Source of the DNA: Nitrospirota bacterium
GTDB lineage: Bacteria; Nitrospirota; JACRHJ01
Length of the DNA: 64,000 nt
Direction: 5' to 3'
Assembly: GCA_027328825.1 (NCBI GenBank)
Contig: DAHWTK010000001.1
Coordinates: 16,703-80,702, forward strand
Positions within the stretch are counted from its first letter, which is position 1, and each line of letters begins with the position of its first letter. Positions 1 through 64,000 of the stretch are shown piece by piece. Both the position numbers and the translations under genes were made by a program. Under the pieces are notes generated by a model, which saw only the letters and a program-made list of their open reading frames with translations, made no database searches and was not told the origin of the DNA.

Positions 1-21
1 GGTAGCGTTGCTAATACCCGA

Positions 22-783
22 TTAGCCTGCCCGCATCGTCATGCTGCGCGCTTTTTTTTCTGCGCCTTCGATTAAACCTCTCAGCGTAAGCGCGTTCAGT
101 GCGGCATAGCCCGCGTAATCATTGTCGAAATAGCAGAAGACCCGTCGCTCTTCGCGCACATATTTCCTGAAGGCCGACGAAAGCTCGTTTAAAAAACTGT
201 CGGGATACGAGCCGGAATATTTACCGACAGGCCCGTGCAGCCGGAAATAGACAATGTCCGACGTGATCTCGCGCGGGGTGAAGTAACCATTGAAATCGTA
301 GATACAGAATGTCATTTTGTTATCCGAAAGGATTTTATAGGTCTCGTCTCTTATCCAGCTTCGGTTCCTGAACTCAAAGACGTATCTGAAGCCTTCGGGA
401 AGGACGGAGATAAACTCTTTAAGCTTCCCGGCGTCGAATTCAAGCCCCGGCGGCGTCTGGAAGAGCGCCGGGCCGAGCTTCGCGCCGAGCGCGCCCATTC
501 TTTTTAAAAATGTCTTTACGGGCTCGTTGCAGTCCTTAAGCCTTTTTATGTGAGTTATGAAGCGGCTGGCCTTCACGGCGAAAATGAAACCGTCCGGAGA
601 GTTTTCACGCCAGGACAGGACGCTTTTCTCGGACGGCAGGCGATAGAACGGGTTGTTCAGTTCTACCGTGCGGAAAACGCGGGCGTAATATTCGAGCATC
701 TCCCGGTCTTTTATGTCGCGCGGGTAAAACGGGCCTTTCCAGTGGCTGTAATTCCAACCCGAAGTCCCGACGAAAATATTCAT
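22..783 (-). CDS. DUF72 (UPF0759/YecE-like) family protein
   Basis: 253-aa ORF; N-terminus MNIFVGTSGWNYSHWKGPFYP matches the conserved DUF72 family pattern; start overlaps gap stop by 4 nt (co-transcribed). Confidence 0.7.
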   Translation of the reverse strand: MNIFVGTSGWNYSHWKGPFYPRDIKDREMLEYYARVFRTVELNNPFYRLPSEKSVLSWRENSPDGFIFAVKASRFITHIKRLKDCNEPVKTFLKRMGALGAKLGPALFQTPPGLEFDAGKLKEFISVLPEGFRYVFEFRNRSWIRDETYKILSDNKMTFCIYDFNGYFTPREITSDIVYFRLHGPVGKYSGSYPDSFLNELSSAFRKYVREERRVFCYFDNDYAGYAALNALTLRGLIEGAEKKARSMTMRAG

Positions 784-1802
784 GCCGCCTGTCTAAGCTC
801 TTCCGCCTCCACGCCCAGCATACGCGCGGCCTCTCTTGCCATCTGGCATGAATAACCCCACTCGTTGTCGTACCAGCTCATTACCTTGAGCAGGTCTCCA
901 TCCACCACCTGCGTCATGGAGAGGTCTATTATGGATGCCCTGCTGTCTTTTATAATATCGGATGAGACTATCGGGTCCTCGGATACGCCGAGCACGCCAC
1001 GGTACCTGTCGGTCTGCGCTTCTTCGATGAAGACGCTGTTGACCTCTTCCCTCGTTGCCGATCTTTCGAGGATGAAGGTTATGTCGGATATGGAGCCTAC
1101 GGGAACCGGCGCGCGGACAGCCTGGCCGTCGAATTTTCCCGCGTACTGGGGCAGGGCCTTTATGGTGGCCTTAGCCGCGCCGGTAGAAGTCGGCACCAGG
1201 TTCGCGGCACCGGCGCGCCCGCGCGTGAACCTCTTGTTCGCACCGTCCACGATAGACTGCGACGCCGTGTACGCATGCAGCGTCGTCATAATGGCTTTCC
1301 TCATCCCGAAGCGCCTGCCGATAATTTCGACTACTGGAGTAATGCAGTTCGTTGTGCAGCTCGCGCACGAGATTACCTGCGGGTTTCCTTCCGGCTGGTT
1401 TACCCCGTGTACTACTGCCAGGACTTCATCACTCTTCGACGGTGCGGAGAGTATCACGTGCCTTGCACCGGCCCGGACGTGTTTTTCCAGGTCTTCCTTT
1501 TTCGTGAATGCTCCGGTGCATTCAAATACCAGGTCGACTCCCATCTCGCCCCACGGGAGCATCGAAGGGTCTTTCTCGGAGAGAAGCCGGATATCCCTGC
1601 CGTCAACTACTATCGAGTTGCCCCGCAGCTCTATTTTTTTATCGTAACGTCCGTATACGGTGTCGTATTTCAGCATGTACGCTATGTTTTCGGCAGGCAC
1701 GAGGTCGTTTATCGCCGCGAGTTCAAGTCCCGGCGTATTCTGGATTATCTTGAAAGTCGACCGGCCTATTCGCCCCATCCCGTTTATCGCCACCCTTGCC
1801 AT
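780..1802 (-). CDS. gap: glyceraldehyde-3-phosphate dehydrogenase
   Basis: 340 aa; NAD-binding N-terminus VAINGMGRIGR; catalytic ASCTTNC motif; AAGGAGG RBS about 6 nt upstream of ATG at 1802. Confidence 0.92.
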   Translation of the reverse strand: MARVAINGMGRIGRSTFKIIQNTPGLELAAINDLVPAENIAYMLKYDTVYGRYDKKIELRGNSIVVDGRDIRLLSEKDPSMLPWGEMGVDLVFECTGAFTKKEDLEKHVRAGARHVILSAPSKSDEVLAVVHGVNQPEGNPQVISCASCTTNCITPVVEIIGRRFGMRKAIMTTLHAYTASQSIVDGANKRFTRGRAGAANLVPTSTGAAKATIKALPQYAGKFDGQAVRAPVPVGSISDITFILERSATREEVNSVFIEEAQTDRYRGVLGVSEDPIVSSDIIKDSRASIIDLSMTQVVDGDLLKVMSWYDNEWGYSCQMAREAARMLGVEAEELRQAA

Positions 1803-1812
1803 AATATCCTCC

Positions 1813-2838
1813 TTACGCGGCCTTCCCGGGCGCCTGACCGACGATATTCTCAGGCTGCCCCGCGAGGAAAGCCGCGATGTTTTCGACCGAAGTTTTAAGT
1901 ATCCTCTGCACAGCCTCTTTCGTATTGAACGCGCTGTGCGGCGTGATTAATACGTTCCGAAGCCTCAAGAGGACGCTGTTCGCAAGGACAGTCTCAAGGT
2001 CGTATTTCTTCCTGAATATGGAACTCAGCAGTTCCGCCTCCTCGCGGATTGCGGGCTCCTCGTCCAGGACGTCGAGCCCTGCCGCGCCCACCTTCCCGTC
2101 GGCGATAGCCCGAAGGAGCGCCTGCACGTTCAGGACGCTTCCGCGCGAGGTGTTTATTATCACCACTCCGTTTTTCATAAGATTGAATTCGTCGGTCGAT
2201 ATGAAGTCCTTCGTCTTCTCGTTCGCGGGGACGTGCAGGGTTATTATGTCAGACTGCGACAGTATCTCGGGCAGTTCTTCATAGGCAAACCCGAGTTCCG
2301 TCGAGAGTCTCTCGTTCCTGCGGACGTCGTACGCCAGGACACGCATGTTGAACCCCCTGGCTATCTCTATGACATGTCTTCCGATGCCGCCGACGCCAAT
2401 CACTCCGATGGTCTTGCCCCGCAGGTCGAATCCCCTGAGTCCGGCCTGCGAGAAGTCGCCCTTCCTTGTCCTGTCTATGGCGTCGTACATCCTGTGGCTT
2501 ATGGCAAGTATCAGGGCAAAGACGTGTTCGGCGACGGTGTTCTCGCCGTAATTAGGCACGTTCGAGACGACAACACCCCTCTCGCGGCAGTAGTCCATGT
2601 CTATGTGGTCGAAGCCGGTCGAGCGAGTGGCAATCATCCTGAGGCCTCCGAAATGCCGCAGCGTATCCCTGCCGAGATGAGAGTAGATAAACGGCGATAT
2701 TATGCCTGCGTCGGAATGCTCCGCCGCGTTCTCAGGCGTGAGCGGCTCGGAGAGCGTCACTACGTCGTGCCCGCCCGCTCTCAGCACGTCGAACGCCTCT
2801 TTCTCCCATTCCTCGACTTCGTATACCGCTATTTTCAT
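1813..2838 (-). CDS. D-isomer-specific 2-hydroxyacid dehydrogenase (D-lactate/phosphoglycerate dehydrogenase family)
   Basis: NAD-binding GVIGVGGIGRHV and catalytic-domain similarity to D-2-hydroxyacid dehydrogenases; ORF-track entry 1813..3009 trimmed to ATG at 2838 (MKIAVYE...) which has an AAGGGGA RBS; upstream 57 codons look like read-through. Confidence 0.8.
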   Translation of the reverse strand: MKIAVYEVEEWEKEAFDVLRAGGHDVVTLSEPLTPENAAEHSDAGIISPFIYSHLGRDTLRHFGGLRMIATRSTGFDHIDMDYCRERGVVVSNVPNYGENTVAEHVFALILAISHRMYDAIDRTRKGDFSQAGLRGFDLRGKTIGVIGVGGIGRHVIEIARGFNMRVLAYDVRRNERLSTELGFAYEELPEILSQSDIITLHVPANEKTKDFISTDEFNLMKNGVVIINTSRGSVLNVQALLRAIADGKVGAAGLDVLDEEPAIREEAELLSSIFRKKYDLETVLANSVLLRLRNVLITPHSAFNTKEAVQRILKTSVENIAAFLAGQPENIVGQAPGKAA

Positions 2839-2966
2839 GGTTATCCCCTTTCCACGAAAAAGTTTAACACCCGGCATATGCGGTGTCAAAGCAGACAAAT
2901 GCGGCTCCCTGCGCAAGCGGAAAAAATCGGCTATAATTAAAAGCGGGTGCGAAACAAGGAGCGTAA

Positions 2967-3626
2967 ATGCCATTCGCCGTAAAAGACTGCGCGCTGGCGG
3001 CAATTGCAACGGGCGTGCGGGCTCATAACCTCAGGGAGCTTCGGGATCGGCTTATGACGGTCCATCCGGGGAGCATCTATTACCACTTCTGGGGCGGGCT
3101 TTTGAGGGCCGCTTTCGAGAACCGCGAATACATGAACGACTTCGCTGACTGGTCAAGAAAGGCGCACGGGCTTCACGACGAGGCGTTGGCGGAGAGACTT
3201 TCCGTTATCGACCCGACGGATTTCGAAGACCTCGAAGAACTAAGACAGCAACTGGTGGAAGTGACCTCGGAGAGGCTCGAGGAAAGCGAGAAGCTCCGCC
3301 TCCTGCATGCGGACAGGCCGTTCATGTTCATCCGTTCTCAGATAGTAATATTCGACACATATGTGACCATTGAGCACCCCTCGCAACTTCCGATGACGGC
3401 GCCCATGATGACTCCGTCGTCATTCTTCTTCCATTTCGTGGACGCGCGCAGAAGGACGAAAGACCGTATGGACGATTTCCGCGAATGGCTGATGGAATTC
3501 GGCGATGAGTTCAGGTCCCTGATAGACAGGCTTGCGGGTCTGGACCCGTACTTCGTTCCACTGGTGGAGCTCAAGGAGAAGATAGCGGACATATTTACTG
3601 GATATTTTGCGGGAGAGACGGTATGA
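2967..3626 (+). CDS. conserved hypothetical protein, translationally coupled to treT
   Basis: 219-aa ORF with AAGGAG RBS; stop overlaps treT start (ATGA); no family recognised by me. Confidence 0.5.
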   Translation: MPFAVKDCALAAIATGVRAHNLRELRDRLMTVHPGSIYYHFWGGLLRAAFENREYMNDFADWSRKAHGLHDEALAERLSVIDPTDFEDLEELRQQLVEVTSERLEESEKLRLLHADRPFMFIRSQIVIFDTYVTIEHPSQLPMTAPMMTPSSFFFHFVDARRRTKDRMDDFREWLMEFGDEFRSLIDRLAGLDPYFVPLVELKEKIADIFTGYFAGETV

Positions 3627-4864
3627 GTGGGCTTCTAGACGCATACGCTAAGGCGGCGGGCGAAGATACCATATCCCATCTGCGCCAGCTTGCTTCCACG
3701 CTTAACGGGATGAAGGTCGTGCACGTTAACTCAACCCGCGAGGGCGGCGGAGTCGCGGAAATACTCTGCCGGCTCGTCCCGCTTCAGCAGGAACTCGGCT
3801 TCGACGCGCGGTGGGAGGTAATCACGGGCGGCAAGGAGTTCTACCAGTGCACGAAAAGTTTTCATAACGCGCTCCAGGGAAACCCGGTCGTCGTCCCGGA
3901 GAGGCTTCTTAAGGAATTCGAAAAGACTAACCGCGAAAACGCGGATAGAATGAAGGACGCGCTTGAGGACGCGGACGCCGTTTTCATACACGATCCGCAG
4001 CCCGCGCCGCTTATAAAATATTTTCCGAACCGCAAAGGGAAATGGATATGGAGATGCCACATAGATGCGTCGCAGCCGTACCGTCCGGTATGGAATTACC
4101 TCCGCAAGTTCGTGGCGCAGTATGACGCCAGCGTATTCTCCCTGGCCGAGTTCTCGCAGTCGCTTCCGCACCCGCAGTATCTAATACTACCGTCGATAGA
4201 CCCGCTCTCCGAGAAGAACATGGACATCCCGGACGAGGAAGTTGACCACGTTGCGGCGACGTTCGGGCTCGACCGCTCGCGCCCGCTCGCAGTCCAGATA
4301 TCGCGTTTCGACAGGTTCAAGGACCCGACAGGCGTGATACGCGCATACCGCCTTGCGAAGAAATTCTCGCCGGGCCTTCAGCTCGTCCTTGCGGGCGGCG
4401 GCGCGACGGACGACCCGGAAGGCTCCACGGTGCTTAAAGAAGTGCAGGAAGCGGCGGGCGGAGACGGCGATGTGCACGTCCTGCTCCTGCCGGCTGACGC
4501 GCACAGGACGATAAACGCCCTCCAGCGCGCGGCGGACATCGTTGTGCAGAAATCCATACGTGAGGGTTTCGGCCTGACCGTGACGGAAGGTCTCTGGAAG
4601 GGCAAGCCGGTTATCGGCGGGAACACGGGCGGCATAAAGATCCAGGTTATAGACCACCACACTGGTTTTCTCGTAAGCACGCCGGAGGGCGCGGCGATGC
4701 GCATGCGCTACCTGCTCTTAAACAGGGAAAGACGCGAGGATATGGGCAGAGAAGCGAGGGACTACGTACGGCGGAACTTCCTTCTTACGAGGCAACTCCG
4801 AGAGCACCTCACGCTAATGGTGGGGCTTCATCACGGTTCCGAGGACAGGATAGGAATGGGATAG
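3623..4864 (+). CDS. treT: trehalose synthase (glycosyl-transferring, TreT-type GT4 family glycosyltransferase)
   Basis: 413 aa; strings VHVNSTREGGGVAEIL, TKSFHNALQGN, NRENADR, HDPQPA, WIWRCHID, LPSIDPLSEKN, ISRFDRFKD, DDPEG and SIREGFGLTVTEGLWKGKPVIGG...GGIKIQVIDHHTGFLV closely parallel archaeal/bacterial TreT as I recall it. Confidence 0.75.
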   Translation: MSGLLDAYAKAAGEDTISHLRQLASTLNGMKVVHVNSTREGGGVAEILCRLVPLQQELGFDARWEVITGGKEFYQCTKSFHNALQGNPVVVPERLLKEFEKTNRENADRMKDALEDADAVFIHDPQPAPLIKYFPNRKGKWIWRCHIDASQPYRPVWNYLRKFVAQYDASVFSLAEFSQSLPHPQYLILPSIDPLSEKNMDIPDEEVDHVAATFGLDRSRPLAVQISRFDRFKDPTGVIRAYRLAKKFSPGLQLVLAGGGATDDPEGSTVLKEVQEAAGGDGDVHVLLLPADAHRTINALQRAADIVVQKSIREGFGLTVTEGLWKGKPVIGGNTGGIKIQVIDHHTGFLVSTPEGAAMRMRYLLLNRERREDMGREARDYVRRNFLLTRQLREHLTLMVGLHHGSEDRIGMG

Positions 4865-4872
4865 ACCGGCCC

Positions 4873-6456
4873 CTACAGCGCGCGCCACAGCCGTCCGTCC
4901 CGGCGGATCAGCTCGTCGGCCTCTGCGGGCCCGTTTGAACCCGACGGGTAGTTCGGAAACTTAAAACCGCCCTTCATGCCTTCAAGTCTCTCTATGACCG
5001 GCGAGAGAAGACCCCATGTAAGCTCCTCTATCTCGCCGCTCACGAAAAGCATCTGGTCGCCCGTCATGCAGTCGAGCAGGACCCTTTCGTATGCGTCCAG
5101 CAGGAAGACCTTCTCATACCTGAAGTCCATCAGGACGGGACGGAGACATGCGCGGGAGTCCGGCATCTTCGTCTGGAACTGAAGGCTTATCCCCTCGTCC
5201 GGCTGCACCCTGAGGACGAGCAGGTTTGGGTCGATAGTGTCCGAGAGGCTGCCTACCGGCTCCAGGACGTTAGAGAACATCAGGTGCGGCACGGCCCGGA
5301 ACCTTATGGCAATCTCCGCCTTGCCTTTGGAGAGTCTCTTGCCGGAGCGCATATAGAACGGCACGCCGCTCCAACGCCAGTTGTCTATGAAAAGTTTCAT
5401 CGCCGCGTATGTCGGCGTGTTAGAGTTATTGTTTACGCCCGGCTCTTCCCTGTAGGATGGCACCGCCGCTCCGTTTATACTGCCCGCGCCGTACTGCCCG
5501 AGCGCGACATACTCGCCCAGCCTGTCAAGCGGCACCGGCCTGACAGACCTAAACACCTTCACCTTTTCCTCGCGCACGCGCTCGGATACAAAGGCGGCGG
5601 GGGGCTCCATCGCCGTCAGCGAGAGCAGTTGGAGGATATGGTTCTGAAACATGTCCCTGAGCACGCCCGCGTTTTCGTAATAGCCCGCCCTGTGCTCGAC
5701 GCCAAGGGTCTCGGAGAGCGTAATCTCGACATGGTCTATGTATCTCCTGTTCCAGAGCGGCTCGAAGATTGAATTGGCGAAGCGGAACATGAGTATGTTC
5801 TGGACGTTCTCCTTTGCGAGGTAGTGATCCATGCGGAAGGTCTGGGATTCCGAAAAAGACGCGCCTATCACACCGTTTAAGTGTCTTGATGACTCAATAT
5901 CGGAGCCGAAAGGTTTTTCCACCACGACGCGGGAATAGCCGTTCTCCTCCGAAGCAAGGCCGGCGCCGCCTATGCGACTTATCACCGTCTCGTAGACGGC
6001 GGGCGGCAGGGCCATGTAGAATATGCGGTTACACCCGGTGCCGAATTTTTTTTCGAGCGGCTTCAGGCGCGCGGGGAGCGAGACGAAGAAATCCCCGGAA
6101 TTGAAATCCGCCTCTGCATAGAATAATCTGTCGGAAAATTTCTGCCACGAATCCGAAGAAAAATCGCCCGGGAATGCCGCCCTGACCGCCTCTTCCATTA
6201 TACTGCGGAACCCGGAGTCGTCGGTCTCTATGCGGTCGGAACCCAGCATGAAGAAGCCGTCCGGGAGATGCCTGTTTGCGAAGAGCCGGTAAAGCGACGG
6301 GATGAGTTTTCTCTTCGACAGATCGCCGCATGAGCCGAAGATGATTATGCCGCATGGAGCGGGCTTTTCTATACCGCAGAAATCCGGCCTCGGCGCGGCA
6401 GTGCATGTCGCATGCCGGTCTGCCTCCGGCGTGAGCGGCGCGGTTTCTTCGTTCAT
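4873..6456 (-). CDS. zwf: glucose-6-phosphate 1-dehydrogenase
   Basis: 527 aa; NADP-binding IIFGSCGDLSKRKLIPSLY and substrate motif RMDHYLAKE (variant of RIDHYLGKE). Confidence 0.9.
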   Translation of the reverse strand: MNEETAPLTPEADRHATCTAAPRPDFCGIEKPAPCGIIIFGSCGDLSKRKLIPSLYRLFANRHLPDGFFMLGSDRIETDDSGFRSIMEEAVRAAFPGDFSSDSWQKFSDRLFYAEADFNSGDFFVSLPARLKPLEKKFGTGCNRIFYMALPPAVYETVISRIGGAGLASEENGYSRVVVEKPFGSDIESSRHLNGVIGASFSESQTFRMDHYLAKENVQNILMFRFANSIFEPLWNRRYIDHVEITLSETLGVEHRAGYYENAGVLRDMFQNHILQLLSLTAMEPPAAFVSERVREEKVKVFRSVRPVPLDRLGEYVALGQYGAGSINGAAVPSYREEPGVNNNSNTPTYAAMKLFIDNWRWSGVPFYMRSGKRLSKGKAEIAIRFRAVPHLMFSNVLEPVGSLSDTIDPNLLVLRVQPDEGISLQFQTKMPDSRACLRPVLMDFRYEKVFLLDAYERVLLDCMTGDQMLFVSGEIEELTWGLLSPVIERLEGMKGGFKFPNYPSGSNGPAEADELIRRDGRLWRAL

Positions 6457-6899
6457 CGCCCCTCCAGGCGGTTTATTTTGGAAAGCCTGCGGACGAATCG
6501 GGCCTCGGCCTTGAAGCGCGCCTTGAGAAAAATATCCGCAAGGTCTCTTGCGAGGCTGTATCCGACGACGCTCCCGCCCAGGCAGAGAATGTTCATGTCG
6601 TCGTCCTCCACGCCCTGCCTTGCCGAAAACGCATCGACCACAAGCGCCGCCCGCGCTCCGGGGACTTTATTCGCCGCGACCGACGCGCCTACGCCGCTTG
6701 CGCATACGGCTATTCCGCGCTCCAGCTCGCCGGAGGCAACGGCTGCCGCAAGCGGGATTACGTAGTCAGGATAGTCGTCGTCCGGATTCGTTTCATGGGC
6801 CCCGAAGTCCTTAACGTCGTGCCCGGACTCTTCGAGATGCGTCTTGAGAGAGTCCTTCAGTTCCCGTCCGCCGTGGTCAGCCGCAAGACCGATTTTCAT
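6453..6899 (-). CDS. rpiB: ribose-5-phosphate isomerase B
   Basis: MKIGLAADHGG...ILCLGGSVVGYSLARDL typical RpiB/LacAB fold, about 149 aa; ORF-track entry 6453..7094 trimmed to ATG at 6899. Confidence 0.85.
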   Translation of the reverse strand: MKIGLAADHGGRELKDSLKTHLEESGHDVKDFGAHETNPDDDYPDYVIPLAAAVASGELERGIAVCASGVGASVAANKVPGARAALVVDAFSARQGVEDDDMNILCLGGSVVGYSLARDLADIFLKARFKAEARFVRRLSKINRLEGR

Positions 6900-6904
6900 A
6901 TTTC

Positions 6905-7807
6905 TTAGCCGCTCTTCCTGAAGCCGTGGCCGCCGAACTCGTCCCGCATTGCGGCAAGGAGCTTCTCGGAGAAACACTCCCTGTCCCTGGAACGGAACCT
7001 CTGGAAGAGCGCGCCGGAGATAAGCGGCGCATGGACGGCGAAATCGACCGCCTCCCGCACCGTCCATCGCCCTTCGCCGGAGTCCTCCACCCACGCCTCG
7101 ATGTCTTTTAAATCCCCATGTTTCCTGAACGCGGACTCCGCGAACTCAAGGAGCCAGGACTGTATTATGCTCCCGTGGTTCCAGAGTCCCGCAAGCCCTT
7201 CAAAATCGATATTCCCGTACGGCGATTTTTTCACAATCTCGAATCCCTCTCCGTACGCTGACATCAGCGCATATTCGATGCCGTTATGCACCATCTTTAT
7301 GAAATGCCCCGCCCCTGCCGGGCCGCAGTACATAAACCCTTTTTCGGGCGCAAGCGTTTTAAAAAGCGGGGTGAGCCTGTCGAACAAGTTCTTTTCTCCG
7401 CCTATCATCAGGCAGTATCCCTTTTCAAGGCCCCAGATGCCGCTGGACACTCCCGCATCCATAAATCCTATACCGAACGGCCTGAGCGATTCCTCCTGCC
7501 GTATAGAGTCCTTATAGAAGCTGTTTCCGCCTTCGACGACCACATCGCCTTTAGATAGAACTCCCTTGAGCGCGTCTATTGTCTCGTCCACTGGCTCCCC
7601 GGCTGGAAGCATCATCCATAACGTGCGCGGCGGGGCAAGCTTTGCGGCGAGTTCTTCAAGAGACGCCGCCGCTTCAGCCCCCTCGTTTGCAAGGGCAGCG
7701 ACACTCTCGGGCGAGCTGTCGAAGACGACGGCCGCATGGCCGCCCTTCATAAGCCTTCTTGCCATGTTGCCGCCCATTTTCCCTAGACCTATCATACCGA
7801 GCTGCAT
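6905..7807 (-). CDS. gnd: 6-phosphogluconate dehydrogenase (decarboxylating), short about 300-aa form
   Basis: 300 aa; N-terminal MQLGMIGLGKMGGNMARRL Rossmann motif; short NAD(P)-dependent GndA-like 6PGDH; GAAGGAGAC RBS. Confidence 0.85.
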   Translation of the reverse strand: MQLGMIGLGKMGGNMARRLMKGGHAAVVFDSSPESVAALANEGAEAAASLEELAAKLAPPRTLWMMLPAGEPVDETIDALKGVLSKGDVVVEGGNSFYKDSIRQEESLRPFGIGFMDAGVSSGIWGLEKGYCLMIGGEKNLFDRLTPLFKTLAPEKGFMYCGPAGAGHFIKMVHNGIEYALMSAYGEGFEIVKKSPYGNIDFEGLAGLWNHGSIIQSWLLEFAESAFRKHGDLKDIEAWVEDSGEGRWTVREAVDFAVHAPLISGALFQRFRSRDRECFSEKLLAAMRDEFGGHGFRKSG

Positions 7808-7820
7808 AATGTCTCCTTCA

Positions 7821-7854
7821 CCCTCTCCCAGCCCTCTCCCATCAAGGGAGAGGG
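7821..7854. repeat. REP-like hairpin CCCTCTCCC-agc-CCTCTCCC-atcaa-GGGAGAGGG
   Basis: inverted repeat read directly; the same CCCTCTCC/GGGAGAGGG arms recur at 35383-35424. Confidence 0.6.
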
Positions 7855-8033
7855 ATATAAAACTGCCAATGCGCTTGTATAGTTCACCTTGAGCATATGT
7901 TCCATTGGCCGCGTCCTTCGATATTGAGATATAAAACTACACCTTTGAGCACCTGTTTCGCTGGCCGCGTTCTTTACCGGGATATAAAACTACCGACGCA
8001 CTTGCATATTTCACCCCTCGCCCTGTCATGGGA
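7854..8033. repeat. three degenerate tandem direct repeats (about 74, 53 and 52 nt) each starting GATATAAAACT(G/A)C
   Basis: units begin near 7854, 7928 and 7981; shared core ...TTGAGCA(T/C)(A/C)TGTT(T/C)C...TGGCCGCGT(C/T)CTT...; located in the gnd-tal spacer. Confidence 0.6.
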
Positions 8034-8058
8034 AATGGGTAAGGGAGAGAGGTTCTTT

Positions 8059-9204
8059 TTACGCCGCCTTTTCCGCCATGCCCTCGATCTTTTTTGCAAT
8101 CGCCGCCAGGACGTCGTTATACGAGTCGCTGAATTTCTTCACCCCTTCTTCCTCAAGCCGCTCCGTCGCCTGTTCCAGGTTTATGCCAATGGAAAAAATC
8201 TTCTCGAACACGTCCCGCGCGTCCTGAAGGTCCTGCTCTATCGTTATGCGGACCTTCCCGTGGTCCCTGAACTTCGTAAGCGTATCGAGCGGCATGGTAT
8301 TCACGGTATCCGGGGCAATCAACTCCTCCACGTATTTTATGTCGCTGTACTTCGGATTTTTGGTGCCTGTCGAGGCCCAGAGGAGCCTCTGGGCGTTCGC
8401 GCCGTTCTCGCGTATATGTCTGAAACCGGTGCCCAGGAACATCTCCTTGTATTTCTGGTAGGCGAGCTTGCAGTTGGCTACACCCGCCTTGCCGTAGAGA
8501 TTTTTTATTCTGCGCTCCTCATTCTCCGTGCCTGCCGCCGGGAGTTTTTCATTGAACATCGTATCGAAAAGGGTGTCCACCCGGCTGACGAAGAAACTCG
8601 CCACGGAGTGTATGTCGGAGACGGGAAGCCCCTCGCTTATCCGCCTCTCTATCCCCCTGAGATATGCCATGGCCACGGCCTCATATCTCTGGACGGAAAA
8701 AAGGAGCGTCACGTTTACGTTTATGCCTTCCGCGGTCAGCTCTTCCACGGCCCGGACTCCTTCCGGGATTCCCGGTATCTTGACGAGTATATTCTTCCGG
8801 CCTATCTCGGAGGCCAGCCGCCTGGCCTCGTTTATGGAGGCGTCCGCGTCCCGCGCCAGCTTCGGCGAGACCTCGATGCTTACGTAACCGTCCTGCCCGC
8901 CGCTCCTGTCGTAGACCTCTTTCAAAATATCCGCGGCCTCGCGGATGTCTTCGGTGGTTATCGTCTCGTAAATCTTTTTCGGTTCCGAGGCGGTGCTTCC
9001 GGCCAGTTCCTTTATCTGCGCGTCGTAGATGTCGCTTCCCTCGATTGCGCCCTGGAAGATGGTCGGGTTGGACGTAATGCCGGAGACGTTATCCTCCCGC
9101 ACGAGCGCGCCGAGCCTGCCGGAGCGGATGATGTCGCGGCTTAAAAAGTCGAGCCAGATGCTCTGCCCTGCCTGGTTCAGTTGGATTAAAGGGTTGCCTG
9201 CCAT
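8059..9204 (-). CDS. tal: transaldolase
   Basis: 381 aa; SIWLDFLSRD, SGITSNPTIF and the active-site region are typical transaldolase strings. Confidence 0.9.
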   Translation of the reverse strand: MAGNPLIQLNQAGQSIWLDFLSRDIIRSGRLGALVREDNVSGITSNPTIFQGAIEGSDIYDAQIKELAGSTASEPKKIYETITTEDIREAADILKEVYDRSGGQDGYVSIEVSPKLARDADASINEARRLASEIGRKNILVKIPGIPEGVRAVEELTAEGINVNVTLLFSVQRYEAVAMAYLRGIERRISEGLPVSDIHSVASFFVSRVDTLFDTMFNEKLPAAGTENEERRIKNLYGKAGVANCKLAYQKYKEMFLGTGFRHIRENGANAQRLLWASTGTKNPKYSDIKYVEELIAPDTVNTMPLDTLTKFRDHGKVRITIEQDLQDARDVFEKIFSIGINLEQATERLEEEGVKKFSDSYNDVLAAIAKKIEGMAEKAA

Positions 9205-9220
9205 GTCGGCCTCCGCAGTT

Positions 9221-11308
9221 TTATGAATATTTTGCCGCCGCCCTCTTTTTCGGCGCAGCGTTTTTCCGGTTTAAGAGCTTCCCGGCGTTCTCGATGATAT
9301 TGTCCGCGGTGAAACCGAACTTCTCCATGTTTACGCTTCCAGGCGCCGATGCCCCGAAACGGTCTATTCCGATGGTTACGCCCGAAGGCCCGGCGTATTT
9401 ATCCCAGCCGAAGACAGAGGCGGCCTCTACCGTTATCCGCGCCGTTACGCCGGGCGGCAGGACCTTGTCTTTGTATTCGCGGGGCTGCATCTCGAACGTC
9501 TCGCGGCATGGCATACTCACCACCCTTGCGGCCACGCCCTCGCCGACGAGTCTCTCATAGGCCTCAAGGGCTGTGTGAACCTCCGAGCCCGTAGCGATAA
9601 TGACAATTTCCGGACGCCCTTTCGGGGCGTCGGCCAGAATGTACGCCCCCATGTGAAGCCCTGCTGCCTTGGCGTATTTTTTCCTGTCGATTACGGGAAC
9701 TTTCTGCCGTGTCAGCACGAGCGCTACAGGCCCGTCCTTTTCCAGCAGCGCCGATTTCCATGCCTCGGCGGTCTCATTGGCGTCCGCCGGACGGATTACC
9801 CTTATCCCCGGCATGGCCCGAAGCGACGCAAGCTGCTCTATCGGCTGGTGTGTCGGGCCGTCCTCGCCAAGGGCGACGGAGTCGTGCGTGAAGACGTATA
9901 TAACCTTGACCCGGGATAGCGCGGCCAGGCGGATGGCGGGCCGCATATAATCCGAGAATATCAGAAACGTGGCCGCGAACGGGATAAGACCGCCGTGCAG
10001 CGAAATACCGTTGCTTATGGCCGCCATCGCGTGCTCTCTTACGCCGTAAGCGATATTCGCCCCGCCGTAGCCCCAGTGTCCTGTGACGGCGCCCTGCACG
10101 CCTTCGTCCCCGCCCGCCGGGTTCTGAAAATCTCCCCTTCCGTCCATGGCGGTATTCGTCGAGGGGTCGAGGTCTCCGGAGCCGCCGATTAGAGACGGGA
10201 TTTTCTCCGCCACCGCGTTAAGCGTCTTGCCGGCGGCGGAGCGCGTGGCAATACCCTTTTTGTCAGGCGGAAAGACCGGAATATCTCCGTCCCAGCCTTC
10301 CGGGAGCTTCGGACCCGTCATCAGCTCCCACTGCGCCAGGAGTTCCGGATATTTCCTGCCGTAGGAACGCATCAGCTCCGTCCATTCCTCCTCCCGACCG
10401 GCGCCTTTCGCCCCCGCCTCGCGGAAGACCTTGAGCGCCTGGTCCGGCACATAGAACACCTCGTCGGGAGGCCAACCCAGATTGTCCTTTGTAAGCCGCG
10501 TCTCTTCGGCCCCAAGTGGCGAGCCATGCGCCTGATAACTGTCCTGCTTGTTCGGGCTTCCGTAGCCCAGGTGCGTACGGACGGCGACAAGCGACGGCCT
10601 GCCCGTCTCCTCCTTCGCCGCCGTGACTGCCCTGGATATTGCGTCCAGGTCGTTTCCGTCCTCCACGCTCTGCGTGTGCCAGCCGTAGGCATCGAAGCGC
10701 TTTATAACGTCCTCCGTGAAGGACAGCTTCGTATCCGCCGAAAGCGTGGTGTGGTTGTTGTCGTATATGTAAATCAGCTTGCCGAGTTTCAGGTGTCCCG
10801 CAAGCGACGCCGCCTCGGAGGCGACGCCTTCCATCAAATCACCGTCGCTCGCTATGGCGAAGGTGCAGTGGTCCACTATCTCGTGTCCGGGACGGTTGAA
10901 AAGGGCGGCCATGTATCGCTCTGCGATTGCCATGCCGACGCCGTTTGCAAAACCCTGGCCGAGCGGCCCCGTCGTACACTCGACCCCGGGGGTATGCCCG
11001 TATTCCGGATGGCCGGGGGTTTTGCTGCCCCATTTGCGGAAGTTCTTTATGTCGTCGAGCGAGAGGTCGTATCCCGTAAGGTAGAGCATTGCGTAAAGAA
11101 GCATGGAGCCGTGCCCGGCGGAGAGGACGAAACGGTCCCGGTCGGCCCAGAGAGGGTTCCTGGGGTTGTATTTCATGAACCTGGTCCACAGGACGTGCGC
11201 AATCGACGCGGTGCCCATGGGCATACCGGGATGCCCGGAGTTTGCGTTTTCGACTGCGTCCACAGCAAGGAAGCGTATCGTGTTGACGCACAGATCCTCA
11301 ATGCCCAT
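9221..11308 (-). CDS. tkt: transketolase
   Basis: TPP-binding region [21 protein letters not shown]-terminal transketolase domains; ORF-track start 11383 may be a 25-codon extension; ATG at 11308 (MGIEDL...) preferred; a GGAGGGG upstream also permits a TTG start at about 11323. Confidence 0.9.
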
Positions 11309-11477
11309 CTTCTTCAAGTTTAACCCCTCCGAATTTTCCGCAGCCCATTCACTGTAAAAAAACAAGCCTGGCGGCTTTTCCATGTAAGTATATCAGAAAA
11401 ACCTTAATTCAAAGAGGAAATTGCGCCTGCCGACAGCTCCCGCCGTTTCCCGCTTTTGGGTTGCTTTCACCCGCCCG

Positions 11478-11510
11478 CCTGTGCTATATTAACCTCACGC
11501 ATTTCCAGAG
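11478..11510 (+). promoter_or_regulatory. candidate sigma-70 promoter for ahbD (TTGCTT-N18-TGcTATATT extended -10)
   Basis: ttgctttcacccgcccgcctgtgctatatt read directly upstream of the ahbD RBS; coordinates approximate. Confidence 0.35.
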
Positions 11511-11531
11511 TTTTTTGCCGGAGATAAAGGA

Positions 11532-12620
11532 ATGAACATGGATTTTGTCCCGAAATGGATTGCATGGGAAGTTACCCGCCGATGCAACCTCAGCTGTGTC
11601 CACTGCCGCTCGGCGTCCACGACGAACTCCTTCGATACCGCATTTGATACGGACGAGGCCAGGAAACTGCTTGACGACATTGCCGCGTTCTCGGCCCCCG
11701 TAATCGTCCTCTCCGGCGGAGAGCCGCTCCTCAGGGCCGACCTCTTCGAGATTGCCTCGCACGGGACAAAACTCGGCCTTCGGATGTGCATAGCCACGAA
11801 CGGCTTCCTCGTCACGGACGACGTCTGCGGGAAGATGAAAGAGGCCGGGATAAAGATGGTCTCTATGAGTCTCGACGGGTCTGACGCCGGCACTCATGAT
11901 AATTTTCGCGGCCAGCCCGGGGCGTTCGATGGGGTAGTCCGAGCCGCATCCCTTTTCAATAAGCACGGTATCGAATTCCTGATTAATTCCTCCTTTACTA
12001 AGCGTAACCAGAAGGAGATCCCGGAGGTAATGAAGCTCGCCAAGAGCCTGGGCGCGAAGGCGTGGTACATGTTCATGATCGTCCCGACGGGCCGAGGCGA
12101 GGGGATAATGTCCGAGCTTATCAGCAAGGAAGATTACGAGGAGCTTTTGAAATGGCACTACGAAACGGAAAAGCATGAGTCCGAAATCCTCATGCGCCCG
12201 ACGTGTGCGCCGCATTACTACCGCATCGTGCCGCAGATGAATAAACTTGCCGAAGAGGGGGATAAGCTGGAGCGCAGGACGCTGAAATTTTCTACCGGCG
12301 GCTCGAAAGGCTGCCTTGCCGGGCAGGTGATATGCCTCATTACCGCCGAGGGCGAGGTGTATCCTTGCAGCTACTTCCCGCACTCCGCCGGGAACGTCAA
12401 GAAGACGCCGTTCAAGGAGATATGGGAGGGCGCGCCGTTATTCCATGAGCTTCGGGACTTCAAGAAATACAAGGGCAAGTGCGGCGTGTGCGAATATATT
12501 AATGTTTGCGGCGGCTGCCGCGCCCGGGCCGACGCCGTATACGGCGATTATTTGCAGGAAGAGCCGTTCTGCAACTATACCCCGGCAAGGATGAGGAAGG
12601 ATAAGGCGGGGAAAGATTAG
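11532..12620 (+). CDS. ahbD: radical SAM/SPASM-domain protein, AhbD/NirJ-like (putative coprohaem/Fe-coproporphyrin decarboxylase, haem synthase)
   Basis: CX3CX2C (CNLSCVHC) radical-SAM cluster near the N-terminus plus a C-terminal Cys-rich SPASM region (CLAGQVIC...CSYF...[13 protein letters not shown]); sits in a cluster with hemE/hemH. Confidence 0.65.
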
Positions 12621-12671
12621 CTGTCATTCCGAGCGCAGCTGAGGAATCCACCGTTGATTTAGTTACTTATA

Positions 12672-13223
12672 ATGGCGGAAAAAGAATCACATTCTATAAG
12701 AAACGGAATCATTGCCGGAGTTGTCAGCGGCCTTGTTTTAGCATTAATTTTATCTTCTTTTGTACGCGTTTTAGCAATTAAGATTGTGATGGTATTATGG
12801 GACGGAATTCTTTGGGTGGCACATGTTCTAATATCCACCTATTCCATTCCCGGATGGGTGCTACTAATTATAATCCTATTATCAGTTCCGGGCATAAAAT
12901 CTTTATTTAGAATTGTTAGAAAACAAGAAGAACCGGAGTATAAAAACTTTACAGAAGCCATAATTTTTAGAGCGAAGTGGCGATGGGTTTGGCTTGGAAA
13001 CCGCATTCATAACTTATGGTGTTTTTGTCCAATATGTGATGCAACGCTTGTTTATTCCTATAATGATATTCTTAAAGAGGAAACAAAGTTTTTTTGCGAA
13101 CGATGTAATCGTGTTGTATCAAGTGTACCGGGTGGAGATAAAGAATATGCTGTGAGTGCCGTCACACGCGAAATTGACCGCCTTGTACGAACCAATGAAT
13201 ATAAAAATATCTTGAATAAATAA
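12672..13223 (+). CDS. hypothetical membrane protein with C-terminal zinc ribbon (low-GC, probably horizontally acquired)
   Basis: 183 aa; two hydrophobic helices at the N-terminus, then CFCPICD-x20-CERCNR; roughly 38% GC versus about 60% in flanks; weak RBS. Confidence 0.5.
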   Translation: MAEKESHSIRNGIIAGVVSGLVLALILSSFVRVLAIKIVMVLWDGILWVAHVLISTYSIPGWVLLIIILLSVPGIKSLFRIVRKQEEPEYKNFTEAIIFRAKWRWVWLGNRIHNLWCFCPICDATLVYSYNDILKEETKFFCERCNRVVSSVPGGDKEYAVSAVTREIDRLVRTNEYKNILNK

Positions 13224-13238
13224 TCAGGAGAATTTTTC

Positions 13239-14285
13239 ATGTCCGACTACCGCTTCATAAGCGCCTGCTTCAGTAAACCCGTTGACAGAACTCCGATCTG
13301 GCTCATGCGCCAGGCGGGGCGGTTCATGGAGGAATACCGCGCCGTCCGCGCGAAGGTGGACTTCCTTACGCTCTGCAAGTCCCCGGAGCTATGCACGGAG
13401 GTAACGCTTCAACCTATCGACAAGTTCGGCATCGACGCCGCGATACTGTTCTCCGACATATTAATCCCCGTCGAGGCAATGGGCGTCAAGCTCGACTTCA
13501 ACCCTGCTCCCGTCTTCGAGAAGCCGATACGCACACAGGCGGACGTGGACGCGCTCCGAGTAATCGACCCTCTTGCCGACGTGCCGTTCGTGCCGGAGAC
13601 GGTCAAGATGCTGAGACGCGAGCTTGAATCCCGCAATGTGCCGCTAATCGGCTTCGCCGGCGCGCCCTTTACGCTGGCGAGCTACATGGTCGAGGGCGGC
13701 GGGAGCAGGAGCTTTCGGCACCTGAAGACCATGATGTGGAGCGCGCCGAAGGTCTATCGCTCCCTGATGGAGAAGCTTACAGAGACCGTGATAAAGTATC
13801 TGAACGCGCAGGTGGATGCGGGCGCGCAGGCGATACAGCTCTTCGACACCTGGGGCGGAGTGCTCTCTCCGGCGGATTACCTTAACTTCGTCATGCCGTA
13901 TACGAGGCTCGTCATCCAGGGCATAAAAAAATCGCCGGAAGGCAAGAAGGTCCCGGTAATAAACTTCGTCGGGAACAGCCAGGGTTTCATGCCGCTCGTC
14001 GCGCAGGCGGGCGGGGACGTCATAGGCATCGACTGGCGCATAGACATCGCCGCCGCACGGAGCCAGGTCGGAGGCAAGGCCGTCCAGGGCAACATGGACC
14101 CGGTATTCCTCCTTGCGCCCATCCCGGAGATAGAGAAGCGCGTGAAGGAAATCCTGGCCGCCGCCGGCGATACCGGGCACATATTCAACCTAGGCCACGG
14201 CATAATCCCTGAAACGCCGCCCGACCACGTCAAGGCGCTGGTCGATTTCGTCCACGAGTTTGGTGAGAGCCACAGGGTAAAATGA
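13239..14285 (+). CDS. hemE: uroporphyrinogen decarboxylase
   Basis: 348 aa; PIWLMRQAGR signature; AGGAGAA RBS. Confidence 0.92.
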   Translation: MSDYRFISACFSKPVDRTPIWLMRQAGRFMEEYRAVRAKVDFLTLCKSPELCTEVTLQPIDKFGIDAAILFSDILIPVEAMGVKLDFNPAPVFEKPIRTQADVDALRVIDPLADVPFVPETVKMLRRELESRNVPLIGFAGAPFTLASYMVEGGGSRSFRHLKTMMWSAPKVYRSLMEKLTETVIKYLNAQVDAGAQAIQLFDTWGGVLSPADYLNFVMPYTRLVIQGIKKSPEGKKVPVINFVGNSQGFMPLVAQAGGDVIGIDWRIDIAAARSQVGGKAVQGNMDPVFLLAPIPEIEKRVKEILAAAGDTGHIFNLGHGIIPETPPDHVKALVDFVHEFGESHRVK

Positions 14286-15262
14286 ACGAAAAGGCTGTCC
14301 TTCTTATGACCATGGGAGACCCGTCCGACGTGCGCGGGGTGTTCCCATACCTGATGAAGCTTTTCATGGACCCGAACATCCTGCGGGTGCCGGGGCCGGT
14401 GCGCCCGTTTCTCGCTTTTTATATATCCCTTATGAAAAAAGAGCCTGTGAAGGAGAAATACCAGGCGATAGGCGGCGGCTCCCCGATGGACGCGATTACC
14501 GAAAGGCAGGCCAGCGCGCTCCGCGAGGCGCTGAAGGACAAAAGCATCTTCGTATACCACGCCAACAGGTATACGGCGCCCTCCATACAGGATGCCTACC
14601 GACAAATAAAAAGTCACGGCATTAGAAAGCTCCTTGCCCTTCCTCTGTATCCACACTTCTCGCCCGCGATAACCGGCTCTGGTTTCGGCCTCCTGAAAAC
14701 CCTTGCGGAGAAAGACCCGGACCCGCCGGAGGTTGTATATTACGAAGGCTTCGGCGCGGACACGAGGTTCATAAAGCTTCTTGCGCAGAGAATGCGGGAC
14801 GCCCTGGAAAAACTCCTCAAGGCCATACCCGCCCATGAAGCCGGCGAGCCGGAGCGCCCGATATCCGTGATATTCTCGGCGCACAGCCTGCCGGAAGAGT
14901 TGATAAGCAAAGGAGACCCGTATCTCGACAATGTCATGCAGACCGCCTCGATGCTCCAGGAAGAGCTTGGGGAGATAAGCACGCACGTCGGCTTCCAGAG
15001 CAAGGGACGCGCGGGCATGGAATGGCTGAAGCCCGAGACGGACGAAGTAATAAAGACAGTTGCCGCATCCGGTTCACGCGGCGTGGCAGTCGTGCCCATA
15101 AGCTTCGTCTCCGAGAACGTCGAAACGCTCTACGACTGCGACATCCTCCAGAAATCCCTTGCCGCCTCGCTCGGCATGAAATACGAAAGGTCGAATAGCC
15201 TGGACGACGACCCCGCCTTCATAAATTTCCTCGCGGAACTCGCGCTGGAAAAACTTTCATAA
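14282..15262 (+). CDS. hemH: ferrochelatase (possibly coproporphyrin ferrochelatase)
   Basis: 326 aa ferrochelatase-family sequence; start overlaps hemE stop. Confidence 0.85.
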   Translation: MNEKAVLLMTMGDPSDVRGVFPYLMKLFMDPNILRVPGPVRPFLAFYISLMKKEPVKEKYQAIGGGSPMDAITERQASALREALKDKSIFVYHANRYTAPSIQDAYRQIKSHGIRKLLALPLYPHFSPAITGSGFGLLKTLAEKDPDPPEVVYYEGFGADTRFIKLLAQRMRDALEKLLKAIPAHEAGEPERPISVIFSAHSLPEELISKGDPYLDNVMQTASMLQEELGEISTHVGFQSKGRAGMEWLKPETDEVIKTVAASGSRGVAVVPISFVSENVETLYDCDILQKSLAASLGMKYERSNSLDDDPAFINFLAELALEKLS

Positions 15263-15300
15263 CGTAAGCTGTCCGCCACCCATACGAAAAAGCTTTATGT

Positions 15301-15605
15301 CCGTTATTCCCGCAAAAGCGGGAATCCAGGAATTTGCCTGTCATTCTGCTTTTTCATAACGCCCCCTATGTCCCCCTCTTAATCTTAAGAGGGGGATAAA
15401 GGTAAACCGAACTGTCCACCCGCCTGTCATTCTGAGCCCGTTCGGCTCCGCTCAGGGCAGGCTCCGCGAAGAATCCGCTTCCACTTTCGTCATTCCCGCG
15501 AAGGCGGGAATCCAGGAATTTTGCCTGTCATTCCCGCCCCGGCTCCGGCGGGAATCCAGGCATTTGCCTCTGCCTGTCATTCTGAGCAACGCGAAGAATC
15601 TGTTT
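15301..15605. repeat. cluster of REP-like palindromic repeats (ATTCCCGC-loop-GCGGGAAT hairpins followed by CCAGGNATTTGCCTGTCATTC, plus CTGTCATTCYGAGC...CGARGAATC motifs)
   Basis: hairpin units at about 15306, 15491 and 15532; GTCATTCYGAGC...GARGAATC motif at 15423-15476 and 15572-15600 and again at 12621-12650. Confidence 0.65.
15371..15396. other. perfect 12-bp-arm palindrome TCCCCCTCTTAA-tc-TTAAGAGGGGGA
   Basis: read directly; about 110 nt downstream of hemH stop; could be a terminator-like hairpin or a protein site. Confidence 0.6.
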
Positions 15606-15614
15606 TCTGCTTTC

Positions 15615-15669
15615 GTAGCTGCCCGATTCATCGGGCGGCTTTAAACCGCCCCATAAATGGGGCAGCTAC
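15615..15669. other. structured 55-nt element: outer stem GTAGCTGCCC/GGGCAGCTAC enclosing three small hairpins (CCGAT/ATCGG, GGGCGG/CCGCCC, CCCCAT/ATGGGG)
   Basis: gtagctgcccgattcatcgggcggctttaaaccgccccataaatggggcagctac read directly; the CCGAT/ATCGG arms share the CCC with the outer stem, so the four stems cannot all form at once. Confidence 0.5.
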
Positions 15670-15810
15670 AAAACCGGGAATTGCGGATTTGATTAACTCA
15701 TATCACGCAATAACCGCAAAGAGCAAATATCATCGGTCGGGAAAATTTGCTGTTAGTATCAGTTCTGGATTTCCTCCTCAACATGCCGATTATTAAAATA
15801 AAAATGGGGA

Positions 15811-15925
15811 AAAAGCCAATTTTTCCGGCGGTATCGGGAAGGGTGCGGAAAATGCCAAAAAAAGGCCATTTTGTGCAAAAACCGGGGTGCGGGGAAGGCG
15901 TGTTTTTTATATTCTTGACAACGGA
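15811..15925 (+). promoter_or_regulatory. about 115-nt upstream segment homologous to 32821-32935 (GGCGGTATCGGGAA ... TTTTGTGCAAAAA ... GCGGGGA ... TTGACA)
   Basis: about 75% identity to the segment upstream of tRNA-Leu, same order and spacing of blocks; ends in TTGACA 70 nt before crcB. Confidence 0.5.
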
Positions 15926-15987
15926 ATACCGATTCCAGTAGGCTTAAATGACGGGCAATTTTAGGGCTTGCTTTCGGAGCGGGATTC

Positions 15988-16365
15988 ATGTGGCAGAGGA
16001 TTTTTTTAATTGCGATTGCCGGAGTCGCCGGGACGTTGGCGCGCTACTGGTTTTCCGGTTTTACCTACCAGATACTGGGCGCAAGGTTCGCTTACGGCAC
16101 CCTGGCCGTGAACGTAATCGGCTGTCTCCTGTTCGGAATTGTCTGGGCGCTGGCCGAGGAAAGAATGGCTATTTCCGCGCTTGCCAGAACCGTCATCCTC
16201 GTAGGTTTCATGGGCGCATTCACTACGTTTTCCACCTTCGCCTTCGAGACAATGAGCTACGTCCGGGACAGCCAGTTTACACTTGCTTTTCTGAACGTTG
16301 CAGCGAACTGCGTCCTGGGCTTCGGAGCGATTGTCTCAGGGGTCTGGATTGCCAGGATTCTATAG
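15988..16365 (+). CDS. crcB: fluoride ion channel CrcB/FluC
   Basis: 125 aa, four hydrophobic segments; ...GVAGTLARYW..., FLNVAANCVLGF typical CrcB. Confidence 0.85.
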   Translation: MWQRIFLIAIAGVAGTLARYWFSGFTYQILGARFAYGTLAVNVIGCLLFGIVWALAEERMAISALARTVILVGFMGAFTTFSTFAFETMSYVRDSQFTLAFLNVAANCVLGFGAIVSGVWIARIL

Positions 16366-16373
16366 GGGGAGCG

Positions 16374-16715
16374 ATGAAAATCCCGGAAGAAGCTGAGCTT
16401 TTAAGGATATTCATAGGCGAGTCCGACAGGTATGAAGGCAGGCCGCTCTACGAGGCGATAGTCGAGGAGGCCCGCCGCCAGTGTCTTGGCGGGGCAACGG
16501 TTTTCCGCGGACTCCTGGGCTACGGCGCGCATAGCCGGATGCACACGGCAAAGCTGCTGAGGCTCTCCGAAGACCTGCCGATAATAATCGAGATTGTAGA
16601 CTCTACAGAAAAAATTCAGGGCTTCCTCCCGGACCTCGACCGCATGATGGAGGAAGGCCTCGTAACAGTCGAGCGTGCGAAGGTGTTGGTTTACAGACAC
16701 TCCAAAGAAAAGTAA
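16374..16715 (+). CDS. DUF190 domain protein (crcB-associated)
   Basis: MKIPEEAELLRIFIGESDRYEGRPLYEAIV... 113 aa with GGGGGA RBS; the ORF-track 15948..16715 entry is an upstream read-through overlapping crcB. Confidence 0.75.
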   Translation: MKIPEEAELLRIFIGESDRYEGRPLYEAIVEEARRQCLGGATVFRGLLGYGAHSRMHTAKLLRLSEDLPIIIEIVDSTEKIQGFLPDLDRMMEEGLVTVERAKVLVYRHSKEK

Positions 16716-16726
16716 ACGGGGGAGAA

Positions 16727-17578
16727 ATGTTTCTTAAGATACTGATACTTGCGGCTGTGCAGGGGGCCGCGGAGCTTCTGCCGGTTTCAAGCTCCGCGCA
16801 CGTCATAATCGCCGAGAAACTGATGGGACTCAATCCCACCAGTCCGTCCATGACACTTCTGCTCGTGATGCTGCATACGGGGACTATGTTCGCGGTGATT
16901 ATTTATTTCTGGAAGTCCTGGAAAAGGAGCTTCTTTTCGTCGCGGGAGCGGTTCATAGAAGCGGCGAAGTATATAATAATAGCCACTTTTTTCACCGGCG
17001 TGGTTGGCCTTGCGCTGAAATATATAATCGAAAAATACATGCTCCGGGGCATCCCGCACGCGCAGATTGAGCTTATTTTCGGCAACATGACGCTTATTTC
17101 CGTGTCCCTGGCAGCGGTGGGGGTTATGATAATAATCGCGGGGCTGGCGAAGAAAAAACCCTGGAAAATAAAAAAGTTGGGAACGCGCGAATCCTCGGTT
17201 ATAGGGGCCGTGCAGGGCCTATGCCTGCCTTTTCGGGGGTTTTCCCGTTCAGGCGCGACAATATCAGCCGGGCTCCTTCTGAACATGGCGAAGGAGAAGT
17301 CCGAGGAATTCAGTTTCGCGCTCGCTGTCGTCCTTACGCCGCCGGTTGTCGTAAGGGAGGTCTGGAGGATGGTAAAGGCAAAGGAAATGACGTCCCGGGC
17401 GATAGACTTCGGGATATTCTATCCGAGCCTGGCGGGGATGGTTTTCAGCTTTATCTCCGGCCTGCTCGCGCTCGCATGGCTTTCCAACTGGCTTGAGAAG
17501 GGCAAATGGCAGATATTCGGCTTTTACTGCATCTTTGCCTCGGCGGTCGTTTTCACGCTGCACAGGATGGGTTACTAA
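16727..17578 (+). CDS. uppP: undecaprenyl-diphosphatase
   Basis: 283 aa; AELLPVSSSAH signature of BacA/UppP; multi-pass membrane protein. Confidence 0.9.
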   Translation: MFLKILILAAVQGAAELLPVSSSAHVIIAEKLMGLNPTSPSMTLLLVMLHTGTMFAVIIYFWKSWKRSFFSSRERFIEAAKYIIIATFFTGVVGLALKYIIEKYMLRGIPHAQIELIFGNMTLISVSLAAVGVMIIIAGLAKKKPWKIKKLGTRESSVIGAVQGLCLPFRGFSRSGATISAGLLLNMAKEKSEEFSFALAVVLTPPVVVREVWRMVKAKEMTSRAIDFGIFYPSLAGMVFSFISGLLALAWLSNWLEKGKWQIFGFYCIFASAVVFTLHRMGY

Positions 17579-17620
17579 CGGGCTTTAAATCCGGGGCCTT
17601 AAAAATAAGCTCCCCTTGTA

Positions 17621-18616
17621 TCATGCGATTCGAAAGTCCTTCATAAAGGCCGCCGTCTCCTCCGGTATCGTCACGTTTATGAAAATCCCCGAGCCGAGCT
17701 CGAACCCGGCAACCTGCGTAAGCCTCGGTATTATCTGAAGATGCCAGAGGTAATAGGACTTGTGCTCGTCGTCCACGGGAGCGGTGTTTATAACGAAATT
17801 ATAATCCGGGTTGTCGAGGCTCAGGTACATTTTCATCAGGATTTCCTTGAGAACGCGGGCGAGGTCTGAGATTTCGTCCTCGGTGATATGTCCGAAGGAC
17901 GGCTTATGCTCCCTGGGCATAATCCACGTCTCGAACGGGTAATGCGAGGCGAAGGGGTGTATGACCGTAAAGCGCTTTGTAGAGGCGACTATCCTCTTCC
18001 CCTCCTCAAGCTCCGCCTTCTGAATGTCAAAGTGAAGCGAGCGTCCGGTATTGTCGAAATACTGCGTCGCCACCTCGTATTTCCGCCTGATATACGGCGG
18101 CACGATGGGCGAGGCGACTATCTGCGTATGGGGGTGTTCAAGAGAGGTGCCCGCCTCTCTGCCGTGGTTTTTGAAGATTATTATTACCTTTACCTTGGAA
18201 TCTTTTTTGAAGGCCAGGTACCTGTCCCTGTACATCCTTATCAGGTTCTCGACGTGGCTATCCGACATGAACGGAATGATCTCGTTATGAAGCGGCGTCT
18301 CGATTATTATCTCATGTCTGCCGTAGCCGTGCGTTTCCCGGAAAAACTTCCATTCGTTCCTTACCAGATCCCCTTCGGGCGTTAGGGCCGGGAACTTGTT
18401 CGGAATGGCGCGTATCTTCCAGGCGCCGCCTTCGCTGAAGACGGCAGTCGTATCCGGGGTCAGTCTTTCATTCCCGATGCAGAACGGGCAATTCGGGTCG
18501 TGCGCGGGAAGCGCGACCGGCGCGGTCTTGCGCTTGAAATCGTCCGGGCGTTTTGCGCGCTCTTTAGCGATGATTATCCAGTCGTAGGTAGTAGCATCCT
18601 GCCTTAGCTCCGACAT
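17621..18616 (-). CDS. galactose-1-phosphate uridylyltransferase-like (GalT/HIT family)
   Basis: HPHTQ His-x-His-x-Gln nucleotidyl-transfer motif and CxxC-containing N-terminus; AGGAGGA RBS favours ATG at 18616 over the ORF-track start 18634. Confidence 0.7.
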   Translation of the reverse strand: MSELRQDATTYDWIIIAKERAKRPDDFKRKTAPVALPAHDPNCPFCIGNERLTPDTTAVFSEGGAWKIRAIPNKFPALTPEGDLVRNEWKFFRETHGYGRHEIIIETPLHNEIIPFMSDSHVENLIRMYRDRYLAFKKDSKVKVIIIFKNHGREAGTSLEHPHTQIVASPIVPPYIRRKYEVATQYFDNTGRSLHFDIQKAELEEGKRIVASTKRFTVIHPFASHYPFETWIMPREHKPSFGHITEDEISDLARVLKEILMKMYLSLDNPDYNFVINTAPVDDEHKSYYLWHLQIIPRLTQVAGFELGSGIFINVTIPEETAAFMKDFRIA

Positions 18617-18683
18617 GCGCCGTCCTCCTGGCATAGATTTACCGGCTTTTTAAAATTTATACTACTACCGGGAATATATAAAA

Positions 18684-19754
18684 TCAAGTCTCAAGCTCGT
18701 CGAGGATGGCGGGAACCGCGCCGGCCAGAGGGACTATCCTGTCAACGCCGCCCAGGGAAACCGCTACCTTTGGCATCCCGTAGACGATGCAGGATTCCTC
18801 GTCCTGGGCGATGGTCTTGCCGCCCGCGTCATGAATGGCCTTTATGCCCATGGCTCCATCGTTTCCCATGCCGGTAAGTATAACACCTATAACTCTGCCA
18901 CGCATTACCTTTGCCGCCGATTCCATCATGACGTCAACCGAGGGGCGATGGATTCTGTCCACCGGAAATTTGGAAAGGTGTACGCAAAGCTCTTCTTCGA
19001 CATGCAAAGTCATATGCAGCCCGGAAGGCGCGATAAGGCATTTCCCCGGCCTTACCAGGTCGCCGTCGAACGCCTCTGACACCTCCAGCCTTGAAAGGCT
19101 GTTCAGCCTCTCCGCCAGAGAGGCGGTGAAGCCTATAGGCATATGCTGCACAACCAGAAACGCCGCATTCAAACCCTCGGGGAGATTGGATAATATCTCC
19201 TGCAGCGCGGGCGGCCCGCCGGTTGAAGCGCCGATTGCCACCACCTTCATTTCCTCAGTGTCGGCTTTGACCGGGACATATGCTTGAGGCAGAAAGACTT
19301 GCGGGCGCGCCGGATGGACTGGCGCCAGTTTCTTTACTATTTTATCCGTATCGACGCCGGCCACCGCCCTGACTTTTGATGTAAGTTCTCCCGCGATGCC
19401 AAGTATATCCATTGCAGTATGGGCGGAGGATTTATCGATTACATCGACCGCGCCCAGGTCAAGAGCCCTGAGAGTCACCTCGCCGCCTTCGGAAGTCAAA
19501 GAAGAAAGCATGAGTACCGGCACAGGGCAATCCGCCATTATCATCCTGAGAGCATCCAGACCGTCCATGCCGGGCATCCGCACGTCGAGGGTAACGACGT
19601 CCGGTTTTAGCATCCGGGTTTTTTTATAGCCTTCCTCGCCGTCCGAGGCCGTGTCGATTACCTCTATCATAGGGTCTGATGATAGCATCCTGTACAGGGC
19701 CTTACGCATGAACACCGAGTCGTCCACTACGAGCACTCTTATCTTTTTGGTCAT
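18684..19754 (-). CDS. cheB: protein-glutamate methylesterase CheB (REC + methylesterase)
   Basis: N-terminal receiver RVLVVDDSVFMR...; C-terminal GASTGGP and HMPIGFT methylesterase motifs. Confidence 0.9.
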   Translation of the reverse strand: MTKKIRVLVVDDSVFMRKALYRMLSSDPMIEVIDTASDGEEGYKKTRMLKPDVVTLDVRMPGMDGLDALRMIMADCPVPVLMLSSLTSEGGEVTLRALDLGAVDVIDKSSAHTAMDILGIAGELTSKVRAVAGVDTDKIVKKLAPVHPARPQVFLPQAYVPVKADTEEMKVVAIGASTGGPPALQEILSNLPEGLNAAFLVVQHMPIGFTASLAERLNSLSRLEVSEAFDGDLVRPGKCLIAPSGLHMTLHVEEELCVHLSKFPVDRIHRPSVDVMMESAAKVMRGRVIGVILTGMGNDGAMGIKAIHDAGGKTIAQDEESCIVYGMPKVAVSLGGVDRIVPLAGAVPAILDELET

Positions 19755-19755
19755 A

Positions 19756-20646
19756 TTACGTCCCGCTTTTTACGTAAATCATAGTGTTCTTGTGGCGCTC
19801 GGTAATGAATATGTCTGTTATCCGCGCAAGCGACTCGGAATGTCCAAGCAGGAGACAGCCGTCGTCGGCAAGCGCATCATAAAAAGATTCCACGGTCCTG
19901 CATATGGCCGAATCTGAAAAATAAATGAAGACGTTCCGGCACAATATTGCGTCCACGTCCTTGAACATTCTGAACAGATGCTGGTCTACCATGTTTCCGT
20001 GCATGAACCTGACACGCTTTCTTATCCGCTCGTCCAGAAGATATTTTTCGCCATCCCGTAAGAAATATCTGTCTGCCGTTTCCCTGCTGGTTGATCTAAG
20101 AGAGTATGCCGTGAATTCGGCGGAATTGGCTTTCCTCAGTATTTTCCCGTCGATGTCCACACCTGTTATATCTATTTTGCACCGGTCGTAAATCTTGGCC
20201 TCTTCCAGCATTATCGCCAGAGTGTACGCCTCTTCGCCGGATGAGCAGCCACACGACAGTATTTTGAAATTTACGATGCCTTCATTTTTTATTTTTTCCT
20301 TAAGCCGCGCGACAAGCAATGAAATCTGGTTTATCTCTCTAAAAAAATAGGTCTCATTGTTGGTGAGTCGCGGGATTAGTTCCGCCGTCTCGTCCCCGCC
20401 GCGCGGATGGAATTTTAAATAATTGTAATATTCCGAGAAAGAGCCTATGTCCAGAACGGTCATACGCGAAGAAAGCCTCATGGCGAGTGTCTGAATTTTC
20501 GCGTCCTCGAAAAAAATTCCGCAATAATCGTGTATATAATCCCTGATAAGCCTGAATTCGAACTCCGACAAGACCTTTTCTTCATAGGCGCTCTCCCCGG
20601 TCGCACCGGGTGCTGCTTCCGTCTCTTTTATTGCGTTAAAATTCAT
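19756..20646 (-). CDS. cheR: chemotaxis protein methyltransferase CheR
   Basis: 296 aa; SAM-MTase fold with ETYFFRE and SCGCSSGEEAYTLA motifs. Confidence 0.85.
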   Translation of the reverse strand: MNFNAIKETEAAPGATGESAYEEKVLSEFEFRLIRDYIHDYCGIFFEDAKIQTLAMRLSSRMTVLDIGSFSEYYNYLKFHPRGGDETAELIPRLTNNETYFFREINQISLLVARLKEKIKNEGIVNFKILSCGCSSGEEAYTLAIMLEEAKIYDRCKIDITGVDIDGKILRKANSAEFTAYSLRSTSRETADRYFLRDGEKYLLDERIRKRVRFMHGNMVDQHLFRMFKDVDAILCRNVFIYFSDSAICRTVESFYDALADDGCLLLGHSESLARITDIFITERHKNTMIYVKSGT

Positions 20647-20693
20647 AAAAGACCCTGAATATTAATTCTGGAATTTCCAATACGAGACATGCA

Positions 20694-22673
20694 TCAGGCA
20701 TGTGCCGAAACGTTTTCATGCAGCGCCGCAAGAGCCCTGGCAGCTATTTTTCGCACCATGACGTCTTCATCTTTCAGCGCGGACTGCAGCGCTCCGCAAA
20801 CCCCATCGCCTCCTGCCTTGCCGAGGGCCTCGGCCGCCGCCGCCCTGACGCTCCAATGGGTATGCGAGAGAAGCTCCGTCAGCAGTGGAACTGCTTTCTC
20901 GCATCCAATCCGGCCAAGCGCCTGGACTGAAGCCATGAGAATGTCCCTGTCGCCCGCGCAAGCAGTTTCAAGCACGGGCTGGCAGGCCTCTTTTCTTCCC
21001 AGCGCCCCAAGCGCTTCGAGGGCCGCGACCGCCAGTTCGCGCGGTGAATCGTTCAGGATTTCCATGAGCGAGAAAATGGCGATCGGATCCCTTTGTTCCT
21101 TCAAGGCTCCGATGGCATAGAAACAGAACCGTTCATCCCTATCCTTGACAAATTTTATAAGTCTTTGCAGTATATGCGGGTCCCTCACCTTTCCCATGGA
21201 TACAACTGCCTGTTGCGCCACCTTCAGGCTTTTATCGTTGAGGGCCAGGAGCAGGCATGGGACCGCCTTTTCTCCGCCGATGCGTCCGATGGCTTTTACG
21301 GCTACTTCGCGTATCGTTTCCCTGGGGTCGTCGAGGAGAGCTGCGAGCGGTCTTATCGCCTCCTCTGCCTTAACTCTTCCCAGTGTCTCTGCGGCCAGGC
21401 GCATATACCTTACGTCTCCTCCGCTCTGTATGTATGGCAGGAGCCTGGTAAAAACAATCCCGGGCGAGAGATCCGAAAGCGCGGCTACCGCAGCCTCCTG
21501 CACTTCTGGGCTTTCGTCTTCCAATGCGTCCGCCAGATCGCCCACCGCCTCGGACGCCCCTATCCTGCCAAGCGATATAGCCGCTTCCGCGCGTATCATG
21601 TTCATATCGTCATGGATCATCCGTATAAGATACTCCACCCCCGGCCCCGGACCCAGGCTTCCCAGGTAACCGACTAACGCCTGCCGCACGCGGCCTGAGG
21701 GATTTTTCATGTGTTTCCCGGCTTCAGGCAACGCCGCCGTTCCAATTTCGCGAAGGGTCTTCAGCGCCGCTGCGGCCAGATTATCGTCTTCAAGCAGTTC
21801 AAACGCCCTTCCCGAAGCCGCCTCGTATCTGAGAATCCCCGCGGCCATAAGCGCGTTCTCTTTCAATTGATATTCGCCGCCTTCGAGAATTCCAATTAAA
21901 TATGCCCCGAAATTCTGCCCGCCCAGCTCAGTACGAAGCTTCTCCTCTACGGACAAGACCTCCTCGATATGCTCATTATCGCCGGACATTTTTTTGAATA
22001 TTTCCATCAGCGCCTGGAAGGCCGCGTCCCGATGCGTGGAACCCTCCAGGCGAAGAATATTCAAAAGCGGATCAATGGCTTGCGGGCTTCCAATATTTCC
22101 AAGCGCCTGGATTGCTACCGGGGATAGAAGCTCATTGTCCAGATATTTTAAAATGCAGGGAACGGCGCGCTCGGCCTTCAAATTCCCAAGCGCGGCGATA
22201 ACGGGATATGCGCTCCAGAAGTCGCTTTTATCCAATACCTCCATAAGCGGCGTTACTGTCGACGGGTCGCCTATCTTGCCAAGAGCCTCTGCGGCGGCAT
22301 GCGATACATTGGGCTCGTTATCTCTTAGCGCGCTCAGCAGCACCGGGATTGCGGCCTGGCTTCCGATAACCCCCAGCATGACACAGGCAAAATTTCTGAT
22401 TTCCCAGTCCGGGTCGGCGGCGAGGCGCGACAGGGCCGGCATGGCATCTTCGCCGAAACCGATGAAGACCTCCATGGCCGAGTTCCGTCTGTCCGCATCG
22501 CTGTTATCCCTTAAAGCCTCCTCAAGACAGGCTCTGACTTCGGTAAACCCTGCCTGCAAGATCCGCGCCTTCGCCGCCTTCCTCGTCGCAGGGTTTCCGG
22601 TCTTCATCGCAGAGAGGAGGTCGGGGATATCCGCCGCCCCAGAGAGACCCGCATGTCCGGCCCGGTCAGACAT
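20694..22673 (-). CDS. HEAT/PBS-lyase-like repeat protein
   Basis: 659 aa of reiterated ...A(A/V)xALGxIGxxxAVxxLxxLLxDx... HEAT repeats; embedded between two cheR genes. Confidence 0.7.
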   Translation of the reverse strand: MSDRAGHAGLSGAADIPDLLSAMKTGNPATRKAAKARILQAGFTEVRACLEEALRDNSDADRRNSAMEVFIGFGEDAMPALSRLAADPDWEIRNFACVMLGVIGSQAAIPVLLSALRDNEPNVSHAAAEALGKIGDPSTVTPLMEVLDKSDFWSAYPVIAALGNLKAERAVPCILKYLDNELLSPVAIQALGNIGSPQAIDPLLNILRLEGSTHRDAAFQALMEIFKKMSGDNEHIEEVLSVEEKLRTELGGQNFGAYLIGILEGGEYQLKENALMAAGILRYEAASGRAFELLEDDNLAAAALKTLREIGTAALPEAGKHMKNPSGRVRQALVGYLGSLGPGPGVEYLIRMIHDDMNMIRAEAAISLGRIGASEAVGDLADALEDESPEVQEAAVAALSDLSPGIVFTRLLPYIQSGGDVRYMRLAAETLGRVKAEEAIRPLAALLDDPRETIREVAVKAIGRIGGEKAVPCLLLALNDKSLKVAQQAVVSMGKVRDPHILQRLIKFVKDRDERFCFYAIGALKEQRDPIAIFSLMEILNDSPRELAVAALEALGALGRKEACQPVLETACAGDRDILMASVQALGRIGCEKAVPLLTELLSHTHWSVRAAAAEALGKAGGDGVCGALQSALKDEDVMVRKIAARALAALHENVSAHA

Positions 22674-22687
22674 AGACTGTCCATTCT

Positions 22688-23617
22688 TTAAAAAGGCTTG
22701 GCATAATAAACGGCATCTCCTTCGGTAATAACATTAAACTCGTGTTCAAAGAGGTGCAGGGGTTCGGAATCTCCTGTGAAAAGAAATCCGCCGGGCCTCA
22801 GGCATCGGTAAAGGGTGTTTACCAGCCGCGCCTGCGCGGTTCTGTCGAAATAAATCATAACGTTTCTGCAAAAAATAAAGTCGAAATACCCTGTCGCGTC
22901 CAATTTCTTTACCGGCCCGCCCGCCGATCCAAGCTCCATAATGCCGCGCCTTGCCGAGATATCTTTTAAATTTAACTCGTAGAATTTCACTATGCTTGCA
23001 GGAAGCTCCTTTACGGCAAGGCCTCCTTCGCTTCTCTCCATATACCGCGACAGCATATCCGGGGCTATATCTTTCACGGAACTGTTACCGTAAACACCCA
23101 TCCTCGCACGGTCCAGAACTAAACGGTTTATGTCCGTGGCCGTTATCTCGATATCCCATGCCCGCGGGAACTTGAGACTGTCGAGAATCGTAAAGGCGAT
23201 TGAATATGTCTCCTCGCCCGTGGAACAACCCGCGCTCCAGACCCTGAGATACATAAACGGATGCCTCTCGCCCCATTTCCATGGCCGCGTTTCGTCGCCC
23301 CAGGATTTAACGACTTCCCTGTTTTTCTTCTCTATCATCTCGGGGAGTATGCTTTCCTTGAGCGCCCTGAACTGGGATGGATTTCTGAAAAACCGCGTTT
23401 CGTTTACCGTCAATTCTTCAAGCAGACTCTGCATTTCTTCCGGCTCTTCCAGAAGACAATTATAGTAATTCTCGTAATCGGAATGTCCGCCGGCGATAAG
23501 GCGCTCCCGCAGGTGGTCTTCTAAAAAGACTTGCTTGGTTGCCGGGAAGAAAAGGTCGCACCTCTCCCTGACGAGCTTGTTGAATCTGGCAAGTTGTTCC
23601 TGCGTTATGGTCTGCAA
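22688..23617 (-). CDS. cheR: CheR-type MCP methyltransferase (second copy)
   Basis: 309 aa; ETRFFRNP, SAGCSTGEETYSIA motifs. Confidence 0.8.
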   Translation of the reverse strand: MQTITQEQLARFNKLVRERCDLFFPATKQVFLEDHLRERLIAGGHSDYENYYNCLLEEPEEMQSLLEELTVNETRFFRNPSQFRALKESILPEMIEKKNREVVKSWGDETRPWKWGERHPFMYLRVWSAGCSTGEETYSIAFTILDSLKFPRAWDIEITATDINRLVLDRARMGVYGNSSVKDIAPDMLSRYMERSEGGLAVKELPASIVKFYELNLKDISARRGIMELGSAGGPVKKLDATGYFDFIFCRNVMIYFDRTAQARLVNTLYRCLRPGGFLFTGDSEPLHLFEHEFNVITEGDAVYYAKPF

Positions 23618-23618
23618 C

Positions 23619-26147
23619 TTAGCCCCTCGCCGCCGGCTGATACGCTATACCCTGCATGACCTTATAAGCCTCGCAGTGCATGCAGTTGGCAAGCTTTGTA
23701 CGCGCGTCTCCCTGCTGAACGCCTTTGCACCACGTGCTGTCTATAAGCCAGCAGCGCTTCTCCGGGTTCTGGTATGCCGGACATTTAAGCCTGAATTCCG
23801 TGGCGCAATGCAGGACGTCCCAGCAGTTAATATTAATTTCCCTGGTCTTGAATATGCTTATCGCTTTCTGAAGTGACTCCGCCTGATACGTCAGGTTCTC
23901 GGCGGCGGAGCCCATCTGCTTGACCGCGCCCAGGTTCTCCCTCGCAATATCCGAAATATTTTCAACCGCCTTTACGACCAGTTCTCCGCCGCGCTTCTGT
24001 TCAGCGGTCGCATTGGCCACTATTTGGGTCATGGAATTCATGTTTTCGACCGCCTTAATTATCTGAGCGCTTCCAGAAGCCTGCTCTTTTGTAGCAAGAG
24101 AGACTTCGTTCGTGACGCGGTTCATGTCCTCCACGGCCAACCTTATCTGCCTGCCGCCGGTAGATTGCTCTTTCATCGCGCCTGCGAGCTGGCGTGTAAT
24201 GACGTTCATATTCTCCACGGCATTTTTAATCTGATGTGATCCGGACACCTGCTCCTTCACGGCCTTCGTAACTTCATCCGCCGCTTTATTCATATTCTCG
24301 ACCGACTTCAACACCTGCGCCGCGCCAGAGGCCTGCTCGGAAGATGCGTTATTTATTTCGGTCATAAGGCGGTTAGTGGCGCCGACGCTTTCCAGTATTC
24401 TGGAGAGCGATGCCCCGGCTTTGTCCGCAAGTTTCTTGCCTTCCAATGTTTCGGCGGCTCCCGCCTCCGCAGTACTGACAGCCTGGCCGGTTTCTTCCTG
24501 CACCTGCTTTATTACTTCGCCTATTTCCTTGGTGGCCACTACCGACCGCTCTGCCAGTTTGCGTACCTCGTCCGCAACAACGGCGAATCCCCTGCCGGCG
24601 TCGCCTGCCCTGGCGGCTTCTATAGCCGCGTTAAGCGCAAGCAGGTTTGTCTGGTCGGCTATTTCCTCAATCACGCCGACTATCTTGCCGATTTCTTCCG
24701 AGCGCCTGCCAAGACTGCCCATGACCTTGGATGTGGCATTCATAGTCTCGGCAATCCGGTTTATACCCTCTATGGTGTGTTCCACGGCCTCGCTTCCGGC
24801 CTTTGCGGCTTCCGACGCCTTCTGGGATATGCCGTCCGCCTCGGATACATTCATTGCAACCCGCCGTATTGAGGCGGCCATTTCCTCAATTGTCGCCGAT
24901 GTCTCGGATACCGTGCCGGAAAGCCTGGAGGCGTTTTCCCCTACCTGGCCGATGGAGGCGAGCATCTGTTCTATTGTGGCCGAGGTCTCTTCCACCGATG
25001 ATGACAGACCTTCCGAATCCTTCGCAACTCTGTCTATCGAGGCCGTCATCTGTTCTATTGTGGCCGATGTCTCGGATACGGATGAGGCCATCGCCTGGCT
25101 GTTTTTAGCGACCTGCTCTATAGAGGCGACCATCTGGTTTACACTTGCCGAAGTCATATCGACATTTGAGGCGAGTTGGCCAGCGTTATCGGCTACGCTT
25201 TGAATGGATGCGGCCATCTCCTCCATGCTGGATGACGTCTCATCCGCCGCACTTGCCTGTACCGCCGCACCTTTGTTTATCTGCTGGGCGCTTTTCCCTA
25301 CCTGGTCCGCCGCCGAGGCGACCTGCGCCGCGGTCTGATTGGCCGTCTCGACCATTTCGCTCAGGTTGCCTACCATTTTATTGATGGTTTCCCCAAGTAT
25401 GCCAAGCTCATCACTTGTATGCACTCTGATTCGCTGCGTAAGGTCTCCCCCGGCCACTTTGTCGGCGATCCTTATATTTTCCGCCAGCGGTTTCGTTATG
25501 CTCCGGGTTAGATACAGGCTGACGCCGATGCCTATAATAACCGCCACCGCTATGAACATAACTATAATTATGATAACGTGCCTCGCAAAGTCGTTCACCA
25601 CCTGTCCCATCCCATTCATCCGTTTCCTCGATGCGTCCTTCAAATCATTGGCCGCGGCCTCCATCTGATGTATGGGGTCCTTATGCGGGACCATCTCCTC
25701 GTTGCCTTCCTGGGGAGTCTTTATCTTCCCGGCATCCATCATTGCTTTAGCCTTCAAAAAGGATTCTTCATAGGTTGTCGCCTCCTCCTTCATCCTGGAA
25801 AGTGTTTCCCTTTCTTCCGGTAGGTATACGACCTTATCGAGATTTGCCAGCCTTTCGGAAAGCTTGACCTGCCAGCTCTTCCAGGTATTGAAATAATTGC
25901 CATCCGTCTTTTTGTCGTCAATATTCAAAAATACATCCTTCTCGCCCCGCCTCAGTTCGAGGATTTCGGCCCTTGCCGCAGCCGCATTCTCCGCTATGGC
26001 CGCATCGGTCTGAAGCATTACGGTGGTCTTTTTAGAGACGTTGGCAACCCCCCAGTAACCCGCGCCGCCGACTGCGACCATCATAAGCAAAACGATGCCG
26101 AACCCGATTATCAGCCGCGTACCTATATTCATGTCCTTGTTTCTCAT
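23619..26147 (-). CDS. methyl-accepting chemotaxis protein (TM-periplasmic sensor-TM-HAMP-long signalling domain-C-terminal 7-Cys module)
   Basis: 842 aa; two TM segments flanking a roughly 170-aa periplasmic domain, HAMP, long heptad-rich MCP signalling domain, then the CWDVLHC...CMHCEAYK tail. Confidence 0.9.
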
Positions 26148-26169
26148 TTAAATCCTCCAGTCGTTGGCG

Positions 26170-26778
26170 TTACCGCACGCACTCCACGTCTTTCCATATC
26201 ACGTTTTCGAAATCAAGAAGTATAATGAGCCGTCCGTCCATCTTGCCAACTCCATTTATATACCCATTTCCGGCGCCGGATATTTCTTCCGGAGGCGGCT
26301 CCACCACGTCGCCCGGCATCTTGAATACCTGAGATACCCTGTCAACCAGAAGTCCGAGCGCCTTGCCGCCGCCAACCGTTTTGTCGCCGGCCTCGACCAC
26401 TATTATCCTCGAATCCTTCACCACATCCGCATATCCCATGCCTATCCTGGCCTTCAGGTCCATCACGGGGATTATGCGCCCTCTGAGGTTTATAACGCCC
26501 TTGACGTGCGCGGGAGCGTTCGGCACCCACGTCCATCTTCCGGCCCTTATAATCTCCTGTACCCTCACTATTTCCAGCGCATATTCCTCTTGTCCCAGGA
26601 AGAATCCAACCAGGTGAAGCATCTCTCCCGCGGACTTCGCCTGATTATGCCGGCCAGTTTCGCCCTCAGGCCCGTGCGGTGCTTCCGGCGGGGCTCCCGC
26701 CCGCCCCAGTATCTCTTCCGCAAGCCCGGAAGTAGGCAGCGTTATTTTACGATTCGGGTCCGGCACGCCTTCCGTCAT
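26170..26778 (-). CDS. cheW: chemotaxis coupling protein CheW
   Basis: 202 aa CheW-like domain; start overlaps cheA stop (ATGA). Confidence 0.85.
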   Translation of the reverse strand: MTEGVPDPNRKITLPTSGLAEEILGRAGAPPEAPHGPEGETGRHNQAKSAGEMLHLVGFFLGQEEYALEIVRVQEIIRAGRWTWVPNAPAHVKGVINLRGRIIPVMDLKARIGMGYADVVKDSRIIVVEAGDKTVGGGKALGLLVDRVSQVFKMPGDVVEPPPEEISGAGNGYINGVGKMDGRLIILLDFENVIWKDVECVR

Positions 26779-28481
26779 CTCATACCTCCCTTGACAACCT
26801 GTCTATATGCGGCTTTTTCCACGATACCGGCTATGTCCAGTATCAGAACGACTCTTCCGTCTCCCAGGATAGTGGCGCCGGCAATACTCTCGCCTTCCCC
26901 CAGATACTCGTCGAGCGCTTTAATCACTACTTCCTGTCTCCCCATCAGACCGTCCACCATCAGGGCGGCCATCTTATCGTCTCTCCCGACAACTACAGCG
27001 TAGGCACGGTTGGATGGCGCGGCAGTCTCGCGGCCTGCTCCGCCAATCCACCCTGCTTCCGCCGGATCATCCTGTCCGAAAAGCCTGTCAAGCCTGACGA
27101 GCGGAAGAATCCTGTCCCGGAGAAAGATTACCTCGTCTCCGCTGATGGTCTTTATATCCCCGGAGTTGAGCTTGACGCTCTCAACCACGGAAGAAAGCGG
27201 AAGCGCGTAGAGCGTCCGGCCAGATTTCACCATCAGCGCGGATATTATTGCCAGCGTAAGAGGAAGCTTTATTGTGAATGCAGTGCCTGCGTCGGGCCTG
27301 TTTTTAACATCGATACTGCCGCCGAGTTTCGTTACGCCTTTTTTCACCACGTCCAGACCCACGCCTCTGCCGGATACTTCAGTAATTTTTTTTGCAGTTG
27401 AAAATCCAGCTTCAAAGATAAGCTCTGTCGCGCCTTGATCGCTTAATCCCGATACGAATTCAGCCGTATAAATCTTGGACGCCCTGGCCCTAACGGCATT
27501 TATATCTATGCCGGCCCCGTCGTCCGATACCGTAATAATTATATGGTTCCCCTCCTGTGCGGCTGAAAGCGTTATCTCTCCGACGCTCGATTTTTTCTTC
27601 AGGAGCCTTTCCTCCGGTCCTTCTATGCCGTGATCTACCGCGTTTCTTATGAGGTGTATGAGCGGCTCTCCAATCTCGTCGATAACCGTCTTGTCCAGTT
27701 CGGTTTCTCCTCCCTGGAAAACCAGATTTATCTCCTTGCCCCTTTCACGCGAAAGGTCCCTGACCATACGCGGGAAACGCTGGAATACCTGCCGTATCGG
27801 CAGCATCCGCACCTTCATTATGGCTTCCTGGAGCTGGGAGGTTGATTTGAATATCTCCGCCGTCACTTCCGAGAGATCGTAAGCCACCGTCTTGTCCAGC
27901 TTCAGTTCGCTGAAAATTCTGCTTGTCATCGCCAGCCTGGTCCTGTGTATTATCAGTTCGCCCACTAAATTGAGAAGATGGTCCAGGCGCTCGAAATCAA
28001 CCTTGAGTATATTGGATTTATCCGCAATATATCTGAAGCTGTCGCCCCTGGATTTTGGTATTGCCGCCTGAGAGCCGGCCTCGCCTTCCGTTGTTTCGCC
28101 AAGGGCCTTTATCTGTTCGGCAAGGTCTATTTCTGCTTTAGGATTTTCTCTGAGCCGTTCGAGCGCTTCTCTCATGACAGCGACCGAGTCAAACAGTTTC
28201 TGGAGCTTATCGTCGGTCAAGCCGGAGCCGTCTTCGAGCAGCTTTTTGAAAATCCCTTCGATATGGTGAACATACTGCTGAAGAGACTCAAACCCCATCA
28301 TTCCCGAATTCCCTTTAAGGGTATGCAATGACCCCAGCAGATCGGATATAAGCTCGATATCCAGACTGCCCTGGCCCAGATATTTCTCCATCTCGATAAG
28401 CGAGGAGTCGAGCTTGTCTATATGCCCGCTGGCGTCCTCAAAAAACTCATTTATAAGGCCGGAGGTATCGAAATCTTCCAT
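26775..28481 (-). CDS. cheA: chemotaxis histidine kinase CheA (P1-P3-P4-P5; no obvious P2)
   Basis: HPt HTLKGNSGMMGF; HATPase N-box HLIRNAVDHGIE, G-boxes DDGAGID and GRGVGLDVV; C-terminal CheW-like domain. Confidence 0.9.
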   Translation of the reverse strand: MEDFDTSGLINEFFEDASGHIDKLDSSLIEMEKYLGQGSLDIELISDLLGSLHTLKGNSGMMGFESLQQYVHHIEGIFKKLLEDGSGLTDDKLQKLFDSVAVMREALERLRENPKAEIDLAEQIKALGETTEGEAGSQAAIPKSRGDSFRYIADKSNILKVDFERLDHLLNLVGELIIHRTRLAMTSRIFSELKLDKTVAYDLSEVTAEIFKSTSQLQEAIMKVRMLPIRQVFQRFPRMVRDLSRERGKEINLVFQGGETELDKTVIDEIGEPLIHLIRNAVDHGIEGPEERLLKKKSSVGEITLSAAQEGNHIIITVSDDGAGIDINAVRARASKIYTAEFVSGLSDQGATELIFEAGFSTAKKITEVSGRGVGLDVVKKGVTKLGGSIDVKNRPDAGTAFTIKLPLTLAIISALMVKSGRTLYALPLSSVVESVKLNSGDIKTISGDEVIFLRDRILPLVRLDRLFGQDDPAEAGWIGGAGRETAAPSNRAYAVVVGRDDKMAALMVDGLMGRQEVVIKALDEYLGEGESIAGATILGDGRVVLILDIAGIVEKAAYRQVVKGGMR

Positions 28482-28488
28482 CTTGCTC

Positions 28489-28881
28489 CTATACGGCTAC
28501 CGTTTGTATTTCCGAGAATATTCTCTCTATGAGGTTGTGCAGTTCCGCGGGCTGAAAAGGCTTTTTGACATATCCCTTGGCGCCGAGCGTCAGACCGCGG
28601 AGAGTGTCTTCCTCCTTGCCCTCGGTGCTCACTATGATTATGGGCGGGGCCTTGAAGTCCGTCTCTTTGCTTAAGGCCTCAAGGAACTGAAGGCCGTTCA
28701 TTACCGGCATATTTATATCCAGGAGGATAAGCTCTATGCCTTCTTCCTGGGAAAGCTTGTCCAGGGCCTCAAGCCCGTTCATGGCCGCGATAAGCCTGCA
28801 GTCCTTGTAGCGCATGAATACCAGTTTATACATCTGGTGCAGCAGGCTTGAATCGTCCACTATAAGAATTTTCTTGAGCAT
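28489..28881 (-). CDS. cheY: CheY-like response regulator
   Basis: 130-aa single receiver domain (ILIVDDS..., LLDINMP, K near the C-terminus). Confidence 0.85.
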   Translation of the reverse strand: MLKKILIVDDSSLLHQMYKLVFMRYKDCRLIAAMNGLEALDKLSQEEGIELILLDINMPVMNGLQFLEALSKETDFKAPPIIIVSTEGKEEDTLRGLTLGAKGYVKKPFQPAELHNLIERIFSEIQTVAV

Positions 28882-28892
28882 CTTAGTTCCCC

Positions 28893-29291
28893 CTATGCCG
28901 CGGAAGCCGGGCCCGGAACCGGAATCCCAAGCCGGTTCACCATCATAAGCAGGTGGTCAATATCCACCGGTTTTTCATAGTAGTAATAAGCTCCCCGTTT
29001 GAACGCTTCCTCCTTTATTTCCGGAGAACCGTAAGCGGTCATGATTATTACCGCCGTCACCGGGTTCAATCCTTTCACGTATTGCAATAACTCAAGACCT
29101 TCAATGCCGTACATGCCGCTCATCCGGATATCCGCTATCACCAGGTCAAATGAATATCTGGCCAGCGCTTCCTCTGCGGCCTCTATCTTTGAGCAGGTTA
29201 TAACCTCGACTCCGTCAGCCTTCAGGCAATATGAAAGGCTCAGAAGTATGGTAGGTTCATCATCCACGATAAGAATTCTTTTCATCATCAT
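28893..29291 (-). CDS. single-domain response regulator (receiver)
   Basis: 132-aa receiver domain ILIVDDEPT..., ADIRMSG. Confidence 0.8.
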   Translation of the reverse strand: MMMKRILIVDDEPTILLSLSYCLKADGVEVITCSKIEAAEEALARYSFDLVIADIRMSGMYGIEGLELLQYVKGLNPVTAVIIMTAYGSPEIKEEAFKRGAYYYYEKPVDIDHLLMMVNRLGIPVPGPASAA

Positions 29292-29331
29292 GCACCCCTT
29301 GTATGTAAAATCTATTACCGCCCAAGATATA

Positions 29332-29347
29332 GCAACAAGAATGCCAC
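29332..29347 (-). promoter_or_regulatory. sigma-54 promoter TGGCAT-N5-TTGCT about 40 nt upstream of the REC/cheY/cheA operon start
   Basis: minus-strand ggTGGCATtcttgTTGCT, exact -24 GG / -12 GC spacing. Confidence 0.55.
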
Positions 29348-29421
29348 CTGAAATAGCGCAATAAAATCAGGAGGTTGCCTGCAAATTTTATTATTGGAAT
29401 TTTAGGGTGTGCGAAAATTAT

Positions 29422-29440
29422 ACAATACAGGTTGTATTGT
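29422..29440. promoter_or_regulatory. palindrome ACAATACA-ggt-TGTATTGT, candidate enhancer (UAS) about 80 bp upstream of the sigma-54 promoter
   Basis: read directly; lies between ntrC-like stop and the -24/-12 element. Confidence 0.4.
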
Positions 29441-29444
29441 TTTG

Positions 29445-30800
29445 CTACAGGAGGTCGTACTTTTTCAGCTTGTTTATCAGCGTGGAGCGGCTTACACCCA
29501 GGAGTCGGGCGGCAAGGCTCTGGTTTCCGCGAGAGAAATCAATAGTCTTTTTTATATGGTCTTTTTCCAGCCTATCGAGCGAACACGGGGCTGAAGGATT
29601 GTTTTGCTGCCCACTCTGGCCCATTTGCGCCTTCTTTTCGAGCAGTTCTCTGGGCAGATGTTCGGGGGTTATGGCCGGTCCTTGCGACAGTATAACGGCG
29701 CGCTCAATAACGTTCCTAAGCTCTCTTATGTTGCCCGGCCACGAGTAGGCGAGCAGGTAGCCTTCGCAATCTTCCGAGATTTCGGTTATATTCTTTTTAA
29801 TCGCCGCGCTTTGCGAGAGAAAATACTTAGCCAGGTCGAGAACGTCGTTCTCCCTTGCCCTGAGCGGCGGCATATGCACAGGCATGACGCATAGCCTGTA
29901 GTAGAGATCTTCCCGGAAGTTTTTCCGGTTATCCGGGTCGGACAGCTCTTTGTTGGTTGCGGCCATTATTCGGACGTCCACCTTTATGTCCCTCGTCCCG
30001 CCTACTCTCCGGAATGTCTTGGTCTCTATTACCCTTAGAAGCTTCGGCTGAAGATTCATCGACAGTTCGGCTATCTCGTCCAGGAATACCGTCCCGCCGT
30101 CGGCTACTTCCAGAAGCCCCTTTTTCATTTCCTTCGCGTCGGTATAAGCGCCTCTTTCGTGCCCGAAAAGCTCGGATTCAAGAAGATGCTCCGACAACGA
30201 TGCACAGTTAATGTCCAGGAAAGGTTTGTCCTTCCTTGCGCTCAAGCCGTGAATGGTCCTTGCCGCAAGCTCCTTGCCGGTGCCGGATTCGCCGGTAATC
30301 ATTACCGTGGTATCCGGGTTTTCCGCGAGCAGTCCTATTATGAGCAGTATCTTATGAATTTCTCTGGAACTTCCTATAATACCAGCATGAGAGCCGCCAT
30401 GCCTCATTTTCAGGACCAGATTTTCCTTCTTGAGACCCTGCGTTTCCAACGCCCGTTCAACCGCTATCTCCAGGGCGTCGATGTCCACCGGTTTGGTAAG
30501 ATAATCATAGGCCCCTTTCCGTATGGCCTGCACAGCATCGGGCAGATTGGCATAGCCCGTGAGCATTATGACCATGATGTCGGGCTGTTCGGCTTTTATC
30601 ATTTCAAGCGCCTGAAGCCCGGTTCCGTCCGGAAGCCTGTTGTCCAGAATGACCAGGTCTGGCCTGAGCGTCCATGCCAGCTTAAGTCCCTCCGCTATAG
30701 TTGCGCCGGCCGATACGGAAAATCCTTTCCCGGTAAACAGGTAGCTTAGGGATTTGCGTATAGTCTCTTCGTCGTCTATTATCAATACCGAATGCGGCAT
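29445..30800 (-). CDS. sigma-54-dependent response regulator (NtrC family: REC-AAA+-HTH)
   Basis: 451 aa; Walker A GESGTGKE, GAYTDA (GAFTGA variant) sigma-54 contact loop, C-terminal Fis-type HTH; start immediately follows the kinase stop. Confidence 0.9.
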   Translation of the reverse strand: MPHSVLIIDDEETIRKSLSYLFTGKGFSVSAGATIAEGLKLAWTLRPDLVILDNRLPDGTGLQALEMIKAEQPDIMVIMLTGYANLPDAVQAIRKGAYDYLTKPVDIDALEIAVERALETQGLKKENLVLKMRHGGSHAGIIGSSREIHKILLIIGLLAENPDTTVMITGESGTGKELAARTIHGLSARKDKPFLDINCASLSEHLLESELFGHERGAYTDAKEMKKGLLEVADGGTVFLDEIAELSMNLQPKLLRVIETKTFRRVGGTRDIKVDVRIMAATNKELSDPDNRKNFREDLYYRLCVMPVHMPPLRARENDVLDLAKYFLSQSAAIKKNITEISEDCEGYLLAYSWPGNIRELRNVIERAVILSQGPAITPEHLPRELLEKKAQMGQSGQQNNPSAPCSLDRLEKDHIKKTIDFSRGNQSLAARLLGVSRSTLINKLKKYDLL

Positions 30801-32540
30801 TTAAGTCCTTTCTGGTGTTACGGGGATATATGGTATGTCTATATTGACGCTCGTGCCCTGGCCCAAGAGGCTTTTTACTGCAATCGTTCCGCCGTGGTCT
30901 TCGATTATCTTGCGGCAGATGGCGAGTCCGATGCCGGTCCCCTTTTCCTTGGTGGTAAAGAAAAGGTCAAATACTTTAGGCAGGTCCGCCTCCGGTATGC
31001 CTGCACCCTGGTCCGATATTGCTATTTTGATTGTATCGTCCGACCGGCTCGCTGAAATTCCCATTCTGCCGCCCTCATGTGAGGCGTCTATTGCGTTTAT
31101 CAGGAGATTCAGGAAAACCTGCCGTATCTGATTAAGATCAATCATAGCCATTTCTATGCCGGAACACTTTCTTACTACATTGAGACTTTTTTCGCTGATT
31201 GCAACAAAATGAAATTCCAGGACGTTTTCTATAAGCGAACATATATCGACGGGCTGTCTATGCAGTTTTACTGTCCGGTTATACAGAAGCATATCTTCTA
31301 CAAGCCGGTTCAGCCTGCTTGTCTCCGAGAGCATGGCCTGCACTAGCGGCCTGATAGGATTTTCGTCACTCGTTTCCCTTGCTATTATCTGTGCGACCGA
31401 GGTAATGCCGAAAAGCGGGTTTCTTATCTCGTGTGCGACGCCGGCCGCGACCTTCCCGACCGCCGCAAACCGCTCCTTCTCACGGAGATCGTCCTGGAGT
31501 TTTTTTATCTCGCTCAAATCCCTGAACACAATAATAAAACCTTCCGGATTCCCGTCCCTGGAAATAAGATGGTTGTTGTTGAAACCTACCGGGACGGCTC
31601 CTCTTGGCGTAAGAATTTCCACCTCGTCGCCTATTATCCGCGGCTTGACCTCCAGCATACCAGCCGCCTCCGGATAAATGAGCGTTATGTCCTTCCCGAT
31701 TATTGCCTCGCGGTCGCACCCCAATATCTCAGATCCGGAGATGTTTATCATTTTTACCTTGCCAGTCAGATCGGTAACGAGGAGCCCTGCGGCCATATTG
31801 AAGATGATACTGTCAAGCAGATGCTCGTTTTTCTTTATTTTCCCCATGTTTTTTATATTGCTCATAAGACTTGCGGCGGAGTTGGCAAAAAGGTTCAGGG
31901 AGTTCAGATCATCCTGGGTTATGGGCTTTTTACTCACATGGTTGTCGGCGCATATAAGGCCGAAATTCCTTCCCATCGTATTCGTCTTGTATATCGGGCA
32001 GTTTCCGCAAATATCCATCCGGGAAAGCATGTTGTCGCTGCCGCGCAGCATTCTACAGCTATTTTCTATAACCCAGCAGGACAGAAGGGGACTGTTTCTT
32101 GACGGGCAATTCTCGTCATTGCATCCAAAATATTTCCAGCATATCAGTTGACGATTTTCCGGATTATATGTTACCAACGGAGCTACGGCTATCTCTGCGC
32201 CGCCGGAGCGCCCTTTTATTATTCCGCAAAGTGGCTTCGATGTTGTAAAAGCCTCGCTCTTGTCGAGTTTGAGTGCTTCGAGCCCGGACACCTCCAACGG
32301 AGTCGACAGTTCTTCGCCTGCCGTGCTATGACATGCAGCGAGACGGCGGGTACCATCGCTATCGTCTATAAGCCACAGACATACCCTGTCGAACCCTATG
32401 GCCTCCGCCACTGCCCAGACTGCTATATTGGCCGCCTCCTGCAAGTCGCCTGAAACTCTTACGCGGTTGGAAAACCAGTTAAGAATAAATAGCTGGTTCA
32501 GTTTTTTTTCGTATAAATCACCTGTCGATTTGAATGTCAA
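30801..32540 (-). CDS. sensor histidine kinase (GAF - 7-Cys module - PAS - HisKA - HATPase), cytoplasmic
   Basis: 579 aa, no TM segments; H-box HEIRNPLFGI; G-boxes; Cys module at aa 134-185; TTG start with GGAG RBS. Confidence 0.85.
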   Translation of the reverse strand: MTFKSTGDLYEKKLNQLFILNWFSNRVRVSGDLQEAANIAVWAVAEAIGFDRVCLWLIDDSDGTRRLAACHSTAGEELSTPLEVSGLEALKLDKSEAFTTSKPLCGIIKGRSGGAEIAVAPLVTYNPENRQLICWKYFGCNDENCPSRNSPLLSCWVIENSCRMLRGSDNMLSRMDICGNCPIYKTNTMGRNFGLICADNHVSKKPITQDDLNSLNLFANSAASLMSNIKNMGKIKKNEHLLDSIIFNMAAGLLVTDLTGKVKMINISGSEILGCDREAIIGKDITLIYPEAAGMLEVKPRIIGDEVEILTPRGAVPVGFNNNHLISRDGNPEGFIIVFRDLSEIKKLQDDLREKERFAAVGKVAAGVAHEIRNPLFGITSVAQIIARETSDENPIRPLVQAMLSETSRLNRLVEDMLLYNRTVKLHRQPVDICSLIENVLEFHFVAISEKSLNVVRKCSGIEMAMIDLNQIRQVFLNLLINAIDASHEGGRMGISASRSDDTIKIAISDQGAGIPEADLPKVFDLFFTTKEKGTGIGLAICRKIIEDHGGTIAVKSLLGQGTSVNIDIPYIPVTPERT

Positions 32541-32639
32541 ATTACACTCCTTATAAAAATTATGCCTGTAAAAATAAGTTATTAATCAAATACTAATAGA
32601 TGTTTAATAATACCTTGTTGTATTATCATTAATTTAGTA

Positions 32640-32657
32640 AGCAATAAATATGCCAAT
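32640..32657 (-). promoter_or_regulatory. sigma-54 promoter TGGCAT-N5-TTGCT about 100 nt upstream of the histidine kinase
   Basis: minus-strand atTGGCATatttaTTGCT; identical hexamers and spacing to the 29332 element. Confidence 0.55.
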
Positions 32658-32765
32658 ATGAGCGCGCCGAAAAACCGTGGCAATAATATCAGATCTGGCC
32701 TTTACGAATGGGTGGCAGAACAAAGTGTAATATATTAAGGTCGCCCGATTGGGAAAGTTCGTTCT

Positions 32766-32803
32766 CAGTAGATTCTACTGCTAATAGTGACAACTTATTG
32801 TCA
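32766..32803. promoter_or_regulatory. two palindromes (CAGTAGA-t-TCTACTG and TGACAA-cttat-TTGTCA), candidate enhancer sites for the upstream sigma-54 promoter
   Basis: read directly, 110-160 nt upstream of the -24/-12 element. Confidence 0.3.
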
Positions 32804-32820
32804 AAACTGAATTATTAAGA

Positions 32821-32935
32821 AAAAACAAAGATTTCCCAGGCGGTATCGGGAATGGCGCAAAAAATACGCGAAAACGGGCTGTTTTGTGCAAAAATAGGGC
32901 GCGGGGAGAATTAAAAAATATTGATTAAAATCACG
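32821..32935 (+). promoter_or_regulatory. about 115-nt segment homologous to 15811-15925, ending in a TTGATT-N17-TAAATT promoter for tRNA-Leu
   Basis: GGCGGTATCGGGAA...TTTTGTGCAAAAA...GCGGGGAG...TTGATT; the -10 element lies about 18 nt before the tRNA 5' end. Confidence 0.5.
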
Positions 32936-32966
32936 GGCTATGATAAATTTACAGATTCAAAGTTTC

Positions 32967-33049
32967 GCGAGAGTGGCGGAACTGGCAGACGCGCCGGACT
33001 TAGGATCCGGTGGGCAACCATGGGGGTTCAAGTCCCCCCTCTCGCACCA
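32967..33049 (+). tRNA. tRNA-Leu (anticodon TAG), CCA encoded
   Basis: acceptor stem GCGAGAG/CTCTCGC, anticodon stem CCGGA/TCCGG with loop CTTAGGA, long variable arm, T-arm GGGGG-TTCAAGT-CCCCC, discriminator A, CCA. Confidence 0.85.
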
Positions 33050-33352
33050 TTTGATAAGCCTCGGGAAAACCTGATTGAATCGTATGCCAACCTGAATAAT
33101 CATCCCGGCATGCAACAGATTGGCGACGGGACACAAAAGGTTTTTTATTCTCCGTTATGCCATCCTTTAGTTGACAATCTCGGAATTTACCCTTGACACT
33201 TTCAGTGTAATCATGGGATATTATATATTTAACAAAAAAAGGGCTATCTTTTGACTCCTGCCGGGCTTGCAACCTAATCAGGTCAGGAACGTTTTCCCAA
33301 CTTATTGGAATTGAAGTAAAATCCGCATGTAACTTAAGGAGACCATGGCCAG

Positions 33353-34645
33353 ATGAAATTCGAGATTGAAGAACTCGCAAAGACCAGAAAACGCCTCAAG
33401 GTAGAGATATCCGCCGAGGACATAAACACCGCGCTTAACAAGGCGTATGCGGAACTGAACAAGTCCGTGAAAATAGAAGGTTTTCGCCCCGGACATGCCC
33501 CCAGGGGAATCCTCGAGAAAAAATATGGCAAGAGCGTCGAGGCGGACGTCATAGAGAGGATAATACCGGTAAATTACTTACAGGCCGTCCGGGAGTCCGG
33601 CATCGTTCCTGTTGACGAGCCGAAGTTTTCTGAAAACGATTTCAGGATAAAAAAGGGAGAGCCGCTTTCCTTTACCGCGGAGGTGGAGGTCAGGCCGGAT
33701 ATTTCCTTGAATTATAGCGACATAGAAGTCCCGGAGGAGGAGCTTTCCGTCTCGGACGAGGAACTTTCCTCGGCCCTTGAGGAGTTGCGGGACGTAAATT
33801 CCACCCTCGAAGCGGTGGCTGAGGACCGTCCTGCCGCAGAGGGAGATTTCGCCGTAATAGATTTTGAAGGGTTCATAAACGGGGCTCCCATACCGGGTGG
33901 AAAGGCCGAAAACTACCCCTTGAACCTGGGTTCCGGGAGCTTCATTCCGGGCTTCGAGGAGCAGGCGACGGGGATGAAAAAGGGGGAGGAAAAGGAAATT
34001 ACCGTAACGTTTCCCGAGAGTTATAAAAGTGCAGACCTCGCCGGGAAGGAAGCGGTCTTCAAGATAGCCCTGAAGGACATAAAAAAGAAAATCCTCCCTG
34101 AGCTCGACGATGAATTCGCTAAGGACACAAGGATTGCCGAAAGCCTGGAGGAAATGAAGTCAAAGGTGCGCGAAGACATTCTTGGCATAAAACGCCGAAA
34201 CCAGGCCGAGAGGCAAAAAGACAGGATAATGGAGGAACTCGGGAAGCGGCACGACTTCGAACTGCCCCAGTCCCTGGTGGACAGGGAGACAGGCTCCCTG
34301 AAGGCAAAGAAGCGCCGGGAACTTATGTCTTCGGGCCTCAAGCCGGAGGAAGCCGGGGCCGAGATGAAGCGATTCGAAGAGGAGGCCGTGAAAATGGCCT
34401 CCGAGAGGGTGAAGGTGTCCCTGGTCCTTGCCGCAATATCGGACAGGGAAGGCGTCCGGGTTTCGGACCAGGAACTCGATTTGGGCATACAGCGCCTGGC
34501 GGCCCAGACGGGGCATAACCCCAGGGATTTAAAAGAGCTTTATATGCGGCGGGAAGGCGGCATGGAAGCCCTGCGCGGTATGCTTGGGGAAGATAAAACG
34601 CTTGAGCTCGTGCTCTCGCAGGCAAAAAGGGTCAAGGCCGCCTGA
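33353..34645 (+). CDS. tig: trigger factor
   Basis: 430 aa; N-terminal ribosome-binding domain with GFRPGHAPR signature, FKBP-type PPIase middle, C-terminal arm. Confidence 0.9.
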   Translation: MKFEIEELAKTRKRLKVEISAEDINTALNKAYAELNKSVKIEGFRPGHAPRGILEKKYGKSVEADVIERIIPVNYLQAVRESGIVPVDEPKFSENDFRIKKGEPLSFTAEVEVRPDISLNYSDIEVPEEELSVSDEELSSALEELRDVNSTLEAVAEDRPAAEGDFAVIDFEGFINGAPIPGGKAENYPLNLGSGSFIPGFEEQATGMKKGEEKEITVTFPESYKSADLAGKEAVFKIALKDIKKKILPELDDEFAKDTRIAESLEEMKSKVREDILGIKRRNQAERQKDRIMEELGKRHDFELPQSLVDRETGSLKAKKRRELMSSGLKPEEAGAEMKRFEEEAVKMASERVKVSLVLAAISDREGVRVSDQELDLGIQRLAAQTGHNPRDLKELYMRREGGMEALRGMLGEDKTLELVLSQAKRVKAA

Positions 34646-34771
34646 AAATTTACCAAAAATCCTTTTTTAAGGTAAAATTAAATCAGGCAATCGTTGCTTT
34701 TATGCGGTATTTGGTTTAAAATACATTAGGAATTATTTCCAATAATAAAAATCGCATTCCCGGAGGGTTTA

Positions 34772-35371
34772 ATGCTCATCCCGTATGTCATAGAGCAGAC
34801 CGCGCGTGGCGAAAGGGCCTACGATATTTACTCCCGTCTGCTCAAGGACAGGATTATATTCCTTGGGACAGCAATCGACGACGAAGTCGCCAACGCCGTG
34901 ATAGCCCAGCTGCTTTTCCTCGAGGCCGACGACCCGGACAAGGAAATCCATCTGTATATAAACAGCCCCGGCGGGGTGGTAACAGCCGGGCTTGCGATAT
35001 TCGACACGATGAATTACGTCCGCGCCCCGGTATCCACGATATGCCTGGGTCAGGCCGCCAGCATGGGCGCGCTTCTTCTTGCCGCGGGCGAGAAGGGCAG
35101 AAGGTTCAGCCTGCCGAATTCGCGTATTATGATACATCAGCCATCGGCGGGTTTCCAGGGCCAGGCGACGGACATAGACATCCACGCAAGAGAGATACTC
35201 AGGATGAAGGAGGCCCTGAACCAGATACTAGCCAGGGCTACCGGCCAGGACATCGGAAAAATCGCTATAGACACGGACCGGGATTTCTTTATGAGCGGTA
35301 TGCAGGCTAAGGAGTATGGCCTTATCGACGCCGTAATCGAGAGACTGCCCGAAGGGCCGGGAAAATTGTAA
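34772..35371 (+). CDS. clpP: ATP-dependent Clp protease proteolytic subunit
   Basis: 199 aa; [11 protein letters not shown] (Ser) and MIHQPS (His) catalytic motifs. Confidence 0.95.
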
Positions 35372-35382
35372 ATACATTTGAT

Positions 35383-35424
35383 TCCTTCTCCCTCTCCTCT
35401 CGCTTAGGAGGGCCAGGGAGAGGG
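35383..35424. repeat. REP-like hairpin CCCTCTCC...GGGAGAGGG in clpP-clpX spacer
   Basis: ccttctccctctcctctcgcttaggagggccagggagaggg; same arm sequence as 7821-7854. Confidence 0.55.
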
Positions 35425-35474
35425 TAAATTATAGCGGCGCCAGCAATAATCTGTAGCAGGAGGTTTTTTACGGT

Positions 35475-36731
35475 ATGGAGAAGAAAACGGATAACGACAA
35501 GGCTATCCATCATTGTTCGTTTTGCGGGAAAAGCCAGGACGAGGTCAGGAAGCTTATAGCCGGCCCCACAGTCTTTATCTGCGACGAGTGCATAGAGCTT
35601 TGCAACGACATTGTTGCGGAGGAGTGGGACGAGGAACGCGCCGCGGGTCAGCCGAAACTCCCGAAGCCCGCGGAGATAAAGCGGTTCCTGGACGAATACG
35701 TCATAGGCCAGGAAAGGGCCAAGAAGATTCTTTCCGTCGCCGTGCATAACCACTACAAGCGCATATCCACACCCGTGACGGAGCTGGACGACGTGGAGCT
35801 CCAGAAGTCCAACATCCTGCTTATAGGCCCGACAGGCGTGGGCAAGACGCTTCTCGCCCAGACGCTGGCCCGGATGCTCGACGTGCCGTTCACCATAGCG
35901 GACGCTACCACCCTCACGGAGGCGGGCTATGTCGGCGAGGACGTCGAGAATATTGTCCTTAAGCTCCTTCAGGCGGCGGATTACGATGCCGAGCGCGCTC
36001 AGAGAGGCATAATCTACATCGACGAGATAGACAAGATCTCCCGGAAGTCGGAGAACCCGTCCATTACCCGCGACGTCTCCGGCGAAGGAGTCCAGCAGGC
36101 GCTTCTGAAGATTATCGAAGGCACGGTGGCCTCCGTACCGCCGCAGGGCGGCAGGAAACACCCGCACCAGGAGTTCATACAGGTCGATACCTCGAACATT
36201 CTCTTCATCTGCGGCGGCGCGTTCGTGGGGCTCGACAAGATAATCGAGCACCGGGGCGGCGAGAAGGTCATGGGCTTCGGCGCGGAGGTGCATTCTAAAA
36301 AAGAGAGAAAAATCGGCGAGATACTGGCGCAGGTGCAGCCGGAAGACCTGCTGAAGTTCGGCATGATACCGGAGTTCATAGGCAGGGTGCCGGTCATAGC
36401 CACACTCGTGGAGCTTGACGAAGAGGCCCTGGTAGCCATCCTCACAGAACCCAAGAACTCGCTCATAAAGCAGTATCAGAAGCTTATGACGATGGAGGGC
36501 GTGAAACTCCGTTTCACGGACGGCGCGATGAAGGCAATCGCCAAGAAGGCCGTCCAGAGAAAGACCGGCGCGAGGGGCCTTCGGGCGATACTCGAAGAGG
36601 TCATGCTCGACCTCATGTACGATGTGCCATCCCAGCAGAATGTAAAGGAAGTCGTGATAAACGAGGAGGTAATCAACAGCCGCGAGCCGGCGATTCTCCT
36701 CTACGAAAAAGAGGAAAAAGAGGCCTCCTGA
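35475..36731 (+). CDS. clpX: ATP-dependent Clp protease ATP-binding subunit ClpX
   Basis: N-terminal C4 zinc finger CSFCGK...CDEC; Walker A GPTGVGKT; IYIDEIDK Walker B. Confidence 0.95.
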
Positions 36732-36785
36732 GGCCAATCCGCGAGGGGCATTTCATGGCCCCGGCCAGCCGTTATCACTCAAAAC

Positions 36786-36817
36786 AAAACCCCGCCTTTT
36801 TCAGGCGGGGTTTTTTG
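36786..36817. terminator. bidirectional rho-independent terminator shared by clpX (+) and hcp (-)
   Basis: AAAACCCCGCC-tttttca-GGCGGGGTTTTTT: GC stem flanked by A-run and T-run. Confidence 0.8.
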
Positions 36818-36843
36818 TCTGCCGGTAAACAATGGCGACAGGC

Positions 36844-38436
36844 TTACTGCCCGAGCATTGCCTTCAAGTCCGCTTCGGGGGTGGTAATCGGCATGATATT
36901 GAATTTCTCCACGAGCGCACCGGCGACGTTCGGCGAAAGAAACGCCGGGAGCGACGGCCCTATGCGGATGTTCTTTATGCCGAGGTTCAGAAGTGTCAGG
37001 AGTATGGACACGGCCTTCTGCTCGTACCACGAAAGCACAAGCGAGAGCGGCAGGTCGTTTACGCCGACTCCGAACGCCTCGGCAAGCGCCACGGCTATCT
37101 TTACCGCGGAGTAGGCGTCGTTGCACTGGCCGATGTCGAGCAGCCTCGGTATCCCGCCTATGTCTCCGAATTCGAGCTTGTTGAAGCGGTATTTCCCGCA
37201 GGCAAGCGTAAGGATTACGGAGTCTCTGGGCGCGGCCATAGCCAGTTCGGTATAGTAATTTCTGCCGGATTTTGCGCCGTCGCAGCCGCCTATCAGGAAG
37301 AAATGCTTTATTTTCCCGGCCTTGACGGCGTCGATTACCTGCCCGGCGACACCCATTACGGTATTCCTGCCGAAACCCGTAAGTATCGTCTGCTCAGGGG
37401 CGTCTGCGGCAAATCCCGGGGCTTTCATGGCCGCATCGATAACGGCTGAGAAGTCCCTGTCCTTTATGTGCGTAACGCCCGGCATGGCGACAAGCCCTGT
37501 CGTGAATATCCGGCTCTGGTAGCTCTCGCGGGGCTTCTGGATGCAGTTTGTCGTCATGACGACGGCGCCGGGGAATGCATCGAATTCCTTAACCTGGTCC
37601 TGCCAGGCCCCGCCGTAGTTTCCCGCAAGGTGCGGGTATTTCTTGAGGCCCGGATATCCGTGCGCGGGGAGCATCTCTCCGTGCGTGTATATGTTTATAC
37701 CTTTGCCCTCGGTCTGTTTCAGGAGTTCTTCAAGGTCTTTCAAGTCATGCCCGGATATGACTATCGCCTTGCCCTTCACAGGCGTTACCCGCACTTTCGC
37801 GGGAACGGGGTGGCCGTATGCGCCCGTATTTGCGCCGTCCAGAAGCTCCATGGCCCGCAGGTTCACCGCCCCTGCCTGCATGGCAAGCTCGAAGAGCCTC
37901 TCCGCAGTCTGTTTTTCTTCGGCCAGATAGCTCATGGCGTCGTGTATGAAGCGAAATACATCCGCGTCCGTCTGCCCGAGGATATAGGCGTGGTCGGCAT
38001 AAGCGGCTATTCCCTTTACGCCGTAGGTGACAAGCTCCTGAAGCGAGGATATGTCCTCGCCGTATTTCTCTCTGCGCGCGGTTATGGACACGGGGGAACC
38101 AGGAGCGAGCGTCTCCGGCTTTCCGCCAGCCGCCTCGCACATGGCCTTCGCCCTTGCCTTCATCTCGCCGGCCTTTTTAAGCCAGGCATCGAGGCGGACG
38201 GGGTCGAAATTTACATTGGTAAGGGTGGAGAAAAGGGCCTCCGCCACGAAAACGTCCACTTCTTCGTCCCTTTTGCCGGCTTTCGCGGCGCGGGAGGCGT
38301 ATTGCGATATGCCTTTGACGGCGGAAACCAATTCATCTTGAAGCAAGGCGGTATTTTCGTCCTTGCCGCATACTCCCTTGACCGTGCAGCCGGTTCCCTT
38401 GGCGGCCTGTTCGCACTGGTAGCAGAACATTCCCAT
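36844..38436 (-). CDS. hcp: hybrid-cluster protein / hydroxylamine reductase
   Basis: N-terminal MFCYQCEQAAKGTGCTVKGVCG cysteine cluster and about 530-aa length typical of Hcp; AAGGAGA RBS. Confidence 0.9.
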   Translation of the reverse strand: MGMFCYQCEQAAKGTGCTVKGVCGKDENTALLQDELVSAVKGISQYASRAAKAGKRDEEVDVFVAEALFSTLTNVNFDPVRLDAWLKKAGEMKARAKAMCEAAGGKPETLAPGSPVSITARREKYGEDISSLQELVTYGVKGIAAYADHAYILGQTDADVFRFIHDAMSYLAEEKQTAERLFELAMQAGAVNLRAMELLDGANTGAYGHPVPAKVRVTPVKGKAIVISGHDLKDLEELLKQTEGKGINIYTHGEMLPAHGYPGLKKYPHLAGNYGGAWQDQVKEFDAFPGAVVMTTNCIQKPRESYQSRIFTTGLVAMPGVTHIKDRDFSAVIDAAMKAPGFAADAPEQTILTGFGRNTVMGVAGQVIDAVKAGKIKHFFLIGGCDGAKSGRNYYTELAMAAPRDSVILTLACGKYRFNKLEFGDIGGIPRLLDIGQCNDAYSAVKIAVALAEAFGVGVNDLPLSLVLSWYEQKAVSILLTLLNLGIKNIRIGPSLPAFLSPNVAGALVEKFNIMPITTPEADLKAMLGQ

Positions 38437-38541
38437 TAGTCGTCTCCTTTGTTGCGGGTTAAATTTTATGAAATATTAGCACGGAAGGAGTCCGTCTGCA
38501 CTGAACGGGCGTCAACAAAAAATATGATAGATGTCAGTAAA

Positions 38542-39225
38542 TTAGCCCTGTGAGGCAGGGTTGGCTTGCTGGTTGTCCATGTGCCTTATGATCCTGCCCT
38601 CGACAAGATAGACCACCATCTCGGCGATGTTCGTCGCGTGGTCGGCGATTCTTTCGAGGTATTTCGAGATGTAGGTTATTCTTATGGCCCTGGATATGGA
38701 GTGCGGGTCTTCTATCATAAACGTCAGAAGCTCTCTGAATATCTGCTTGTTAAGCTCGTCGACAAAATCGTCCTCGTCCAGGACGGCCCTGGCAAGCTCG
38801 GCGTTTCTGTTAACAAAGGCGTCGAGGGCCTCCTTGAGCATGTTCCTCGCGGCCTTCGCCATCCTCGGCACGTCTATATAAGGCTTCAGTATGGGCTCCT
38901 CGTTAAGCTCAAGCGCCCTCTCGGATACGTCCACGGCCAGGTCTCCAATCCTCTCTATGTCCGTGACAATCTTCATGGCGGTGGTGATGAAGCGCAAATC
39001 TCCCGCCTCCGGCTGTCTGAGCGCCAGGAGCCTTATGCACTCTTCGTCTATCTCCACCTCCATGCGGTTTACCTCGTGGTCGGCGTCTATTACCTTTCTC
39101 GCCAGGTCGTTGTCCCTGTCCACGAGAGACTTGATGGAACGCGCAACCTGGGCCTCAACGACCGAACCCATCGTCAGGAGCCGTTCCTTTAAATCGCTAA
39201 GCTCTTTATCGAGTATTTTGCCCAA
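38542..39225 (-). CDS. phoU: phosphate signalling complex protein PhoU
   Basis: 227 aa, duplicated PhoU helical repeats (D..IERIGD / D..LERIADHATNIAE). Confidence 0.9.
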   Translation of the reverse strand: MGKILDKELSDLKERLLTMGSVVEAQVARSIKSLVDRDNDLARKVIDADHEVNRMEVEIDEECIRLLALRQPEAGDLRFITTAMKIVTDIERIGDLAVDVSERALELNEEPILKPYIDVPRMAKAARNMLKEALDAFVNRNAELARAVLDEDDFVDELNKQIFRELLTFMIEDPHSISRAIRITYISKYLERIADHATNIAEMVVYLVEGRIIRHMDNQQANPASQG

Positions 39226-39237
39226 GTTATCTTCTCC

Positions 39238-39996
39238 TTATCCGAACCTGCCGGTTATGTAATCCTCCGTCCTCTTGTCCGACGGGTTGGTGAAAATCTT
39301 GTCCGTTGTCCCGTACTCTATAAGACGCCCGGAGAGGAAAAACGCCGTCCTGTCGGATATCCTCGCCGCCTGCTGCATGTTATGCGTCACCACGACTATT
39401 GTATACCGTTCCTTGAGGTCGGTAAAGAGGTCTTCTATCTTTGCCGTGGAGATAGGGTCGAGAGCGGAGGCCGGCTCGTCCGCAAGCAGCACTTCCGGCT
39501 CCACCGCAAGGGCGCGGGCTATGCAGAGCCGCTGCTGCTGACCGCCGGAGAGGCTTATCCCCGGCTTGTTAAGCTGATCTTTGACTTCATCCCAGAGCGC
39601 CGCGCGCCGGAGGTATTTCTCCGCCGTCTCCTCAACCTCGTGTCTGCCGAGCCTCCGGTTCAGTATAATCCCCGCCACGACGTTTTCCTTTATGGACATC
39701 GTAGGGAACGGGTTCGGCTTCTGGAACACCATTCCCAGGCGGCGCCTTATCAGAACCGGGTCTACCCCGCTTCCGTAGACGTCTTCGCCGTCAAGGATTA
39801 CCCTGCCGCTCGAGTACGCCCCCCGTATTTCCTCGTGCATCCTGTTTATGCACCGGATGAACGTGGACTTGCCGCACCCGGACGGGCCTATTATCGCCGT
39901 GATGGAGTTCTCCGGGACGGCCATGTCGATATCGTGCAGGGCCTGCGTCTTTCCGAACCATGCGTTTAAACCTTCTGCGGCAATTTTGTCAGCCAT
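39238..39996 (-). CDS. pstB: phosphate ABC transporter ATP-binding protein PstB
   Basis: Walker [10 protein letters not shown], signature LSGGQQQRL, Walker B LLADEP; ATG at 39996 preferred over the ORF-track TTG start at 40020. Confidence 0.9.
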
Positions 39997-40846
39997 TGCG
40001 TTTGAACCCTTTCCGCGCAAGATAGAGCCGGGCCGAGATATTCAGCAGGAGGACCATGCCGACGAGCACGAGCGCCGCCGCCCACGCCTTCTGCTGCCAG
40101 TCCTGATATGGCGAGATGGAATAGTTGAAAAGATCCACGGGAAGGGTCGCCATGGGCTGGCCCGGGTTGAAATTCCAGAAAGAATTGGAAAAGGACGTAA
40201 AGAGAAGCGGCGCAGCCTCGCCGCCGACCCTCGCCACGGCGAGTATCGTGCCCGTGACAAGGCCGCCGCTCGCCGTTTTCAGGACTATGCTGAGTATCGT
40301 CTTCCATTTCGGGACGCCAAGGGCAAAAGATGCCTCGCGCAGGGTATCCGGGACGGTCCTGAAAATCTCCTCGGAGGAACGTATGATTATGGGCAGCATG
40401 AGAAGCGCGAGCGAGACGGAGCCGGAGAAGGCCGAGAACCTGTGCATGTGCGTTACCACGAGCGCATAGGCTACTATGCCCGCAACTATCGCGGGGACGC
40501 CCGCGAGGACGTCCGAGACAAACCGGACAGTGGAGGCGAAAACGCCTCTGCCATATTCAGACAGATATATCGCCGTCGCTATCCCAACCGGAATGGCCAT
40601 AAGACCCGCCATGCCGACGACTATAATACTCCCGGCTATGGAATTGGCAAGCCCGCCGCCGGGGACTCCGACCGGGGTGGGGAGCTTCGTGAAGAAATCA
40701 ATATTCACGGCGGATATGCCCTTTACAAACGTATAGCCCAGTATCCAGAAGAGCATCGAGACCGCCGCCAGCGCGGCAAGAAAAGACAGGCCGAGCATAA
40801 TTGTCCCGAAGACCTTGCGTCTCATATACCTGAAGTCCGTCTTCAT
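39989..40846 (-). CDS. pstA: phosphate ABC transporter permease PstA
   Basis: 285 aa from [11 protein letters not shown]...; six TM helices, EAA-like loop; the 539-aa ORF-track entry is a spurious upstream extension through pstC. Confidence 0.85.
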
Positions 40847-41784
40847 ATCCTCGCCCCTCGGGAAAAACGGTTCATGCGCAACATCAGAAGCTTTGCGAAC
40901 GCGTTTATTATAACGCTTATCACGAAGAGTATGAGCCCGAGTTCCACGAGCGCTGAAATCTGGAGCTTGTCGAAGGCCTCGGTGAACTGGTTGGCTATCA
41001 CGCTCGAAATAGTGTATCCGGGGTCGAGAAGCGAGAGCGAGAACTGCGGCGTGTTCCCTATCACCATCGTTACGGCCATCGTCTCGCCCAGGGCGCGCCC
41101 AAGCCCGAGCACCACGGCGCCGAGGATGCCGGAACGGCTGTTCGGGATTACGACCTTGGAGACGACCTCCCACCTCGTCATGCCGAGCGCCAGGCCGCCT
41201 TCGCGCTGGTTGGACGGGACGGTATACATTACGTCCCTCGAAATGGAGGAGATGGTCGGGATTATCATGACGGCGAGCAGAAGGCCCGCATTCAGAAATC
41301 CCAGCCCCAGGGGATAGCCAGTGAAAAAGGGCAGCCAGCTTAAATTGGAAAGAGGCGGCTCGACATATTGCTGGAGTATCGGCGAGAGCACGAAAAGCCC
41401 CCACAGGCCGAATATCAGGCTCGGGATAGCAGCGAGCAGTTCTATCAGGAAGCCTACGGAGCTCCGAAGCCAGGCGGGCGCGAGTTCCGAGAGGAATATG
41501 GCGATACCGAGGCTGACGGGCAGGGCAATCAGCAGCGCAAGCAGAGACGTATAGAACGTCCCCCATATAAAAGGAAGGGCCCCGTACACCTTCTGCACGG
41601 GGTCCCATTCCTTCGTTATCAGGAACTTAAGCCCGAACTTGTGGAATGTGGGTCCCGAGGCGCTGAAAAGCTCGTAGACCACTACCACCGATATGAGCAG
41701 CACCGACAGGGAAAAAAGACCCGTCATGCCCATGAATATCTTTTCGGGGCTTAATATCTTTTTTCTGCTTAGCTTTTCCGCCAA
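40843..41784 (-). CDS. pstC: phosphate ABC transporter permease PstC
   Basis: 313 aa multi-pass permease, overlaps pstA start by 4 nt. Confidence 0.85.
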   Translation of the reverse strand: MAEKLSRKKILSPEKIFMGMTGLFSLSVLLISVVVVYELFSASGPTFHKFGLKFLITKEWDPVQKVYGALPFIWGTFYTSLLALLIALPVSLGIAIFLSELAPAWLRSSVGFLIELLAAIPSLIFGLWGLFVLSPILQQYVEPPLSNLSWLPFFTGYPLGLGFLNAGLLLAVMIIPTISSISRDVMYTVPSNQREGGLALGMTRWEVVSKVVIPNSRSGILGAVVLGLGRALGETMAVTMVIGNTPQFSLSLLDPGYTISSVIANQFTEAFDKLQISALVELGLILFVISVIINAFAKLLMLRMNRFSRGARI

Positions 41785-41798
41785 AAACCGTTCCTTTT

Positions 41799-42800
41799 TT
41801 ATCTTACCTGCCTGTTGAGCTCGTTTAGAATCCTCGTTTTGAGCTTGGCGGGCAGTGGGACATAGTCCAGGGACAGCGCGTCCCTGTCGCCGTTAGTATA
41901 TGCCCATCTTACATAACTCTTTACTGCGGCGGCCTTGGCCGGCGCAAGGTTCTTCGGGACGAGCATGAAGGTGAACCCTGCAATCGGATAAGAGTTCTTA
42001 CCGGGCGCATTGGTGAACTTTATGTAAAAATTGGCCGGAATCTTCGCGTGGCTTGCCGCTTCCCTGGCGTTTGCGAGGCTGGGATACACCCAGTTGCCGC
42101 TGCTGTTCTTTACCGCCGCGTAAGTCATGCCGCTCTGGAGGACATATGCAAGCTCGACATAGCCGAACGCGCCGCGCGTCTTCTGTATGGTTCCGGCAAC
42201 CCCCTGGTTCCCTTTGCCGCCGAGGCCGACCGGCCAGTTTACGGACGTGCCCGCCCCGACCCTCTGTCTCCACAACGGACTCACGTCGCTTAAGAACCAG
42301 GTGAAGATGTTGGTCGTGCCGGAGCCGTCGGAGCGGTGAACGACTATTACCGGCATGTTCGGGAAGTTTATGCCCGGGTTAAGCCTCGTTATCTCCGGGT
42401 CGTTCCACTTCTTTACCTTGCCGAGATATATGTCCGCTATGGTGGAAGGCAGAAGCTTCAGGCCCGTCCTTACGCCGGGGAGGTTATATGTCATAGCCAC
42501 GGCGCCGCCGACTGTGGGGAACATGAAGAGGTTATTTTTCTTCTGGTCGGCACCGCTTAAAGGAGCGTCGCTGCAACCGAAATCCACCGTCCTGGCTTCT
42601 ATCTGCTGAATCCCGGCGCCGCTTCCGATAGCAGCATAGTTTATCTTGGTTCCGGTCTGCTTGGCGTAAGAATAGAACCACTTCGAATACAGGGGGTACG
42701 GGAATGTCGCGCCCGCCGCATTCAGCGTCATGGCAGAGGCGGTACAGACGGATGCGGCAAGCAGCAGAGCCGATATGGCAATCATCAGAATCTTCTTCAT
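41799..42800 (-). CDS. pstS: phosphate-binding periplasmic protein PstS
   Basis: 333 aa, signal peptide, ...AAGATFPYPLYSKW...YAAIGSGAGIQQ... typical PstS. Confidence 0.85.
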   Translation of the reverse strand: MKKILMIAISALLLAASVCTASAMTLNAAGATFPYPLYSKWFYSYAKQTGTKINYAAIGSGAGIQQIEARTVDFGCSDAPLSGADQKKNNLFMFPTVGGAVAMTYNLPGVRTGLKLLPSTIADIYLGKVKKWNDPEITRLNPGINFPNMPVIVVHRSDGSGTTNIFTWFLSDVSPLWRQRVGAGTSVNWPVGLGGKGNQGVAGTIQKTRGAFGYVELAYVLQSGMTYAAVKNSSGNWVYPSLANAREAASHAKIPANFYIKFTNAPGKNSYPIAGFTFMLVPKNLAPAKAAAVKSYVRWAYTNGDRDALSLDYVPLPAKLKTRILNELNRQVR

Positions 42801-42811
42801 TATAACCTCCT

Positions 42812-42831
42812 GTCGCTTCTCTGGAAGCGAC
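42812..42831 (-). other. intercistronic hairpin GTCGCTTC-tctg-GAAGCGAC between porin gene and pstS, immediately before the pstS RBS
   Basis: read directly; 8-bp stem. Confidence 0.35.
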
Positions 42832-42854
42832 GTGTTAGACTGTTATATATATCC

Positions 42855-44153
42855 TTAGAACTGGACCTGTAAATCCGCCTTGACGAAGTTGTTGTCGAGG
42901 TCGCCTGCTTTTTTCAGCGCGGCGCCGGTAGTGGCCCTGTCGTTATCCACAACGAACATCACGTTTTTGTTGACGTCGTAGGCCACGCCGTATATCCACC
43001 TGGTGACGGTGGTATTTGGCGCGTCTTCGTCGTGCCTGAACTTGTCGAAGCGTCCCAGTATCCTGATGGGCTTCCAGAAGGGCATCCTGTACCAGGCCAT
43101 CGCGGAGAAGCCCTGGCCATTGATGTTGTTCTTGCCTGGGTGGGTAAGTTTCGCCGGGTCAGTGCCTCTCGTCCAGTCATACTCGCCCGCGATAAAGGCG
43201 TCGTCGTGATACTTGTAGCCCGCGAAGGCTATATAGCGGTCGTTGTCGTGCAGAAAGTCCTGCTTGGAGATTTTTGCATAGCCGGAGAACTGGAGCTGCT
43301 TCAGGGCGTCAATCTGCGGGATCGGGTTTACCGTAAGTCTTGCCTCCACGGCCTTATACTTGTTAGTCTCGTCCGCATGGTAGCCCTCGCCGTTGTCAAC
43401 GGAGACCTGCCATGAGCCGTAGCCCTTGGGAAGCGGCCCGCGGAAGTCCACGCCAAGGTCGCCCGCGTTTATGTAGCCCTCTTTCTCTATCATCATATTG
43501 TCCACGACGCGGAACTCCCAGAGCCCTTCCTCGTAATCCAGCCACGGCGTCTGGAACTGGCCCATCTTTACTTCCATGCCCTGGTAAAACGGAAGGAACT
43601 TGTGGAAATCGACGTAATAATACTTTAGCCTGAACTCGTAGTCCCCGTTGGTATTGCCAACGTTGGCGCCTCCGTCGGTTATGCCGCCGACCCTGTTTAA
43701 GTCCGATGTGATGCGCACGCCTATCTGCGGGGTCAGGTCGGCAAAGACGTTTAAATAGCCCCTGTTCAGGACAAAGGCGTTCTTGGCGTCCTTGTGGCCG
43801 TTATCATTTGTCGTGTTTTCCTTGTCGAGATTATAGTAATACTCGCCATACATCAGGCCGCCGATGTGTATCTTCGGATACGTATTGGCCTTTTTTTCTC
43901 CTATGGCGTTAGTGACGGCGTCCTTGAATGCCTGGCTGCTGTAATCTCCCGCTGGAGCCGAAGCGGCCTGTGCGGGCGAGCTTTGGGGAGCCGTGAGCGT
44001 GGACAGGTCAACAGGGACCCTGCCCTCGCCTGGTTTTGTGAAGACCTGCCCGGTCTTCGGGTCCTGCCAGAGCGTCGGGGTCTGGCACCAGCCGGACGCC
44101 GATATGGATAAAAGAGCTAATGCGAGAATCGTTGCGCTCAGATACTTCTTCAA
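42855..44153 (-). CDS. outer-membrane porin, putative phosphate-selective (OprP/OprO-like)
   Basis: 432 aa, signal peptide, alternating beta-strand pattern, C-terminal ...DLQVQF (aromatic terminus of OM beta-barrels); first gene of the pst operon behind a Pho box. Confidence 0.6.
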   Translation of the reverse strand: MKKYLSATILALALLSISASGWCQTPTLWQDPKTGQVFTKPGEGRVPVDLSTLTAPQSSPAQAASAPAGDYSSQAFKDAVTNAIGEKKANTYPKIHIGGLMYGEYYYNLDKENTTNDNGHKDAKNAFVLNRGYLNVFADLTPQIGVRITSDLNRVGGITDGGANVGNTNGDYEFRLKYYYVDFHKFLPFYQGMEVKMGQFQTPWLDYEEGLWEFRVVDNMMIEKEGYINAGDLGVDFRGPLPKGYGSWQVSVDNGEGYHADETNKYKAVEARLTVNPIPQIDALKQLQFSGYAKISKQDFLHDNDRYIAFAGYKYHDDAFIAGEYDWTRGTDPAKLTHPGKNNINGQGFSAMAWYRMPFWKPIRILGRFDKFRHDEDAPNTTVTRWIYGVAYDVNKNVMFVVDNDRATTGAALKKAGDLDNNFVKADLQVQF

Positions 44154-44192
44154 TCTTGCCTCCTTCTCATGAACAGAAAGGTTAACATCCCC

Positions 44193-44221
44193 CTGTTACA
44201 GAATTATTACAGTTATGTTAC
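44193..44221. promoter_or_regulatory. Pho box: three 7-nt direct repeats with 11-bp periodicity (TGTTACA-gaat-TATTACA-gtta-TGTTACG), 40-70 bp upstream of the porin start
   Basis: periodicity and similarity to the CTGTCAT-type PhoB half-sites read directly. Confidence 0.5.
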
Positions 44222-44331
44222 GAATCCGTTAAATAAGCCTCCGTGCGGCCTTTTCACCCCCTTTCCAAGGATTTCGGCGCAAGGATAGCAGGTAATTGTT
44301 ACAGCGTTATTAAAGGTGTTTTAATTTTTGG

Positions 44332-45645
44332 TTACAGGGTGGATTTAAAGAAAAGGGAAACTTTCGTCCCCCGGCTGCCGGTAGCACGGCCGCTGTCGGT
44401 CTGGCCATGGACTGGGCTTTCGATGCTGAATTTACCGCCATGGAGTCTCACCAGATGCTTGACGATAGCAAGGCCCAGGCCCGTGCCGCCAAGCTCGCGG
44501 GAACGCGCCGGGTCCACCCTGAAGAAACGCTCTCCCATCCGCGGCAGCATCTCCGGCGGGATCCCGGAACCGGTGTCGGTAATGGAAATCTCCGCCATGC
44601 CGTCGTAGCCGGAAGGCTGGTCGGCTCCGGCAATTATTACGCTTTCACCGCGCGGAGAGTATTTTACGGCGTTATCGAGGACGTTCAGTATTATCTGATA
44701 GAGCCTGTCCCTGTCGGCCAGGACGGGGGGCATATTTCCGGGGAACTCGAAGGTTATTGTTACGCCTTTTTCCCTTGCCTTCGGCTCAAGAAGGGCCGCC
44801 GCCTCCGCCGCCACATCCCTTAGCGAAACCGGTCTCGTCTGAAGCCTTACCTCGCCAAGCTCTATCCTGGAGAGCGTCATAAGGTCTTCCACGAGCCGGG
44901 ACAGCCTGCGCGCGTTGGATTCGATTATCCCAAGAAATTTGACGCCCTTTTCCCTGTCGTTTATCGCGCCGTCCATCAATGTCTCGGCAAAGCCCTGTAT
45001 GGCGGAAATCGGCGTTTTAAGCTCGTGTGTCACATTGGCTACAAAATCCCTGCGCACCCGCTCGAGCTGGAGCATCCTCGTGACATCGTGCAGGACTATG
45101 ACAATCCCGGAAAAACCCTCCTCTATAATCAGCGGGACGCATCCAGCGATGAAAGACATCGGCTCCGGGAAGCCGGTCTCTATCTCTCCGGACGCATAAT
45201 CCTTACGCTCGTGGGCGGTCCTGTAGAGACTTAAAAGTCCATCGTTTCTTATCACCTCTACAAGCGGCCTGCCGACAGCCTCTTCTTCCCTTATGCCGAA
45301 AGTCTTCAGAAACGCCGGGTTTACTATTATCGCCCGGCCCTGCGCGTCGGTAACCATTACACCGTCCGCCATGCCTTTTAATACCGCCGTCAGGATAACC
45401 TTCTCCCTGGAGAGCGCCTCGACGTTTTTCCTCAATTGCCCGGCCATAAGGTTTAAGTTTTCCGCGAGAATGCCGAGCGAGCCTCCGTCTTCTGAGGCGA
45501 TTCGGCTTCCAAAATCTCCCGCCGCGATCTTCCCGGTGAAGGCTATCATCCTGTCCACCTTCCGGGCAAGCCGCAGCCGGGACAGCAATGCCCAGGCTAT
45601 AATAATGGCGATAAATAATGAAAGGCCCGCCGCAAGATCGGTCAT
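44332..45645 (-). CDS. phoR: phosphate regulon sensor kinase PhoR
   Basis: 437 aa; N-terminal TM + HAMP-like, PAS, H-box HELKTPISAIQGF, HATPase G-boxes; overlaps phoB stop. Confidence 0.85.
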   Translation of the reverse strand: MTDLAAGLSLFIAIIIAWALLSRLRLARKVDRMIAFTGKIAAGDFGSRIASEDGGSLGILAENLNLMAGQLRKNVEALSREKVILTAVLKGMADGVMVTDAQGRAIIVNPAFLKTFGIREEEAVGRPLVEVIRNDGLLSLYRTAHERKDYASGEIETGFPEPMSFIAGCVPLIIEEGFSGIVIVLHDVTRMLQLERVRRDFVANVTHELKTPISAIQGFAETLMDGAINDREKGVKFLGIIESNARRLSRLVEDLMTLSRIELGEVRLQTRPVSLRDVAAEAAALLEPKAREKGVTITFEFPGNMPPVLADRDRLYQIILNVLDNAVKYSPRGESVIIAGADQPSGYDGMAEISITDTGSGIPPEMLPRMGERFFRVDPARSRELGGTGLGLAIVKHLVRLHGGKFSIESPVHGQTDSGRATGSRGTKVSLFFKSTL

Positions 45646-46331
45646 TCGGCCATCTCGTAGCCTATGCCACGCGCGGTCTTTATAATGGTGGGTTTCTCCG
45701 GGTCTTCCTCGATCTTCGCCCTGAGCCGCCGGATATGCACGTCCACCGTCCGTGGTTCCACGAACTGGTCGTCCTTCCAGACATTATCGAGGAGCTTTTC
45801 CCTGGGGATTACCCGGCCCCTGTTCAAGGCCAGGTATTTAAGCAGCTTGAATTCCGTGGGTGAAAGAGTAAGCGGTTTGTCGTGCAGATAAACCTTGTTT
45901 TTGTCCAGGTCTATCTTGAGGCCGTCCGCCCTTATGACTGTAGGTGCATGGCCGTTTGGAGAGGACCTCCTGAGGACGGCCTTCACCCTGGCCACAAGCT
46001 CCCTTGGCGAGAACGGCTTTGTCACGTAATCGTCCGCGCCAAGCTCAAGCCCCAGGACCTTGTCAAGCTCTCCGCCCTTCGCCGTAAGCAGGATTACGGG
46101 AATATCCTGGCTCTCCGGTTTTTTCTTAAGCTCGCGGAGCACTTCCAGGCCCTGCATACCCGGAAGCATTATGTCGAGAACGATGAGCGACGGGGAGTCT
46201 TTTCGGGCGATTTTAAGTGCGTCCACGCCGTTTTCTGCGGCGGATACCTTATAGCCTTCCTTTACGAGATTATATTCGACCAGCTCCAACAGGTCCTTCT
46301 CGTCGTCCACCACGAGTATGCTCTCGGACAT
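45642..46331 (-). CDS. phoB: phosphate regulon response regulator PhoB (OmpR family)
   Basis: 229 aa REC + winged-helix; ILVVDDE..., VLDIMLPG, C-terminal ...TVDVHIRRLRAKIE... Confidence 0.9.
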   Translation of the reverse strand: MSESILVVDDEKDLLELVEYNLVKEGYKVSAAENGVDALKIARKDSPSLIVLDIMLPGMQGLEVLRELKKKPESQDIPVILLTAKGGELDKVLGLELGADDYVTKPFSPRELVARVKAVLRRSSPNGHAPTVIRADGLKIDLDKNKVYLHDKPLTLSPTEFKLLKYLALNRGRVIPREKLLDNVWKDDQFVEPRTVDVHIRRLRAKIEEDPEKPTIIKTARGIGYEMAE

Positions 46332-46544
46332 ACTTAAATCTCCCGAATGTTTTTTACAATATTACTCTATTATATTTCATTTCTTTCGTCCAACAAAAAA
46401 GAGGGCTTCATCATAACTTAATGTTTCTTTAATCAAACTGCAACAACATCTATGCTTTAATCCTGCCCAAGGCTTCCTGATCCTGCCGCGGTAAGGAAGA
46501 TACCTCGGCCCGCGTCGGCTCCTCCCTCCGGCGCGGGCATATTT

Positions 46545-47897
46545 TTACCTTTTCTCGATCCATTCTATGCCCTCCGGTTGCTTATATTTTATGGTGTCCC
46601 GCGTGGACTCTATCACCCCGGAGAACCAGCCGTCGTCATCCCAGAATACGCCTTCCGGCAAAAGCACGCGGATAAGCCTCTTTTTCGCCATGCCGCCGCC
46701 CAGCCTTATCGTCCCGAAATCCCGCACCCTCTTTTTTGCCGGATCTCCCGGAAAAAGCAATACGCGCACGTCGGCCTGTTCGCTGCCGCCGGACGCGTTT
46801 TCGACGCCGATGGTATAAATCCCGCGCGCGCCGCATGGGACGGTAAGCGTCTCCCTACCGCCGGAGCCGGTAATTTTAAATTCTTCGTCCCTCTCCTTCC
46901 CCGCGTCTCCCTTGCCGGGATACGGGCGCCAGGAGGCGTTCAGCCTGAACTCGCCCCCTTCGGAGCGAGTTACACAAACCGCCATGTCAGCCGGGCTTAA
47001 ATTAAGGTCCGTGCAGTTCAAGGGGCTTTTAAACTCTATGCCGGTCTCCGGGGCGGCCTCAAGCGCGGCATGTCGAAACACGGGTTTACCGGAAATCCCC
47101 GCCGTCATCGACTTCATACCGGCGTACGCCTCTTGCCCTCCTTCCGGAACTCCGCTTGTGACGTCTGCAAAGGGAGTGGACGAAGACATGGCGGCAAAGG
47201 CCGGTTTGTTTACAGGGCCGGGGCCGCCTCCGCCTGCCGGAAAGACTGCGTCCGATGTCCATACCGCAAACGCAGGCGCACCGGCGCCGGATTTGCTGTC
47301 TATCCGGGCCGTATAAATTTCCCCGGTTCCTTCGGCTCCGCCGTTTCCCGCGGGGATTTTTCCGCTTCCCGGAATTTTAATGACTGCCGGAGATAATTCC
47401 GGCTCCACGCCTGTCACCGATGAAAAGGCGGAAACGGGCCTGACCCCCATACCATCATCCCCGGTTTCGACAGGAAGTCCGCCGCCGTATGATTTTATGT
47501 CTCCCGCACCCGGAATAGGGATATTTTCCTTCACGGAGGCAGGCATGCTCGCCGATGCGGAAAGGTCTGGTTCCGGTATGTCGGGGGTGGGGATATTATG
47601 CGCGGGCCTGTCCTTCGGCGCATAAGTCAGGGGTTTGCGCGCGGCCTTGGAAACCCTGCGCACGGCGGGCTTCGGGGCGGGAATCCGTTCGCTTTTCACC
47701 CGCCGGGGAGGCGTTTTTTTCTCATGCACAAGATCGACATATGCGATATTTATCTTCGGAGGGTTACGCACAAAATCGGTAATCGCGGGGGCCAAGACGA
47801 CCGCCGCGGAATGAAAGGCAAGGGATACGGCGAAAAAAATGGAAAGCCTTTTCCCGCCCTTCGCCCTGGTTATCCTTTTTCCTGCGTATCCGGCCAT
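46545..47897 (-). CDS. hypothetical membrane-anchored Pro/Gly/Ala-rich protein (last gene of the Tad locus)
   Basis: 450 aa; one N-terminal TM helix then low-complexity P/G/A/S-rich region; start uncertain (overlaps DUF192 gene end). Confidence 0.4.
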   Translation of the reverse strand: MAGYAGKRITRAKGGKRLSIFFAVSLAFHSAAVVLAPAITDFVRNPPKINIAYVDLVHEKKTPPRRVKSERIPAPKPAVRRVSKAARKPLTYAPKDRPAHNIPTPDIPEPDLSASASMPASVKENIPIPGAGDIKSYGGGLPVETGDDGMGVRPVSAFSSVTGVEPELSPAVIKIPGSGKIPAGNGGAEGTGEIYTARIDSKSGAGAPAFAVWTSDAVFPAGGGGPGPVNKPAFAAMSSSTPFADVTSGVPEGGQEAYAGMKSMTAGISGKPVFRHAALEAAPETGIEFKSPLNCTDLNLSPADMAVCVTRSEGGEFRLNASWRPYPGKGDAGKERDEEFKITGSGGRETLTVPCGARGIYTIGVENASGGSEQADVRVLLFPGDPAKKRVRDFGTIRLGGGMAKKRLIRVLLPEGVFWDDDGWFSGVIESTRDTIKYKQPEGIEWIEKR

Positions 47898-48241
47898 GGA
47901 GGTAGTTCCGCGAATGCAAGCTCGTCTCCAGGCTCAACGCCGGCAAGGCTTCCCGCCGCGGCCTCTATGACGCCCTTTGCGCGCGGATAAATCCTCGACA
48001 GCCTGCCCGGCCCTATGCCCCTGACTACGCCGACGGCCTTTCTGTCCCGGTCGTAGAATACCGCGTCTATCGGGAATCTCATCCCGAAGGTGTGTATGGA
48101 GATGCAAGGCGATATTACAAGCGCCTGCCCGTCCGGAAGGCCATTCTTTCCGAGGAGCCCCGTAAGCCGGGCGAGGAAGTTCTCCGCATAAAAAACCTCG
48201 CGGGCTATGCAGGAATTTTTTGTCCGGTCGAATATCATCAT
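47870..48241 (-). CDS. DUF192 domain protein
   Basis: 123 aa; ...ALVISPCISIHTFGMRFPIDAVFYD... matches the DUF192 pattern often found in tad loci. Confidence 0.55.
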   Translation of the reverse strand: MMIFDRTKNSCIAREVFYAENFLARLTGLLGKNGLPDGQALVISPCISIHTFGMRFPIDAVFYDRDRKAVGVVRGIGPGRLSRIYPRAKGVIEAAAGSLAGVEPGDELAFAELPPWPDTQEKG

Positions 48242-49161
48242 TTTTTTACCACCTTCAAGAACGTATCATATATCTGTATCATGGCCGGGCCGAGGATAAT
48301 CACCATGAGCGCCGGGAATATGCAGAACGCGAGCGGGAAGACCATCTTTATGGTCGTCTTCGCAGCCGCCTCCTCGGCAATCTGCCGGCGCTTCGTCCTG
48401 AGAGAATCCGAATGCACCCGGAGCGAACGGGCGAGGCTTGCGCCGAATTTCTCCGTCTGCACCAGTAGCGCCGCGAGCGACCTTATGTCTTCAACGCCGG
48501 TGCGCTCTCCCATATCCCGAAGCGCGTCCATCCGTGGCTTTCCGGCCCTTACCTCCGTGCTCGCGATCCTGAATTCCTGCGCCAGCACATTATCACGAAA
48601 TTCCCCGACTATCCGAACTATGGCGGCATCCAGGCCAAGCCCCGCTTCAACGCAGACCGTGAGAAGGTCGAGCACGTCCGGCAGCGCGTGGAATATTTCC
48701 GTCTGTCTCCGTTTTATCTTTTCGTTAAGCCATACGTTCGGAGCGAGGTAGACCAGAAACGCCGCCAATCCCGCCAGGACCATCGACGCAAAAAACTTGT
48801 GCAAGTGCGAAAGCGCAAACAGATAAAAGAGCAGAAAGGCCCCGGTTGCGGCAATAACCTTCACACCGGCGAATATCAGAATCGACGAATTTTTCCTGTA
48901 TCCCGCCCTTATCAGCATCACCTTGAGCTTCCTGCGGCTTTTCTCCGGCATGGGAACCTTTTCGCCCGCCATCATTACCGCTTTTTCCAGCGCCTTATCC
49001 ATCCCCTGATTCCTTTGCGCGGTCGGTTTCTTTTTCTTCTGCATTTCCCGAAGCCTGACGCCAACCTCGCCCGGCCTGGAAAAAAACAGCAGAAAAACCG
49101 CCAGCGCAACCAGGCAGACGGCAAGGAATACCGCCGCGGCTATAACCCCCGCAGTCGTCAT
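48238..49161 (-). CDS. tadC: Flp pilus assembly protein TadC (GspF-like membrane platform)
   Basis: 307 aa, N-terminal TM, T2SSF-type domain. Confidence 0.75.
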   Translation of the reverse strand: MTTAGVIAAAVFLAVCLVALAVFLLFFSRPGEVGVRLREMQKKKKPTAQRNQGMDKALEKAVMMAGEKVPMPEKSRRKLKVMLIRAGYRKNSSILIFAGVKVIAATGAFLLFYLFALSHLHKFFASMVLAGLAAFLVYLAPNVWLNEKIKRRQTEIFHALPDVLDLLTVCVEAGLGLDAAIVRIVGEFRDNVLAQEFRIASTEVRAGKPRMDALRDMGERTGVEDIRSLAALLVQTEKFGASLARSLRVHSDSLRTKRRQIAEEAAAKTTIKMVFPLAFCIFPALMVIILGPAMIQIYDTFLKVVKK

Positions 49162-49169
49162 TTCCGCAC

Positions 49170-50141
49170 CTATATTTGGATGTTTATAATTTTTCTTATC
49201 ATCAGAAATCCCGCGACCTGCAAGGCGAACGCCCCGATTATCATCGCCAGTCCCGATTTTGTATCGAAAAGCAATTTGATATATTTCGAATTCAGGACGC
49301 TAAGTATAATGAGCATGACTATCGGCAGGGCGGCGAGAACATAGCCGGACAGCCTTCCCTGGGCCGTATATACCCTTAGCTGCCTTAGAACCTTGAACCT
49401 GTCCCTTATCGTCATCGCAAGCTTTTCGAGTATCTCGGCCAGGTTTCCGCCGGTCTCCCTCTGCACGATTACAGCCGTGATGAAGAACCTCAAGTCGATA
49501 GACCGGGCGCTTCTCGTCATGTGCTCCAGCGCCTCCGGAAGGGGTATTCCGTAGCCCTGTTCTTCATACGCCAGCCTGAATATCCTCGATATCGGATCCG
49601 CCATTTCCTCCGATATTACGTAGAGTGCGCTTGTAAAGGAATGGCCTGCGCGGAGCGATCTCGCGGCCATATCCAGCGCCTCCGGGAGTTGATCGTCGAA
49701 TTTTTTGAACCGCGCGGCACGCTTCCTGAAGAGATACATAAACGGAATTGCGGCCAGGCCGGGCGCGAGCAGAAACGGGAGCATGGGGTTTCTGGCCGCT
49801 TTCAGACCAATAAGCGCACCCGCGGCGCCCAGGGCAAGGACCATAAGGGCGAAAGGCCCGACCCTGATCTTTACGCCGGCCTGCTCTATTAGAAGCTCAA
49901 GCCTTTGCGCGAGGGGCAGGTTATGCAGGAACCTGTGCAGGGCGGGTATCTGGCTCATGAGTTCGTCCTTCAGAAGCGTCGGCATTTCCTCTTCCGAAGG
50001 CTTCCTCATTGCTATGGACTGAAGGCGCTTTTTAATGTCGGTTTTCGCCTTCGCCTCCGGGCCCGACGTAAGGAGATAGCCCGCCGCAAAGAAGGCAAGA
50101 AACGCCGCGAACGCTGTAAACGCTATCAGGGCTGGTCCCAT
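49170..50141 (-). CDS. tadB: Flp pilus assembly protein TadB (GspF-like)
   Basis: 323 aa, T2SSF-type domain, TM helices at both ends. Confidence 0.75.
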   Translation of the reverse strand: MGPALIAFTAFAAFLAFFAAGYLLTSGPEAKAKTDIKKRLQSIAMRKPSEEEMPTLLKDELMSQIPALHRFLHNLPLAQRLELLIEQAGVKIRVGPFALMVLALGAAGALIGLKAARNPMLPFLLAPGLAAIPFMYLFRKRAARFKKFDDQLPEALDMAARSLRAGHSFTSALYVISEEMADPISRIFRLAYEEQGYGIPLPEALEHMTRSARSIDLRFFITAVIVQRETGGNLAEILEKLAMTIRDRFKVLRQLRVYTAQGRLSGYVLAALPIVMLIILSVLNSKYIKLLFDTKSGLAMIIGAFALQVAGFLMIRKIINIQI

Positions 50142-50151
50142 ACGGCCTCCG

Positions 50152-51489
50152 TCATTTTTCGAATATGCGATAGGAAAGCTCTGTCCCGGAGAGTTTTATC
50201 AGGTCGGCGAATTTAGGCCTTACGCCGGTCGGCTTCAGTTCGCCCAGCACTTCCCCGTCAGGCCCGATACCCTTTTTCTCGAAGACGAATATATCCTGCA
50301 TGACAATAACGCTGCCTTCCATGCCGGTAATCTCGGACAGCCTTGTCATCTTCCGTGTGCCATCGGCCATCCTTGAAAGCTGTATTACGATATTGACCGC
50401 CGCCGATATCTGCTCTTTTACCGCGCGCTCCGGCAGGTCCATCCCGGCCATAAGCACCATGGTCTCGAGGCGGGAGAGGCAATCCCTTGGGGAGTTCGCG
50501 TGGAGCGTGGAAAGCGAGCCGTCGTGTCCGGTATTCATGGCCTGGAGCATATCGAGGGCCTCTCCGCCCCTGACCTCGCCGACAATTATCCTGTCCGGGC
50601 GCATACGTAGCGAGTTCCGCACGAGGTCGCGCTGCGTAACGGCGCCCGCGCCCTCTATATTGGGCGGCCTTGTCTCAAGCCGGACGACGTGCTCCTGCTT
50701 CATCTGAAGCTCCGCAGAATCTTCAATCGTTATTATACGTTCGCTGTCCGGTATGAAGCCGGATAGGATGTTCAGGAGCGTGGTCTTTCCGGAGCCGGTG
50801 CCGCCGGAGATTATTATATTGAGCCTGGCCTTTACGGCTCCCATAAGCACGTCCGCGATCTCGGTTGTCAGCGTGCCTTTTTCCATCAGGTCGTCGACGC
50901 CAAGCGGCCTGGAGCCGAAACGTCGGATCGAGAGCGCGGGCCCGTCGAGCGCGAGCGGAGGGATGATGGCGTTTATACGGGAGCCGTCCGGGAGCCGGGC
51001 GTCAACCATCGGCGATGACTCGTCTATCCTGCGACCGACCTTCGACACAATCCTGTCTATTATCTGCATCAGATGGGCGTCATCCCTGAAAGTCACGTCC
51101 GTCTTGTATAGCTTTCCCTTCCGCTCCACGTATATCTCTTTCGAGTTGTTCACGAGTATATCGTCAACCTCGCCGTCCGCGATAAGAGGCTCAAGAGGCC
51201 CAAGCCCGAATATCTCGTTCTGGACGTCCGTCAGGAGCCGTTCCTTTTCCGCCTGGGAGACCGGCACACCCTCGCCGTTTATAATCTCGTTCAGTATGAA
51301 TGTGATTTCGTTTTTGAGCTGCCCCTTCCCGATTACTTCGAGGTTATCGAGGTCAAGCCGCTCTATGAGGCTTCTGTGAATGCGCGATTTCAGCTCCTGG
51401 TATGTGTCCATGCCGTTTATCGGGGCAAGGACAGTTTTCCCGCTTATGCCGCCGTTTCCGTTTTCATTGGGATTTGCGTATCCGAACAT
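50152..51489 (-). CDS. cpaF: Flp pilus assembly ATPase CpaF/TadA
   Basis: 445 aa; Walker [13 protein letters not shown], Walker B/His box of VirB11/GspE-type secretion ATPases; GGAGG RBS. Confidence 0.9.
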
Positions 51490-51505
51490 GGCGCCTCCGC
51501 AGAAT

Positions 51506-52681
51506 TTATGCCGCCGCCTGGTGCGATGTCATCTCTTCGAGTCCCTTCGCTATGGTCAAAAACCCCCTGGCCGCGTCCGACGATGGGTAAAGCGACACCA
51601 TTGGCCGGCCCTTGTTCAGGGAATCCTCCGCCTCGTCGGGGGATTCCGGGACCTGCCACAGAACTTTCCTGGAAAACGTCTTCTCGGCGTCCTTCAGGCT
51701 TATCGGCCCCTTCTTTACAAACCGGTTCACGAGTATCTTCAGTCTGCCGCCCAGCCCCAGGCCGGAGAAATATTCGAGCGCCTTCTGCGTATTGCCTATA
51801 GACGGCAGGGTCAGGGCGCTCACGATAAGCAGTATGTCCGAACTTCTTATCGCCTGCACTGCGGCCTCGTCATAGCGCCTGCCCATATCCAGGACTACAA
51901 AATCGAACACCCGCTTCAACTGTTCCAGAACAGACGGCAGTTGCCGCCTGTCTATATCCACCATGTCGAATATCCTCGGCGGACAGGAAAGCAGGCTGAT
52001 ACCGGAGGAGTGGCGCGCGGCGATTGTCCGCAGGAACGAGTGGTCGAGCCTGGATGTGTTTCTCACCGCGTCCGCTATGGAATACCGGGGCCTCAGGTCC
52101 AGAAATACGTCGGCGCAGCCGCCTTCCAGGTCGAGGTCCGCAAGGAGCACTTCCTTGCCAGTCGTCTCCCTCAACGCGGCGGCGATGTTCACAGCCGCAG
52201 TCGTGCATCCGCTTCCGCCCTTTGAAGAAAAACACGCGATGACCTTGCCGGAACGCCGGGATTCCTTCGAGAATGTTCTCTCCAGTTTTTCCGCCGCGCG
52301 CAGAAGCTCCTCCCGTCTTACCGGCCTTGGGAGGAATTCGAGACATCCGCTCCTGATGGCCCGCAGGATATTGTCCGAGGAAGTATCCGAGGACGTGGCA
52401 ATGATTCCGGCGGTCGGGTTCTCGCGCGCAAGTCTCTCTATGAACCCGAAGGAAGACTGGCTGTTTATCTCGAGCTCGATTATTATCAGGCCCGGCTTGG
52501 TCTTGAGTATAAGCTCGTGCGCGGCGAAAAGGTCGTGAGCCTCCCCCGCTATCTTCCAGCCCGAAGACTCGGCCAGATATTCCCTGATATATGCCGCCTG
52601 CGCAGAGTCCGAATCTATTATCACTGCCGTGAGATTGCTCATGGAATTTCTTCCTCCTGCTTTGGTTGATGCGCCGTTCAA
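51506..52681 (-). CDS. cpaE: CpaE/TadZ: pseudo-receiver + MinD/ParA-like ATPase
   Basis: N-terminal REC-like fold with Glu where the phospho-Asp is expected (IIIELEI); deviant Walker [10 protein letters not shown]; ORF-track start is TTG, an ATG at about 52642 with AGGAGG RBS is the likely start. Confidence 0.75.
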
Positions 52682-54138
52682 TATCCTGCGTTGTCTACGA
52701 CAAGGCCAGGGTCCACCAGCCTCACGTTCGCGTTGTTGTCTTCCATCTGCTGTATAAGCGGCAGGAAGTCCTGGCAGTATGGCGTCGGATTCGAAGGAGT
52801 CGGCTGGACGATGTACGGGTCCGCCTGGCCCGGCACGCCTGTCGGCACCGCGTGGCCGTAGCAGGTATTACCGCTTGGGCCAAGGCCTGGCACCGGATTG
52901 CCCGATGCGCCGCCGTCCGCATATCCGTCCACCTCTATCACGCCGTAGCCTACCACTGTAGTTACAGAAGGCGTGGAACAACCCGTCTTTCCCGTCCCTT
53001 TCTGAGTACACCCGTCGCATACCATTATAATAAATCTCGAACCCCGCGGCCATCGCTGGCAAAAAGTCTGTCCGTTATTGCCGACACTGCTACAGTCTTC
53101 ATTGCCGCTGCTGGAAAAATGCGGGATGGTAGCATAAGGGGCGTTGGAAGGACTGGACGGATAATTATTGAACGCTGTCGTCTGACCGATGGGAAAGCCG
53201 GAGTCATAGGGCTCATATACGGCGTTCGGCAAAATCATGCCCGAAGGTACGCCGGTTAAGAGATAAGGAACATTGGCAGTTTTCTCGTCATCGACCTGGC
53301 CGTTATTAACACATGGAATCATCGTTGTCATATTGCCAAAATTAGAACAGGTCTCACTCCCATCGGAACTTGCCGCATACCAGTGTGTTTCTGAGCCGGG
53401 AGAGGGAATACCAGGATTGTATTCATCGCATCTCCACGAAAGGTCCGCGAACGCATTGTAGTTGTTTGGGCTAACAGACCCCGGTGCGTACACATTGCAA
53501 CCCGACCCGAGAACGGCAAATGTCTGGCCCGCGAGGCCGGTAGAACCGTCCACATCCGTCTGCCGCATATAGCTTTCCGGGTATGGATTGGTTCCCTGCC
53601 AGTATTCATTTACGACTATAGGAAGCAGCTTGGCGGGTTCCCGGACGGCCACCGCCGCAGCCTCTACCCCTGTCTCGTCAAACAGACCTGTAGCTGACAG
53701 CACCTTTATCAGCCAGTTCCGAACCATCGGCTGGTCGCTTGACGCTCCTGTTCTCCTGGCGATAACCTCGACGGCGTTCTCAGGAGAACCTCCCTGTGTA
53801 AAGGTCGTTCCGGTATAGCTCCCGAGGATAATGTCGGGTGGCCCTGAAGCAAGAGACACCGGCATCGGCGCTCCGGCACTGGCGGAGCCAGCCGGATATA
53901 CATCCGCGAAGTTCCGGCCCGCCACGGTTCGCGCCGAGCCAACCGGGTCCGAGTCGAGGGCCGCCGCACCGGCCAGCGCGGCGGCATCCGCGGCAAGCTG
54001 AAGCTGGCTCTTTACGCCGTAGAGGTGCGTAACGTCAAGTGCCAGGCCCGCCATCGCCGTCAGGACTATCAGCGAGAGGGCGAAGAAAACCAGCACGCTT
54101 CCCTTTTTCTCCGAGAATATACCGAGCATTTTTTTCAT
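52678..54138 (-). CDS. TadG-like pilus-associated protein (TadE-like N-terminal segment, large Gly/Ser/Pro-rich body)
   Basis: 486 aa; N-terminal hydrophobic VLVFFALSLIVLTAMAGLALD...HLY motif of TadE/TadG pseudopilin-like proteins. Confidence 0.55.
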   Translation of the reverse strand: MKKMLGIFSEKKGSVLVFFALSLIVLTAMAGLALDVTHLYGVKSQLQLAADAAALAGAAALDSDPVGSARTVAGRNFADVYPAGSASAGAPMPVSLASGPPDIILGSYTGTTFTQGGSPENAVEVIARRTGASSDQPMVRNWLIKVLSATGLFDETGVEAAAVAVREPAKLLPIVVNEYWQGTNPYPESYMRQTDVDGSTGLAGQTFAVLGSGCNVYAPGSVSPNNYNAFADLSWRCDEYNPGIPSPGSETHWYAASSDGSETCSNFGNMTTMIPCVNNGQVDDEKTANVPYLLTGVPSGMILPNAVYEPYDSGFPIGQTTAFNNYPSSPSNAPYATIPHFSSSGNEDCSSVGNNGQTFCQRWPRGSRFIIMVCDGCTQKGTGKTGCSTPSVTTVVGYGVIEVDGYADGGASGNPVPGLGPSGNTCYGHAVPTGVPGQADPYIVQPTPSNPTPYCQDFLPLIQQMEDNNANVRLVDPGLVVDNAGY

Positions 54139-54139
54139 T

Positions 54140-55834
54140 TTATTTAAGTTTCAATGGTTCCGTTGAGATCGAATTGGGAAGCCCCGGAATGAACTGGAGC
54201 GCCTTTTTCTGTTCGGGCGTCGGCTCGTTCGCGCCCGGTATGGAAGGCGTGACGCCCGGAGCCATCGCCTTTGCGAGTTTCGGCGTTATAAAGAACACAA
54301 GCTCCCTCTCGTTCCTTGTCAGGGCCTGGTCCCTGAAGAAAGCGCCGATTATGGGTATGTCTCCCAGCAGTGGAACCTTGTCGAGAGTCCTCGTCCAGTC
54401 CTCGCTTAAAAGCCCGCCGACAACGAACGTCTCGCCGTCTTTTAGCTCCACGTTCGTGTTGATATGGTCTTCCTTCAGCGCAGGTATCTTGAACCCGTTG
54501 AACAGCACTGCGTCGGCATAATCGAGCGAGCTCACCTCTATGCCGCAGTTATCCTCGCCGTTCCCGGGGTAATTGCCATCCCTTGTCCTGTTGTTTTCCA
54601 TGTTTATTTCTATGTTGCCGTCTTCTTTTACGACTGGCTTCATGTTCATCATGACGCCGAACTTCTTCCAGACTACGCTGATGGACAGTCCGTTACTCGC
54701 GCTACCGCCTATATTGCCGCTCTGGACGACCGGCACCGGGAACTCTCCGCCCGCAAGAAACGACCCCACTTCGCCGTCCCGCACAAGCAGATCAGGCGAT
54801 GCGAGCACCCTGGCCAGCCCCTTTGTCGCCAGGGCCTGGATGAGATACTGTGTCCCGCTCGGGCTGTGGACTACCCCTATGTTAGCCCCGTTTATGCCGG
54901 TAGTCGTAAGCGGCAGGTCGTGCGAGCCGGAGACAAGGCTGTTGATGGCGGTCAGTCCCGGGGAGACGGGCGCGATTGCGCTGTCTATGGTGACATTTCT
55001 TCCCGCGTACGCCCAGTTTATGCCCAGGTTCCTGAGGGCGTTTCTGTCTATCGACGCAACGGTTATCTGGAGGTCTATCTCGGGGGCGTTGGCGACCTCG
55101 AGCAGGTCTACGTATTTTATTGTCTTGTCGTCGGGGTTGCCGTTATTTCTCTGCGTTTCGCGCGTCTGGCCGCCCTGGAGGAAATCGAGTTCCTTGCTCT
55201 TCACGTTATAGGCGACGGACTTGAGCACGTTGTCTATGCGCGCCCTGCGCTCCTGCGTGGACACGCTGCCGGTGACGATGATGGTCGTGCCCAGTGTCTT
55301 TATGTTTATGTGGGACGCGTCGTCCCTGGCGATTGCGTCTATCGCCGCCTTGAGGTCAGTCGTGTCCATTACGACGTTGACGTCGAAGAACTGTTTGTGC
55401 TCGTCCTTGTCCCAGACGATGAGCGTCGCCTTGCCGGGATACTCTCCGTCGATTTTTATCTCGGTTTTGCCGCCGGAACTGTCCGGGGCCGCAGGCGGGT
55501 CGGACGCCTTTACAAGCATTTTTTTAAAGACGGGATGGTCCGGAACGGCGTAAATGACTTGTACGAGGGCAGGGCTTTTCGGCTCGGCGTTTTTCTCTAT
55601 CTTTACGCCCTGGTTGGAGGAGTCTACCGATTGTTCCTGCACGGTTACTGAATATCTTTTTACCTGGTACGGCACCGTGAGTATGACGGATTCGCCTACG
55701 CGCACCTCCGTGTACACCCCGGCGAAGGACTTCGATGCGGAAAAGACCGCCGATAACAGCATTGGTATGAATACGATTGAAAAGACGTGCAGTCTTGAAT
55801 ACCTCGGTTTAACGCGCGTACGGTTCTCGCACAT
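54140..55834 (-). CDS. cpaC: Flp pilus secretin CpaC/RcpA
   Basis: 564 aa; signal peptide; C-terminal secretin domain ...VPLLGDIPIIGAFF... Confidence 0.85.
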   Translation of the reverse strand: MCENRTRVKPRYSRLHVFSIVFIPMLLSAVFSASKSFAGVYTEVRVGESVILTVPYQVKRYSVTVQEQSVDSSNQGVKIEKNAEPKSPALVQVIYAVPDHPVFKKMLVKASDPPAAPDSSGGKTEIKIDGEYPGKATLIVWDKDEHKQFFDVNVVMDTTDLKAAIDAIARDDASHINIKTLGTTIIVTGSVSTQERRARIDNVLKSVAYNVKSKELDFLQGGQTRETQRNNGNPDDKTIKYVDLLEVANAPEIDLQITVASIDRNALRNLGINWAYAGRNVTIDSAIAPVSPGLTAINSLVSGSHDLPLTTTGINGANIGVVHSPSGTQYLIQALATKGLARVLASPDLLVRDGEVGSFLAGGEFPVPVVQSGNIGGSASNGLSISVVWKKFGVMMNMKPVVKEDGNIEINMENNRTRDGNYPGNGEDNCGIEVSSLDYADAVLFNGFKIPALKEDHINTNVELKDGETFVVGGLLSEDWTRTLDKVPLLGDIPIIGAFFRDQALTRNERELVFFITPKLAKAMAPGVTPSIPGANEPTPEQKKALQFIPGLPNSISTEPLKLK

Positions 55835-55860
55835 TTAAAACGCCTCCTTTTTTATAACTT

Positions 55861-56742
55861 CTATCTGAACGATTCGTTGGTGCGAAGGCTCCCCTTTATT
55901 ACCTCTATGTTCACCTCCGGCGGACTTACCGTTCTCGCTGCGAGTATCGCGCCCCGCCTTCTCCCCGGACGGCCACTACGCCTGAAAACCGGGTGCTCCG
56001 GCTGGGGCGCGTCTCCTCCGAGAAGCGTCGCAACCGTTACGCCCTTCGTATTTGTGATGTCGCTGTCGCCCACGTGCCTTAAAATAAGCTGGACCTTGTT
56101 CTGGCTCGCCAGCGCCAGCTTCTCCGCGTCCTCGGGAGAAACGTCGAGCGTAACGGTCGGCACGGTCACCGGCTTGCCGCCCCTCTGCTCGAGTATCTGG
56201 CCGACAGCCAGCACGCGCACGTCCTGGAGCACAATCTTGCTTATAAGGTTTCTCCTGCCGTTCGGCCTGCCGTATGGCGACTCTACCGTCGCGACGACGT
56301 CCACCATGCTGTTCGGCAGAACGAACCCCGCTACCCCCACCACGTCGTTCACGGCGACGGTTATTGCCCTCTTCCCCGGCCTTATGATATAGCTCATTAC
56401 TCCCGCTCCGCCGTTTTGCGGGGCGAGGTTGGACTGAAGCACCGGCTCCCCCGCCGGGATGTGCGTTATGGAAAGCCTGCCTTCGACCGGCCTGATGTCC
56501 GCAAAGGAGCCGGCGGGCATATTATTCTTTGGCCAGTCCGCAAGCTTTACTTGTGCCGGATTAATCCTCGTCCCGAACGGTATATCCGACGCCGCTACCG
56601 CGACCTGCCGGATTTCGAGTTTTGCAAGCGTCGCCTCTTTTTCTTTTTTCGTCAGGTATCCGTAGACAAGGTAGGCCGACACGGAGGCCAGCACAAGGGC
56701 CGCCGCCGCGATAACGACTGTAATCCTTGATGGAAGGGCCAT
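55861..56742 (-). CDS. cpaB: Flp pilus assembly protein CpaB (SAF domain)
   Basis: N-terminal TM anchor then CpaB/RcpC-like domains; AGGAGGAATAGAG RBS fixes ATG at 56742 (the ORF-track entry extends to 56841). Confidence 0.75.
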   Translation of the reverse strand: MALPSRITVVIAAAALVLASVSAYLVYGYLTKKEKEATLAKLEIRQVAVAASDIPFGTRINPAQVKLADWPKNNMPAGSFADIRPVEGRLSITHIPAGEPVLQSNLAPQNGGAGVMSYIIRPGKRAITVAVNDVVGVAGFVLPNSMVDVVATVESPYGRPNGRRNLISKIVLQDVRVLAVGQILEQRGGKPVTVPTVTLDVSPEDAEKLALASQNKVQLILRHVGDSDITNTKGVTVATLLGGDAPQPEHPVFRRSGRPGRRRGAILAARTVSPPEVNIEVIKGSLRTNESFR

Positions 56743-56758
56743 CTCTATTCCTCCTTTT

Positions 56759-57211
56759 TCAGGTGCCGCTGTAATACATCGTCCCGGATCGCGAAAGCGT
56801 AAGGCTCGCAGGTATGGTCTTGCTGAAAAAAACCGAGACAATATAGCTGAATGCCTCCAGTACCGGGTCGCTGAATACGCACGATTCGATAACTGTAACT
56901 GTCGGCGGAGGAGTGGTACTGTTGATTGTTATAGTCGGTGTATTTAACGTTACGCCATAGGCTCCTCCGACCGGTACCGCCGAGGTCATTTGATTCTGCA
57001 CGTAGGTGGCGACATTGCTCTGAAAACTGGCGTCGTTGGGAAGTTCTGTCGCATACCGCACCCCGGCGCGCACGGCGTTTTCCAGGGCGTTGTCGTAATA
57101 CCACGCCCGTGCGAACTCCGCCACCCCTACGACAAACACCATAAGGACAACGGATACGAGCGCGAACTCCACAAGGGCCTGCCCTCCGTTATTCCTCAGC
57201 CTGTCCATCAC
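56759..57211 (-). CDS. TadE/TadF-like pseudopilin
   Basis: 150 aa; GQALVEFALV...VGV.EFAR.WYY TadE-like N-terminus. Confidence 0.7.
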   Translation of the reverse strand: MMDRLRNNGGQALVEFALVSVVLMVFVVGVAEFARAWYYDNALENAVRAGVRYATELPNDASFQSNVATYVQNQMTSAVPVGGAYGVTLNTPTITINSTTPPPTVTVIESCVFSDPVLEAFSYIVSVFFSKTIPASLTLSRSGTMYYSGT

Positions 57212-57657
57212 GAGCCGCCTTCGTAAGTGATGCTCGCCGTGCGGGTTATCGGGATAGTCCCGCTGAAACCCGGTATTATCGTCCCGGCCAGCACATCGAA
57301 ACTATACGTCGCCGAGACCACTATGGTCTCTCCGTATGTGCCTTCGTTCGGCGACGGGAGGATGGTGGTGGCTACTGACGTCAGGCCAGCTGGCGGCAGA
57401 TAGGTATCTATCCTTGCCGCAGCGTAAGTCTCCGTCGAACTCACTATGGCGGCAGGGTCCGGCAGGACGGCGCCGTAGCGTGCGGCGGCCCTGACGGAGT
57501 TCGAAAGGTGTGTCGAGTAATACCAGTAGCGCCCGAATTCCACCACTCCGAAAATAAGCGCGAAGAAGAACATGGAGACCAGCGCGAACTCCACTATCGC
57601 CTGGCCGGAATTTCCGGGAATCTTTTTTCGCGGAGCCGATATCATCATTATGGCCAC
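57208..57657 (-). CDS. TadE/TadF-like pseudopilin (second copy)
   Basis: 149 aa; GQAIVEFALVS...VVEFGRYWYY; ORF-track start is GTG, alternative ATG 9 nt downstream. Confidence 0.7.
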   Translation of the reverse strand: MAIMMISAPRKKIPGNSGQAIVEFALVSMFFFALIFGVVEFGRYWYYSTHLSNSVRAAARYGAVLPDPAAIVSSTETYAAARIDTYLPPAGLTSVATTILPSPNEGTYGETIVVSATYSFDVLAGTIIPGFSGTIPITRTASITYEGGS

Positions 57658-57815
57658 GAACTGACTATGGTTGAATAAAGACTCACGACCCCGCCGCCGA
57701 AGGTTGTAAAAACGCCGACCGCCGCCGCGGCCACAAGGAGCAGAATGACGGCGTATTCCACGAGGCCCTGGCCTTTTTCGTTTTTAACGGGTTTTAAAAA
57801 CCGCATCGGCGTCAT
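57648..57815 (-). CDS. flp: Flp-family type IVb pilin (second copy; below the ORF-track size cutoff)
   Basis: hand-translated minus strand: MTPMRFLKPVKNEKGQGLVEYAVILLLVAAAAVGVFTTFGGGVVSLYSTIVSSWP (55 aa); GAGGGG RBS; same E-K-G-Q-G-L-V-E-Y-A motif as the upstream flp. Confidence 0.6.
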   Translation of the reverse strand: MTPMRFLKPVKNEKGQGLVEYAVILLLVAAAAVGVFTTFGGGVVSLYSTIVSSWP

Positions 57816-57838
57816 GTCGTCCCCTCGTCCATAAATAT

Positions 57839-57870
57839 CCGCCGGGACCCCCTAAAGAAGGTCCCGGCGG
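57839..57870 (-). other. 11-bp stem hairpin CCGCCGGGACC-loop-GGTCCCGGCGG directly downstream of the first flp gene (attenuator/terminator candidate)
   Basis: read directly; no T-run on the minus strand, so more likely an mRNA-stabilising or attenuating stem than a full terminator. Confidence 0.45.
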
Positions 57871-57881
57871 AACTTCGGTTG

Positions 57882-58073
57882 TTATAACGAGTTGGTGATG
57901 GTGGTGAAGACGCCGGATACCGTCGTGCCTAGGACTCCCAAGGTGACGATTGCCGCTATCGAGACGAGGAAGATAATGAGGGCGTATTCCACAAGGCCCT
58001 GCCCTTTTTCGTTTTCGAGCGGACGCCTGAGACCGTTGAGGTATGCAGACAACATGAGTATCATGTCCTTCAT
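57882..58073 (-). CDS. flp: Flp-family type IVb pilin
   Basis: 63 aa; ...LENEKGQGLVEYALIIFLVSIAAIVTLG... Flp motif with hydrophobic stretch. Confidence 0.75.
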   Translation of the reverse strand: MKDMILMLSAYLNGLRRPLENEKGQGLVEYALIIFLVSIAAIVTLGVLGTTVSGVFTTITNSL

Positions 58074-58220
58074 TGTTTTTCTCCTTTTCAGAAAAATGTT
58101 TCGGTTAGAATTATTTGGAGTAGATAACTTTAAGAAAGGAAGACTAAAAATGGTTCTGATTCAAGCGGTTCCGGTTCGAGTCGTCCCGACCTGCTTATGT
58201 CTTGCGTTATATTGATTTAT

Positions 58221-58249
58221 ATAATAACTACTCATTAAGAGTTTGTCAA
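58221..58249 (-). promoter_or_regulatory. candidate sigma-70 promoter for flp operon (TTGACA-N17-TATTAT on minus strand)
   Basis: minus strand gatTTGACAaactcttaatgagtagtTATTATata; would give a roughly 140-nt leader. Confidence 0.35.
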
Positions 58250-58335
58250 ATCTGCTGTAATAACCATACTTATTTTAATGTGAATGCAATTTGACGAAAA
58301 TAATCAATTTTGATATTTTCTAATTGGAGGTGCTT

Positions 58336-59613
58336 ATGGGTATGAAATTCGGTGAAAAAAACATACGGGCCCTGCCCCCTCCGCCGTCTTCCGCCGAGGC
58401 CACGGGTCTGAACCGCGAATTCCTGACAGAGCTTGCGCTAAAACAGGTGTTCTATCTCGGGACCTTCACAATCCCGGAGCTTTCCGAGAGGATGAAGCTG
58501 CCGCATAATATAATAACGGGCATAGTGCAGGATATGCGGCAGGGCAAGTTCTGCGAGGTAAAAGGCGGCTCGTCGTATCAGAGCGTCACGTATTCTTTCT
58601 CCGTTACCGCCGAGGGCCGCAACAGGGCTGCCGAGCTCCTGGAAAAAAGCTCCTATGTCGGCCCTGCGCCCGTTACGCTTCAGGAATACCGGCAGATGGC
58701 CGAGCGAAATTCCATCCGGAACGTATCCTTAAGCGAGCCGGACATGCGGATGGCCTTCGCGCCGTATGTCATTCCGGAACACCTGCTGGGCCAGTTCGGA
58801 GCGGCGGTTAATTCCGGGAAATCTATATTTATTTACGGCCCTGCGGGGAACGGCAAGACGGTATTCGCCGAGGCCCTGGGACGGGTGATGAAGGAGGCCG
58901 TGTGCATACCCCATGCCGTGGCCGTCGAACGGGAGATAATAAGAGTGTTCGACCCGGTGAACCACTCGACTGCGCCGGACGCGGGCGAGTGCGGCGGTTG
59001 CGACCAGCGCTGGGTCCTTTGCAGAAGGCCTCTCGTAGTCGCGGGCGGAGAACTTACCCTGAAGATGCTCGATCTCGATTTCAACCCCGTACACAAGTTC
59101 TACGAGGCGCCGCTCCAGATGAAGGCCAACGGCGGCGTGTTCGTAATCGACGACTTCGGGCGTCAGACGATAAGGCCCCGGGACCTGCTTAACCGCTGGA
59201 TAGTCCCGCTCGAAAGGAGAAGCGATTTCCTTACACTGCACACCGGCAAGAAATTCGAGATACCATTCGACGAGCTCGTAATATTCGCAACGAACCTCGA
59301 ACCCGGGGACCTCATGGACGAGGCCTTCCTCCGGCGCATACATTACAAAATAAAGATAGACCACCCGACGGAGGGGGAGTTCAGGGAGATATTCAGCCGG
59401 GTATGCGCCGCAATGGGCATAGAATGCCCCGAGGAGGCCCTGGACTGGCTCATGTGCGAACGTTACGCCAAGACCAAAACGGCGTTAAACGCCTGCCATC
59501 CGCGCGACATAATCGAACAGATGATGGACATATCGAAGTACCGGAACATAAAGCCGTCAATCACGAAGGACATCCTGGGTGAGGTATGGAATAACTATTT
59601 CATAGAGCGATAA
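58336..59613 (+). CDS. winged-helix + DnaA/IstB-clade AAA+ ATPase, function unknown
   Basis: Walker A SIFIYGPAGNGKT, Walker B VFVIDDFGRQ, C-terminal ...DEAFLRRIHYKIKIDHPT... (DnaA/Hda-like sensor/box VII region), N-terminal roughly 100 aa predicted wHTH; the ORF-track start at 58324 is TTG, while the ATG at 58336 follows a GGAGG RBS. Confidence 0.6.
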   Translation: MGMKFGEKNIRALPPPPSSAEATGLNREFLTELALKQVFYLGTFTIPELSERMKLPHNIITGIVQDMRQGKFCEVKGGSSYQSVTYSFSVTAEGRNRAAELLEKSSYVGPAPVTLQEYRQMAERNSIRNVSLSEPDMRMAFAPYVIPEHLLGQFGAAVNSGKSIFIYGPAGNGKTVFAEALGRVMKEAVCIPHAVAVEREIIRVFDPVNHSTAPDAGECGGCDQRWVLCRRPLVVAGGELTLKMLDLDFNPVHKFYEAPLQMKANGGVFVIDDFGRQTIRPRDLLNRWIVPLERRSDFLTLHTGKKFEIPFDELVIFATNLEPGDLMDEAFLRRIHYKIKIDHPTEGEFREIFSRVCAAMGIECPEEALDWLMCERYAKTKTALNACHPRDIIEQMMDISKYRNIKPSITKDILGEVWNNYFIER

Positions 59614-59804
59614 GGCTGTTGTTTTCCGTTTTCTGGCCTGCCATGGGCGATTAATCCTTTTATCTGTAACCATGCCGCCCTCCGCGCCGTCTATATTTGC
59701 ATCTCAGGGTTTCCTTTTAAAATAACTTAGTAAATTCATGGTTTTTTAGTATAATAAGTGTTTTTAACCGTGAACGGAAAAATCGAGCAGTGAGGTAGAC
59801 TTAC

Positions 59805-60983
59805 ATGTCCGAACAGGAAAAAACAGGCGGAATGGAAGGAACGGGGAATAACAGGCAGGCTTCGCCAAAGCGTAAAATATATTTTCTCATTGCAATAATG
59901 TGTCTGACAGTCGTCGGAACGTATGCCCTGGAGCGCTCCGGGGCCGCAAAAAAAATGCCGAAATCAGCCGCCGGCCCGGCCCCGGTTTCGGTAATTCCCG
60001 CGAAAAAAGGCGATATAAATGTCTATATCACAGGCCTTGGCTCCGTAGTCCCGCTGAATACCGTTACAGTCAGGACCCGCGTGGACGGCCAGCTCATGAG
60101 CGTGAATTACCGCGAGGGCCAGGAGGTGAAAAAGGGGGCGCTTCTGGCGCAGATAGACCCCAGGCCCTTCCAGGTGCAGCTGATCCAGGCCCAGGGCCAG
60201 ATGGCAAAAGACAGGCAGTTCCTCGATAACGCCAGGATAGACCTCAAACGCTACAAGACCCTCTGGTCCCAGAACTCCATCCCGGAACAGCAGCTCGACA
60301 CGCAGGCGGCCCTCGTGCGCCAGTATGAAGGCGTCGTGAAGTCCGACGAGGGCGCCATAGACAGCGCAAAACTCCAGCTTGCATATTCCCGAGTAACCGC
60401 GCCTGTCAGCGGACGTGTCGGGCTTCGGCTTATAGACCCCGGCAACATAGTCCACGCGACCGACACGACCGGCCTTGTCGTAATAACGCAGGATCATCCC
60501 ATAACCGTCGTATTCCCGATAGCGGAGGACGACCTGCCCCGGTTGCAGGCGCGTCTCAGGAAAGGCGGACACCCGCTCGTGGACGTTTACGACCGCGCAA
60601 TGCTGCACAAAATCGCCTCCGGACGCATGCTTACGCTCGACAACCAGATAGACCCGTCCACCGGGACGGTAAAGATAAAGGCGATTTTCAGCAACTCCGG
60701 AAACCAGCTCTTCCCAAACCAGTTCGTAAACGCATCCCTGCTCGTCAAGACACTCCGGGGCGTAGTGGTGATACCGACCGTCGCCGTCCAGAGAGGAAGC
60801 CATGGCGCGTATGTCTATATCGTCCGACCCGGGAACATAGCCGCGATGCGGCCTGTCAAAACCGGGGAGACGGAGGACGGCAAAATCGCGGTAATTTCCG
60901 GCATATCGCCCGGCGAGATTGTCGTAACGGACGGCATGGAGAGACTCAAGGACGGAAGCAAAGTTGAGATAATAAAGAAGTAA
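59805..60983 (+). CDS. RND efflux periplasmic adaptor subunit (MdtA/AcrA family)
   Basis: 392 aa; N-terminal membrane anchor, biotinyl/lipoyl-like, beta-barrel and MP domains typical of HlyD-family adaptors. Confidence 0.85.
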
Positions 60984-63900
60984 TGAACATCTCCCGCCCG
61001 TTTATAACCCGTCCGGTCGCAACGACACTCCTGATGATTGCCATCATCCTGGCCGGCGCCGTGGCATACCGCCAGCTCCCGGTCGCCGCCCTGCCGCAGG
61101 TGGAATACCCGACAATCCAGGTGCGGACGTTCTATCCGGGCGCAAGCCCGGACGTCATGGCCTCGTCCGTTACGGCGCCGCTTGAGCGCCAGTTCGGCCA
61201 GATGCCGGGCCTTGCCCAGATGACCTCGGCAAGCTCAGGCGGCAGTTCCATAATCACGCTTCAGTTCGGCCTGGACCTGAGCCTCGACATCGCCGAGCAG
61301 GAGGTGCAGGCGGCAATCAACGCGGCTGGGACCTTCCTGCCCAAAGACCTCCCGAACCCGCCCGTGTACAGCAAGGTCAACCCCGCGGACGCGCCGGTAC
61401 TTACGCTCGGCCTCACTTCGGATTCCATGCCCCTGCCGCAGGTGGAAGACCTGGCCGACACGCGGTTCGCGCAGAAGATTTCCCAGCTTCCGGGCGTGGG
61501 GCTTGTGAGCATCGGCGGGGGCCAGAAGCCCGCGGTGCGCGTGCGCGCGAACCCGACTGTCCTCGCCTCCTACGGCATGACGCTCGAGGATCTGCGCACG
61601 GCAATCGGCGCCGAGAACGTCAACCAGGCGAAGGGCAGCTTCGACGGCCCGCACCAGTCTTACATCATCGGGGCGAACGACCAGCTCCTTTCGAGCAAGG
61701 AATACCGCTCTCTCGTCGTGGCCTATAAAAACGGCGCGCCCGTGAAGCTTTCGGACGTCGCGGAGGTTATGAACGGGGCCGAGAACGTGCAGGAGGCGGC
61801 CTGGATGAACAAGACCCCCGCCGTGATACTCAACATCCAGAGGCAGCCCGGCGCGAACGTAATCGCCGTCGTGGACAGGATAAAACAGCTCCTGCCCCAG
61901 CTTGAAACCTCCCTGCCGCCCTCGATACACGTCACGATACTTACCGACCGCACCACCACCATCCGGGCCTCGGTGCGGGACGTGCAGTACGAGATGCTCC
62001 TCGCCATAGCGCTTGTCGTAATGGTCATATTTCTCTTCCTCCGGAACCTCTACGCGACTGCCATACCGAGCGTCGCAGTCCCTCTGTCCCTTGTCGGGAC
62101 GTTCGGCGTAATGTATCTCATGGGCTTCAGCCTGAACAACCTCTCGCTCATGGCGCTCACAATATCCACGGGTTTTGTCGTGGACGACGCCATAGTCATG
62201 ATAGAGAACATAGCGAGATTCGTCGAACAGGGAGACCCGCCTCTCGAAGCCGCCCTGAAGGGTTCAAAACAGATAGGGTTTACAATCCTCTCCCTGACCG
62301 TCTCACTTATCGCCGTCCTGATACCGCTTCTTTTCATGGGGGACATAGTAGGCCGCCTTTTCAGGGAGTTCGCCCTGACGCTGGGCGTAACGATACTCAT
62401 CTCGGCGGTCGTCTCCCTGACTCTTACGCCGATGATGTGCGCGAGGCTCCTGAAACACACGCCGGAGGAGAAACAGGGGCGATTTTACCACTGGTCTCAG
62501 GGAATGTTCGACAGGATGATAGCGCGCTACGGAAAGGCCCTGCGCTTCGTGCTGAACCACCAGAACACTACGCTGCTCGTCGCCCTGGGCACGCTCGTTC
62601 TGACGGTCCTTCTGTACATGGCCATCCCGAAGGGTTTCTTCCCGATACAGGATACGGGGGTTATACAGGGAATATCGGAGGCGCCGCAGTCCATATCCTT
62701 CCCCGAAATGGCCGTGCGCCAGCAGAAACTGGCGGCTGTAATCCTCAAGGACCCGGCGGTGGAAAGCCTTTCTTCCTTCATCGGCGTGGACGGGACGAAC
62801 ACGACGCTCAACACCGGCCGCATACTTATAAACTTAAAACCGCTCTCAGACCGCGGCATGAGCGCGAGCGCCATTATAAGGCGGCTTAAGCCTAAGCTCG
62901 CAGCCGTCCGGGGCATAAGGCTTTTCATGCAGCCGGTGCAGGATCTGACCGTGGACGTGCGCCAGAGCCGCACGCAGTTCCAGTATACGATGGAAGACCC
63001 GAGCGCCGACGAGCTCGACACCTGGGCGCCCCGCATAATAAAGAAATTTGAAACCCTGCCGGAGCTTGCCGACGTTAGCAGCGACCAGCAGAACAGGGGG
63101 CTTCAGGAAAACCTCGACATAGACAGGAGCACGGCCTCGAGGCTCGGCATCACGCCGCAGACCATAGACGACACGCTCTACGACGCCTTCGGCCAGAGGC
63201 TCATATCCACCATGTTCACGGAGCTGAACCAGTACCGGGTCGTGATGTCCGTAAAGCCGGAGTTCCAGCAGGACCCGCTGGGGCTTAAGTCCATATACCT
63301 CAGGAGCTCCGGCGGCGGAGAAGTCCCGCTCGGCGCGATTACCAGGGCCTCGGAAACGACTGCCCCGCTCGTGATAAACCGCCTGGGGCAGTTCCCGGCG
63401 GTAACGGCTTCATTCAATCTCGCGCCGGGCGCGTCCCTGGGCGGCGCGGTTTCGGCGGTGGAGAAGGCCGTAAAGGGCCTCGGGGTTCCGGCAAGCATAC
63501 AGACGAGCTTCCAGGGCACGGCGCAGGCGTTCATAGCCTCCCTCTCCAACGAACCCCTGCTGATCCTCGCCGCGCTCATTACGGTCTACATAATCCTCGG
63601 CGTCCTCTACGAGAGCTACATCCATCCCGTGACGATACTCTCCACCCTGCCGTCGGCTGGCGTCGGCGCGCTCTTGGCGCTCATGATTTTTCATTCCGAC
63701 TTGAACGTCGTCGCCATAATCGGCATCATACTCCTCATTGGTATCGTGGAGAAGAACGGCATCATGATGGTCGATTTCGCGCTCGACCTCGAGAGAAACG
63801 AAGGCAAAAGCCCGACCGAGGCGATATACCAGGCGTGCCTGCTCCGGTTCCGGCCTATACTCATGACGACCTTTGCGGCGCTACTGGGCGCTCTTCCGCT

Positions 63901-64000
63901 CGCGCTCGGGCGCGGAGTCGGCTCCGAGCTTCGGCGACCGCTCGGCATATCCATAGTCGGCGGCCTGATTGTCAGCCAGGCGCTCACCCTCTTCACTACG
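60984..64000 (+). CDS. RND efflux permease (HAE1 family, MdtB/MdtC/AcrB-like), 3'-truncated by window end
   Basis: hand-translated: [47 protein letters not shown]... continuous to 64000; start ATG overlaps adaptor stop (TAATG); not in ORF track because no stop within window. Confidence 0.9.

Follow-up and report, generated by a model that had tools for sequence, protein, structure and literature searches.

Second-line defences wired to restriction enzymes are, to our knowledge, so far exemplified only by PrrC, PARIS and Ronin. Ronin is an abortive-infection system of E. coli ECOR55 which combines the effector RonA with an HsdMS decoy (Silas et al., bioRxiv 10.1101/2023.04.06.535777). The small transmembrane (TM) effector RonA is linked genetically to hsdMS; HsdMS keeps it caged until anti-restriction proteins set it free (bioRxiv 10.1101/2023.04.06.535777). 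PrrC is an anticodon nuclease encoded inside a type IC restriction-modification (R-M) locus, where it serves as a guardian of the R-M system (PMC12707154).

The gene described here, referred to as gene X, is located between ahbD and hemE of a Nitrospirota-like lineage, in a stretch of 64 kb that was analysed as a whole (the window). With Ronin it shares the principle of a small membrane protein gene being tied to hsdM/hsdS, as X abuts hsdS in 10 loci of relatives. However, RonA consists of only 61 aa, has a single TM helix and lacks a zinc ribbon, while members of the X family comprise approximately 185–195 aa and possess a structured soluble domain, and also the window copy (183 aa) is set apart from RonA by its size and architecture. 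Moreover, Ronin loci lack hsdR, while islands containing X include it, and the window copy as well as most members of the X family have no adjoining hsd genes. PrrC of the EcoprrI locus occupies the same position in a type I operon as X does in its R-M-associated clade, namely between hsdS and hsdR, and the concept of a second-line effector coupled to an R-M complex would be common to both. Yet, the ABC-ATPase-like anticodon nuclease PrrC resides in the cytoplasm, whereas X is membrane-embedded, and neither the ABC-ATPase-like N-domain nor the anticodon-nuclease C-domain of PrrC/RloC was matched by X in Pfam or NCBIfam. Further similarities exist to the 2TM/TIR-TM effectors of CBASS and Pycsar and to RexB-type effectors, which are likewise short proteins of defence islands that combine TM helices at the N-terminus with a small sensing domain in the cytoplasm. 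Unlike these, X is a single-gene unit without any conserved cyclase or signal-generator partner and without a match in PADLOC.

Horizontal Insertion at the ahbD–hemE Junction

Gene X (12672–13223, + strand; 183 aa) occupies the whole gap between the stop codon of ahbD and the start of hemE and runs in the orientation of the haem operon. On its left follows an intact host gene encoding an AhbD-like radical SAM/SPASM protein (11532–12620, +; Radical_SAM and SPASM domains), which has a GC content of 0.566 and 87–91% nucleotide identity with relatives; its best NCBIfam model, TIGR04545 (haem b synthase), scored 440.6 bits and thereby below the cutoff of 500. On its right (13239–15262, +) are the host genes hemE (13239–14285; URO-D, E = 1e-131) and hemH (14282–15262; Ferrochelatase, E = 5e-83). 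The low-GC segment that a first-pass annotation of this DNA had placed between ahbD and hemE was clearly visible in 200-bp windows, with GC values of 0.34–0.40 over 12600–13200 vs 0.52–0.62 on either side. The same holds for the individual genes. The GC content of the X reading frame is 0.368 (hosts: 0.57–0.60), and its GC3 of 0.29, compared to 0.74 for ahbD, 0.80 for hemE and 0.72 for hemH, lies 6.5 SD under the average for 39 long ORFs in the window (0.667 ± 0.058). In codon adaptation, proposed as a check in the first-pass annotation together with GC, gene X likewise scored far below the host ORFs (0.50 vs 0.73 ± 0.04).

The insert is bordered on its left by a repeat (CTGTCATTCCGAGCG...GAGGAATCC; 12621–12649, +), which is a REP-like inverted-repeat element of host type (GTCATTCC...GGAATCC; GC 0.586) and is a member of the repeat family that forms a cluster 3′ of hemH (15424–15588, +; matches at 15424–15438, 15489–15513, 15527–15557 and 15574–15588). 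Within the window this family yielded four matches at two or fewer mismatches vs 0.18 expected, and the pattern GTCATTC-N(6-36)-GAATCC three exact matches vs 0.06 expected. The repeat, which had been described as the left boundary of the insert, is therefore real and belongs to the family clustered at 15300–15600, but it is a host-type element outside the foreign DNA. As its GC content of 0.59 is host-typical, the foreign block proper, consisting of leader, gene X and spacer, spans 12650–13238 (+; GC 0.363). The empty ahbD–hemE junctions of relatives do not contain the repeat. A role of this element as terminator or stable hairpin was rejected, the predicted −12.8 kcal/mol corresponding to z = −0.98 vs shuffled sequences.

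Orthologous loci share the gene order tal-tkt (−) and ahbD-hemE-hemH (+). In L085 (HemE 94% identical) ahbD and hemE are spaced by 3 bp, and in L086/L087 (HemE 89%) by an empty spacer of 117 bp, so that the two genes are adjacent without the insert in these genomes, as the suggested synteny comparison was meant to reveal. L084 (HemE 95%) contains other low-GC cargo at this junction, a DUF4258/DUF2283 pair of toxin-antitoxin (TA) type. A GC-typical homolog of gene X in all relatives, which had been named as the observation that would speak against an insertion, was not found; the orthologous junctions of L084–L087 harbour no homolog at all, and the DNA of the foreign block had no match in these four relatives or in the rest of the window. 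The homology with relatives ends at the ahbD stop codon and restarts at the hemE ATG, and positions 12621–13238 are therefore exactly the lineage-specific segment. This segment is almost certainly a single-gene cassette that entered the ahbD–hemE junction of this Nitrospirota-like lineage by horizontal transfer. The insertion had been called recent, which applies only in the sense that it took place after the split from the relatives, whose flanks are 85–91% identical at the nucleotide level. As L084 carries different foreign cargo at the same site, the ahbD–hemE junction is an insertion hotspot, which took up small foreign genes at least two times.

No target-site duplication, terminal inverted repeats or flanking direct repeats were found around the insert, and a transposon-like insertion was rejected as both duplication and inverted repeats are missing. 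The window copy also has no adjoining mobility gene. There is no tRNA target at the insert, the sole tRNA of the window being located at 32967–33046.

Architecture of the Encoded Protein

The protein starts with a conserved N-terminal stretch (residues 1–11; 12672–12704, +) that forms the beginning of the motif ..H-x-[IV]-R-N-G-I-I-A, with at least 90% conservation of R10, N11, I14 and A15. It is followed by a hydrophobic membrane region (residues 12–80; 12705–12911, +), for which Kyte-Doolittle analysis and AlphaFold (AF2) helices suggest a helical hairpin. The hydrophobicity is unbroken over residues 8–83, with Kyte-Doolittle peaks at 12–32, 33–56 and 59–80, and the AlphaFold model exhibits two long helices (9–54 and 61–82). 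According to these predictions the region would consist of either two TM helices or two TM helices and an interfacial helix. The soluble domain is separated from the membrane by no more than about 10 residues.

This C-terminal domain of approximately 95 residues combines a Trp-rich beta-sheet, a four-Cys zinc ribbon and an Arg-stripe helix. The Trp-rich beta-hairpin (residues 101–118, AKWRWVW...LWC; 12972–13025, +), formed in the model by strands 101–108 and 111–118, contains the invariant residues W103, W105 and W116 as well as R104, which is at least 90% conserved. In the zinc ribbon (C117-F-C119-P-I-C122 ... C142-E-R-C145; 13020–13106, +), the cysteines C117, C119, C142 and C145 do not vary within the family, and conservation of C122 reaches at least 90%; the two knuckles C119-x2-C122 and C142-x2-C145 are both flanked by beta-strands in the models, and judging from this cysteine pattern the ribbon probably binds zinc. 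The C-terminal amphipathic helix (13140–13190, +; residues 157–173 in the model) carries an arginine stripe of the invariant R166, R170 and R173, in positions i, i+4 and i+7. AF2 pLDDT values were 85.9 for the full-length protein and 93.2 for the soluble-domain model. The window copy has kept all 14 residues that are invariant in the family, and the median net charge of the family is +2. Hence, the earlier description as a membrane protein with a zinc ribbon agrees with the hydrophobic N-terminal region, the two modelled helices and the family-invariant cysteines, apart from one detail: the spacer that follows CFCPICD in the proposed motif CFCPICD-x20-CERCNR contains 18 and not 20 residues.

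A Large Family Without a Name

Gene X yielded no match over threshold in Pfam, NCBIfam, PADLOC or PHROG, and none of the families among the 5,027 defence-protein models of PADLOC-DB v2 matched it even at E ≤ 10. Generic ribbon models of Pfam matched family members weakly (Zn_Ribbon_YjdM 8 of 42, DpnI 5 of 42), all under the curated cutoffs. An assignment to the DpnI/Dam-replacing family (PF06044; E = 0.005) was rejected as the score of 17.1 bits is below the cutoff of 26.7 and only ribbon and helix are covered; a DpnI structure was also not among the Foldseek or PDB-profile matches to gene X. Likewise, a match to DpdJ (E = 0.014) was dismissed as zinc-ribbon noise. Foldseek searches against the PDB using models of the full-length protein and of the soluble domain gave no match with E < 0.2 (best: 0.2 and 0.6), and a sequence-profile search against the PDB gave no match. 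A fold search against BFVD retrieved only generic ribbons without significance (best E = 0.06), some of which were named ‘Lar restriction alleviation’. Generic zinc ribbons (PhnA/YjdM, TFIIB, HVO_2753-type or the DpnI N-terminal region) do resemble the domain in having two Cys knuckles 18–28 residues apart and beta-hairpins, but they have no counterpart to its Trp-rich sheet and Arg-stripe helix. A literature search found no description of the family.

The first-pass annotation had concluded that no family can be assigned. This has to be revised, as gene X belongs to a large unnamed family for which no Pfam or NCBIfam model exists. While a word-indexed search gave 94 homologs at 35–54% identity, an exhaustive profile search retrieved at least 2,224 cluster representatives at E ≤ 1e-3. 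All share a single architecture of RNGIIA motif, hydrophobic hairpin, Trp-rich beta-sheet, four-Cys zinc ribbon and Arg-stripe helix, and the longer members contain no informative domain fusion (in P0316 the soluble domain is duplicated in tandem). The window copy is located on a long branch of the family tree. The distribution among species genomes is patchy (22 of approximately 185,000, from about ten phyla), with one MAG containing two copies. At most loci of the family the GC content of the gene is lower than that of its flanks, and copies adjoin IS5 fragments (L083) or, on the plasmid pAFAEC, Tn3. This plasmid is the only one of 72,556 with a family member. A phage origin was rejected since no member was present in 50,697 phage records. 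A subfamily of the Arcobacteraceae is GC-native and part of a conserved, housekeeping-like synteny (MFS / X / YchJ-like / YaaA / MerR).

Restriction and Defence Neighbourhoods

In one clade of the family X is located directly 3′ of hsdS in all 10 distinct loci, with either a gap of 9 nt or an overlap of 8–11 nt. The islands of this R-M clade are arranged in the order HTH-hsdM, hsdS, X, variable defence or TA cargo, hsdR and ygjP, hsdR being located 2.6–7.4 kb downstream of X in all complete R-M-embedded loci. The cargo behind X includes DUF3800, SLFN/AlbA_2, TIR, ThsB-TIR, AIPR, MNT/HepT, HicA, PIN/Phd, Fic, a NACHT STAND protein of 2,036 aa and GHKL-Mrr. Between these loci HsdM is 77–94% and X 59–90% identical. 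As HsdM is this similar throughout, the linkage to R-M effectively represents one evolutionary association.

The nearest orphan relatives adjoin a type III Res (L005), an SF1-helicase-DUF559 nuclease (L027) and HSDR_N_2 (L003), and the copy on pAFAEC adjoins HNH, two DUF262 and two DUF2971 genes. A census of neighbours furthermore included three Mrr_cat and two type IV REases, candidates for Pycsar, Mokosh and PDC, as well as integrases, Tn3, Y2 transposase, ArdA, RadC and YoeB; at many loci the neighbours are housekeeping genes (PGK, GshA, ribosomal protein S15, DapB). Pycsar effectors of the 2TM type also occur among the neighbours of X family members. None of 55 metagenome loci shows R-M linkage, and hsdM, hsdS or hsdR were not detectable in the 64-kb window, making the window copy an orphan. 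In a PADLOC control with 89 ORFs from the window and its far flanks, the same threshold gave several matches, mostly to generic models, and one strong match to GajA. As control ORFs are thus also matched, the census is suggestive and not a demonstrated enrichment. Clustering of the neighbours of 72 non-redundant loci unveiled no partner common to loci other than those of the R-M clade and the Arcobacteraceae synteny, and a conserved adjoining gene, as a type II toxin-antitoxin partner would be, is missing among them. The earlier suggestion of a toxin or defence-type or regulatory protein is narrowed by these restriction and defence neighbourhoods to a putative defence-type protein.

Possible Functions of X

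From its genomic context, X might be a defence-type membrane effector or sensor, the reading that we favour and to which we assign a probability of roughly 45%. As such a protein it would reside in the inner membrane. Cys4 sites require a reducing compartment, and for this reason the zinc-ribbon domain is assumed to be cytoplasmic, where it may serve as sensor or tether by binding either a nucleic acid or another protein, which in the R-M clade would be HsdM2S or an inhibitor of this complex. The hydrophobic hairpin would represent the effector: upon a trigger, oligomerisation or rearrangement may compromise the membrane, and the infected cell would stop growing (abortive infection). If this is true, a family exceeding 2,000 clusters, without name, Pfam model or structural relative would be a candidate for a single-gene anti-phage or R-M-guardian effector, and the hsdS–X junction, which is fixed amid cargo turnover, would be a natural system for second-line defence wired to restriction. 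It would also mean that small defence or TA-type genes were taken up into an essential biosynthetic operon on two independent occasions in one lineage, with no mobility gene present, and that sites such as the ahbD–hemE junction escape defence-discovery pipelines which are based on islands. If it is false, what is left is a well-documented but ordinary case of an uncharacterised membrane protein gene inserted by horizontal transfer.

By analogy to PrrC and Ronin, X could more specifically be an R-M guardian of a new and widespread class, which we consider doubtful. The zinc-ribbon and Arg-stripe domain would then dock on type I HsdM2S or directly sense the acidic DNA mimics Ocr/ArdA, and X would collapse the membrane once restriction is blocked, with orphans guarding R-M systems encoded in trans. 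This would be a mechanistic parallel to Ronin and PrrC, but one unrelated in sequence and fold (for RonA according to the comparison of size and architecture). If X is toxic unless caged by HsdMS encoded in cis, the abundance of orphans would be unexpected.

It is similarly unlikely that X is an ordinary membrane protein for signalling or stress outside of defence, for example a metal or redox sensor or a nucleic-acid-binding anchor, which is often transferred and has restriction neighbours merely because variable regions gather both kinds of genes. The GC-native Arcobacteraceae subfamily with its neighbours MFS, YchJ-like, YaaA (peroxide stress) and MerR would fit well with this idea, as would the many housekeeping neighbours, the background matches of the PADLOC control and the size and uniform length of the family, which are reminiscent of housekeeping families. 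However, such a protein would hardly be restricted to 22 of approximately 185,000 species and have a GC content below that of the host at most loci, nor would it be expected as a fixed member of R-M islands or as dispensable in the lineage of the window, where it is absent from the closest relatives.

Rather improbable is a non-lethal accessory function in type I R-M, with X acting as membrane tether or regulator of HsdM2S(R2) at the site where foreign DNA enters and orphans working with a type I system whose genes are located in another part of the genome. The hsdS–X junction, fixed and translationally coupled in 10 of 10 R-M loci while the cargo downstream turns over, would be in agreement with this, and hsdS is invariably followed by X, whose soluble domain is close to the membrane. 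Yet, most members (the 55 metagenome loci, the window copy and the Arcobacteraceae subfamily) lack adjoining hsd genes, orphans adjoin type III and type IV systems instead of type I, and X diverges faster than HsdM.

A selfish function of X on behalf of mobile elements, as a membrane toxin or exclusion factor that acts in addiction or entry exclusion and not in phage defence, appears quite improbable. Small hydrophobic proteins are commonly toxins, the sister genome L084 has a TA-type pair at the same junction, and integrases, Tn3, Y2 transposase, ArdA, RadC, YoeB and, at L083, IS fragments are found next to family members; but there is neither a conserved antitoxin partner nor a mobility gene with the window copy, and the family is hardly represented on plasmids and not at all in phages.

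Expression of the Window Copy

An SD-like (Shine-Dalgarno) motif was not found 5′ of the ATG of gene X, while such a motif precedes at least 26 of 41 host ORFs; the first-pass annotation had already recognised no ribosome-binding site. The lack of this motif renders translation of gene X in the host uncertain. An own promoter or terminator was not detected beyond shuffle expectation, and gene X would be transcribed by read-through from the ahbD promoter, presumably without polarity on hemE/hemH. It is nevertheless very improbable that the window copy is a decaying, non-functional passenger that is tolerated for being non-polar on hemE/hemH and remains untranslated, as might be concluded from the missing SD motif and promoter, the low codon adaptation and the long tree branch, since the frame is intact and full-length, the start codon agrees with the conserved N-terminus of the family, and besides 14 of 14 invariant residues nearly all of those conserved to at least 90% are kept. 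As read from the sequence, the Shine-Dalgarno motif of hemE, AGGAG (13226–13230, +), is located 8 nt before the hemE ATG, inside the 3′ end of the inserted block.

Insertion at the ahbD/hemE junction

The gene for the membrane-anchored zinc-ribbon protein, here called X, is located at 12672-13223 (+; 183 aa), between an AhbD-like radical SAM/SPASM gene at 11532-12620 (best model TIGR04545 with 440.6 bits, below the 500-bit cutoff) and hemE-hemH at 13239-15262. Its composition marks the ORF as foreign. In 200-bp windows the GC content between 12600 and 13200 is 0.34-0.40 versus 0.52-0.62 on both sides, and the GC3 of X is 0.29 versus 0.74 in ahbD, 0.80 in hemE and 0.72 in hemH (mean of the 39 long ORFs in the window: 0.667 ± 0.058). 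The codon-adaptation score of X, trained on the same 39 ORFs, is 0.50 versus 0.73 ± 0.04. All three measures confirm the low-GC ORF which the first-pass annotation had described between ahbD and hemE. A largely non-coding patch at 32201-33400 (GC 0.36) ranks second among the low-GC regions of the window; it is flanked by a sensor histidine-kinase-like ORF (30801-32540, -) and a 430-aa ORF (33353-34645, +) and includes the only Rfam match of the window, a tRNA at 32967-33046.

The repeat CTGTCATTCCGAGCG...GAGGAATCC at 12621-12649, which had been regarded as the left boundary of the insert, does belong to the REP-like family that clusters at 15424-15588. As its GC content of 0.59 is typical of the host, it lies outside the foreign block proper, which spans 12650-13238 with a GC content of 0.363. 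The family consists of short GC-rich inverted repeats (GTCATTCC...GGAATCC) clustered 3′ of hemH (15300-15600), with copies at 15424-15438, 15489-15513, 15527-15557 and 15574-15588, the one at the left edge of the insert and another at 62058-62072. These repeats are missing at the empty ahbD/hemE junctions of relatives and might promote illegitimate recombination at such sites. Neither a target-site duplication nor terminal inverted repeats flank the insert, and no promoter or terminator above shuffle expectation was found within it. The lack of a recognizable ribosome binding site was borne out, as no SD-like motif precedes the ATG of X, whereas such a motif is present in at least 26 of 41 host ORFs. 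hemE retains an AGGAG at 13226-13230, within the 3′ end of the insert.

Close HemE relatives share 97, 95, 94 and 89% identity, followed by more distant ones (74-75%) labelled Nitrospirae or Nitrospirota, for which reason the lineage is termed Nitrospirota-like. The order tal-tkt(-)/ahbD-hemE-hemH(+) is common to the three relatives' loci compared (L084, L085 and L086/L087). In L085 (HemE 94%) only 3 bp separate the end of ahbD from hemE, and in L086/L087 (HemE 89%) the 117-bp spacer is empty. In L084 (HemE 95%; GCA_021789495.1, JAJYJM010000002.1) the segment orthologous to window 12621-13238, at 3525-4000 of that locus, holds two small overlapping genes for a DUF4258 (89 aa, E = 4.6e-5) and a DUF2283 protein (69 aa, E = 4e-16). 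This toxin-antitoxin-type pair has a GC content of 0.41 and a GC3 of 0.44-0.49 versus 0.81 in hemE, and mobility genes are lacking in its vicinity. At the nucleotide level the flanks share 85-91% identity with those of L084 and L085, and in the DNA alignment homology to all relatives ends at the ahbD stop codon and restarts at the hemE ATG. Neither a GC-typical homolog nor any other X-like DNA was found in L084-L087. As these junctions are empty or differently filled, the insert is a lineage-specific acquisition, in support of the horizontal insertion proposed in the first-pass annotation. Moreover, since L084 carries other low-GC cargo at the same place, this spot within an essential operon has repeatedly captured small foreign genes. 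The insertion itself, an intact single foreign gene in operon orientation, is ordinary horizontal transfer, very cleanly documented.

An undescribed protein family

Searches of X against Pfam, NCBIfam, PADLOC and PHROGs yielded nothing above threshold and only weak zinc-ribbon hits. A word-indexed search returned 94 proteins of similar length with 35-54% identity, and when 1.84 billion cluster representatives were searched exhaustively with a profile, 2,224 matched at E <= 1e-3, of which 1,160 at E <= 1e-10. The earlier statement that no family could be assigned does thus not hold: X belongs to an unnamed family, which is undescribed in protein-family libraries and literature as far as these are searchable and has no structural relative. 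Nearly all members comprise 180-200 aa and share one architecture, a conserved ..R-N-G-I-I-A motif at the N-terminus, about 70 hydrophobic residues, a YTED-like linker, the core WRWxW...LWCFCPxC...T-x-F-x-C-E-x-C and a C-terminal helix with R-E-I-x-R-x-x-R. The window copy retains all 14 invariant residues (W103, W105, W116, C117, C119, P120, L126, T138, C142, E143, C145, R166, R170 and R173). Its zinc ribbon CFCPICD...CERCNR is present as annotated, but with a spacer of x18 instead of x20.

The AlphaFold models are confident (pLDDT 85.9 for the full length and 93.2 for residues 84-183) and comprise helices at 9-54, 61-82, 157-173 and 177-182 and a six-stranded beta region bearing both Cys knuckles. 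Together with three hydropathy peaks (12-32, 33-56 and 59-80) X is thus a membrane protein with a zinc ribbon, presumably a two-TM hairpin, possibly with an additional interfacial helix, and its Cys4 domain is probably cytoplasmic. No solved structure matched the full-length or soluble-domain model (best Foldseek E = 0.2 and 0.6), viral predicted structures gave no significant match (best E = 0.06, generic ribbons), and the family profile matched no PDB sequence. Longer members revealed no informative domain fusion. One metagenome protein (P0316, 492 aa) carries two tandem soluble Trp-sheet/zinc-ribbon/Arg-helix domains behind one membrane segment, which hints that the soluble domain may act as a dimer.

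Distribution and genomic context

Relatives of X are encoded in only 22 of about 185,000 species-representative genomes, scattered over Syntrophorhabdaceae, Latescibacterota, Terriglobia, Nitrospirales, Gamma-, Beta- and Alphaproteobacteria, Opitutaceae, Kiritimatiellota, Planctomycetota and Arcobacteraceae. In most loci the GC content of the gene is below that of its flanks (difference -0.14 to +0.03), with the window copy as the most extreme case (about -0.18). One copy (L083) adjoins IS5-type fragments among housekeeping genes. A single one of 72,556 plasmids, pAFAEC of Aliarcobacter faecis, carries a member, flanked by two DUF262, two DUF2971 and an HNH gene and, on the opposite side, by a Tn3 transposase; phage records (50,697) contained no match. 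The family is a mobile one. The pAFAEC member (L091:9001-9552; NZ_CP053838.1 20705-21256) is annotated as a truncated 'hypothetical protein' (locus 9175-9564). As the full-length match to X begins at 9001, its start was probably mis-called, so that the annotation loses the membrane region.

The only strong context pattern is a type I restriction-modification (R-M) island in which X follows hsdS. It was found in ten distinct loci (L001/2/9, L006, L008/10, L013, L016, L018, L082, L088, L089 and L090) of Latescibacterota, Nitrospirales and Gammaproteobacteria, in the order HTH(XRE)-fused hsdM, hsdS, X, variable cargo, hsdR and a YgjP-like gene, sometimes or often with a small Asp-protease-like ORF between hsdM and hsdS. 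In all ten, X is the first gene 3′ of hsdS, with a gap of +9 nt or an overlap of 8-11 nt, while hsdR lies 2.6-7.4 kb away from it. The cargo slot turns over rapidly (DUF3800, SLFN/AlbA_2, TIR_2, LD_cluster2, ThsB-TIR, AIPR, MNT/HepT, HicA, PIN/Phd, Fic, a 2,036-aa NACHT/AAA_16 STAND protein and a GHKL-Mrr protein). L008 and L010 are two contigs of one Gammaproteobacteria MAG (CBDCTH01) with a near-identical hsdM-hsdS-X-...-hsdR layout, reflecting either a duplication or assembly/binning redundancy.

In a neighbor-joining tree the R-M-embedded copies form one clade, with two orphans (copies without adjacent hsd genes) nested within. As identity among the ten loci is 77-94% for HsdM and 59-90% for X, this is one island family spread across phyla with X fixed, not ten independent associations. 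The window copy sits on a long branch as sister to a group made up of this clade and four orphans, and it is most similar (52.5% identity) to an R-M-embedded copy. Three of these four orphans adjoin restriction-type genes, namely a type III Res helicase-endonuclease with DUF6650 (L005), an SF1-helicase-DUF559 nuclease (L027) and an HSDR_N_2 protein (L003).

In the other loci, 149 ORFs within two genes of X on either side were surveyed with Pfam (Mrr_cat and NA-iREase1, three each; integrases, DUF3800 and DUF2971, two each; ArdA, RadC, YoeB and Y2 transposase) and PADLOC (two type IV and one type III REase, a Pycsar cyclase with TM effectors, Mokosh MkoA/C and several PDC candidates). As 89 control ORFs, called identically in the rest of the window and the far flanks of L005-L074, also gave several PADLOC matches at the same threshold (including sigma-54 activator, radical-SAM 'pVip', HEAT repeat and 'mad' (MADS) models), this census does not demonstrate an enrichment of defence genes. 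The controls included one very strong GajA (Gabija) match (E = 5e-94); if this ORF lies in the far flank of a family locus, defence neighborhoods would reach beyond 6 kb.

Possible function

X is genetically coupled to hsdS and fixed there within one clade, and with a probability of about 45% it is a defence-type membrane effector or sensor. The hydrophobic hairpin would act as the effector, and the soluble domain, to judge by a Trp-rich strand and an Arg stripe that is invariant at i, i+4 and i+7, as sensor or tether. The more specific idea that X guards the R-M system is rather unlikely. Ronin and PrrC are the closest functional precedents. RonA (61 aa, one TM) is tightly linked to hsdM/hsdS, lethal alone, suppressed by HsdMS and freed by Ocr, ArdA or Aop1 (bioRxiv 10.1101/2023.04.06.535777), while PrrC, encoded within a type IC locus, becomes active upon inhibition of the R-M enzyme (PMC12707154). 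X in the R-M clade holds the position of PrrC and may hypothetically work like either. Membership in either family was rejected, as X lacks the domains of PrrC, is not RonA-sized and its islands keep hsdR.

A subfamily in Arcobacteraceae/Epsilonproteobacteria (L022, L024-L026, L068, L069, L071 and L076) is distant (30-36% identity over the soluble domain), GC-native and conserved in synteny (MFS/X/YchJ-like with SEC-C motif/YaaA/MerR); it may represent a non-mobile form of the family, either domesticated or ancestral. This speaks against a universal defence role and would suit a non-defence membrane signalling protein that is merely mobile, an explanation which for X as a whole seems unlikely. 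It is doubtful that X serves type I R-M as a membrane tether or regulator without being lethal, and improbable that it is a selfish toxin or exclusion factor. X would be transcribed by read-through from the ahbD promoter; that the window copy is an unexpressed passenger is very improbable. A defence-type X is rated as belonging with known themes, small membrane effectors and R-M-associated second-line defence, and as a constant component of a type I R-M island it offers a concrete candidate that is cheap to test.

The AhbD-like gene next to X shares a conserved operon with hemE and hemH (11532-15262) and not with sirohaem-pathway genes. In view of what is generally known of haem synthesis, its product may be an oxygen-independent coprohaem decarboxylase of a coproporphyrin-dependent route.

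Follow-up and report, generated by a model that had tools for sequence, protein, structure and literature searches.

The CZB domain, which often lies at the C-terminus of MCPs and is also found on diguanylate cyclases, folds as a four-helix bundle of ~70-120 aa and binds zinc at a 3His/1Cys site. DcrH of Desulfovibrio vulgaris is an MCP with a C-terminal hemerythrin domain, and is a proposed O2 sensor. In FNR, NreB, the WhiB-like proteins, NsrR and AirS, Cys-ligated Fe-S clusters that are labile to O2, NO or redox conditions switch the output, and two of these proteins, NreB and AirS, are histidine kinases (HKs). We know of no chemoreceptor with an Fe-S input that has been characterised.

In the Nitrospirota locus described here, an MCP and an HK share a module of ~55 residues with seven invariant Cys. 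The locus lies in a 64-kb stretch of DNA that was analysed as a whole (the window). The two genes and their modules are:

23619..26147, minus strand: MCP gene, an ORF of 842 aa with 4HB_MCP_1, HAMP and MCPsignal domains by Pfam
23661..23825, minus strand: MCP two-CW domain at aa 775-829, with an HMM envelope of aa 772-833 (23649-23834)
30801..32540, minus strand: HK gene, an ORF of 579 aa with GAF (holding the nested two-CW domain), PAS, HisKA and HATPase_c domains by Pfam
31986..32141, minus strand: divergent two-CW copy in the HK, aa 134-185

The original prediction had located both modules correctly; the genes are on the minus strand, and plus-strand translations of this region are meaningless. 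It had put the MCP copy at the extreme C-terminus, and the copy is indeed near the C-terminus, but 13 residues come after it. The Cys spacing of both copies is C-x5-C-x4/7-C-x9-C-x6/7-C-x14/15-C-x2-C. Two spacers of the pattern first proposed were off by one (the actual ones are C-P-x8-C and C-W-x(5-6)-C). The HK module reads CWKYFGCNDENCPSRNSPLLSCWVIENSCRMLRGSDNMLSRMDICGNCPIYK. The MCP has only seven Cys in its 842 aa, all inside aa 775-825 and none outside the module. Its layout is a 4HB_MCP_1 periplasmic sensor, two TM segments (aa 6-37 and 182-218), HAMP, a long MCPsignal domain and the C-terminal two-CW domain. The HK is soluble, with no TM or other hydrophobic segment. Both copies are therefore cytoplasmic, as had been proposed, that of the MCP because it follows the TM segments, HAMP and the signalling domain. 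The identical MCP sequence is also present on an ENA metagenome contig (ERZ27233565 k141_1670427).

As originally predicted, the two segments are homologous and represent one module. When the MCP module was compared with the whole HK by BLASTP, exactly the aa 134-185 segment was returned (E=9e-8, 29% identity, with composition-based statistics). An independent family HMM, built from more than 150 homologues from which the HK orthologue and the two copies in the window were left out, scored the MCP segment at 76.9 bits and the HK segment at 42.6 bits. A six-frame regex search for the module across the window found these two copies only.

The module had been described as one that is not a recognised named domain. 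This was incorrect, since it matches the NCBIfam family NF045718, 'two_CW_domain', and by this HMM match both copies are members of a family that is already catalogued. The curated cutoff of NF045718 is 35 bits, and its profile has 80 positions. The MCP copy passes the cutoff with 37.8 bits for the whole protein and 40.0 and 43.5 bits for the excised module. The HK copy scores 22.7 bits (E=9.8e-5), under the 35-bit cutoff, and on this score is a divergent sub-threshold member, so that automatic annotation misses the GAF-nested copy. Both window copies span the profile with ~58 residues and represent a shorter variant. All 69 of the 69 sampled homologues match NF045718. A match to an already characterised domain had been named as grounds for rejecting the idea; a named family was found, but not a characterised function. 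A literature search found no paper or experiment on the two-CW family, and no published function or cofactor for it, and a search of the PDB found no solved structure of it. The names of the two-CW protein clusters are uninformative ('hypothetical', 'PAS domain S-box protein').

Neither module has a Pfam match at E<=1, which upholds the earlier rejection of CZB and of a CxxCH haem site. CZB (PF13682) is further rejected by the lack of a conserved His column and of a fold match. Ferredoxin Fer4 was rejected for want of the CxxCxxCxxxCP spacing, of a Pfam Fer4 match at E<=1 and of a PDB fold match, and the eukaryotic zf-CW domain (PF07496) for want of a Pfam match at E<=1 and of a structural match in the PDB.

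An exhaustive profile search returned 681 cluster representatives at E<=1e-3 (clusters at 50% identity). A word-index search, which is coarse for short or rare sequences, gave one fragment with the 72-aa module and none with the HK N-terminus. Among the best 150 homologues, which were chosen with a Cys-containing profile and so carry a selection bias, conservation is 98-100% for the seven Cys, 96-100% for the two W and 96% for the P. The pattern first proposed, with its seven Cys, two CW dipeptides and CP, holds across the family. Aligned with 159 other domain sequences of the family, both window copies match at every Cys. In a column comparison the HK copy has every Cys, the CP and the two CW dipeptides, and is without the GT, QG and K of the family. 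Missing several conserved non-Cys residues, it may have degenerated or be tuned in another way.

Other copies of the module are found at MCP C-termini and in kinases, as anticipated, with MCPs making up 31 of the 35 C-terminal cases. In the N-terminal cases it is upstream of PAS-HisKA-HATPase, GGDEF, HD-GYP, sigma-54 AAA+ and GerE domains. Relative to a kinase core it is N-terminal in 33 cases and C-terminal in none. In 10 MCPs it is placed in line, with the membrane on one side and the signalling domain on the other, and one two-CW MCP carries a CZB domain too. This is the pattern of a signal-input module, as judged from domain architecture. The hosts found are anaerobes: Nitrospirota (Thermodesulfovibrionia, Thermodesulfovibrionales), Desulfobacterota, Bacillota (Thermincola/Syntrophothermus) and Ca. 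Methanoperedens. This sample comes from a pattern-based scan with an alignment of the MCP subfamily, and the taxonomic picture is biased accordingly.

In the HK, the two-CW module splits a GAF domain into two parts:

32142..32447, minus strand: GAF part N-terminal to the two-CW insert, HK aa 32-133
31854..31985, minus strand: GAF part C-terminal to the insert, HK ~aa 186-229

On the intact HK, Pfam GAF covers profile positions 1-54 only. When aa 134-185 were deleted in silico, the match extended to positions 1-130 of 133 and scored 28.2 bits, where the gathering score is 22.4. By this deletion test, the HK two-CW domain is nested inside the GAF domain. An AF2 model of HK aa 1-240 made with a two-sequence MSA had a pLDDT of 31.9 and was discarded. 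The identical HK protein was absent from the contig index, and an orthologue in the syntenic locus L082 (P0005) was used instead. It is 85% identical to the HK and keeps every Cys.

A two-CW MCP is paired with a two-CW HK in L082 as well, and in 23 or more other Nitrospirota loci, where gene order, strand and HK architecture differ. In ~17 Nitrospirota loci, stand-alone two-CW ORFs of 75-95 aa lie directly upstream of the MCP, and tandem two-CW repeats occur inside single proteins. Methanoperedens and Bacillota loci have the two-CW MCP without a two-CW HK, and Desulfobacterota have N-terminal two-CW HKs that are alone in their loci.

The two genes belong to a locus with the following other features, the genes being assigned by Pfam:

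32640..32655, minus strand: sigma-54 (-24/-12) promoter-like site TGGCATATTTATTGCT, ~100 nt upstream of the HK start
29445..30800, minus strand: NtrC-like response regulator (RR) with receiver, sigma-54 AAA+ and HTH_8 domains; its start adjoins the HK stop codon
29331..29346, minus strand: sigma-54 promoter-like site TGGCATTCTTGTTGCT, ~40 nt upstream of the RR/CheY/CheA/CheW/MCP genes
28893-29291, minus strand: receiver-only RR
28489-28881, minus strand: CheY-like RR
26775-28481, minus strand: CheA
26170-26778, minus strand: CheW
22688-23617, minus strand: CheR
20694-22673, minus strand: HEAT-repeat protein
19756-20646, minus strand: second CheR
18684-19754, minus strand: CheB

The che cluster thus has a complete set together (CheA, CheW, MCP, CheR, CheB and a CheY-like RR), and its CheR/HEAT-repeat/second CheR/CheB gene set is found in related loci as well. 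The regulator next to the HK has the architecture of an NtrC-type sigma-54 two-component regulator. The window was scanned for TGGCAC-N5-TTGCW with at most one mismatch. Only two sites were found in the 64 kb, each with one mismatch, a number that is not above chance (mean 1.23). Each of the two transcription units of the operon has one of them in the intergenic gap ahead of it, on the correct strand, and it is the placement of these candidate sites that is telling, not their count. L082 has a sigma-54-like site at the same position as 29331..29346, and locus L016 has a perfect site ahead of its che genes. The proposal that one cue feeds two pathways gains comparative support from the sites in both gaps and from the pairing in the other Nitrospirota loci. 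The further proposal, that the MCP biases swimming, is not supported: the 64-kb window has no flagellar genes and does have a Tad pilus cluster, and the output of the Che pathway may be a flagellum, a pilus or something else. A hybrid-cluster protein gene is also present in the window.

An AF2 model of the module has a pLDDT of 89.7, a pTM of 0.76 and few secondary-structure elements, and has no structural counterpart in the PDB. A fold that is predicted confidently yet has so few such elements fits a metal-stabilised mini-domain. It is the invariance of the seven Cys that points to metal binding, and these residues most likely ligate a metal centre. The seven ligands match no single canonical site, and a 4+3 or 7+1 arrangement is possible for Fe-S and Zn alike. 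Classical Zn ribbons and treble clefs have two knuckles, and a single CxxC with a conserved C-P fits Fe-S ligation better than it fits classical Zn knuckles. The anaerobic hosts and the hybrid-cluster protein gene also speak for an oxygen- or redox-labile Fe-S centre, which is favoured over Zn.

The reading we prefer is that the two-CW copies are Cys-ligated metal modules, with Fe-S over Zn, that bring one cue into both the chemosensory and the transcriptional pathway. We give this a probability of about 0.5. In the MCP, the signalling bundle ends in a C-terminal helix to which the module is attached, and there the state of the module's metal centre could modulate the control of CheA beside the periplasmic 4HB sensor. 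In the HK, the module in the GAF loop upstream of PAS-HisKA could gate autophosphorylation. The HK would then phosphorylate the adjoining NtrC-like activator, which may fire the candidate sigma-54 promoters ahead of the HK operon and the che genes. A single intracellular cue could in this way induce the chemosensory pathway first and tune the same pathway afterwards.

A serious alternative, although one we consider rather unlikely, is that the two-CW domain is a zinc module, either binuclear Zn2Cys7 or ZnCys4 with three free or disulfide-forming thiols. It would then be a structural dimerisation or capping element, or else a zinc-thiolate redox switch whose thiols react with oxidants and thereby sense them, as in CZB/TlpD, RsrA and Hsp33. 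The module is small and Cys-rich with little secondary structure and one CxxC knuckle, which is typical of zinc mini-domains, and AF2 folds it confidently without a cofactor. CZB is a precedent for a C-terminal zinc domain on MCPs, and the two domains occur together in the one MCP mentioned above. However, there is only one CxxC pair and no conserved His, and no Pfam zinc-finger match at E<=1 or structural match to a Zn domain in the PDB was obtained. A structural Zn site would not be expected to be restricted to strict anaerobes, and a purely structural role leaves the promiscuous input-domain architectures unexplained.

It is also conceivable, if improbable, that the module serves for docking. 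Two-CW domains would bind each other, possibly through a metal bridge, and the soluble HK and, in related loci, the stand-alone two-CW proteins would be recruited to the MCP C-terminus, so that the array is physically coupled to the sigma-54 system rather than sensing in parallel with it. In enteric receptors the C-terminal tail of the MCP is a tethering site for CheR and CheB, and the presence of several two-CW proteins per locus, the stand-alone ORFs upstream of MCPs and the tandem repeats are all compatible with docking. Yet many two-CW proteins lack a partner in their locus, among them the Desulfobacterota HKs and the Methanoperedens and Bacillota MCPs, and the in-line position in 10 MCPs and the constant N-terminal place on kinase cores agree better with an input domain. 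Chance similarity in composition between two stretches rich in Cys, which the low identity and the sub-cutoff score of the HK copy might suggest, is refuted by the BLASTP match, the profile search, the independent HMM and the Cys register, which is kept in full in the HK orthologue and is the same in the 681 homologous clusters.

The preferred reading, a metal-bearing input module shared by the MCP and the HK, has a narrower form that is less likely than not. Here the two-CW domain would be an O2- or redox-labile Fe-S sensor whose fold is not represented in the PDB. It would be an input module specific to anaerobes that serves chemoreceptors, HKs, c-di-GMP enzymes and sigma-54 activators, and the first Fe-S input of a chemoreceptor. 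The HK and NtrC-like activator would drive the che genes from sigma-54 promoters in a two-tier circuit, and the receptor made from these genes would respond to the same cue with its own two-CW domain. If the module is indeed an Fe-S or thiol sensor, it would explain how redox or oxygen stress is coupled to behaviour and transcription in sulfate reducers, metal reducers and methane-oxidising archaea, and would add a new class of cofactor to the chemoreceptor inputs. The family is large, and in anaerobes it is joined to all major classes of signalling output, bacterial as well as archaeal. The locus is a compact test system, with one receptor and one kinase that have the same module, an adjoining sigma-54 activator and candidate target promoters.

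Among the known systems, CZB, as in TlpD and DgcZ, resembles the two-CW domain in being a cytoplasmic metal-binding accessory sensor that supplies a second intracellular input, metal binding by the two-CW domain being presumed. It differs in that the two-CW domain has seven Cys and no conserved His, and has neither a Pfam CZB match nor a PDB fold match. DcrH is similar in placement and lifestyle, being an MCP of an anaerobe with the sensor after the signalling domain; hemerythrin, however, is a di-iron four-helix bundle with His/carboxylate ligands and has no sequence or fold relation to two-CW. The eukaryotic zf-CW domain is a Cys/Trp mini-domain of ~50-60 aa with a similar name, but it has four Cys and one Zn, reads histone tails and is unrelated. 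The clostridial 2x[4Fe-4S] and 7Fe ferredoxins are alike in size (~55 aa), in their 7-8 Cys and in the Cys-Pro motif, and the 7Fe ferredoxins have exactly 3+4 Cys, whereas the two-CW domain is without the CxxCxxCxxxCP spacing, a Fer4 match or a ferredoxin fold match. FNR, NreB, the WhiB-like proteins, NsrR and AirS have 3-4 Cys and other folds (CRP N-terminal extension, PAS, Wbl and Rrf2), with no detected homology to two-CW, but it is their mechanism that, by analogy, may apply to the two-CW domain.

The methyl-accepting chemotaxis protein (MCP) and the soluble sensor histidine kinase (HK) of this locus both carry the two-CW domain, a module of about 55 residues with seven cysteines. The original prediction's module coordinates and sequences agree with the ORF listing. 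Both genes run on the minus strand, and translating those coordinates on the plus strand gives nothing meaningful. The relevant features are as follows.

18684-23617, minus strand: two CheR genes either side of a gene for a 659-aa HEAT-repeat protein, and CheB
23619-26147, minus strand: MCP gene, 842 aa (ORF listing)
23661-23825, minus strand: two-CW domain of the MCP, aa 775-829 (ORF listing)
29331-29346, minus strand: sigma-54 -24/-12-like site 2, in an intergenic gap of the HK/NtrC/che operon
30801-32540, minus strand: HK gene, 579 aa (ORF listing)
31854-32447, minus strand: HK GAF domain with nested two-CW, aa 32-229 (Pfam deletion test)
31986-32141, minus strand: two-CW domain of the HK, aa 134-185 (ORF listing)
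32640-32655, minus strand: sigma-54 -24/-12-like site 1, in an intergenic gap of the same operon
36844-38436, minus strand: hybrid-cluster protein (Prismane family), E=1e-170
48238-56841, minus strand: Tad/Flp pilus cluster

When the MCP module is compared with the full-length HK by BLASTP, the hit is exactly aa 134-185 (E=9e-8), and a family HMM, built with both window copies and the HK orthologue excluded, scores 42.6 bits on the HK and 76.9 bits on the MCP. These values rule out chance similarity; at the level of sequence the likeness is real and non-random, and the module is common to both proteins as proposed. These are the window's only two copies by six-frame regex search. The MCP has transmembrane segments (aa 6-37 and 182-218), then HAMP and MCPsignal; the HK lacks any such segment. 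This places both modules in the cytoplasm, as had been claimed. All seven MCP cysteines lie within aa 775-825, with none among the other 835 residues. The module had been placed at the extreme C-terminus of the MCP; it is near-terminal, with 13 residues still downstream, and two spacers of the proposed cysteine pattern were off by one (actual C-P-x8-C and C-W-x5/6-C). The cytoplasmic region preceding it (aa 264-774) is unusually long, about 510 aa from HAMP to two-CW, and contains reiterated ETSATIEQM-like segments.

The module had been thought to match no named domain, and it is already catalogued as NCBIfam NF045718 ("two_CW_domain"). With a curated cutoff of 35 bits, this model scores 37.8 bits on the whole MCP and 40-43.5 bits on the excised module; the HK copy falls under the cutoff (22.7 bits, E=1e-4). 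The window copies are thus new members of a known family, the HK copy being divergent and nested. Pfam gives no match for the module at E<=1, which excludes CZB, Fer4 and zf-CW as its identity and bears out the earlier distinction from CZB. The profile search yields a name that comes without a function: a literature search, including broader queries, found no paper mentioning the domain, and a PDB sequence search found no match.

An exhaustive HMMER search, covering 1.84 billion cluster representatives, gives 681 two-CW homologues at E<=1e-3, of which 46 reach E<=1e-10, and all 69 sampled homologous domains match NF045718. Among the best 150, which are biased by having been picked with a cysteine-containing profile, the seven Cys are 98-100% conserved. 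Other conserved positions are the two Trp (96-100%), the Pro following Cys3 (96%), a Thr (97%), a Lys (96%) and a Gln-Gly pair (89% and 88%). The HK copy keeps every family Cys, Trp and Pro and lacks the GT, QG and K. A few copies are without one Cys, most often Cys5 (P0062, P0084, P0130), a hint that this ligand may be the one most readily spared. Some proteins have two or three copies in tandem (P0007, P0023, P0027, P0029, P0049, P0062, P0080, P0119).

The 159 domains passing the significance filter in these 150 proteins are N-terminal (61), C-terminal (38), internal (36) or short and stand-alone (24). MCPs make up 31 of the 35 proteins of the C-terminal class. N-terminal copies occur in PAS-HisKA-HATPase kinases, GGDEF and HD-GYP proteins, one sigma-54 activator and one GerE regulator, and internal copies in MCPs, HKs, GGDEF and HD proteins and one CheW protein. 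The predicted recurrence at MCP C-termini and in kinases is therefore seen. The domain is N-terminal to the kinase core in 33 cases and C-terminal in none, and ten MCPs have it in line between membrane region and signalling domain, a pattern that marks a promiscuous input module.

The HK copy lies within a GAF domain, upstream of PAS-DHp. Pfam GAF aligns to the intact HK over profile positions 1-54 only; once aa 134-185 are removed in silico, the match extends from one end of the profile to the other (1-130 of 133, 28.2 bits; the gathering score is 22.4), which indicates that two-CW is inserted in the GAF. The insertion point is presumably the beta4-beta5 hairpin, from the pattern "...VAPLV...[insert]...FGLICAD..." against the typical GAF motif. 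In related loci (e.g. L016 11339-14044) two-CW is instead upstream of an intact GAF.

The operon is bounded upstream by tRNA-Leu and encodes, in order, the HK, an NtrC-like regulator, a receiver-only RR, CheY, CheA, CheW, the MCP, CheR, the HEAT-repeat protein, CheR and CheB. The syntenic locus L082 has the same gene order, with an HK (P0005) 85% identical and every Cys retained. The HEAT-CheR-CheB set is present in all related Nitrospirota loci. Twenty-three more distant ones retain the che genes together with a two-CW MCP; their two-CW HK differs in architecture (sensor, HAMP, two-CW, GAF, HisKA, HATPase) and lies downstream on the opposite strand. Retention of two-CW in both proteins through these rearrangements argues for functional coupling of MCP and HK. 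About 17 of the 23 also have a stand-alone two-CW ORF of 75-95 aa directly upstream of the MCP (L016 5376-5645; equivalents in L007-L009, L013-L019, L022, L023, L025, L027, L030, L032, L033); the window has none. These small proteins might serve as partners, decoys or redox relays.

The only two sigma-54-like sites in the 64-kb window are on the coding strand in the operon's two gaps. Their count is not above chance (mean 1.23); their placement is, at an estimated ~580 of 128,000 strand positions per site. The position of site 2 is conserved in L082 (13199-13214), and L016 has a perfect site (2397-2412) upstream of its che genes. This placement and conservation suggest that the che operon may depend on sigma-54 and be under autoregulation by the neighbouring NtrC-like regulator. 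A cue acting on the two-CW HK would pass through this regulator to sigma-54 promoters and che expression, and the MCP so produced would read the same cue. The functional idea first put forward holds up. The output need not be swimming, since none of the window's genes was recognised as flagellar. The Tad/Flp cluster encodes RcpC/CpaB, a secretin, a TadE/G-like protein, the TadA ATPase and two TadB/C-like T2SSF proteins.

A pattern scan for the MCP subfamily, with one genome per GTDB species, found 174 relatives. The best 80 are from Nitrospirota/Thermodesulfovibrionales, Bacillota (Thermincola, Syntrophothermus, Lithacetigena), Ca. Methanoperedens archaea and Desulfobacterota; these hosts are uniformly anaerobic, in a pattern-biased sample. 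At 96% identity, a "Nitrospirae bacterium" MAG is closest, which makes Thermodesulfovibrionia the probable source of the window. The window's hybrid-cluster protein fits an anaerobic host. The loci L034, L048, L051 and L053, from Ca. Methanoperedens and related archaea, have arrays of several MCPs interleaved with CheW genes, two or three of them with a C-terminal two-CW, so archaeal chemoreceptors also use the domain; these four loci have no two-CW kinase.

The best-supported reading of two-CW is a Cys-ligated metal centre serving as a putative intracellular sensor. We give an Fe-S centre a probability of about 0.5 and favour it over zinc because of the single CxxC, the conserved Cys-Pro, the lack of a conserved His or of any match to a Zn-finger model or fold, and the distribution among anaerobes. 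Apart from the Cys-Pro, the same features count against a structural or thiol-switch Zn domain, which seems less likely. A docking module linking two-CW proteins would agree with their clustering in loci and with the stand-alone ORFs, but is weakened by the many that occur alone and by the in-line positions. The locus offers a clean test system for a family that is large, structurally unprecedented and experimentally untouched.

The seven ligands could be arranged as 3+4, as in 7Fe ferredoxins, or be joined by one non-Cys ligand. In the MCP, two-CW comes after the bundle's C-terminal helix, the same position that CZB, PilZ and the DcrH hemerythrin domain occupy in MCPs.

Follow-up and report, generated by a model that had tools for sequence, protein, structure and literature searches.

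The region analysed here lies between two adjacent operons on the minus strand of a 64-kb window, the term used below for the whole stretch of DNA that was examined. Upstream of it are the genes for a sensor histidine kinase (30801–32540) and for an NtrC-class sigma-54 enhancer-binding protein (29445–30800), referred to below as the regulator. Pfam matches assign to the kinase a GAF-like domain, a Cys-rich insert and PAS, HisKA and HATPase_c domains; no obvious membrane segment was found in this protein. The insert follows the pattern C-x4-C-x8-9-CW-x5-C-x13-14-C-x2-C, which is kept in 11 of 11 orthologous kinases. Downstream follows a chemosensory operon, also on the minus strand and assigned by Pfam. 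It encodes the stand-alone receiver REC1 (28893–29291), the CheY-like receiver REC2 (28489–28881, with additional NCBIfam matches of the CheY/CheB type), CheA with Hpt, H-kinase_dim, HATPase_c and CheW domains (26775–28481), CheW (26170–26778), an MCP with 4HB_MCP, HAMP and MCPsignal domains (23619–26147), a first CheR (22688–23617), a HEAT-repeat protein (20694–22673), a second CheR (19756–20646) and finally CheB, consisting of a receiver and a methylesterase domain (18684–19754). This is the gene order given in the first-pass annotation, which had been made from the letters of the DNA. REC1 shares 37% identity with the receiver domain of the regulator. The gaps between the che genes do not exceed 47 nt, and we found no convincing minus-strand terminator inside the operon.

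The regulator has the domain order REC-AAA+-HTH_8 (Pfam Response_reg, Sigma54_activat at 6.9e-64, AAA_lid_14 and HTH_8), with the phospho-acceptor D53 and K103 present. Its sigma-54 contact loop reads GAYTDA; the loop is GAFTDA or GAYTDA within the subfamily, with the Thr invariant in 13 homologues, and both variants are listed as compatible with activity (PMC4641369). Thus, by domains and loop, the gene that had been called ntrC-like encodes a complete NtrC-class enhancer-binding protein. It falls short of the curated cut-offs of all named NCBIfam families, including AtoC (NF008469; 416.5 bits, cut-off 714), PrsR (TIGR02915; 405.7 bits, cut-off 502.6), which is the second-best NCBIfam match, and NtrC (378, cut-off 559). 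Membership in the PrsR, GlrR and ZraR families was rejected on these curated cut-offs, as was identity with FlgR or FlbD, for which the scores are far below the cut-offs.

Between the regulator gene and REC1, the minus strand contains the stretch ...caggTGGCATtcttgTTGCTatat..., with the core TGGCAT-tcttg-TTGCT at 29346–29331. The corresponding −24/−12 element, TGGCATTCTTGTTGCT (29331–29346, minus strand; termed P_che), has GG at −25/−24 and GC at −13/−12, that is, the canonical 10-nt spacing of GG-N10-GC within a TGGCAC-N5-TTGCW-like core. Such an element with this spacing had been called at 29332–29347, about 40 nt before the che genes. We find it within 1 nt of that position, and the end of the motif is 39 nt from the ATG at 29291, which is preceded by the ribosome-binding site AAGGGG (29300–29295). 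The standard distance from −12 to +1 predicts a minus-strand transcription start at approximately 29320 (29318–29322) and a 5'-UTR of approximately 29 nt. The pattern TGGCAY-N5-TTGCW has two matches in the 64-kb window, compared to 0.07 expected, and none of 100 shuffles reached two; a search allowing one mismatch to TGGCAC-N5-TTGCW revealed no third copy in the window. The second match, TGGCATATTTATTGCT (32640–32655, minus strand; termed P_HK), is located approximately 100 nt before the start codon of the kinase. Each of the two elements therefore faces the 5' end of one of the two adjacent operons. A promoter scan of the che intergenic region returned no minus-strand sigma-70 promoter. The TATAAT at 29422–29417, which was noticed by eye and falls within the second of the dyads described below, was considered as a sigma-70 box and set aside; it has no −35 partner and is missing in more distant orthologues. 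Searches of the window and of the orthologous loci described below revealed no RpoN box and, since rpoN is absent from the window, we assume that this genome encodes sigma-54.

Twelve orthologous loci were fetched, whose regulators are 55–92% identical to that of the window. They carry TGGCAY-N5-TTGCY 95–105 nt past the regulator stop codon and 40–80 nt before REC1, and the adjacent 5'-UTR diverges between them. Moreover, scanning metagenomes with a composite of dyads and promoter recovered five orthologous modules, three of them new, which are flanked by a regulator (58–62% identity) and/or REC1 (75–78% identity); in these three scan-derived loci the dyad was demanded by the search pattern itself. 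The P_che core is kept in both position and sequence, at a fixed offset, in the 12 fetched and the three pattern-recovered loci, and some of the orthologous promoters (L024 and L025) carry the canonical TGGCACG. Judged by this conservation in every orthologous locus examined, the −24/−12 element is genuine and behaves as an evolutionarily conserved, putative sigma-54 promoter, which supports the earlier view of it as a working one. Its sigma-54 dependence and its start site are predictions from the motif.

Further upstream we identified two dyads in tandem. The first, TGTAGCAAAACAATACA (TGTA-N9-TACA; 29433–29449, minus strand), overlaps the regulator stop codon and has its centre at about −121 from the predicted start. 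The second, TGTATAATTTTCGCACA (TGTA-N9-CACA; 29408–29424, minus strand), is centred at about −96, 25 bp from the first. Dyad 1 is the only exact TGTA-N9-TACA in the 64 kb. With a matrix that was derived from the same loci it describes, L029 and the control loci being the only ones independent of it, dyads 1 and 2 score 21.3 and 17.8 bits, compared to 11.3 bits for the best unrelated site in the window. In all loci the pair consists of 17-bp units with centres 24–26 bp apart. Dyad 1 starts 100–105 nt upstream of TGGCA in each of the 12 fetched loci, the dyad 2 block is invariant across the close clade, and 59–63 nt separate the dyads from the promoter. In L029, which was held out from the matrix, the two dyads score 17.3 and 21.2 bits, lie 24 bp apart and start 103 nt before TGGCACAAATCTTGCT; 294 kb of non-orthologous loci contained three weak singleton matches and no tandem pair. 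A deviation is seen in dyad 1 of L022, which reads N10, probably due to a sequencing indel, since the assembly of L022 has frameshifted genes. These data agree with the first-pass annotation in placing a putative upstream activating region just after the regulator gene: this DNA is conserved and lies at the expected distance. Between the dyads and the promoter there is, in addition, a tentative IHF-type bend site, AATCAGGAGGTTG (WATCAR-N4-TTR; 29365–29377, plus strand). Its consensus positions are kept, with a variable N4, in the window, L001, L002 and L003, and its TAAC core is found in 10 of 11 aligned loci (TAAG in L023). Since the window shows no significant enrichment of this motif (four found, 2.7 expected), it is its position that argues for this site.

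The elements and the genes around them travel as a unit: kinase with Cys-rich insert, regulator, dyads, promoter and che operon are inherited together, and the module brings no DNA-binding protein with it other than the regulator. In L025, where a gene has been inserted between the regulator and the che operon, the dyads still precede the che promoter by 103 nt, and dyad 1 retains its TGTA even though no stop codon overlaps it. Regulators with approximately 51% identity are found in other contexts and have neither the dyads nor a sigma-54 promoter downstream. Finally, the chemosensory pathway of most relatives includes a REC-HD(-GYP-like) output.

The first-pass annotation had missed P_HK, the element in front of the kinase gene. 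The window, L001, L002 and L003 have its core, TGGCATATTTAKTGC, in common, although the DNA around it is otherwise unalignable, and L023 has TGGCATTTTTATTGCT at the equivalent place. We detected no dyad upstream of P_HK in the source genome, where the best candidate scores 3.9 bits; only in L023 does a clear tandem dyad pair precede the kinase promoter. Moreover, the che and kinase promoter regions of four genomes have no k-mer in common. The regulon logic is thus incomplete, because P_HK stands without a dyad in the source genome.

We consider it likely that the che operon has a classical, enhancer-dependent sigma-54 promoter region at 29292–29449, which the adjacent regulator drives through the two dyads. 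Sigma-54 RNA polymerase would sit on the −24/−12 element (29346–29331) as a closed complex. The co-encoded Cys-rich GAF/PAS kinase, the predicted phosphotransfer partner of the regulator, would phosphorylate it on Asp53, and regulator dimers would occupy the dyads at 29449–29433 and 29424–29408 (about −121 and −96) and assemble into the active oligomer. DNA looping, possibly with an IHF-like bend near 29371, would bring the regulator to the polymerase, and ATP would drive promoter opening. Transcription would then start near 29320 and run through REC1, the CheY-like REC2, CheA, CheW, MCP, CheR, HEAT, CheR and CheB. The same route, from histidine kinase through NtrC-like regulator and sigma-54 to the che genes, had been proposed before. 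Because the two genes, the cis-elements and the operon are inherited as one module, the proposed circuit is a sound inference.

An arrangement of this kind could also be read in the opposite direction, with the regulator mainly serving as a chemosensory output or being modulated by CheA, and with P_che driven by a different activator or the main targets of the regulator lying elsewhere. There is a precedent in M. xanthus, where Che3 signals to the NtrC homologue CrdA as its output, which is also under the kinase CrdS, and where CheA3 is the phosphatase of phosphorylated CrdA (PMC3147164); here, too, kinase, NtrC-like regulator and che cluster are adjacent. However, Che3 is without CheY, whereas the present operon encodes two stand-alone receivers. 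Moreover, the dyads and the sigma-54 promoter accompany this regulator clade and vanish outside it, and no other DNA-binding protein is co-inherited. A regulator that works mainly as an output is for these reasons improbable, although cross-regulation of the regulator by CheA could coexist with its role as the activator of P_che.

A second question concerns what exactly the regulator would bind. The feature that had first been noticed is a perfect palindrome, ACAATACA-N3-TGTATTGT (29422–29440), directly after the regulator gene. It is indeed exact, begins 4 nt after the TAG stop codon (29447–29445) has 8-bp arms and is unique in the window even with three mismatches (0.02 expected). A perfect, unique palindrome at a suitable upstream distance, whose TACA and TGTA are in common with the conserved half-sites, could itself be the enhancer site of a dimer, as had been suggested. 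Yet among the compared loci it is perfect in the source genome only. One arm is changed in L001, three pairs are mismatched and one is a G-T pair in L002, and L003 has an indel. Since close relatives are too similar, the distinction between palindrome and dyads relies on the orthologues whose regulators are 55–79% identical. In these, TACA and TGTA are spaced by 7–8 nt and not 3, whereas the outer TGTA and the inner (T/C/G)ACA remain fixed at N9. A rigid dimer could not tolerate such a shift of 4–5 nt, and the palindrome is therefore quite improbable as the binding site. Its make-up is explained by dyad 1, of which it covers the right half, by the spacer ACCTGTAT of 8 nt (29432–29425) and by dyad 2, of which it covers the first 3 nt; the sequence of the inter-dyad spacer is variable in all orthologues. 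Thus, as far as the alignments tell, the palindrome is a lineage-specific by-product of two dyads and their spacer and not a conserved unit. The predicted binding units are the two TGTA-N9-TACA dyads, which are invariant across loci and overlap the edges of the palindrome, and the regulator would bind to these.

The same DNA might instead function as RNA, either as a weak intrinsic terminator or as a 3'-stabilising hairpin of the kinase-regulator transcript. The element follows the stop codon by 4 nt, is itself followed by AUAAUUUUC and has a fold energy of −7.3 kcal/mol (z = −2.4). However, the AU-rich stem has only two G-C pairs, the terminator scan was negative, the fold is lost in L003 (z = −0.9) and the arm changes in relatives are non-compensatory. 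Moreover, in L025 the element has moved along with P_che and is 1.5 kb away from the 3' end of the regulator gene. Rfam searches of the two intergenic regions found no known RNA family, with tRNA-Leu as the only Rfam hit. An intrinsic terminator at the palindrome was rejected on the two G-C pairs, the weak and unconserved fold and the relocation in L025, and a function of the palindrome or the dyads as RNA is altogether very improbable. Finally, it is hardly credible that the −24/−12 match is fortuitous and that the che genes are co-transcribed with kinase and regulator from an upstream promoter: the genes are all on the same strand and closely spaced, and neither the terminator scan nor folding reveals a terminator that would part REC1 from the regulator gene, but the core is fixed in position in approximately 15 loci while the flanking UTR diverges, its changes include some toward the canonical TGGCACG (L024, L025), and the promoter is retained past the L025 insertion. 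Without such a terminator, transcripts of the upstream operon could extend into the che genes and likewise contribute to their expression.

The enhancer-dependent reading provides a testable cis-regulatory map, consisting of dyads, possible bend, −24/−12 element and predicted start, for the che operon of an uncultured Nitrospirota without genetics. It also offers a candidate binding motif and a target for an unnamed subfamily of enhancer-binding proteins, which may be used to annotate the regulon in metagenomes. If correct, it would mean that a dedicated cytoplasmic sensor kinase, and not the flagellar hierarchy, can govern the expression of an entire chemosensory pathway, which is relevant to the question of what purpose the numerous "extra" che clusters of environmental bacteria serve. 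As for method, a striking perfect palindrome can arise from two overlapping real sites. The six-to-seven-cysteine insert of the kinase is a candidate Fe-S, metal or redox sensor. REC1, as a paralogue of the activator's receiver, might draw phosphate from the kinase as a sink and thereby provide negative feedback, and the REC-HD(-GYP-like) output in most relatives suggests second-messenger signalling rather than flagellar control. We raise these points as parts of a rather doubtful extension: within a Nitrospirota lineage, the module might form a self-contained chemosensory system that is gated by a sensor, in which the Cys-insert kinase decides, through an unnamed PrsR/AtoC-like activator and TGTA-N9-TACA dyads, whether the alternative pathway is made at all.

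Tandem upstream dyads at sigma-54 promoters are known from NtrC at glnAp2, from NifA with its site TGT-N10-ACA and from GlrR with its site TGTC-N10-GACA. As in the NtrC/AtoC class, we find a REC-AAA+-HTH_8 regulator with the gene of its putative cognate kinase adjoining, two candidate dimer-type dyads of the general type TGT...ACA approximately 100–120 nt upstream of GG-N10-GC, and a possible bend site in between. The differences are the TGTA-N9-TACA form of the dyad (equivalent to TGT-N11-ACA), the chemosensory target and the GAYTDA loop.

In layout the region resembles the promoters of PEP-CTERM genes controlled by PrsK/PrsR, which have a TTTACA motif, a spacer of approximately 63 nt and then the sigma-54 motif (PMC1569441, Haft et al. 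2006), compared to the 59–63 nt seen here. Moreover, our composite dyad-dyad-sigma-54 pattern also matched promoters of PEP-CTERM proteins beside regulators with 38–39% identity. In contrast to transmembrane PrsK, however, the present kinase is a soluble, Cys-rich GAF/PAS protein, and the target is a che operon and not PEP-CTERM genes. In the CrdS/CrdA-Che3 system, too, a che cluster is encoded together with a histidine kinase and an NtrC-like regulator, and both it and the present locus are of the "alternative cellular function" type. There, the regulator is the output, CheY is missing and the targets are unknown, whereas here the cis-elements would put the che operon downstream of the regulator. 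Membership in the CrdS/CrdA-Che3 type was set aside, with two stand-alone receivers in the operon.

That a che operon depends on sigma-54 had been called uncommon, which is overstated. In R. sphaeroides, FleQ together with sigma-54 activates the cheA3/cheA4-cheW4-cheR3-cheB2-cheY6 genes (PMC7277832), and predicted sigma-54 promoters precede che clusters in Geobacter (PMC2577667) and D. vulgaris (PMC4641369). A flagellar sigma-54 hierarchy of the FleQ/FlrA/FlgR type was also considered for the present locus and rejected, as neither the 64-kb window nor the orthologous loci contain flagellar genes. Thus, the present operon has in common with these cases its expression from a putative sigma-54 promoter. 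In those systems, however, the activator is a flagellar master regulator or unknown and the che genes belong to the flagellar hierarchy, whereas here a dedicated two-component pair is encoded next door. It is this dedicated, adjacent two-component activator of a che operon that appears to be the less usual part.

Pfam domain assignments order the minus-strand genes as a GAF/PAS/HisKA/HATPase kinase (30801-32540), a REC-Sigma54_activat-AAA_lid-HTH_8 regulator (29445-30800), two stand-alone receivers (REC1 and the CheY-like REC2), CheA, CheW, MCP, CheR, HEAT, CheR and CheB, in agreement with the che gene order of the first-pass annotation. The last nine genes, spaced by at most 47 nt, form the chemosensory operon. 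A scan of a genome collection with the regulator as query yielded three loci in Nitrospirae MAGs (L001-L003), whose regulators are 87-92% identical to it. Protein-database homologues are between about 46% and 82% identical to the regulator, and contigs were looked up for eight of them (55-79% identity, L022-L029). Kinase, regulator, REC1, REC2, CheA and CheW are common to all eight, and MCP, CheR and HEAT are also present where the sequence reaches that far. The regulators of L030 and L031, at about 51% identity, lie in unrelated gene contexts.

Several features of the operon and its surroundings are of note. An extra REC-HD gene (HD_5, HD-GYP-like), which suggests a second-messenger output, lies between REC1 and REC2 in L024-L029 (e.g., 9953-11014 in L024) and is absent from the operons of the window clade, L022 and L023. 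REC1 (28893-29291, minus strand) is 37% identical to the receiver of the regulator (E = 3e-18) and 26% identical to REC2; it might be a phosphate sink or feedback element. Between loci that share just 58-63% identity in the regulator, both stand-alone receivers have 75-80%. Downstream of CheB, after a 49-nt AT-rich gap in which no terminator was called, follows a GalT/HIT-like gene (17621-18634, minus strand) that is possibly part of the che transcript. A Tad/Flp pilus cluster (48238-56841, minus strand; RcpC/CpaB, secretin, TadE/G-like, REC-ParA/MinD-like ATPase, T2SSE ATPase and two T2SSF) is found about 20 kb from the che operon, and the 64-kb window contains no flagellar genes.

The region between regulator and REC1 reads, on the minus strand, TAG-caaaACAATACAaccTGTATTGTataattttcgcacaccc...caggTGGCATtcttgTTGCTatat...aaggggtgcATG. 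The -24/-12 element that the first-pass annotation had placed before the che genes was recovered to within 1 nt as TGGCAT-N5-TTGCT at 29346-29331 (minus strand), ending 39 nt before the REC1 ATG; from the position of the -12 element, che transcription is predicted to start at ~29320. TGGCAY-N5-TTGCW has two matches in the window versus 0.07 expected (0 of 100 shuffles gave two), and no further copies of TGGCAC-N5-TTGCW were found window-wide with one mismatch allowed. L001-L003 keep TGGCAT-N5-TTGCT in this region, the most variable stretch of which is the 5'-UTR directly 3' of the element. Every orthologous locus has TGGCAY-N5-TTGCY 95-105 nt past the regulator stop codon, some of these elements being canonical (e.g., TGGCACGAATCTTGCC and TGGCACCGTTATTGCT).

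Upstream of this promoter, a perfect palindrome had been proposed as the enhancer. The palindrome, ACAATACA-N3-TGTATTGT at 29422-29440, is indeed exact and unique in the window, but what is conserved is two TGTA-N9-TACA dyads. Its arms carry one change in L001, three mismatched pairs in L002 and an indel in L003, whereas TACA, TTGTA and TTTTCGCACACC beside it are invariant in all four genomes. Aligning 11 regions gave the invariant columns CTGTA, TACA, TG and ACA, and every locus parses as TGTA-N9-TACA, a 7-8 nt spacer and TG(T/A/C)(A/C/G)-N9-(T/C/G)ACA, with N10 instead of N9 in dyad 1 of L022, whose assembly contains frameshifted genes. From centre to centre the dyads are separated by 24-26 bp, and TGGCA sits 100-105 nt downstream of the start of dyad 1 in all parsed loci. 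In the window, dyad 1 (TGTAGCAAAACAATACA, 29449-29433) overlaps the TAG stop of the regulator and is followed by an unconstrained spacer (ACCTGTAT, 29432-29425) and dyad 2 (TGTATAATTTTCGCACA, 29424-29408), all on the minus strand. Since these coordinates overlap the palindrome, the latter consists of the right half of dyad 1, the spacer and the first 3 nt of dyad 2, and its decay in L002 and L003 with the flanks kept is explained by the unconstrained spacer.

Alternatively, the palindrome could act at the RNA level, as a terminator or 3'-end hairpin. Its predicted fold, however, has an AU-rich stem of just -7.3 kcal/mol, is not conserved in L003 and was not called in a terminator scan, and neither intergenic region has an Rfam match besides tRNA. 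In L025, an insertion between regulator and che operon (9345-11055) comprises a PepSY-like gene, the sigma-54 promoter belonging to it (TGGCACGTAATTTGCT, position 9523) and GC-rich REP-like repeats. No dyads are found at the 3' end of the L025 regulator; they precede the che promoter by 103 nt, with the TGTA of dyad 1 kept although there is no stop codon. The dyads thus stayed with the promoter, which ties them to it and argues against a terminator or hairpin role. As a conserved dimer site the palindrome was rejected, since TACA and TGTA are 7-8 nt apart in more distant orthologues (e.g., TACAgccattcTGTA in L028) versus 3 nt in the palindrome, and a rigid dimer cannot fit both.

TGTA-N9-TACA occurs once in the 64-kb window, versus about 0.6 expected from mononucleotide shuffles. 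With a symmetrised matrix, the window dyads score 21.3 and 17.8 bits and the next best window site 11.3; the dyads of L029, a locus held out from the matrix, reach 17.3 and 21.2 bits, lie 24 bp from each other and begin 103 nt upstream of TGGCACAAATCTTGCT. The non-orthologous loci, 294 kb in all, gave three weak singleton matches and no tandem pair, and L030 and L031 show neither dyads nor the sigma-54 motif. Scanning a metagenome collection for the composite pattern (dyad, dyad, 56-66 nt, TGGCAY-N5-TTGC) returned 24 stretches. Five belong to the orthologous module, adjoining a regulator at 58-62% and/or REC1 at 75-78% identity, and three of the modules are new (L042, L046, L053). Several other matches adjoin regulators at 37-43% identity and drive other genes, PEP-CTERM proteins being notable targets. 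In L038, L047 and L055 these proteins are preceded by a dyad-dyad-sigma-54 layout with TGTAAA-N5-TTTACA dyads, a match to what Haft et al. 2006 described for PrsR; directly upstream, L055 encodes a regulator that shares about 39% identity with that of the window.

In the regulator, the receiver residues Asp53 and Lys103 are present, as are Walker motifs and a Fis-type HTH. The loop for sigma-54 contact reads GAYTDA here and GAFTDA in the wider subfamily, with an invariant Thr; both are among the variants expected to retain activation, and regulons have been assigned to D. vulgaris regulators with such loops (Kazakov et al., PMC4641369). The protein scores under the curated cut-off of each named NCBIfam family, best for AtoC (416.5 versus 714) and PrsR (405.7 versus 502.6). 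In the PrsR system, a TTTACA-containing motif is followed by a spacer of about 63 nt and a sigma-54 motif (Haft et al., PMC1569441), the same layout as here, where 59-63 nt separate dyad 2 from TGGCA. These scores and this layout mark the regulator as a relative of PrsR and AtoC that belongs to no named family and uses a related promoter architecture.

The second -24/-12 match (TGGCATATTTATTGCT, 32655-32640, minus strand) is found about 100 nt before the kinase TTG start, between it and the divergent tRNA-Leu (32967-33049) and tig-clpP-clpX. In the window and L001-L003, the DNA upstream of the kinase is essentially unalignable (53% column identity, differing neighbours), but all four retain TGGCATATTTAKTGC, a clear footprint for this promoter, which is also conserved in L023. 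A sigma-70-like TTGCCA-17-CATATT (32683-32655) overlaps its -24 region. Tandem dyads precede it in L023 alone (at 5911 and 5935, with a 24-bp offset and TGGCA about 196 nt away); a single weak site is present in L002, and none in the window (best site 3.9 bits). Directly before the kinase promoter of L003, DNA of coding- or mobile-element-like appearance (~7780-8168) comes to within about 60 nt of the -24 element and may have displaced any upstream activating sequence (UAS). L024-L029 have no sigma-54 match before the kinase-regulator operon; directly preceding it, L028 (18.8 bits), L029 (14.4) and L025 (12.1) have single dyads. Autoregulation is plausible for the family and not supported for the window genome. 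The kinase itself carries a Cys-rich insert without a Pfam name (residues ~135-190, W-x-x-F-x-C-x4-C-x8-9-CW-x5-C-x13-14-C-x2-C), conserved in 11 of 11 orthologous kinases, larger REC-GAF-PAS hybrids included, and a candidate metal, Fe-S or redox sensing module.

The anatomy of this system is rare and conserved, and all its parts, the Cys-rich insert included, are co-inherited. We infer that the co-encoded kinase would phosphorylate the regulator, which would bind both dyads (about -121 and -96), oligomerise and reach sigma-54 polymerase at 29346-29331 by looping, so that the promoter would open and the nine-gene operon be transcribed. The core of the circuit first proposed is thereby retained by inference, with the enhancer moved from the palindrome to the dyads. 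An IHF-type match between UAS and promoter (AATCAGGAGGTTG, 29365-29377, plus strand) keeps its consensus positions while its N4 varies in the close clade, and its TAAC core is found in 10 of 11 aligned loci (TAAG in L023); since the window shows no enrichment of the motif (4 occurrences versus 2.7 expected), we treat the site as tentative. Since a terminator is absent between regulator and REC1, read-through from the upstream operon into the che genes is possible.

Systems of this kind are textbook, and sigma-54-dependent che operons are known: in R. sphaeroides, FleQ with E-sigma54-2 activates the cheA3/A4-cheW4-cheR3-cheB2-cheY6 genes (PMC7277832), and sigma-54 promoters are predicted upstream of Geobacter che clusters (PMC2577667) and two D. 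vulgaris chemotaxis operons (PMC4641369). New are the subfamily to which this regulator belongs, the motif of that subfamily and, as its dedicated target in a Nitrospirota lineage, a chemosensory operon. As in M. xanthus CrdS/CrdA-Che3, where a pathway without CheY has the regulator as its output (PMC3147164), kinase, NtrC-like protein and che cluster are joined, and cross-talk from CheA onto the window regulator is possible. Unlike Che3, however, the window operon has two receivers, and its cis-elements place it downstream of the regulator.

Follow-up and report, generated by a model that had tools for sequence, protein, structure and literature searches.

A two-CW seven-cysteine module nested within the GAF domain of a predicted sensor kinase and recurring in the chemoreceptor of a linked chemotaxis-like cluster in a Nitrospirota bacterium

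GAF and PAS domains usually sense their signals through a ligand or cofactor held in their own pocket. The GAF domains of phytochromes and cyanobacteriochromes are enlarged by extra elements that hold the prosthetic group, and the NreB-type kinases are cytoplasmic oxygen sensors in which four Cys of a PAS domain hold a [4Fe-4S] cluster, with no GAF domain present. AtoS and ZraS, which are partnered by sigma-54 activators, are membrane proteins. The Chloroplast Sensor Kinase (CSK) and cyanobacterial Hik2 are soluble histidine kinases whose N-terminal GAF domain carries a [3Fe-4S] cluster, and the redox state of this cluster controls autophosphorylation (PMC6949291). CSK has no Cys motif, its single identified Cys ligand lying within the GAF domain itself (PMC6949291).

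The locus described here lies in a stretch of 64,000 nucleotides of a Nitrospirota genome, referred to as the window. It encodes a soluble kinase in which a GAF domain carrying a nested Cys-rich module is followed by PAS, HisKA (His370) and HATPase_c domains, laid out as follows.

30801..32540, minus strand: coding sequence of the sensor histidine kinase, 579 aa, soluble (ORF translation)
32166..32453, minus strand: N-terminal part of the GAF domain, about aa 30-125, with strand 117-124 (IAVAPLVT) at its end (Pfam GAF, 3oov alignment, AlphaFold2)
31974..32165, minus strand: insert in the GAF hairpin, aa 126-189, containing the two-CW module (3oov alignment, AlphaFold2)
31986..32141, minus strand: two-CW seven-Cys module, aa 134-185 (sequence, NF045718 match, conservation)
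31851..31973, minus strand: second part of the GAF domain, aa 190-230, with strand 191-199 (GRNFGLICADN, including C197) and the closing helix (3oov, AlphaFold2)
31518..31817, minus strand: PAS domain, aa 242-341 (Pfam PF00989, 23.8 bits against a cutoff of 22.6)
30831..31457, minus strand: HisKA, aa 362-422, with phospho-acceptor His370, and HATPase_c, aa 468-570 (Pfam)

The gene starts with TTG, read 6 nt after an AAGGAG Shine-Dalgarno sequence. The highest Kyte-Doolittle mean over 19 residues is 1.47, so that no transmembrane segment is predicted, in agreement with the original prediction of a cytoplasmic kinase. HisKA (PF00512, 46.8 bits) and HATPase_c (PF02518, 92.2 bits) are both recognised, and His370, within the motif AHEIRNPL, is invariant in 19 kinase homologues (44-89% identity). 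Having HisKA with its predicted phospho-acceptor His together with HATPase_c, the protein is assigned to the class I sensor histidine kinases. Orthologues were found at 70-100% identity, and the close relatives found were all Nitrospirota MAGs.

The module itself, residues 134-185, reads CWKYFGCNDENCPSRNSPLLSCWVIENSCRMLRGSDNMLSRMDICGNCPIYK and maps exactly onto window coordinates 31986..32141. Its Cys lie at positions 134, 140, 145, 155, 162, 178 and 181, in the pattern C-W-x4-C-x4-C-P-x9-C-W-x5-C-x15-C-x2-C. The expected seven-Cys stretch is indeed there and conserved: all seven Cys and both Trp (C134, W135, C140, C145, C155, W156, C162, C178 and C181) are invariant in the same 19 homologues, in which C197, outside the module, is also invariant, though only within this kinase family. 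Across a 40-sequence alignment of diverse proteins, both Trp and six of the seven Cys remain invariant, while the position of the fifth Cys differs by one residue from one subfamily to another; when the kinase module is aligned with 31 other modules, the invariant positions are C5, W6, C11, C16, C26, W27, C49 and C52. Such conservation, as judged from these alignments, exceeds chance.

By its residue pattern, the module is the one that NCBIfam names the 'two-CW domain' (NF045718). The family pattern, of about 50 residues, is C-W-x4-C-x4-C ... C-W-x5/6-C-x14-16-C-x2-C, and the kinase copy conforms to it, with 20.6 bits (E 4.4e-4) over 53 residues of NF045718, below the curated cutoff of 35. Its departures from the consensus are a fifth Cys one residue nearer the second CW and K/SR in place of E/AY. 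The module has no counterpart among the Pfam models, its profile matched no PDB sequence at E <= 10, and a search of the literature on two-CW or NF045718 found no paper on the module or its function. The domain is thus already catalogued by name, and neither a function, nor a Pfam entry, nor a solved relative was found alongside the name. Seven Cys make an odd number of metal ligands, and column counts in the alignment gave no eighth conserved ligand across the family. The idea that the two halves of the module arose by internal duplication was unsupported (hhalign probability 20%).

Central to the layout of the kinase is where this module sits. The Pfam GAF profile (PF01590; cutoff 22.4 bits) matches only residues 32-83, with 23.8 bits; this covers positions 1-51 of the 133 in the profile, since the insert interrupts the match. 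The GAF structure 3oov aligns with residues 22-73 of the kinase and then again with residues 181-229 (3oov residues 118-163), and in 3oov the strands equivalent to those flanking the insert are joined by a turn of three residues. Two homologues display the same arrangement: in P0139, residues 84-274 match GAF profile positions 3-133 with the module at 190-235, and in P0155, profile positions 1-99 precede the module and 94-128 follow it. An AlphaFold2 model of residues 1-240 (pLDDT 85.6, pTM 0.82), built from 40 sequences after a full-length run with 19 sequences (pLDDT 61) was discarded, places the module between strands 117-124 and 191-199, with the closing GAF helix 209-239 coming after. In this model the insert, aa 126-189, forms four short helices (pLDDT 68-83), and the GAF fold is complete, with its beta-sheet and its N-terminal and closing helices. 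Foldseek with the same model returned only GAF and phytochrome GAF matches, at probability 1.0, with TM relative to the target of 0.72 for 3oov and 0.75 for 3cit.

Since the GAF domain continues at aa 190-230, the module lies inside it; the alignments and the model agree in having it replace the turn between the adjacent strands 117-124 and 191-199. The kinase input is a domain within a domain and not a linker domain. The original prediction, which had the module inserted between two small-molecule-binding folds, in the order GAF (aa 1-130), Cys7 and PAS, has therefore to be revised on the strength of the split 3oov alignment, the P0139 and P0155 profiles, AlphaFold2 and Foldseek. It had also held out that residues 134-185 might prove to be simply part of the GAF or PAS fold: along the sequence they are nested within GAF, but they stand outside the GAF fold. 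The NF045718 description, as far as found, makes no mention of nesting inside GAF.

A second copy of the module is present in the window, at the C-terminus of a chemoreceptor.

23619..26147, minus strand: coding sequence of a methyl-accepting chemotaxis protein (MCP), a transmembrane 4HB-HAMP-MCPsignal chemoreceptor (Pfam architecture)
23673..23825, minus strand: second two-CW copy, aa 775-825 of the MCP, C-terminal (NF045718, 43.5 bits against a cutoff of 35)

This copy is conserved in the MCPs of three related loci (L001, L003 and L010). Elsewhere, two-CW modules occur N-terminally, C-terminally or embedded in histidine kinases and in GGDEF, HD-GYP, PAS and MCP proteins, and every partner domain found is a signal-transduction domain. 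The same Cys pattern stands N-terminally in PAS, HD-GYP, HK and GAF proteins and also lies within other GAF domains, three of which (P0152, P0158 and P0184) have it at a second point of insertion, some 25 positions nearer the start of the GAF profile. Because it is placed elsewhere at this second GAF point, at the N-terminus or at the C-terminus of MCPs, the module is, to judge from its distribution, a self-contained and portable unit; here the NF045718 match, the varied positions and hosts and the MCP copy uphold what had been proposed. A protein of 218 aa (P0151) considered as a stand-alone GAF plus two-CW was rejected as a fragment, as it lies on an 809-nt contig and a cluster member of 385 aa exists.

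The neighbourhood of the kinase gene provides the candidate output of the system.

29445..30800, minus strand: NtrC-type sigma-54 activator, 451 aa, with REC (Asp53), AAA+ Sigma54_activat and HTH_8 (Pfam)
18684..29291, minus strand: chemotaxis-like cluster of REC, REC, CheA, CheW, MCP, CheR, HEAT-repeat protein, CheR and CheB
32640..32655, minus strand: TGGCATATTTATTGCT, a sigma-54 -24/-12 promoter-like element some 100 nt before the start of the kinase gene
29331..29346, minus strand: TGGCATTCTTGTTGCT, a sigma-54 -24/-12 promoter-like element some 40 nt before the first gene in the chemotaxis-like cluster

With REC (PF00072, 95.4 bits), Sigma54_activat (PF00158, 215 bits) and a Fis-type HTH (PF02954, 50.4 bits), the activator has the predicted architecture of an NtrC-family enhancer-binding protein. 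There is no spacer between TAA, the kinase stop, and the activator ATG, as had been noted at the outset, and this TAA-ATG abutment suggests that the two genes may be translationally coupled. At the sigma-54 contact loop, where GAFTGA is canonical, the activators of the window and L001 have GAYTDA, and those of L002 and L004 have GAFTDA; this variant is itself conserved, and the conserved -24/-12 elements nearby argue that it may be functional.

Only exact matches to the sigma-54 consensus were informative in the 64-kb scan, in which two mismatches yielded no more than chance (35 found against 49 expected). Exact matches to TGGCAY-N5-TTGCW numbered two, against 0.07 expected, and both lie on the right strand in the intergenic regions before the kinase and before the chemotaxis-like cluster. 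Inverted repeats at 29422-29440 and 32788-32803 are candidate binding sites for the activator. The element preceding the cluster is at the same place in L001-L003 and L010 and recurs in relatives down to 39-52% identity, and L005-L009 have a match downstream of the kinase gene, at the distance where it would be expected. The element upstream of the kinase is seen only in close relatives (in L002, L003 and L006, and as TGGCATATTTATTGCC in L001); in the 52%-identity relative, where an extra gene heads the operon, no such element was found. Moreover, the order of the chemotaxis-like cluster is identical in L001, L002/L003 and L010, and the conserved block runs HK, activator, REC, (REC-HD), REC, CheA, CheW, MCP(two-CW), CheR, HEAT. 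This order is kept in distant Nitrospirota relatives, and the genes upstream of the block differ between relatives. The kinase-activator pair is thus linked, by conserved gene order, to a chemotaxis-like cluster whose MCP ends in a two-CW module.

Overall, the locus is read with moderate confidence as a composite GAF/two-CW metal sensor kinase that would drive sigma-54-dependent expression of the kinase operon and of the chemotaxis-like cluster. The module probably folds around metal, because it is almost without a hydrophobic core, and its four plus three Cys could hold one or two Fe-S clusters or Zn ions. Both this binding of metal (Fe-S or Zn) and the signal sensed are what we infer, and the module would report the redox, oxygen, NO or metal state of the cytoplasm. 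Since the module is anchored at either end to adjacent GAF strands, which run on into the long helix 209-239, a change at the metal site could be transmitted through this closing helix to the PAS domain and on to the DHp helices, and would there alter autophosphorylation at His370. Putative phosphotransfer to Asp53 of the activator would then switch on the putative sigma-54 promoters of the kinase operon and the chemotaxis-like cluster. The same cue might therefore act twice: the kinase would relay it to the expression of the cluster, and the MCP, by its own two-CW module, to the signalling output of the cluster. Against this reading count the odd number of Cys with no eighth conserved ligand, the score of the kinase copy below the NF045718 cutoff, a pLDDT of only 68-83 in the module, the departure of the activator loop from GAFTGA and the missing kinase element in the 52%-identity relative.

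A broader reading is offered more tentatively, and falls somewhat short of an even chance: two-CW modules would constitute an unstudied class of Cys7 metallo-sensor cassette, which largely anaerobic bacteria would have plugged into GAF loops and onto the ends of MCPs and of PAS, GGDEF and HD-GYP proteins. Through this cassette, a single cue (redox, gas or metal) would in the present Nitrospirota lineage govern a chemotaxis-like pathway at two levels, its sigma-54-dependent expression and its own receptor. Most attractively, the cassette would hold an Fe-S cluster with one position left open or labile.

The strongest competitor to a sensing role, unlikely but deserving serious weight, is that the module is a purely structural zinc knuckle, for instance Zn(Cys)4 plus Zn(Cys)3, which senses nothing and stabilises or dimerises its host or mediates protein contacts, the real ligand being bound in the GAF or PAS pocket. 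Cys-rich modules that are small and lack a hydrophobic core often prove to be zinc fingers. The AlphaFold2 model of the present one shows short helices and loops, its Cys are not spaced as in the classical motifs of ferredoxins or radical-SAM proteins, and an eighth ligand is not conserved; the PAS and GAF pockets, too, are still there. However, the module is found only in signalling proteins, at the positions that input domains usually take (the N-terminus, the MCP C-terminus and GAF loops), and it has been inserted at two different GAF sites. The Nitrospirota lineage of the close relatives is presumably largely anaerobic, which would fit an oxygen-labile cofactor, if only weakly. Improbable, in turn, is a metal-free thiol switch, in which disulfides formed reversibly under oxidative stress would alter the conformation of the GAF domain. 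Thiol-based sensors are common in bacteria, the density of Cys is high and their odd number would leave one reactive thiol; yet a 52-residue segment that is poor in hydrophobic residues and has seven Cys and two Trp, all nine of them invariant, would be unlikely to fold without metal in the reducing cytoplasm, and CxxC and CP are motifs characteristic of metal sites. The layout of a complete GAF at aa 1-130, an independent Cys7 linker domain and then PAS can hardly be entertained, for although a Pfam match confined to aa 32-83 could, taken alone, suggest a short GAF, that match covers less than half of the profile, the rest of the profile and the C-terminal half of 3oov align after the module, and AlphaFold2 and Foldseek support nesting instead.

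The apparent grafting of the module at two loop points suggests that GAF may serve as a transmission scaffold for an inserted sensor. Further, as the module is spread over histidine kinases, diguanylate cyclases, HD-GYP proteins and chemoreceptors, with no publication, Pfam entry or solved relative found, identification of its cofactor would give a large number of signalling proteins an annotation in one step. The locus is a compact test system: its kinase and its chemoreceptor both bear the module, and read-outs could come from the cognate sigma-54 activator and from the two candidate promoters, which are conserved.

How, then, does the locus compare with described systems? The NF045718 model and the kinase and MCP copies all have in common the two CW dipeptides and the seven-Cys spacing. 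The GAF domains of phytochromes and cyanobacteriochromes are the best Foldseek matches to the model, at 7-16% identity; in them a single Cys binds the bilin and a Cys-rich module is missing, and only the GAF fold is common to both. AtoS/AtoC and ZraS/ZraR resemble the kinase-activator pair in their PAS-HisKA-HATPase core and in the adjacent gene for a REC-AAA+-HTH sigma-54 activator, and they are its best-scoring NCBIfam equivalogs, with 262.9 against 646, 210.5 against 479 and 416.5 against 714 for score against cutoff; none of the AtoS/AtoC, ZraS/ZraR and NtrB/NtrC equivalog cutoffs is reached by the pair, and AtoS and ZraS, unlike the window kinase, have no GAF plus two-CW input. NreB would resemble the proposed kinase as a cytoplasmic protein with a Cys-ligated Fe-S cluster in an N-terminal sensory fold, but it lacks a separate seven-Cys module and its response regulator is not sigma-54 dependent. 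CSK and Hik2 likewise differ from the window kinase, having no inserted module and other partners and outputs, and no sequence relation between CSK and the window kinase was detected. As a functional analogy, nevertheless, CSK and Hik2 may provide the precedent for what is proposed here, a redox sensor kinase whose Fe-S cluster is hosted by a GAF domain.

The gene for the sensor histidine kinase starts with a TTG codon, with an AAGGAG Shine-Dalgarno sequence 6 nt ahead, and its product was originally predicted to be free of transmembrane segments, a claim that agrees with a top 19-residue Kyte-Doolittle mean of 1.47, at which no membrane helix is predicted. The gene and its domains are laid out as follows:

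30801..32540, minus strand: kinase open reading frame (579 aa, from translation)
31986..32141, minus strand: kinase copy of the two-CW module, aa 134-185 (exact match to the translation)
kinase aa 242-341, minus strand: PAS (Pfam)
kinase aa 362-422, minus strand: HisKA (Pfam)
kinase aa 468-570, minus strand: HATPase_c (Pfam)

The module itself, CWKYFGCNDENCPSRNSPLLSCWVIENSCRMLRGSDNMLSRMDICGNCPIYK, has cysteines at kinase positions 134, 140, 145, 155, 162, 178 and 181. The Pfam GAF match ahead of it spans residues 32-83 only, equivalent to profile positions 1-51 of 133.

The original prediction had placed a GAF domain (residues 1-130), the Cys module and PAS one after another, and this order fails, as the module lies within the GAF domain. 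The alignment with 3oov, a solved GAF domain, falls into two segments: kinase residues 22-73 pair with chain residues 6-57, and residues 181-229 with chain residues 118-163. The strands that flank the insert in the kinase are joined in 3oov by a three-residue turn. In the homologue P0139, residues 84-274 match GAF profile positions 3-133 with the module inside at 190-235, while in P0155 positions 1-99 of GAF_2 end at residue 399, the module occupies 404-451 and positions 94-128 of GAF_3 start from 456; the Pfam GAF profile thus straddles the module in both proteins, which puts it within the domain. Structure prediction, which had been proposed as a check, gave the same placement between GAF strands: an AlphaFold2 model of kinase aa 1-240 from an alignment of 40 sequences (pLDDT 85.6, pTM 0.82) has helices at 6-28 and 33-48, strands at 52-58, 65-72, 98-100 and 117-124, then the module as four short helices (pLDDT 68-83), followed by strand 191-199 and a long closing helix, 209-239. 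Searched against the PDB with Foldseek, this model retrieved GAF domains only (probability 1.0); TM-scores relative to two plain GAFs, 3oov and 3cit, were 0.72-0.75. Given the agreement of these four lines, aa 126-189 is, on alignment and modelling, a domain-in-domain insertion in place of a hairpin turn, and the kinase GAF ends near residue 230.

Elsewhere in the window the module pattern recurs only once, at the C-terminus of a chemoreceptor:

23619..26147, minus strand: MCP, 842 aa, with a 4HB-HAMP-MCPsignal body and then a C-terminal two-CW module

This copy scores 43.5 bits against NF045718, 'two-CW domain-containing protein', above the cutoff of 35, and the kinase copy, at 20.6 bits (E 4.4e-4), stays under it; judged by its sequence pattern, the kinase module is a member of this NCBIfam family though it falls below the model cutoff. 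No Pfam model matched the module, a profile of it found nothing among PDB sequences even at E <= 10, and literature text searches found no published work on it, the two-CW family being otherwise uncharacterised. An internal duplication was considered and rejected, as comparison of the two halves came out negative. The MCP cytoplasmic region ahead of its module is unusually long and internally repetitive, with one repeat block carrying a motif of 13 protein letters and the other …KEQ.SG..QI..AVENMN….

The conservation of the module is evident at several depths. A full-length kinase search returned one identical protein, five orthologues at 70-89% identity, and a further dozen or so homologues at 44-52% identity, the last being roughly 890 aa long with an additional REC and an additional GAF upstream. 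In the 19-sequence kinase alignment C134, W135, C140, C145, C155, W156, C162, C178, C181 and Y184 are invariant, as is C197, shortly past the module. An exhaustive HMMER search with kinase aa 1-240 against 1.84 billion cluster representatives gave 79 matches at E <= 0.001, nine of them at E <= 1e-10, and 20 of the 75 newly returned matches carry the C-W…C…C…C-W…C…CxxC pattern. Across 32 modules, and across 40 longer segments, both CW pairs and six cysteines are invariant; the fifth cysteine is present throughout, offset by one residue between subfamilies. Conservation of the Cys and Trp residues is far above chance level, and the cysteines, whose variability had been named as a ground for doubt, are kept in the 19-, 32- and 40-sequence alignments. 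C197 (31950-31952, minus strand) is an eighth cysteine on the GAF strand just past the module, invariant in 19/19 kinase-family homologues and absent from other GAF-with-two-CW families; column counts gave no eighth ligand conserved across the two-CW family, and C197 could complete a three-Cys site as its fourth ligand, in the kinase family only.

The settings in which the module occurs are varied. In the HAMP-GAF-PAS kinases P0152, P0158 and P0184 it sits about 25 GAF-profile positions earlier, ahead of the '…ATVPLM…' strand, with profile positions 76-133 following it, which means that GAF has two or more insertion points. It is N-terminal to a separate GAF in P0130 and P0162, and to PAS, HD-GYP or HK modules in P0166, P0180, P0185 and P0193, while in P0147 and P0154 a GAF with a nested module is joined to GGDEF; P0151, a seeming stand-alone GAF with two-CW, was set aside as a contig-end fragment. 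The partners are signalling domains in every case found and the positions differ, which supports the original view of a self-contained portable domain. Such a distribution among sequences is what one would expect of an input module.

The genes around the kinase, and the elements between them, are these:

29445..30800, minus strand: activator, REC + Sigma54_activat + AAA_lid_14 + HTH_8 (Pfam)
29291 down to 18684, minus strand: che-like cluster on the same strand downstream of the activator, in the order REC, REC, CheA, CheW, two-CW MCP, CheR, HEAT-repeat protein, CheR, CheB
32967-33049, plus strand: tRNA-Leu upstream of the kinase (ARAGORN)
32640-32655, minus strand: sigma-54 -24/-12 promoter-like element, ~100 nt upstream of the kinase
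29331-29346, minus strand: sigma-54 -24/-12 promoter-like element, ~40 nt upstream of the first che gene
29422-29440, minus strand: inverted repeat ACAATACA-acc-TGTATTGT, directly after the activator stop, ~95 nt upstream of the -24 element
32788-32803, minus strand: inverted repeat TGACAA-taag-TTGTCA, ~135 nt upstream of the kinase's -24 element

As originally described, the kinase stop abuts the activator start (…ACT TAA ATG CCG…), the ATG lying immediately 3' of the TAA. The sigma-54 contact loop of the activator (aa 208-226) reads GAYTDA where the canonical form is GAFTGA, and GAFTDA stands there in the related loci L002 and L004; the Gly-to-Asp change is family-wide. The order HK, activator, REC, REC, CheA, CheW, MCP, CheR, HEAT is kept in L001, L002/L003 and L004/L010 (kinase identity 85%, 70% and 52%, respectively), with one additional REC-HD gene in L004/L010, and in L001, L003 and L010 the two-CW module that closes the MCP is nearly identical. 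Related loci among GTDB species representatives were all in Nitrospirae/Nitrospirota MAGs (5/5). L001, L002/L003 and L004/L010 have other genes upstream of the kinase in each case, so the block from kinase to CheB behaves as a single unit. Between distant loci the module of the MCP is far better conserved than that of the kinase. The 659-aa HEAT-repeat protein is flanked by two CheR paralogues, after which comes CheB (18684-22673, minus strand), and it holds the same cluster position in L001, L003 and L010. By eye from translations, ORFs at 33353-36731 (plus strand) resemble trigger factor, ClpP and ClpX, and one at 36844-38436 (minus strand), beginning MFCYQCEQ…, resembles hybrid-cluster protein.

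Exact matches to TGGCAY-N5-TTGCW number two in the 64-kb window against 0.07 expected. The che-cluster element is also found between the activator and REC genes in L001-L003 and L010, and in L005-L009 a match lies downstream of the kinase gene with the spacing expected, as placed by distance rather than gene coordinates. The kinase element is likewise present ahead of the kinase in L002, L003 and L006, and L001 has it as the variant TGGCATATTTATTGCC; in L010, where an additional gene precedes the kinase, it was not found. The two inverted repeats are candidate activator binding (enhancer) sites or a terminator, and the one at 29422-29440 has counterparts with a TACA…TGTA core in L001, L002 and L010.

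Seven invariant cysteines in ~50 residues, with few hydrophobics and short predicted helices, make it probable that the module folds around a metal, Fe-S or Zn. It might be a structural zinc knuckle only, with no part in sensing; against this, two-CW is associated exclusively with signalling proteins, the GAF domain of CSK/Hik2 hosts a [3Fe-4S] cluster and so offers a precedent for a sensing cofactor (PMC6949291), and the host lineage, which we infer to be apparently anaerobic, points weakly the same way. A sensing cofactor is tentatively favoured. Both ends of the module would be clamped to neighbouring GAF strands, the second of which is predicted to run on into the closing helix and from there to PAS and DHp, a plausible route from the metal site to the phospho-acceptor His370. 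The best-supported picture, as we infer it, is one cue with two readers: a single cytoplasmic cue would be read by the same cassette in kinase and chemoreceptor, the kinase driving, via the sigma-54 activator, its own operon and the che-like cluster, whose chemoreceptor would be the second reader.

Compared with known systems, neither the kinase core nor the activator stands out from its family, and assignment as AtoSC, ZraSR or NtrBC equivalogs was rejected, all scores being far under the cutoffs. What appears new is that the module is nested in GAF, at two independent points of insertion, that a kinase and an MCP which both carry two-CW are paired in a deeply conserved way, and that a conserved, putative sigma-54 promoter stands before the che-like cluster, with a second before the kinase in close relatives. 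Should the module turn out to be a novel sensor cassette, whether Fe-S or otherwise redox-active, the significance of these findings would rise considerably.
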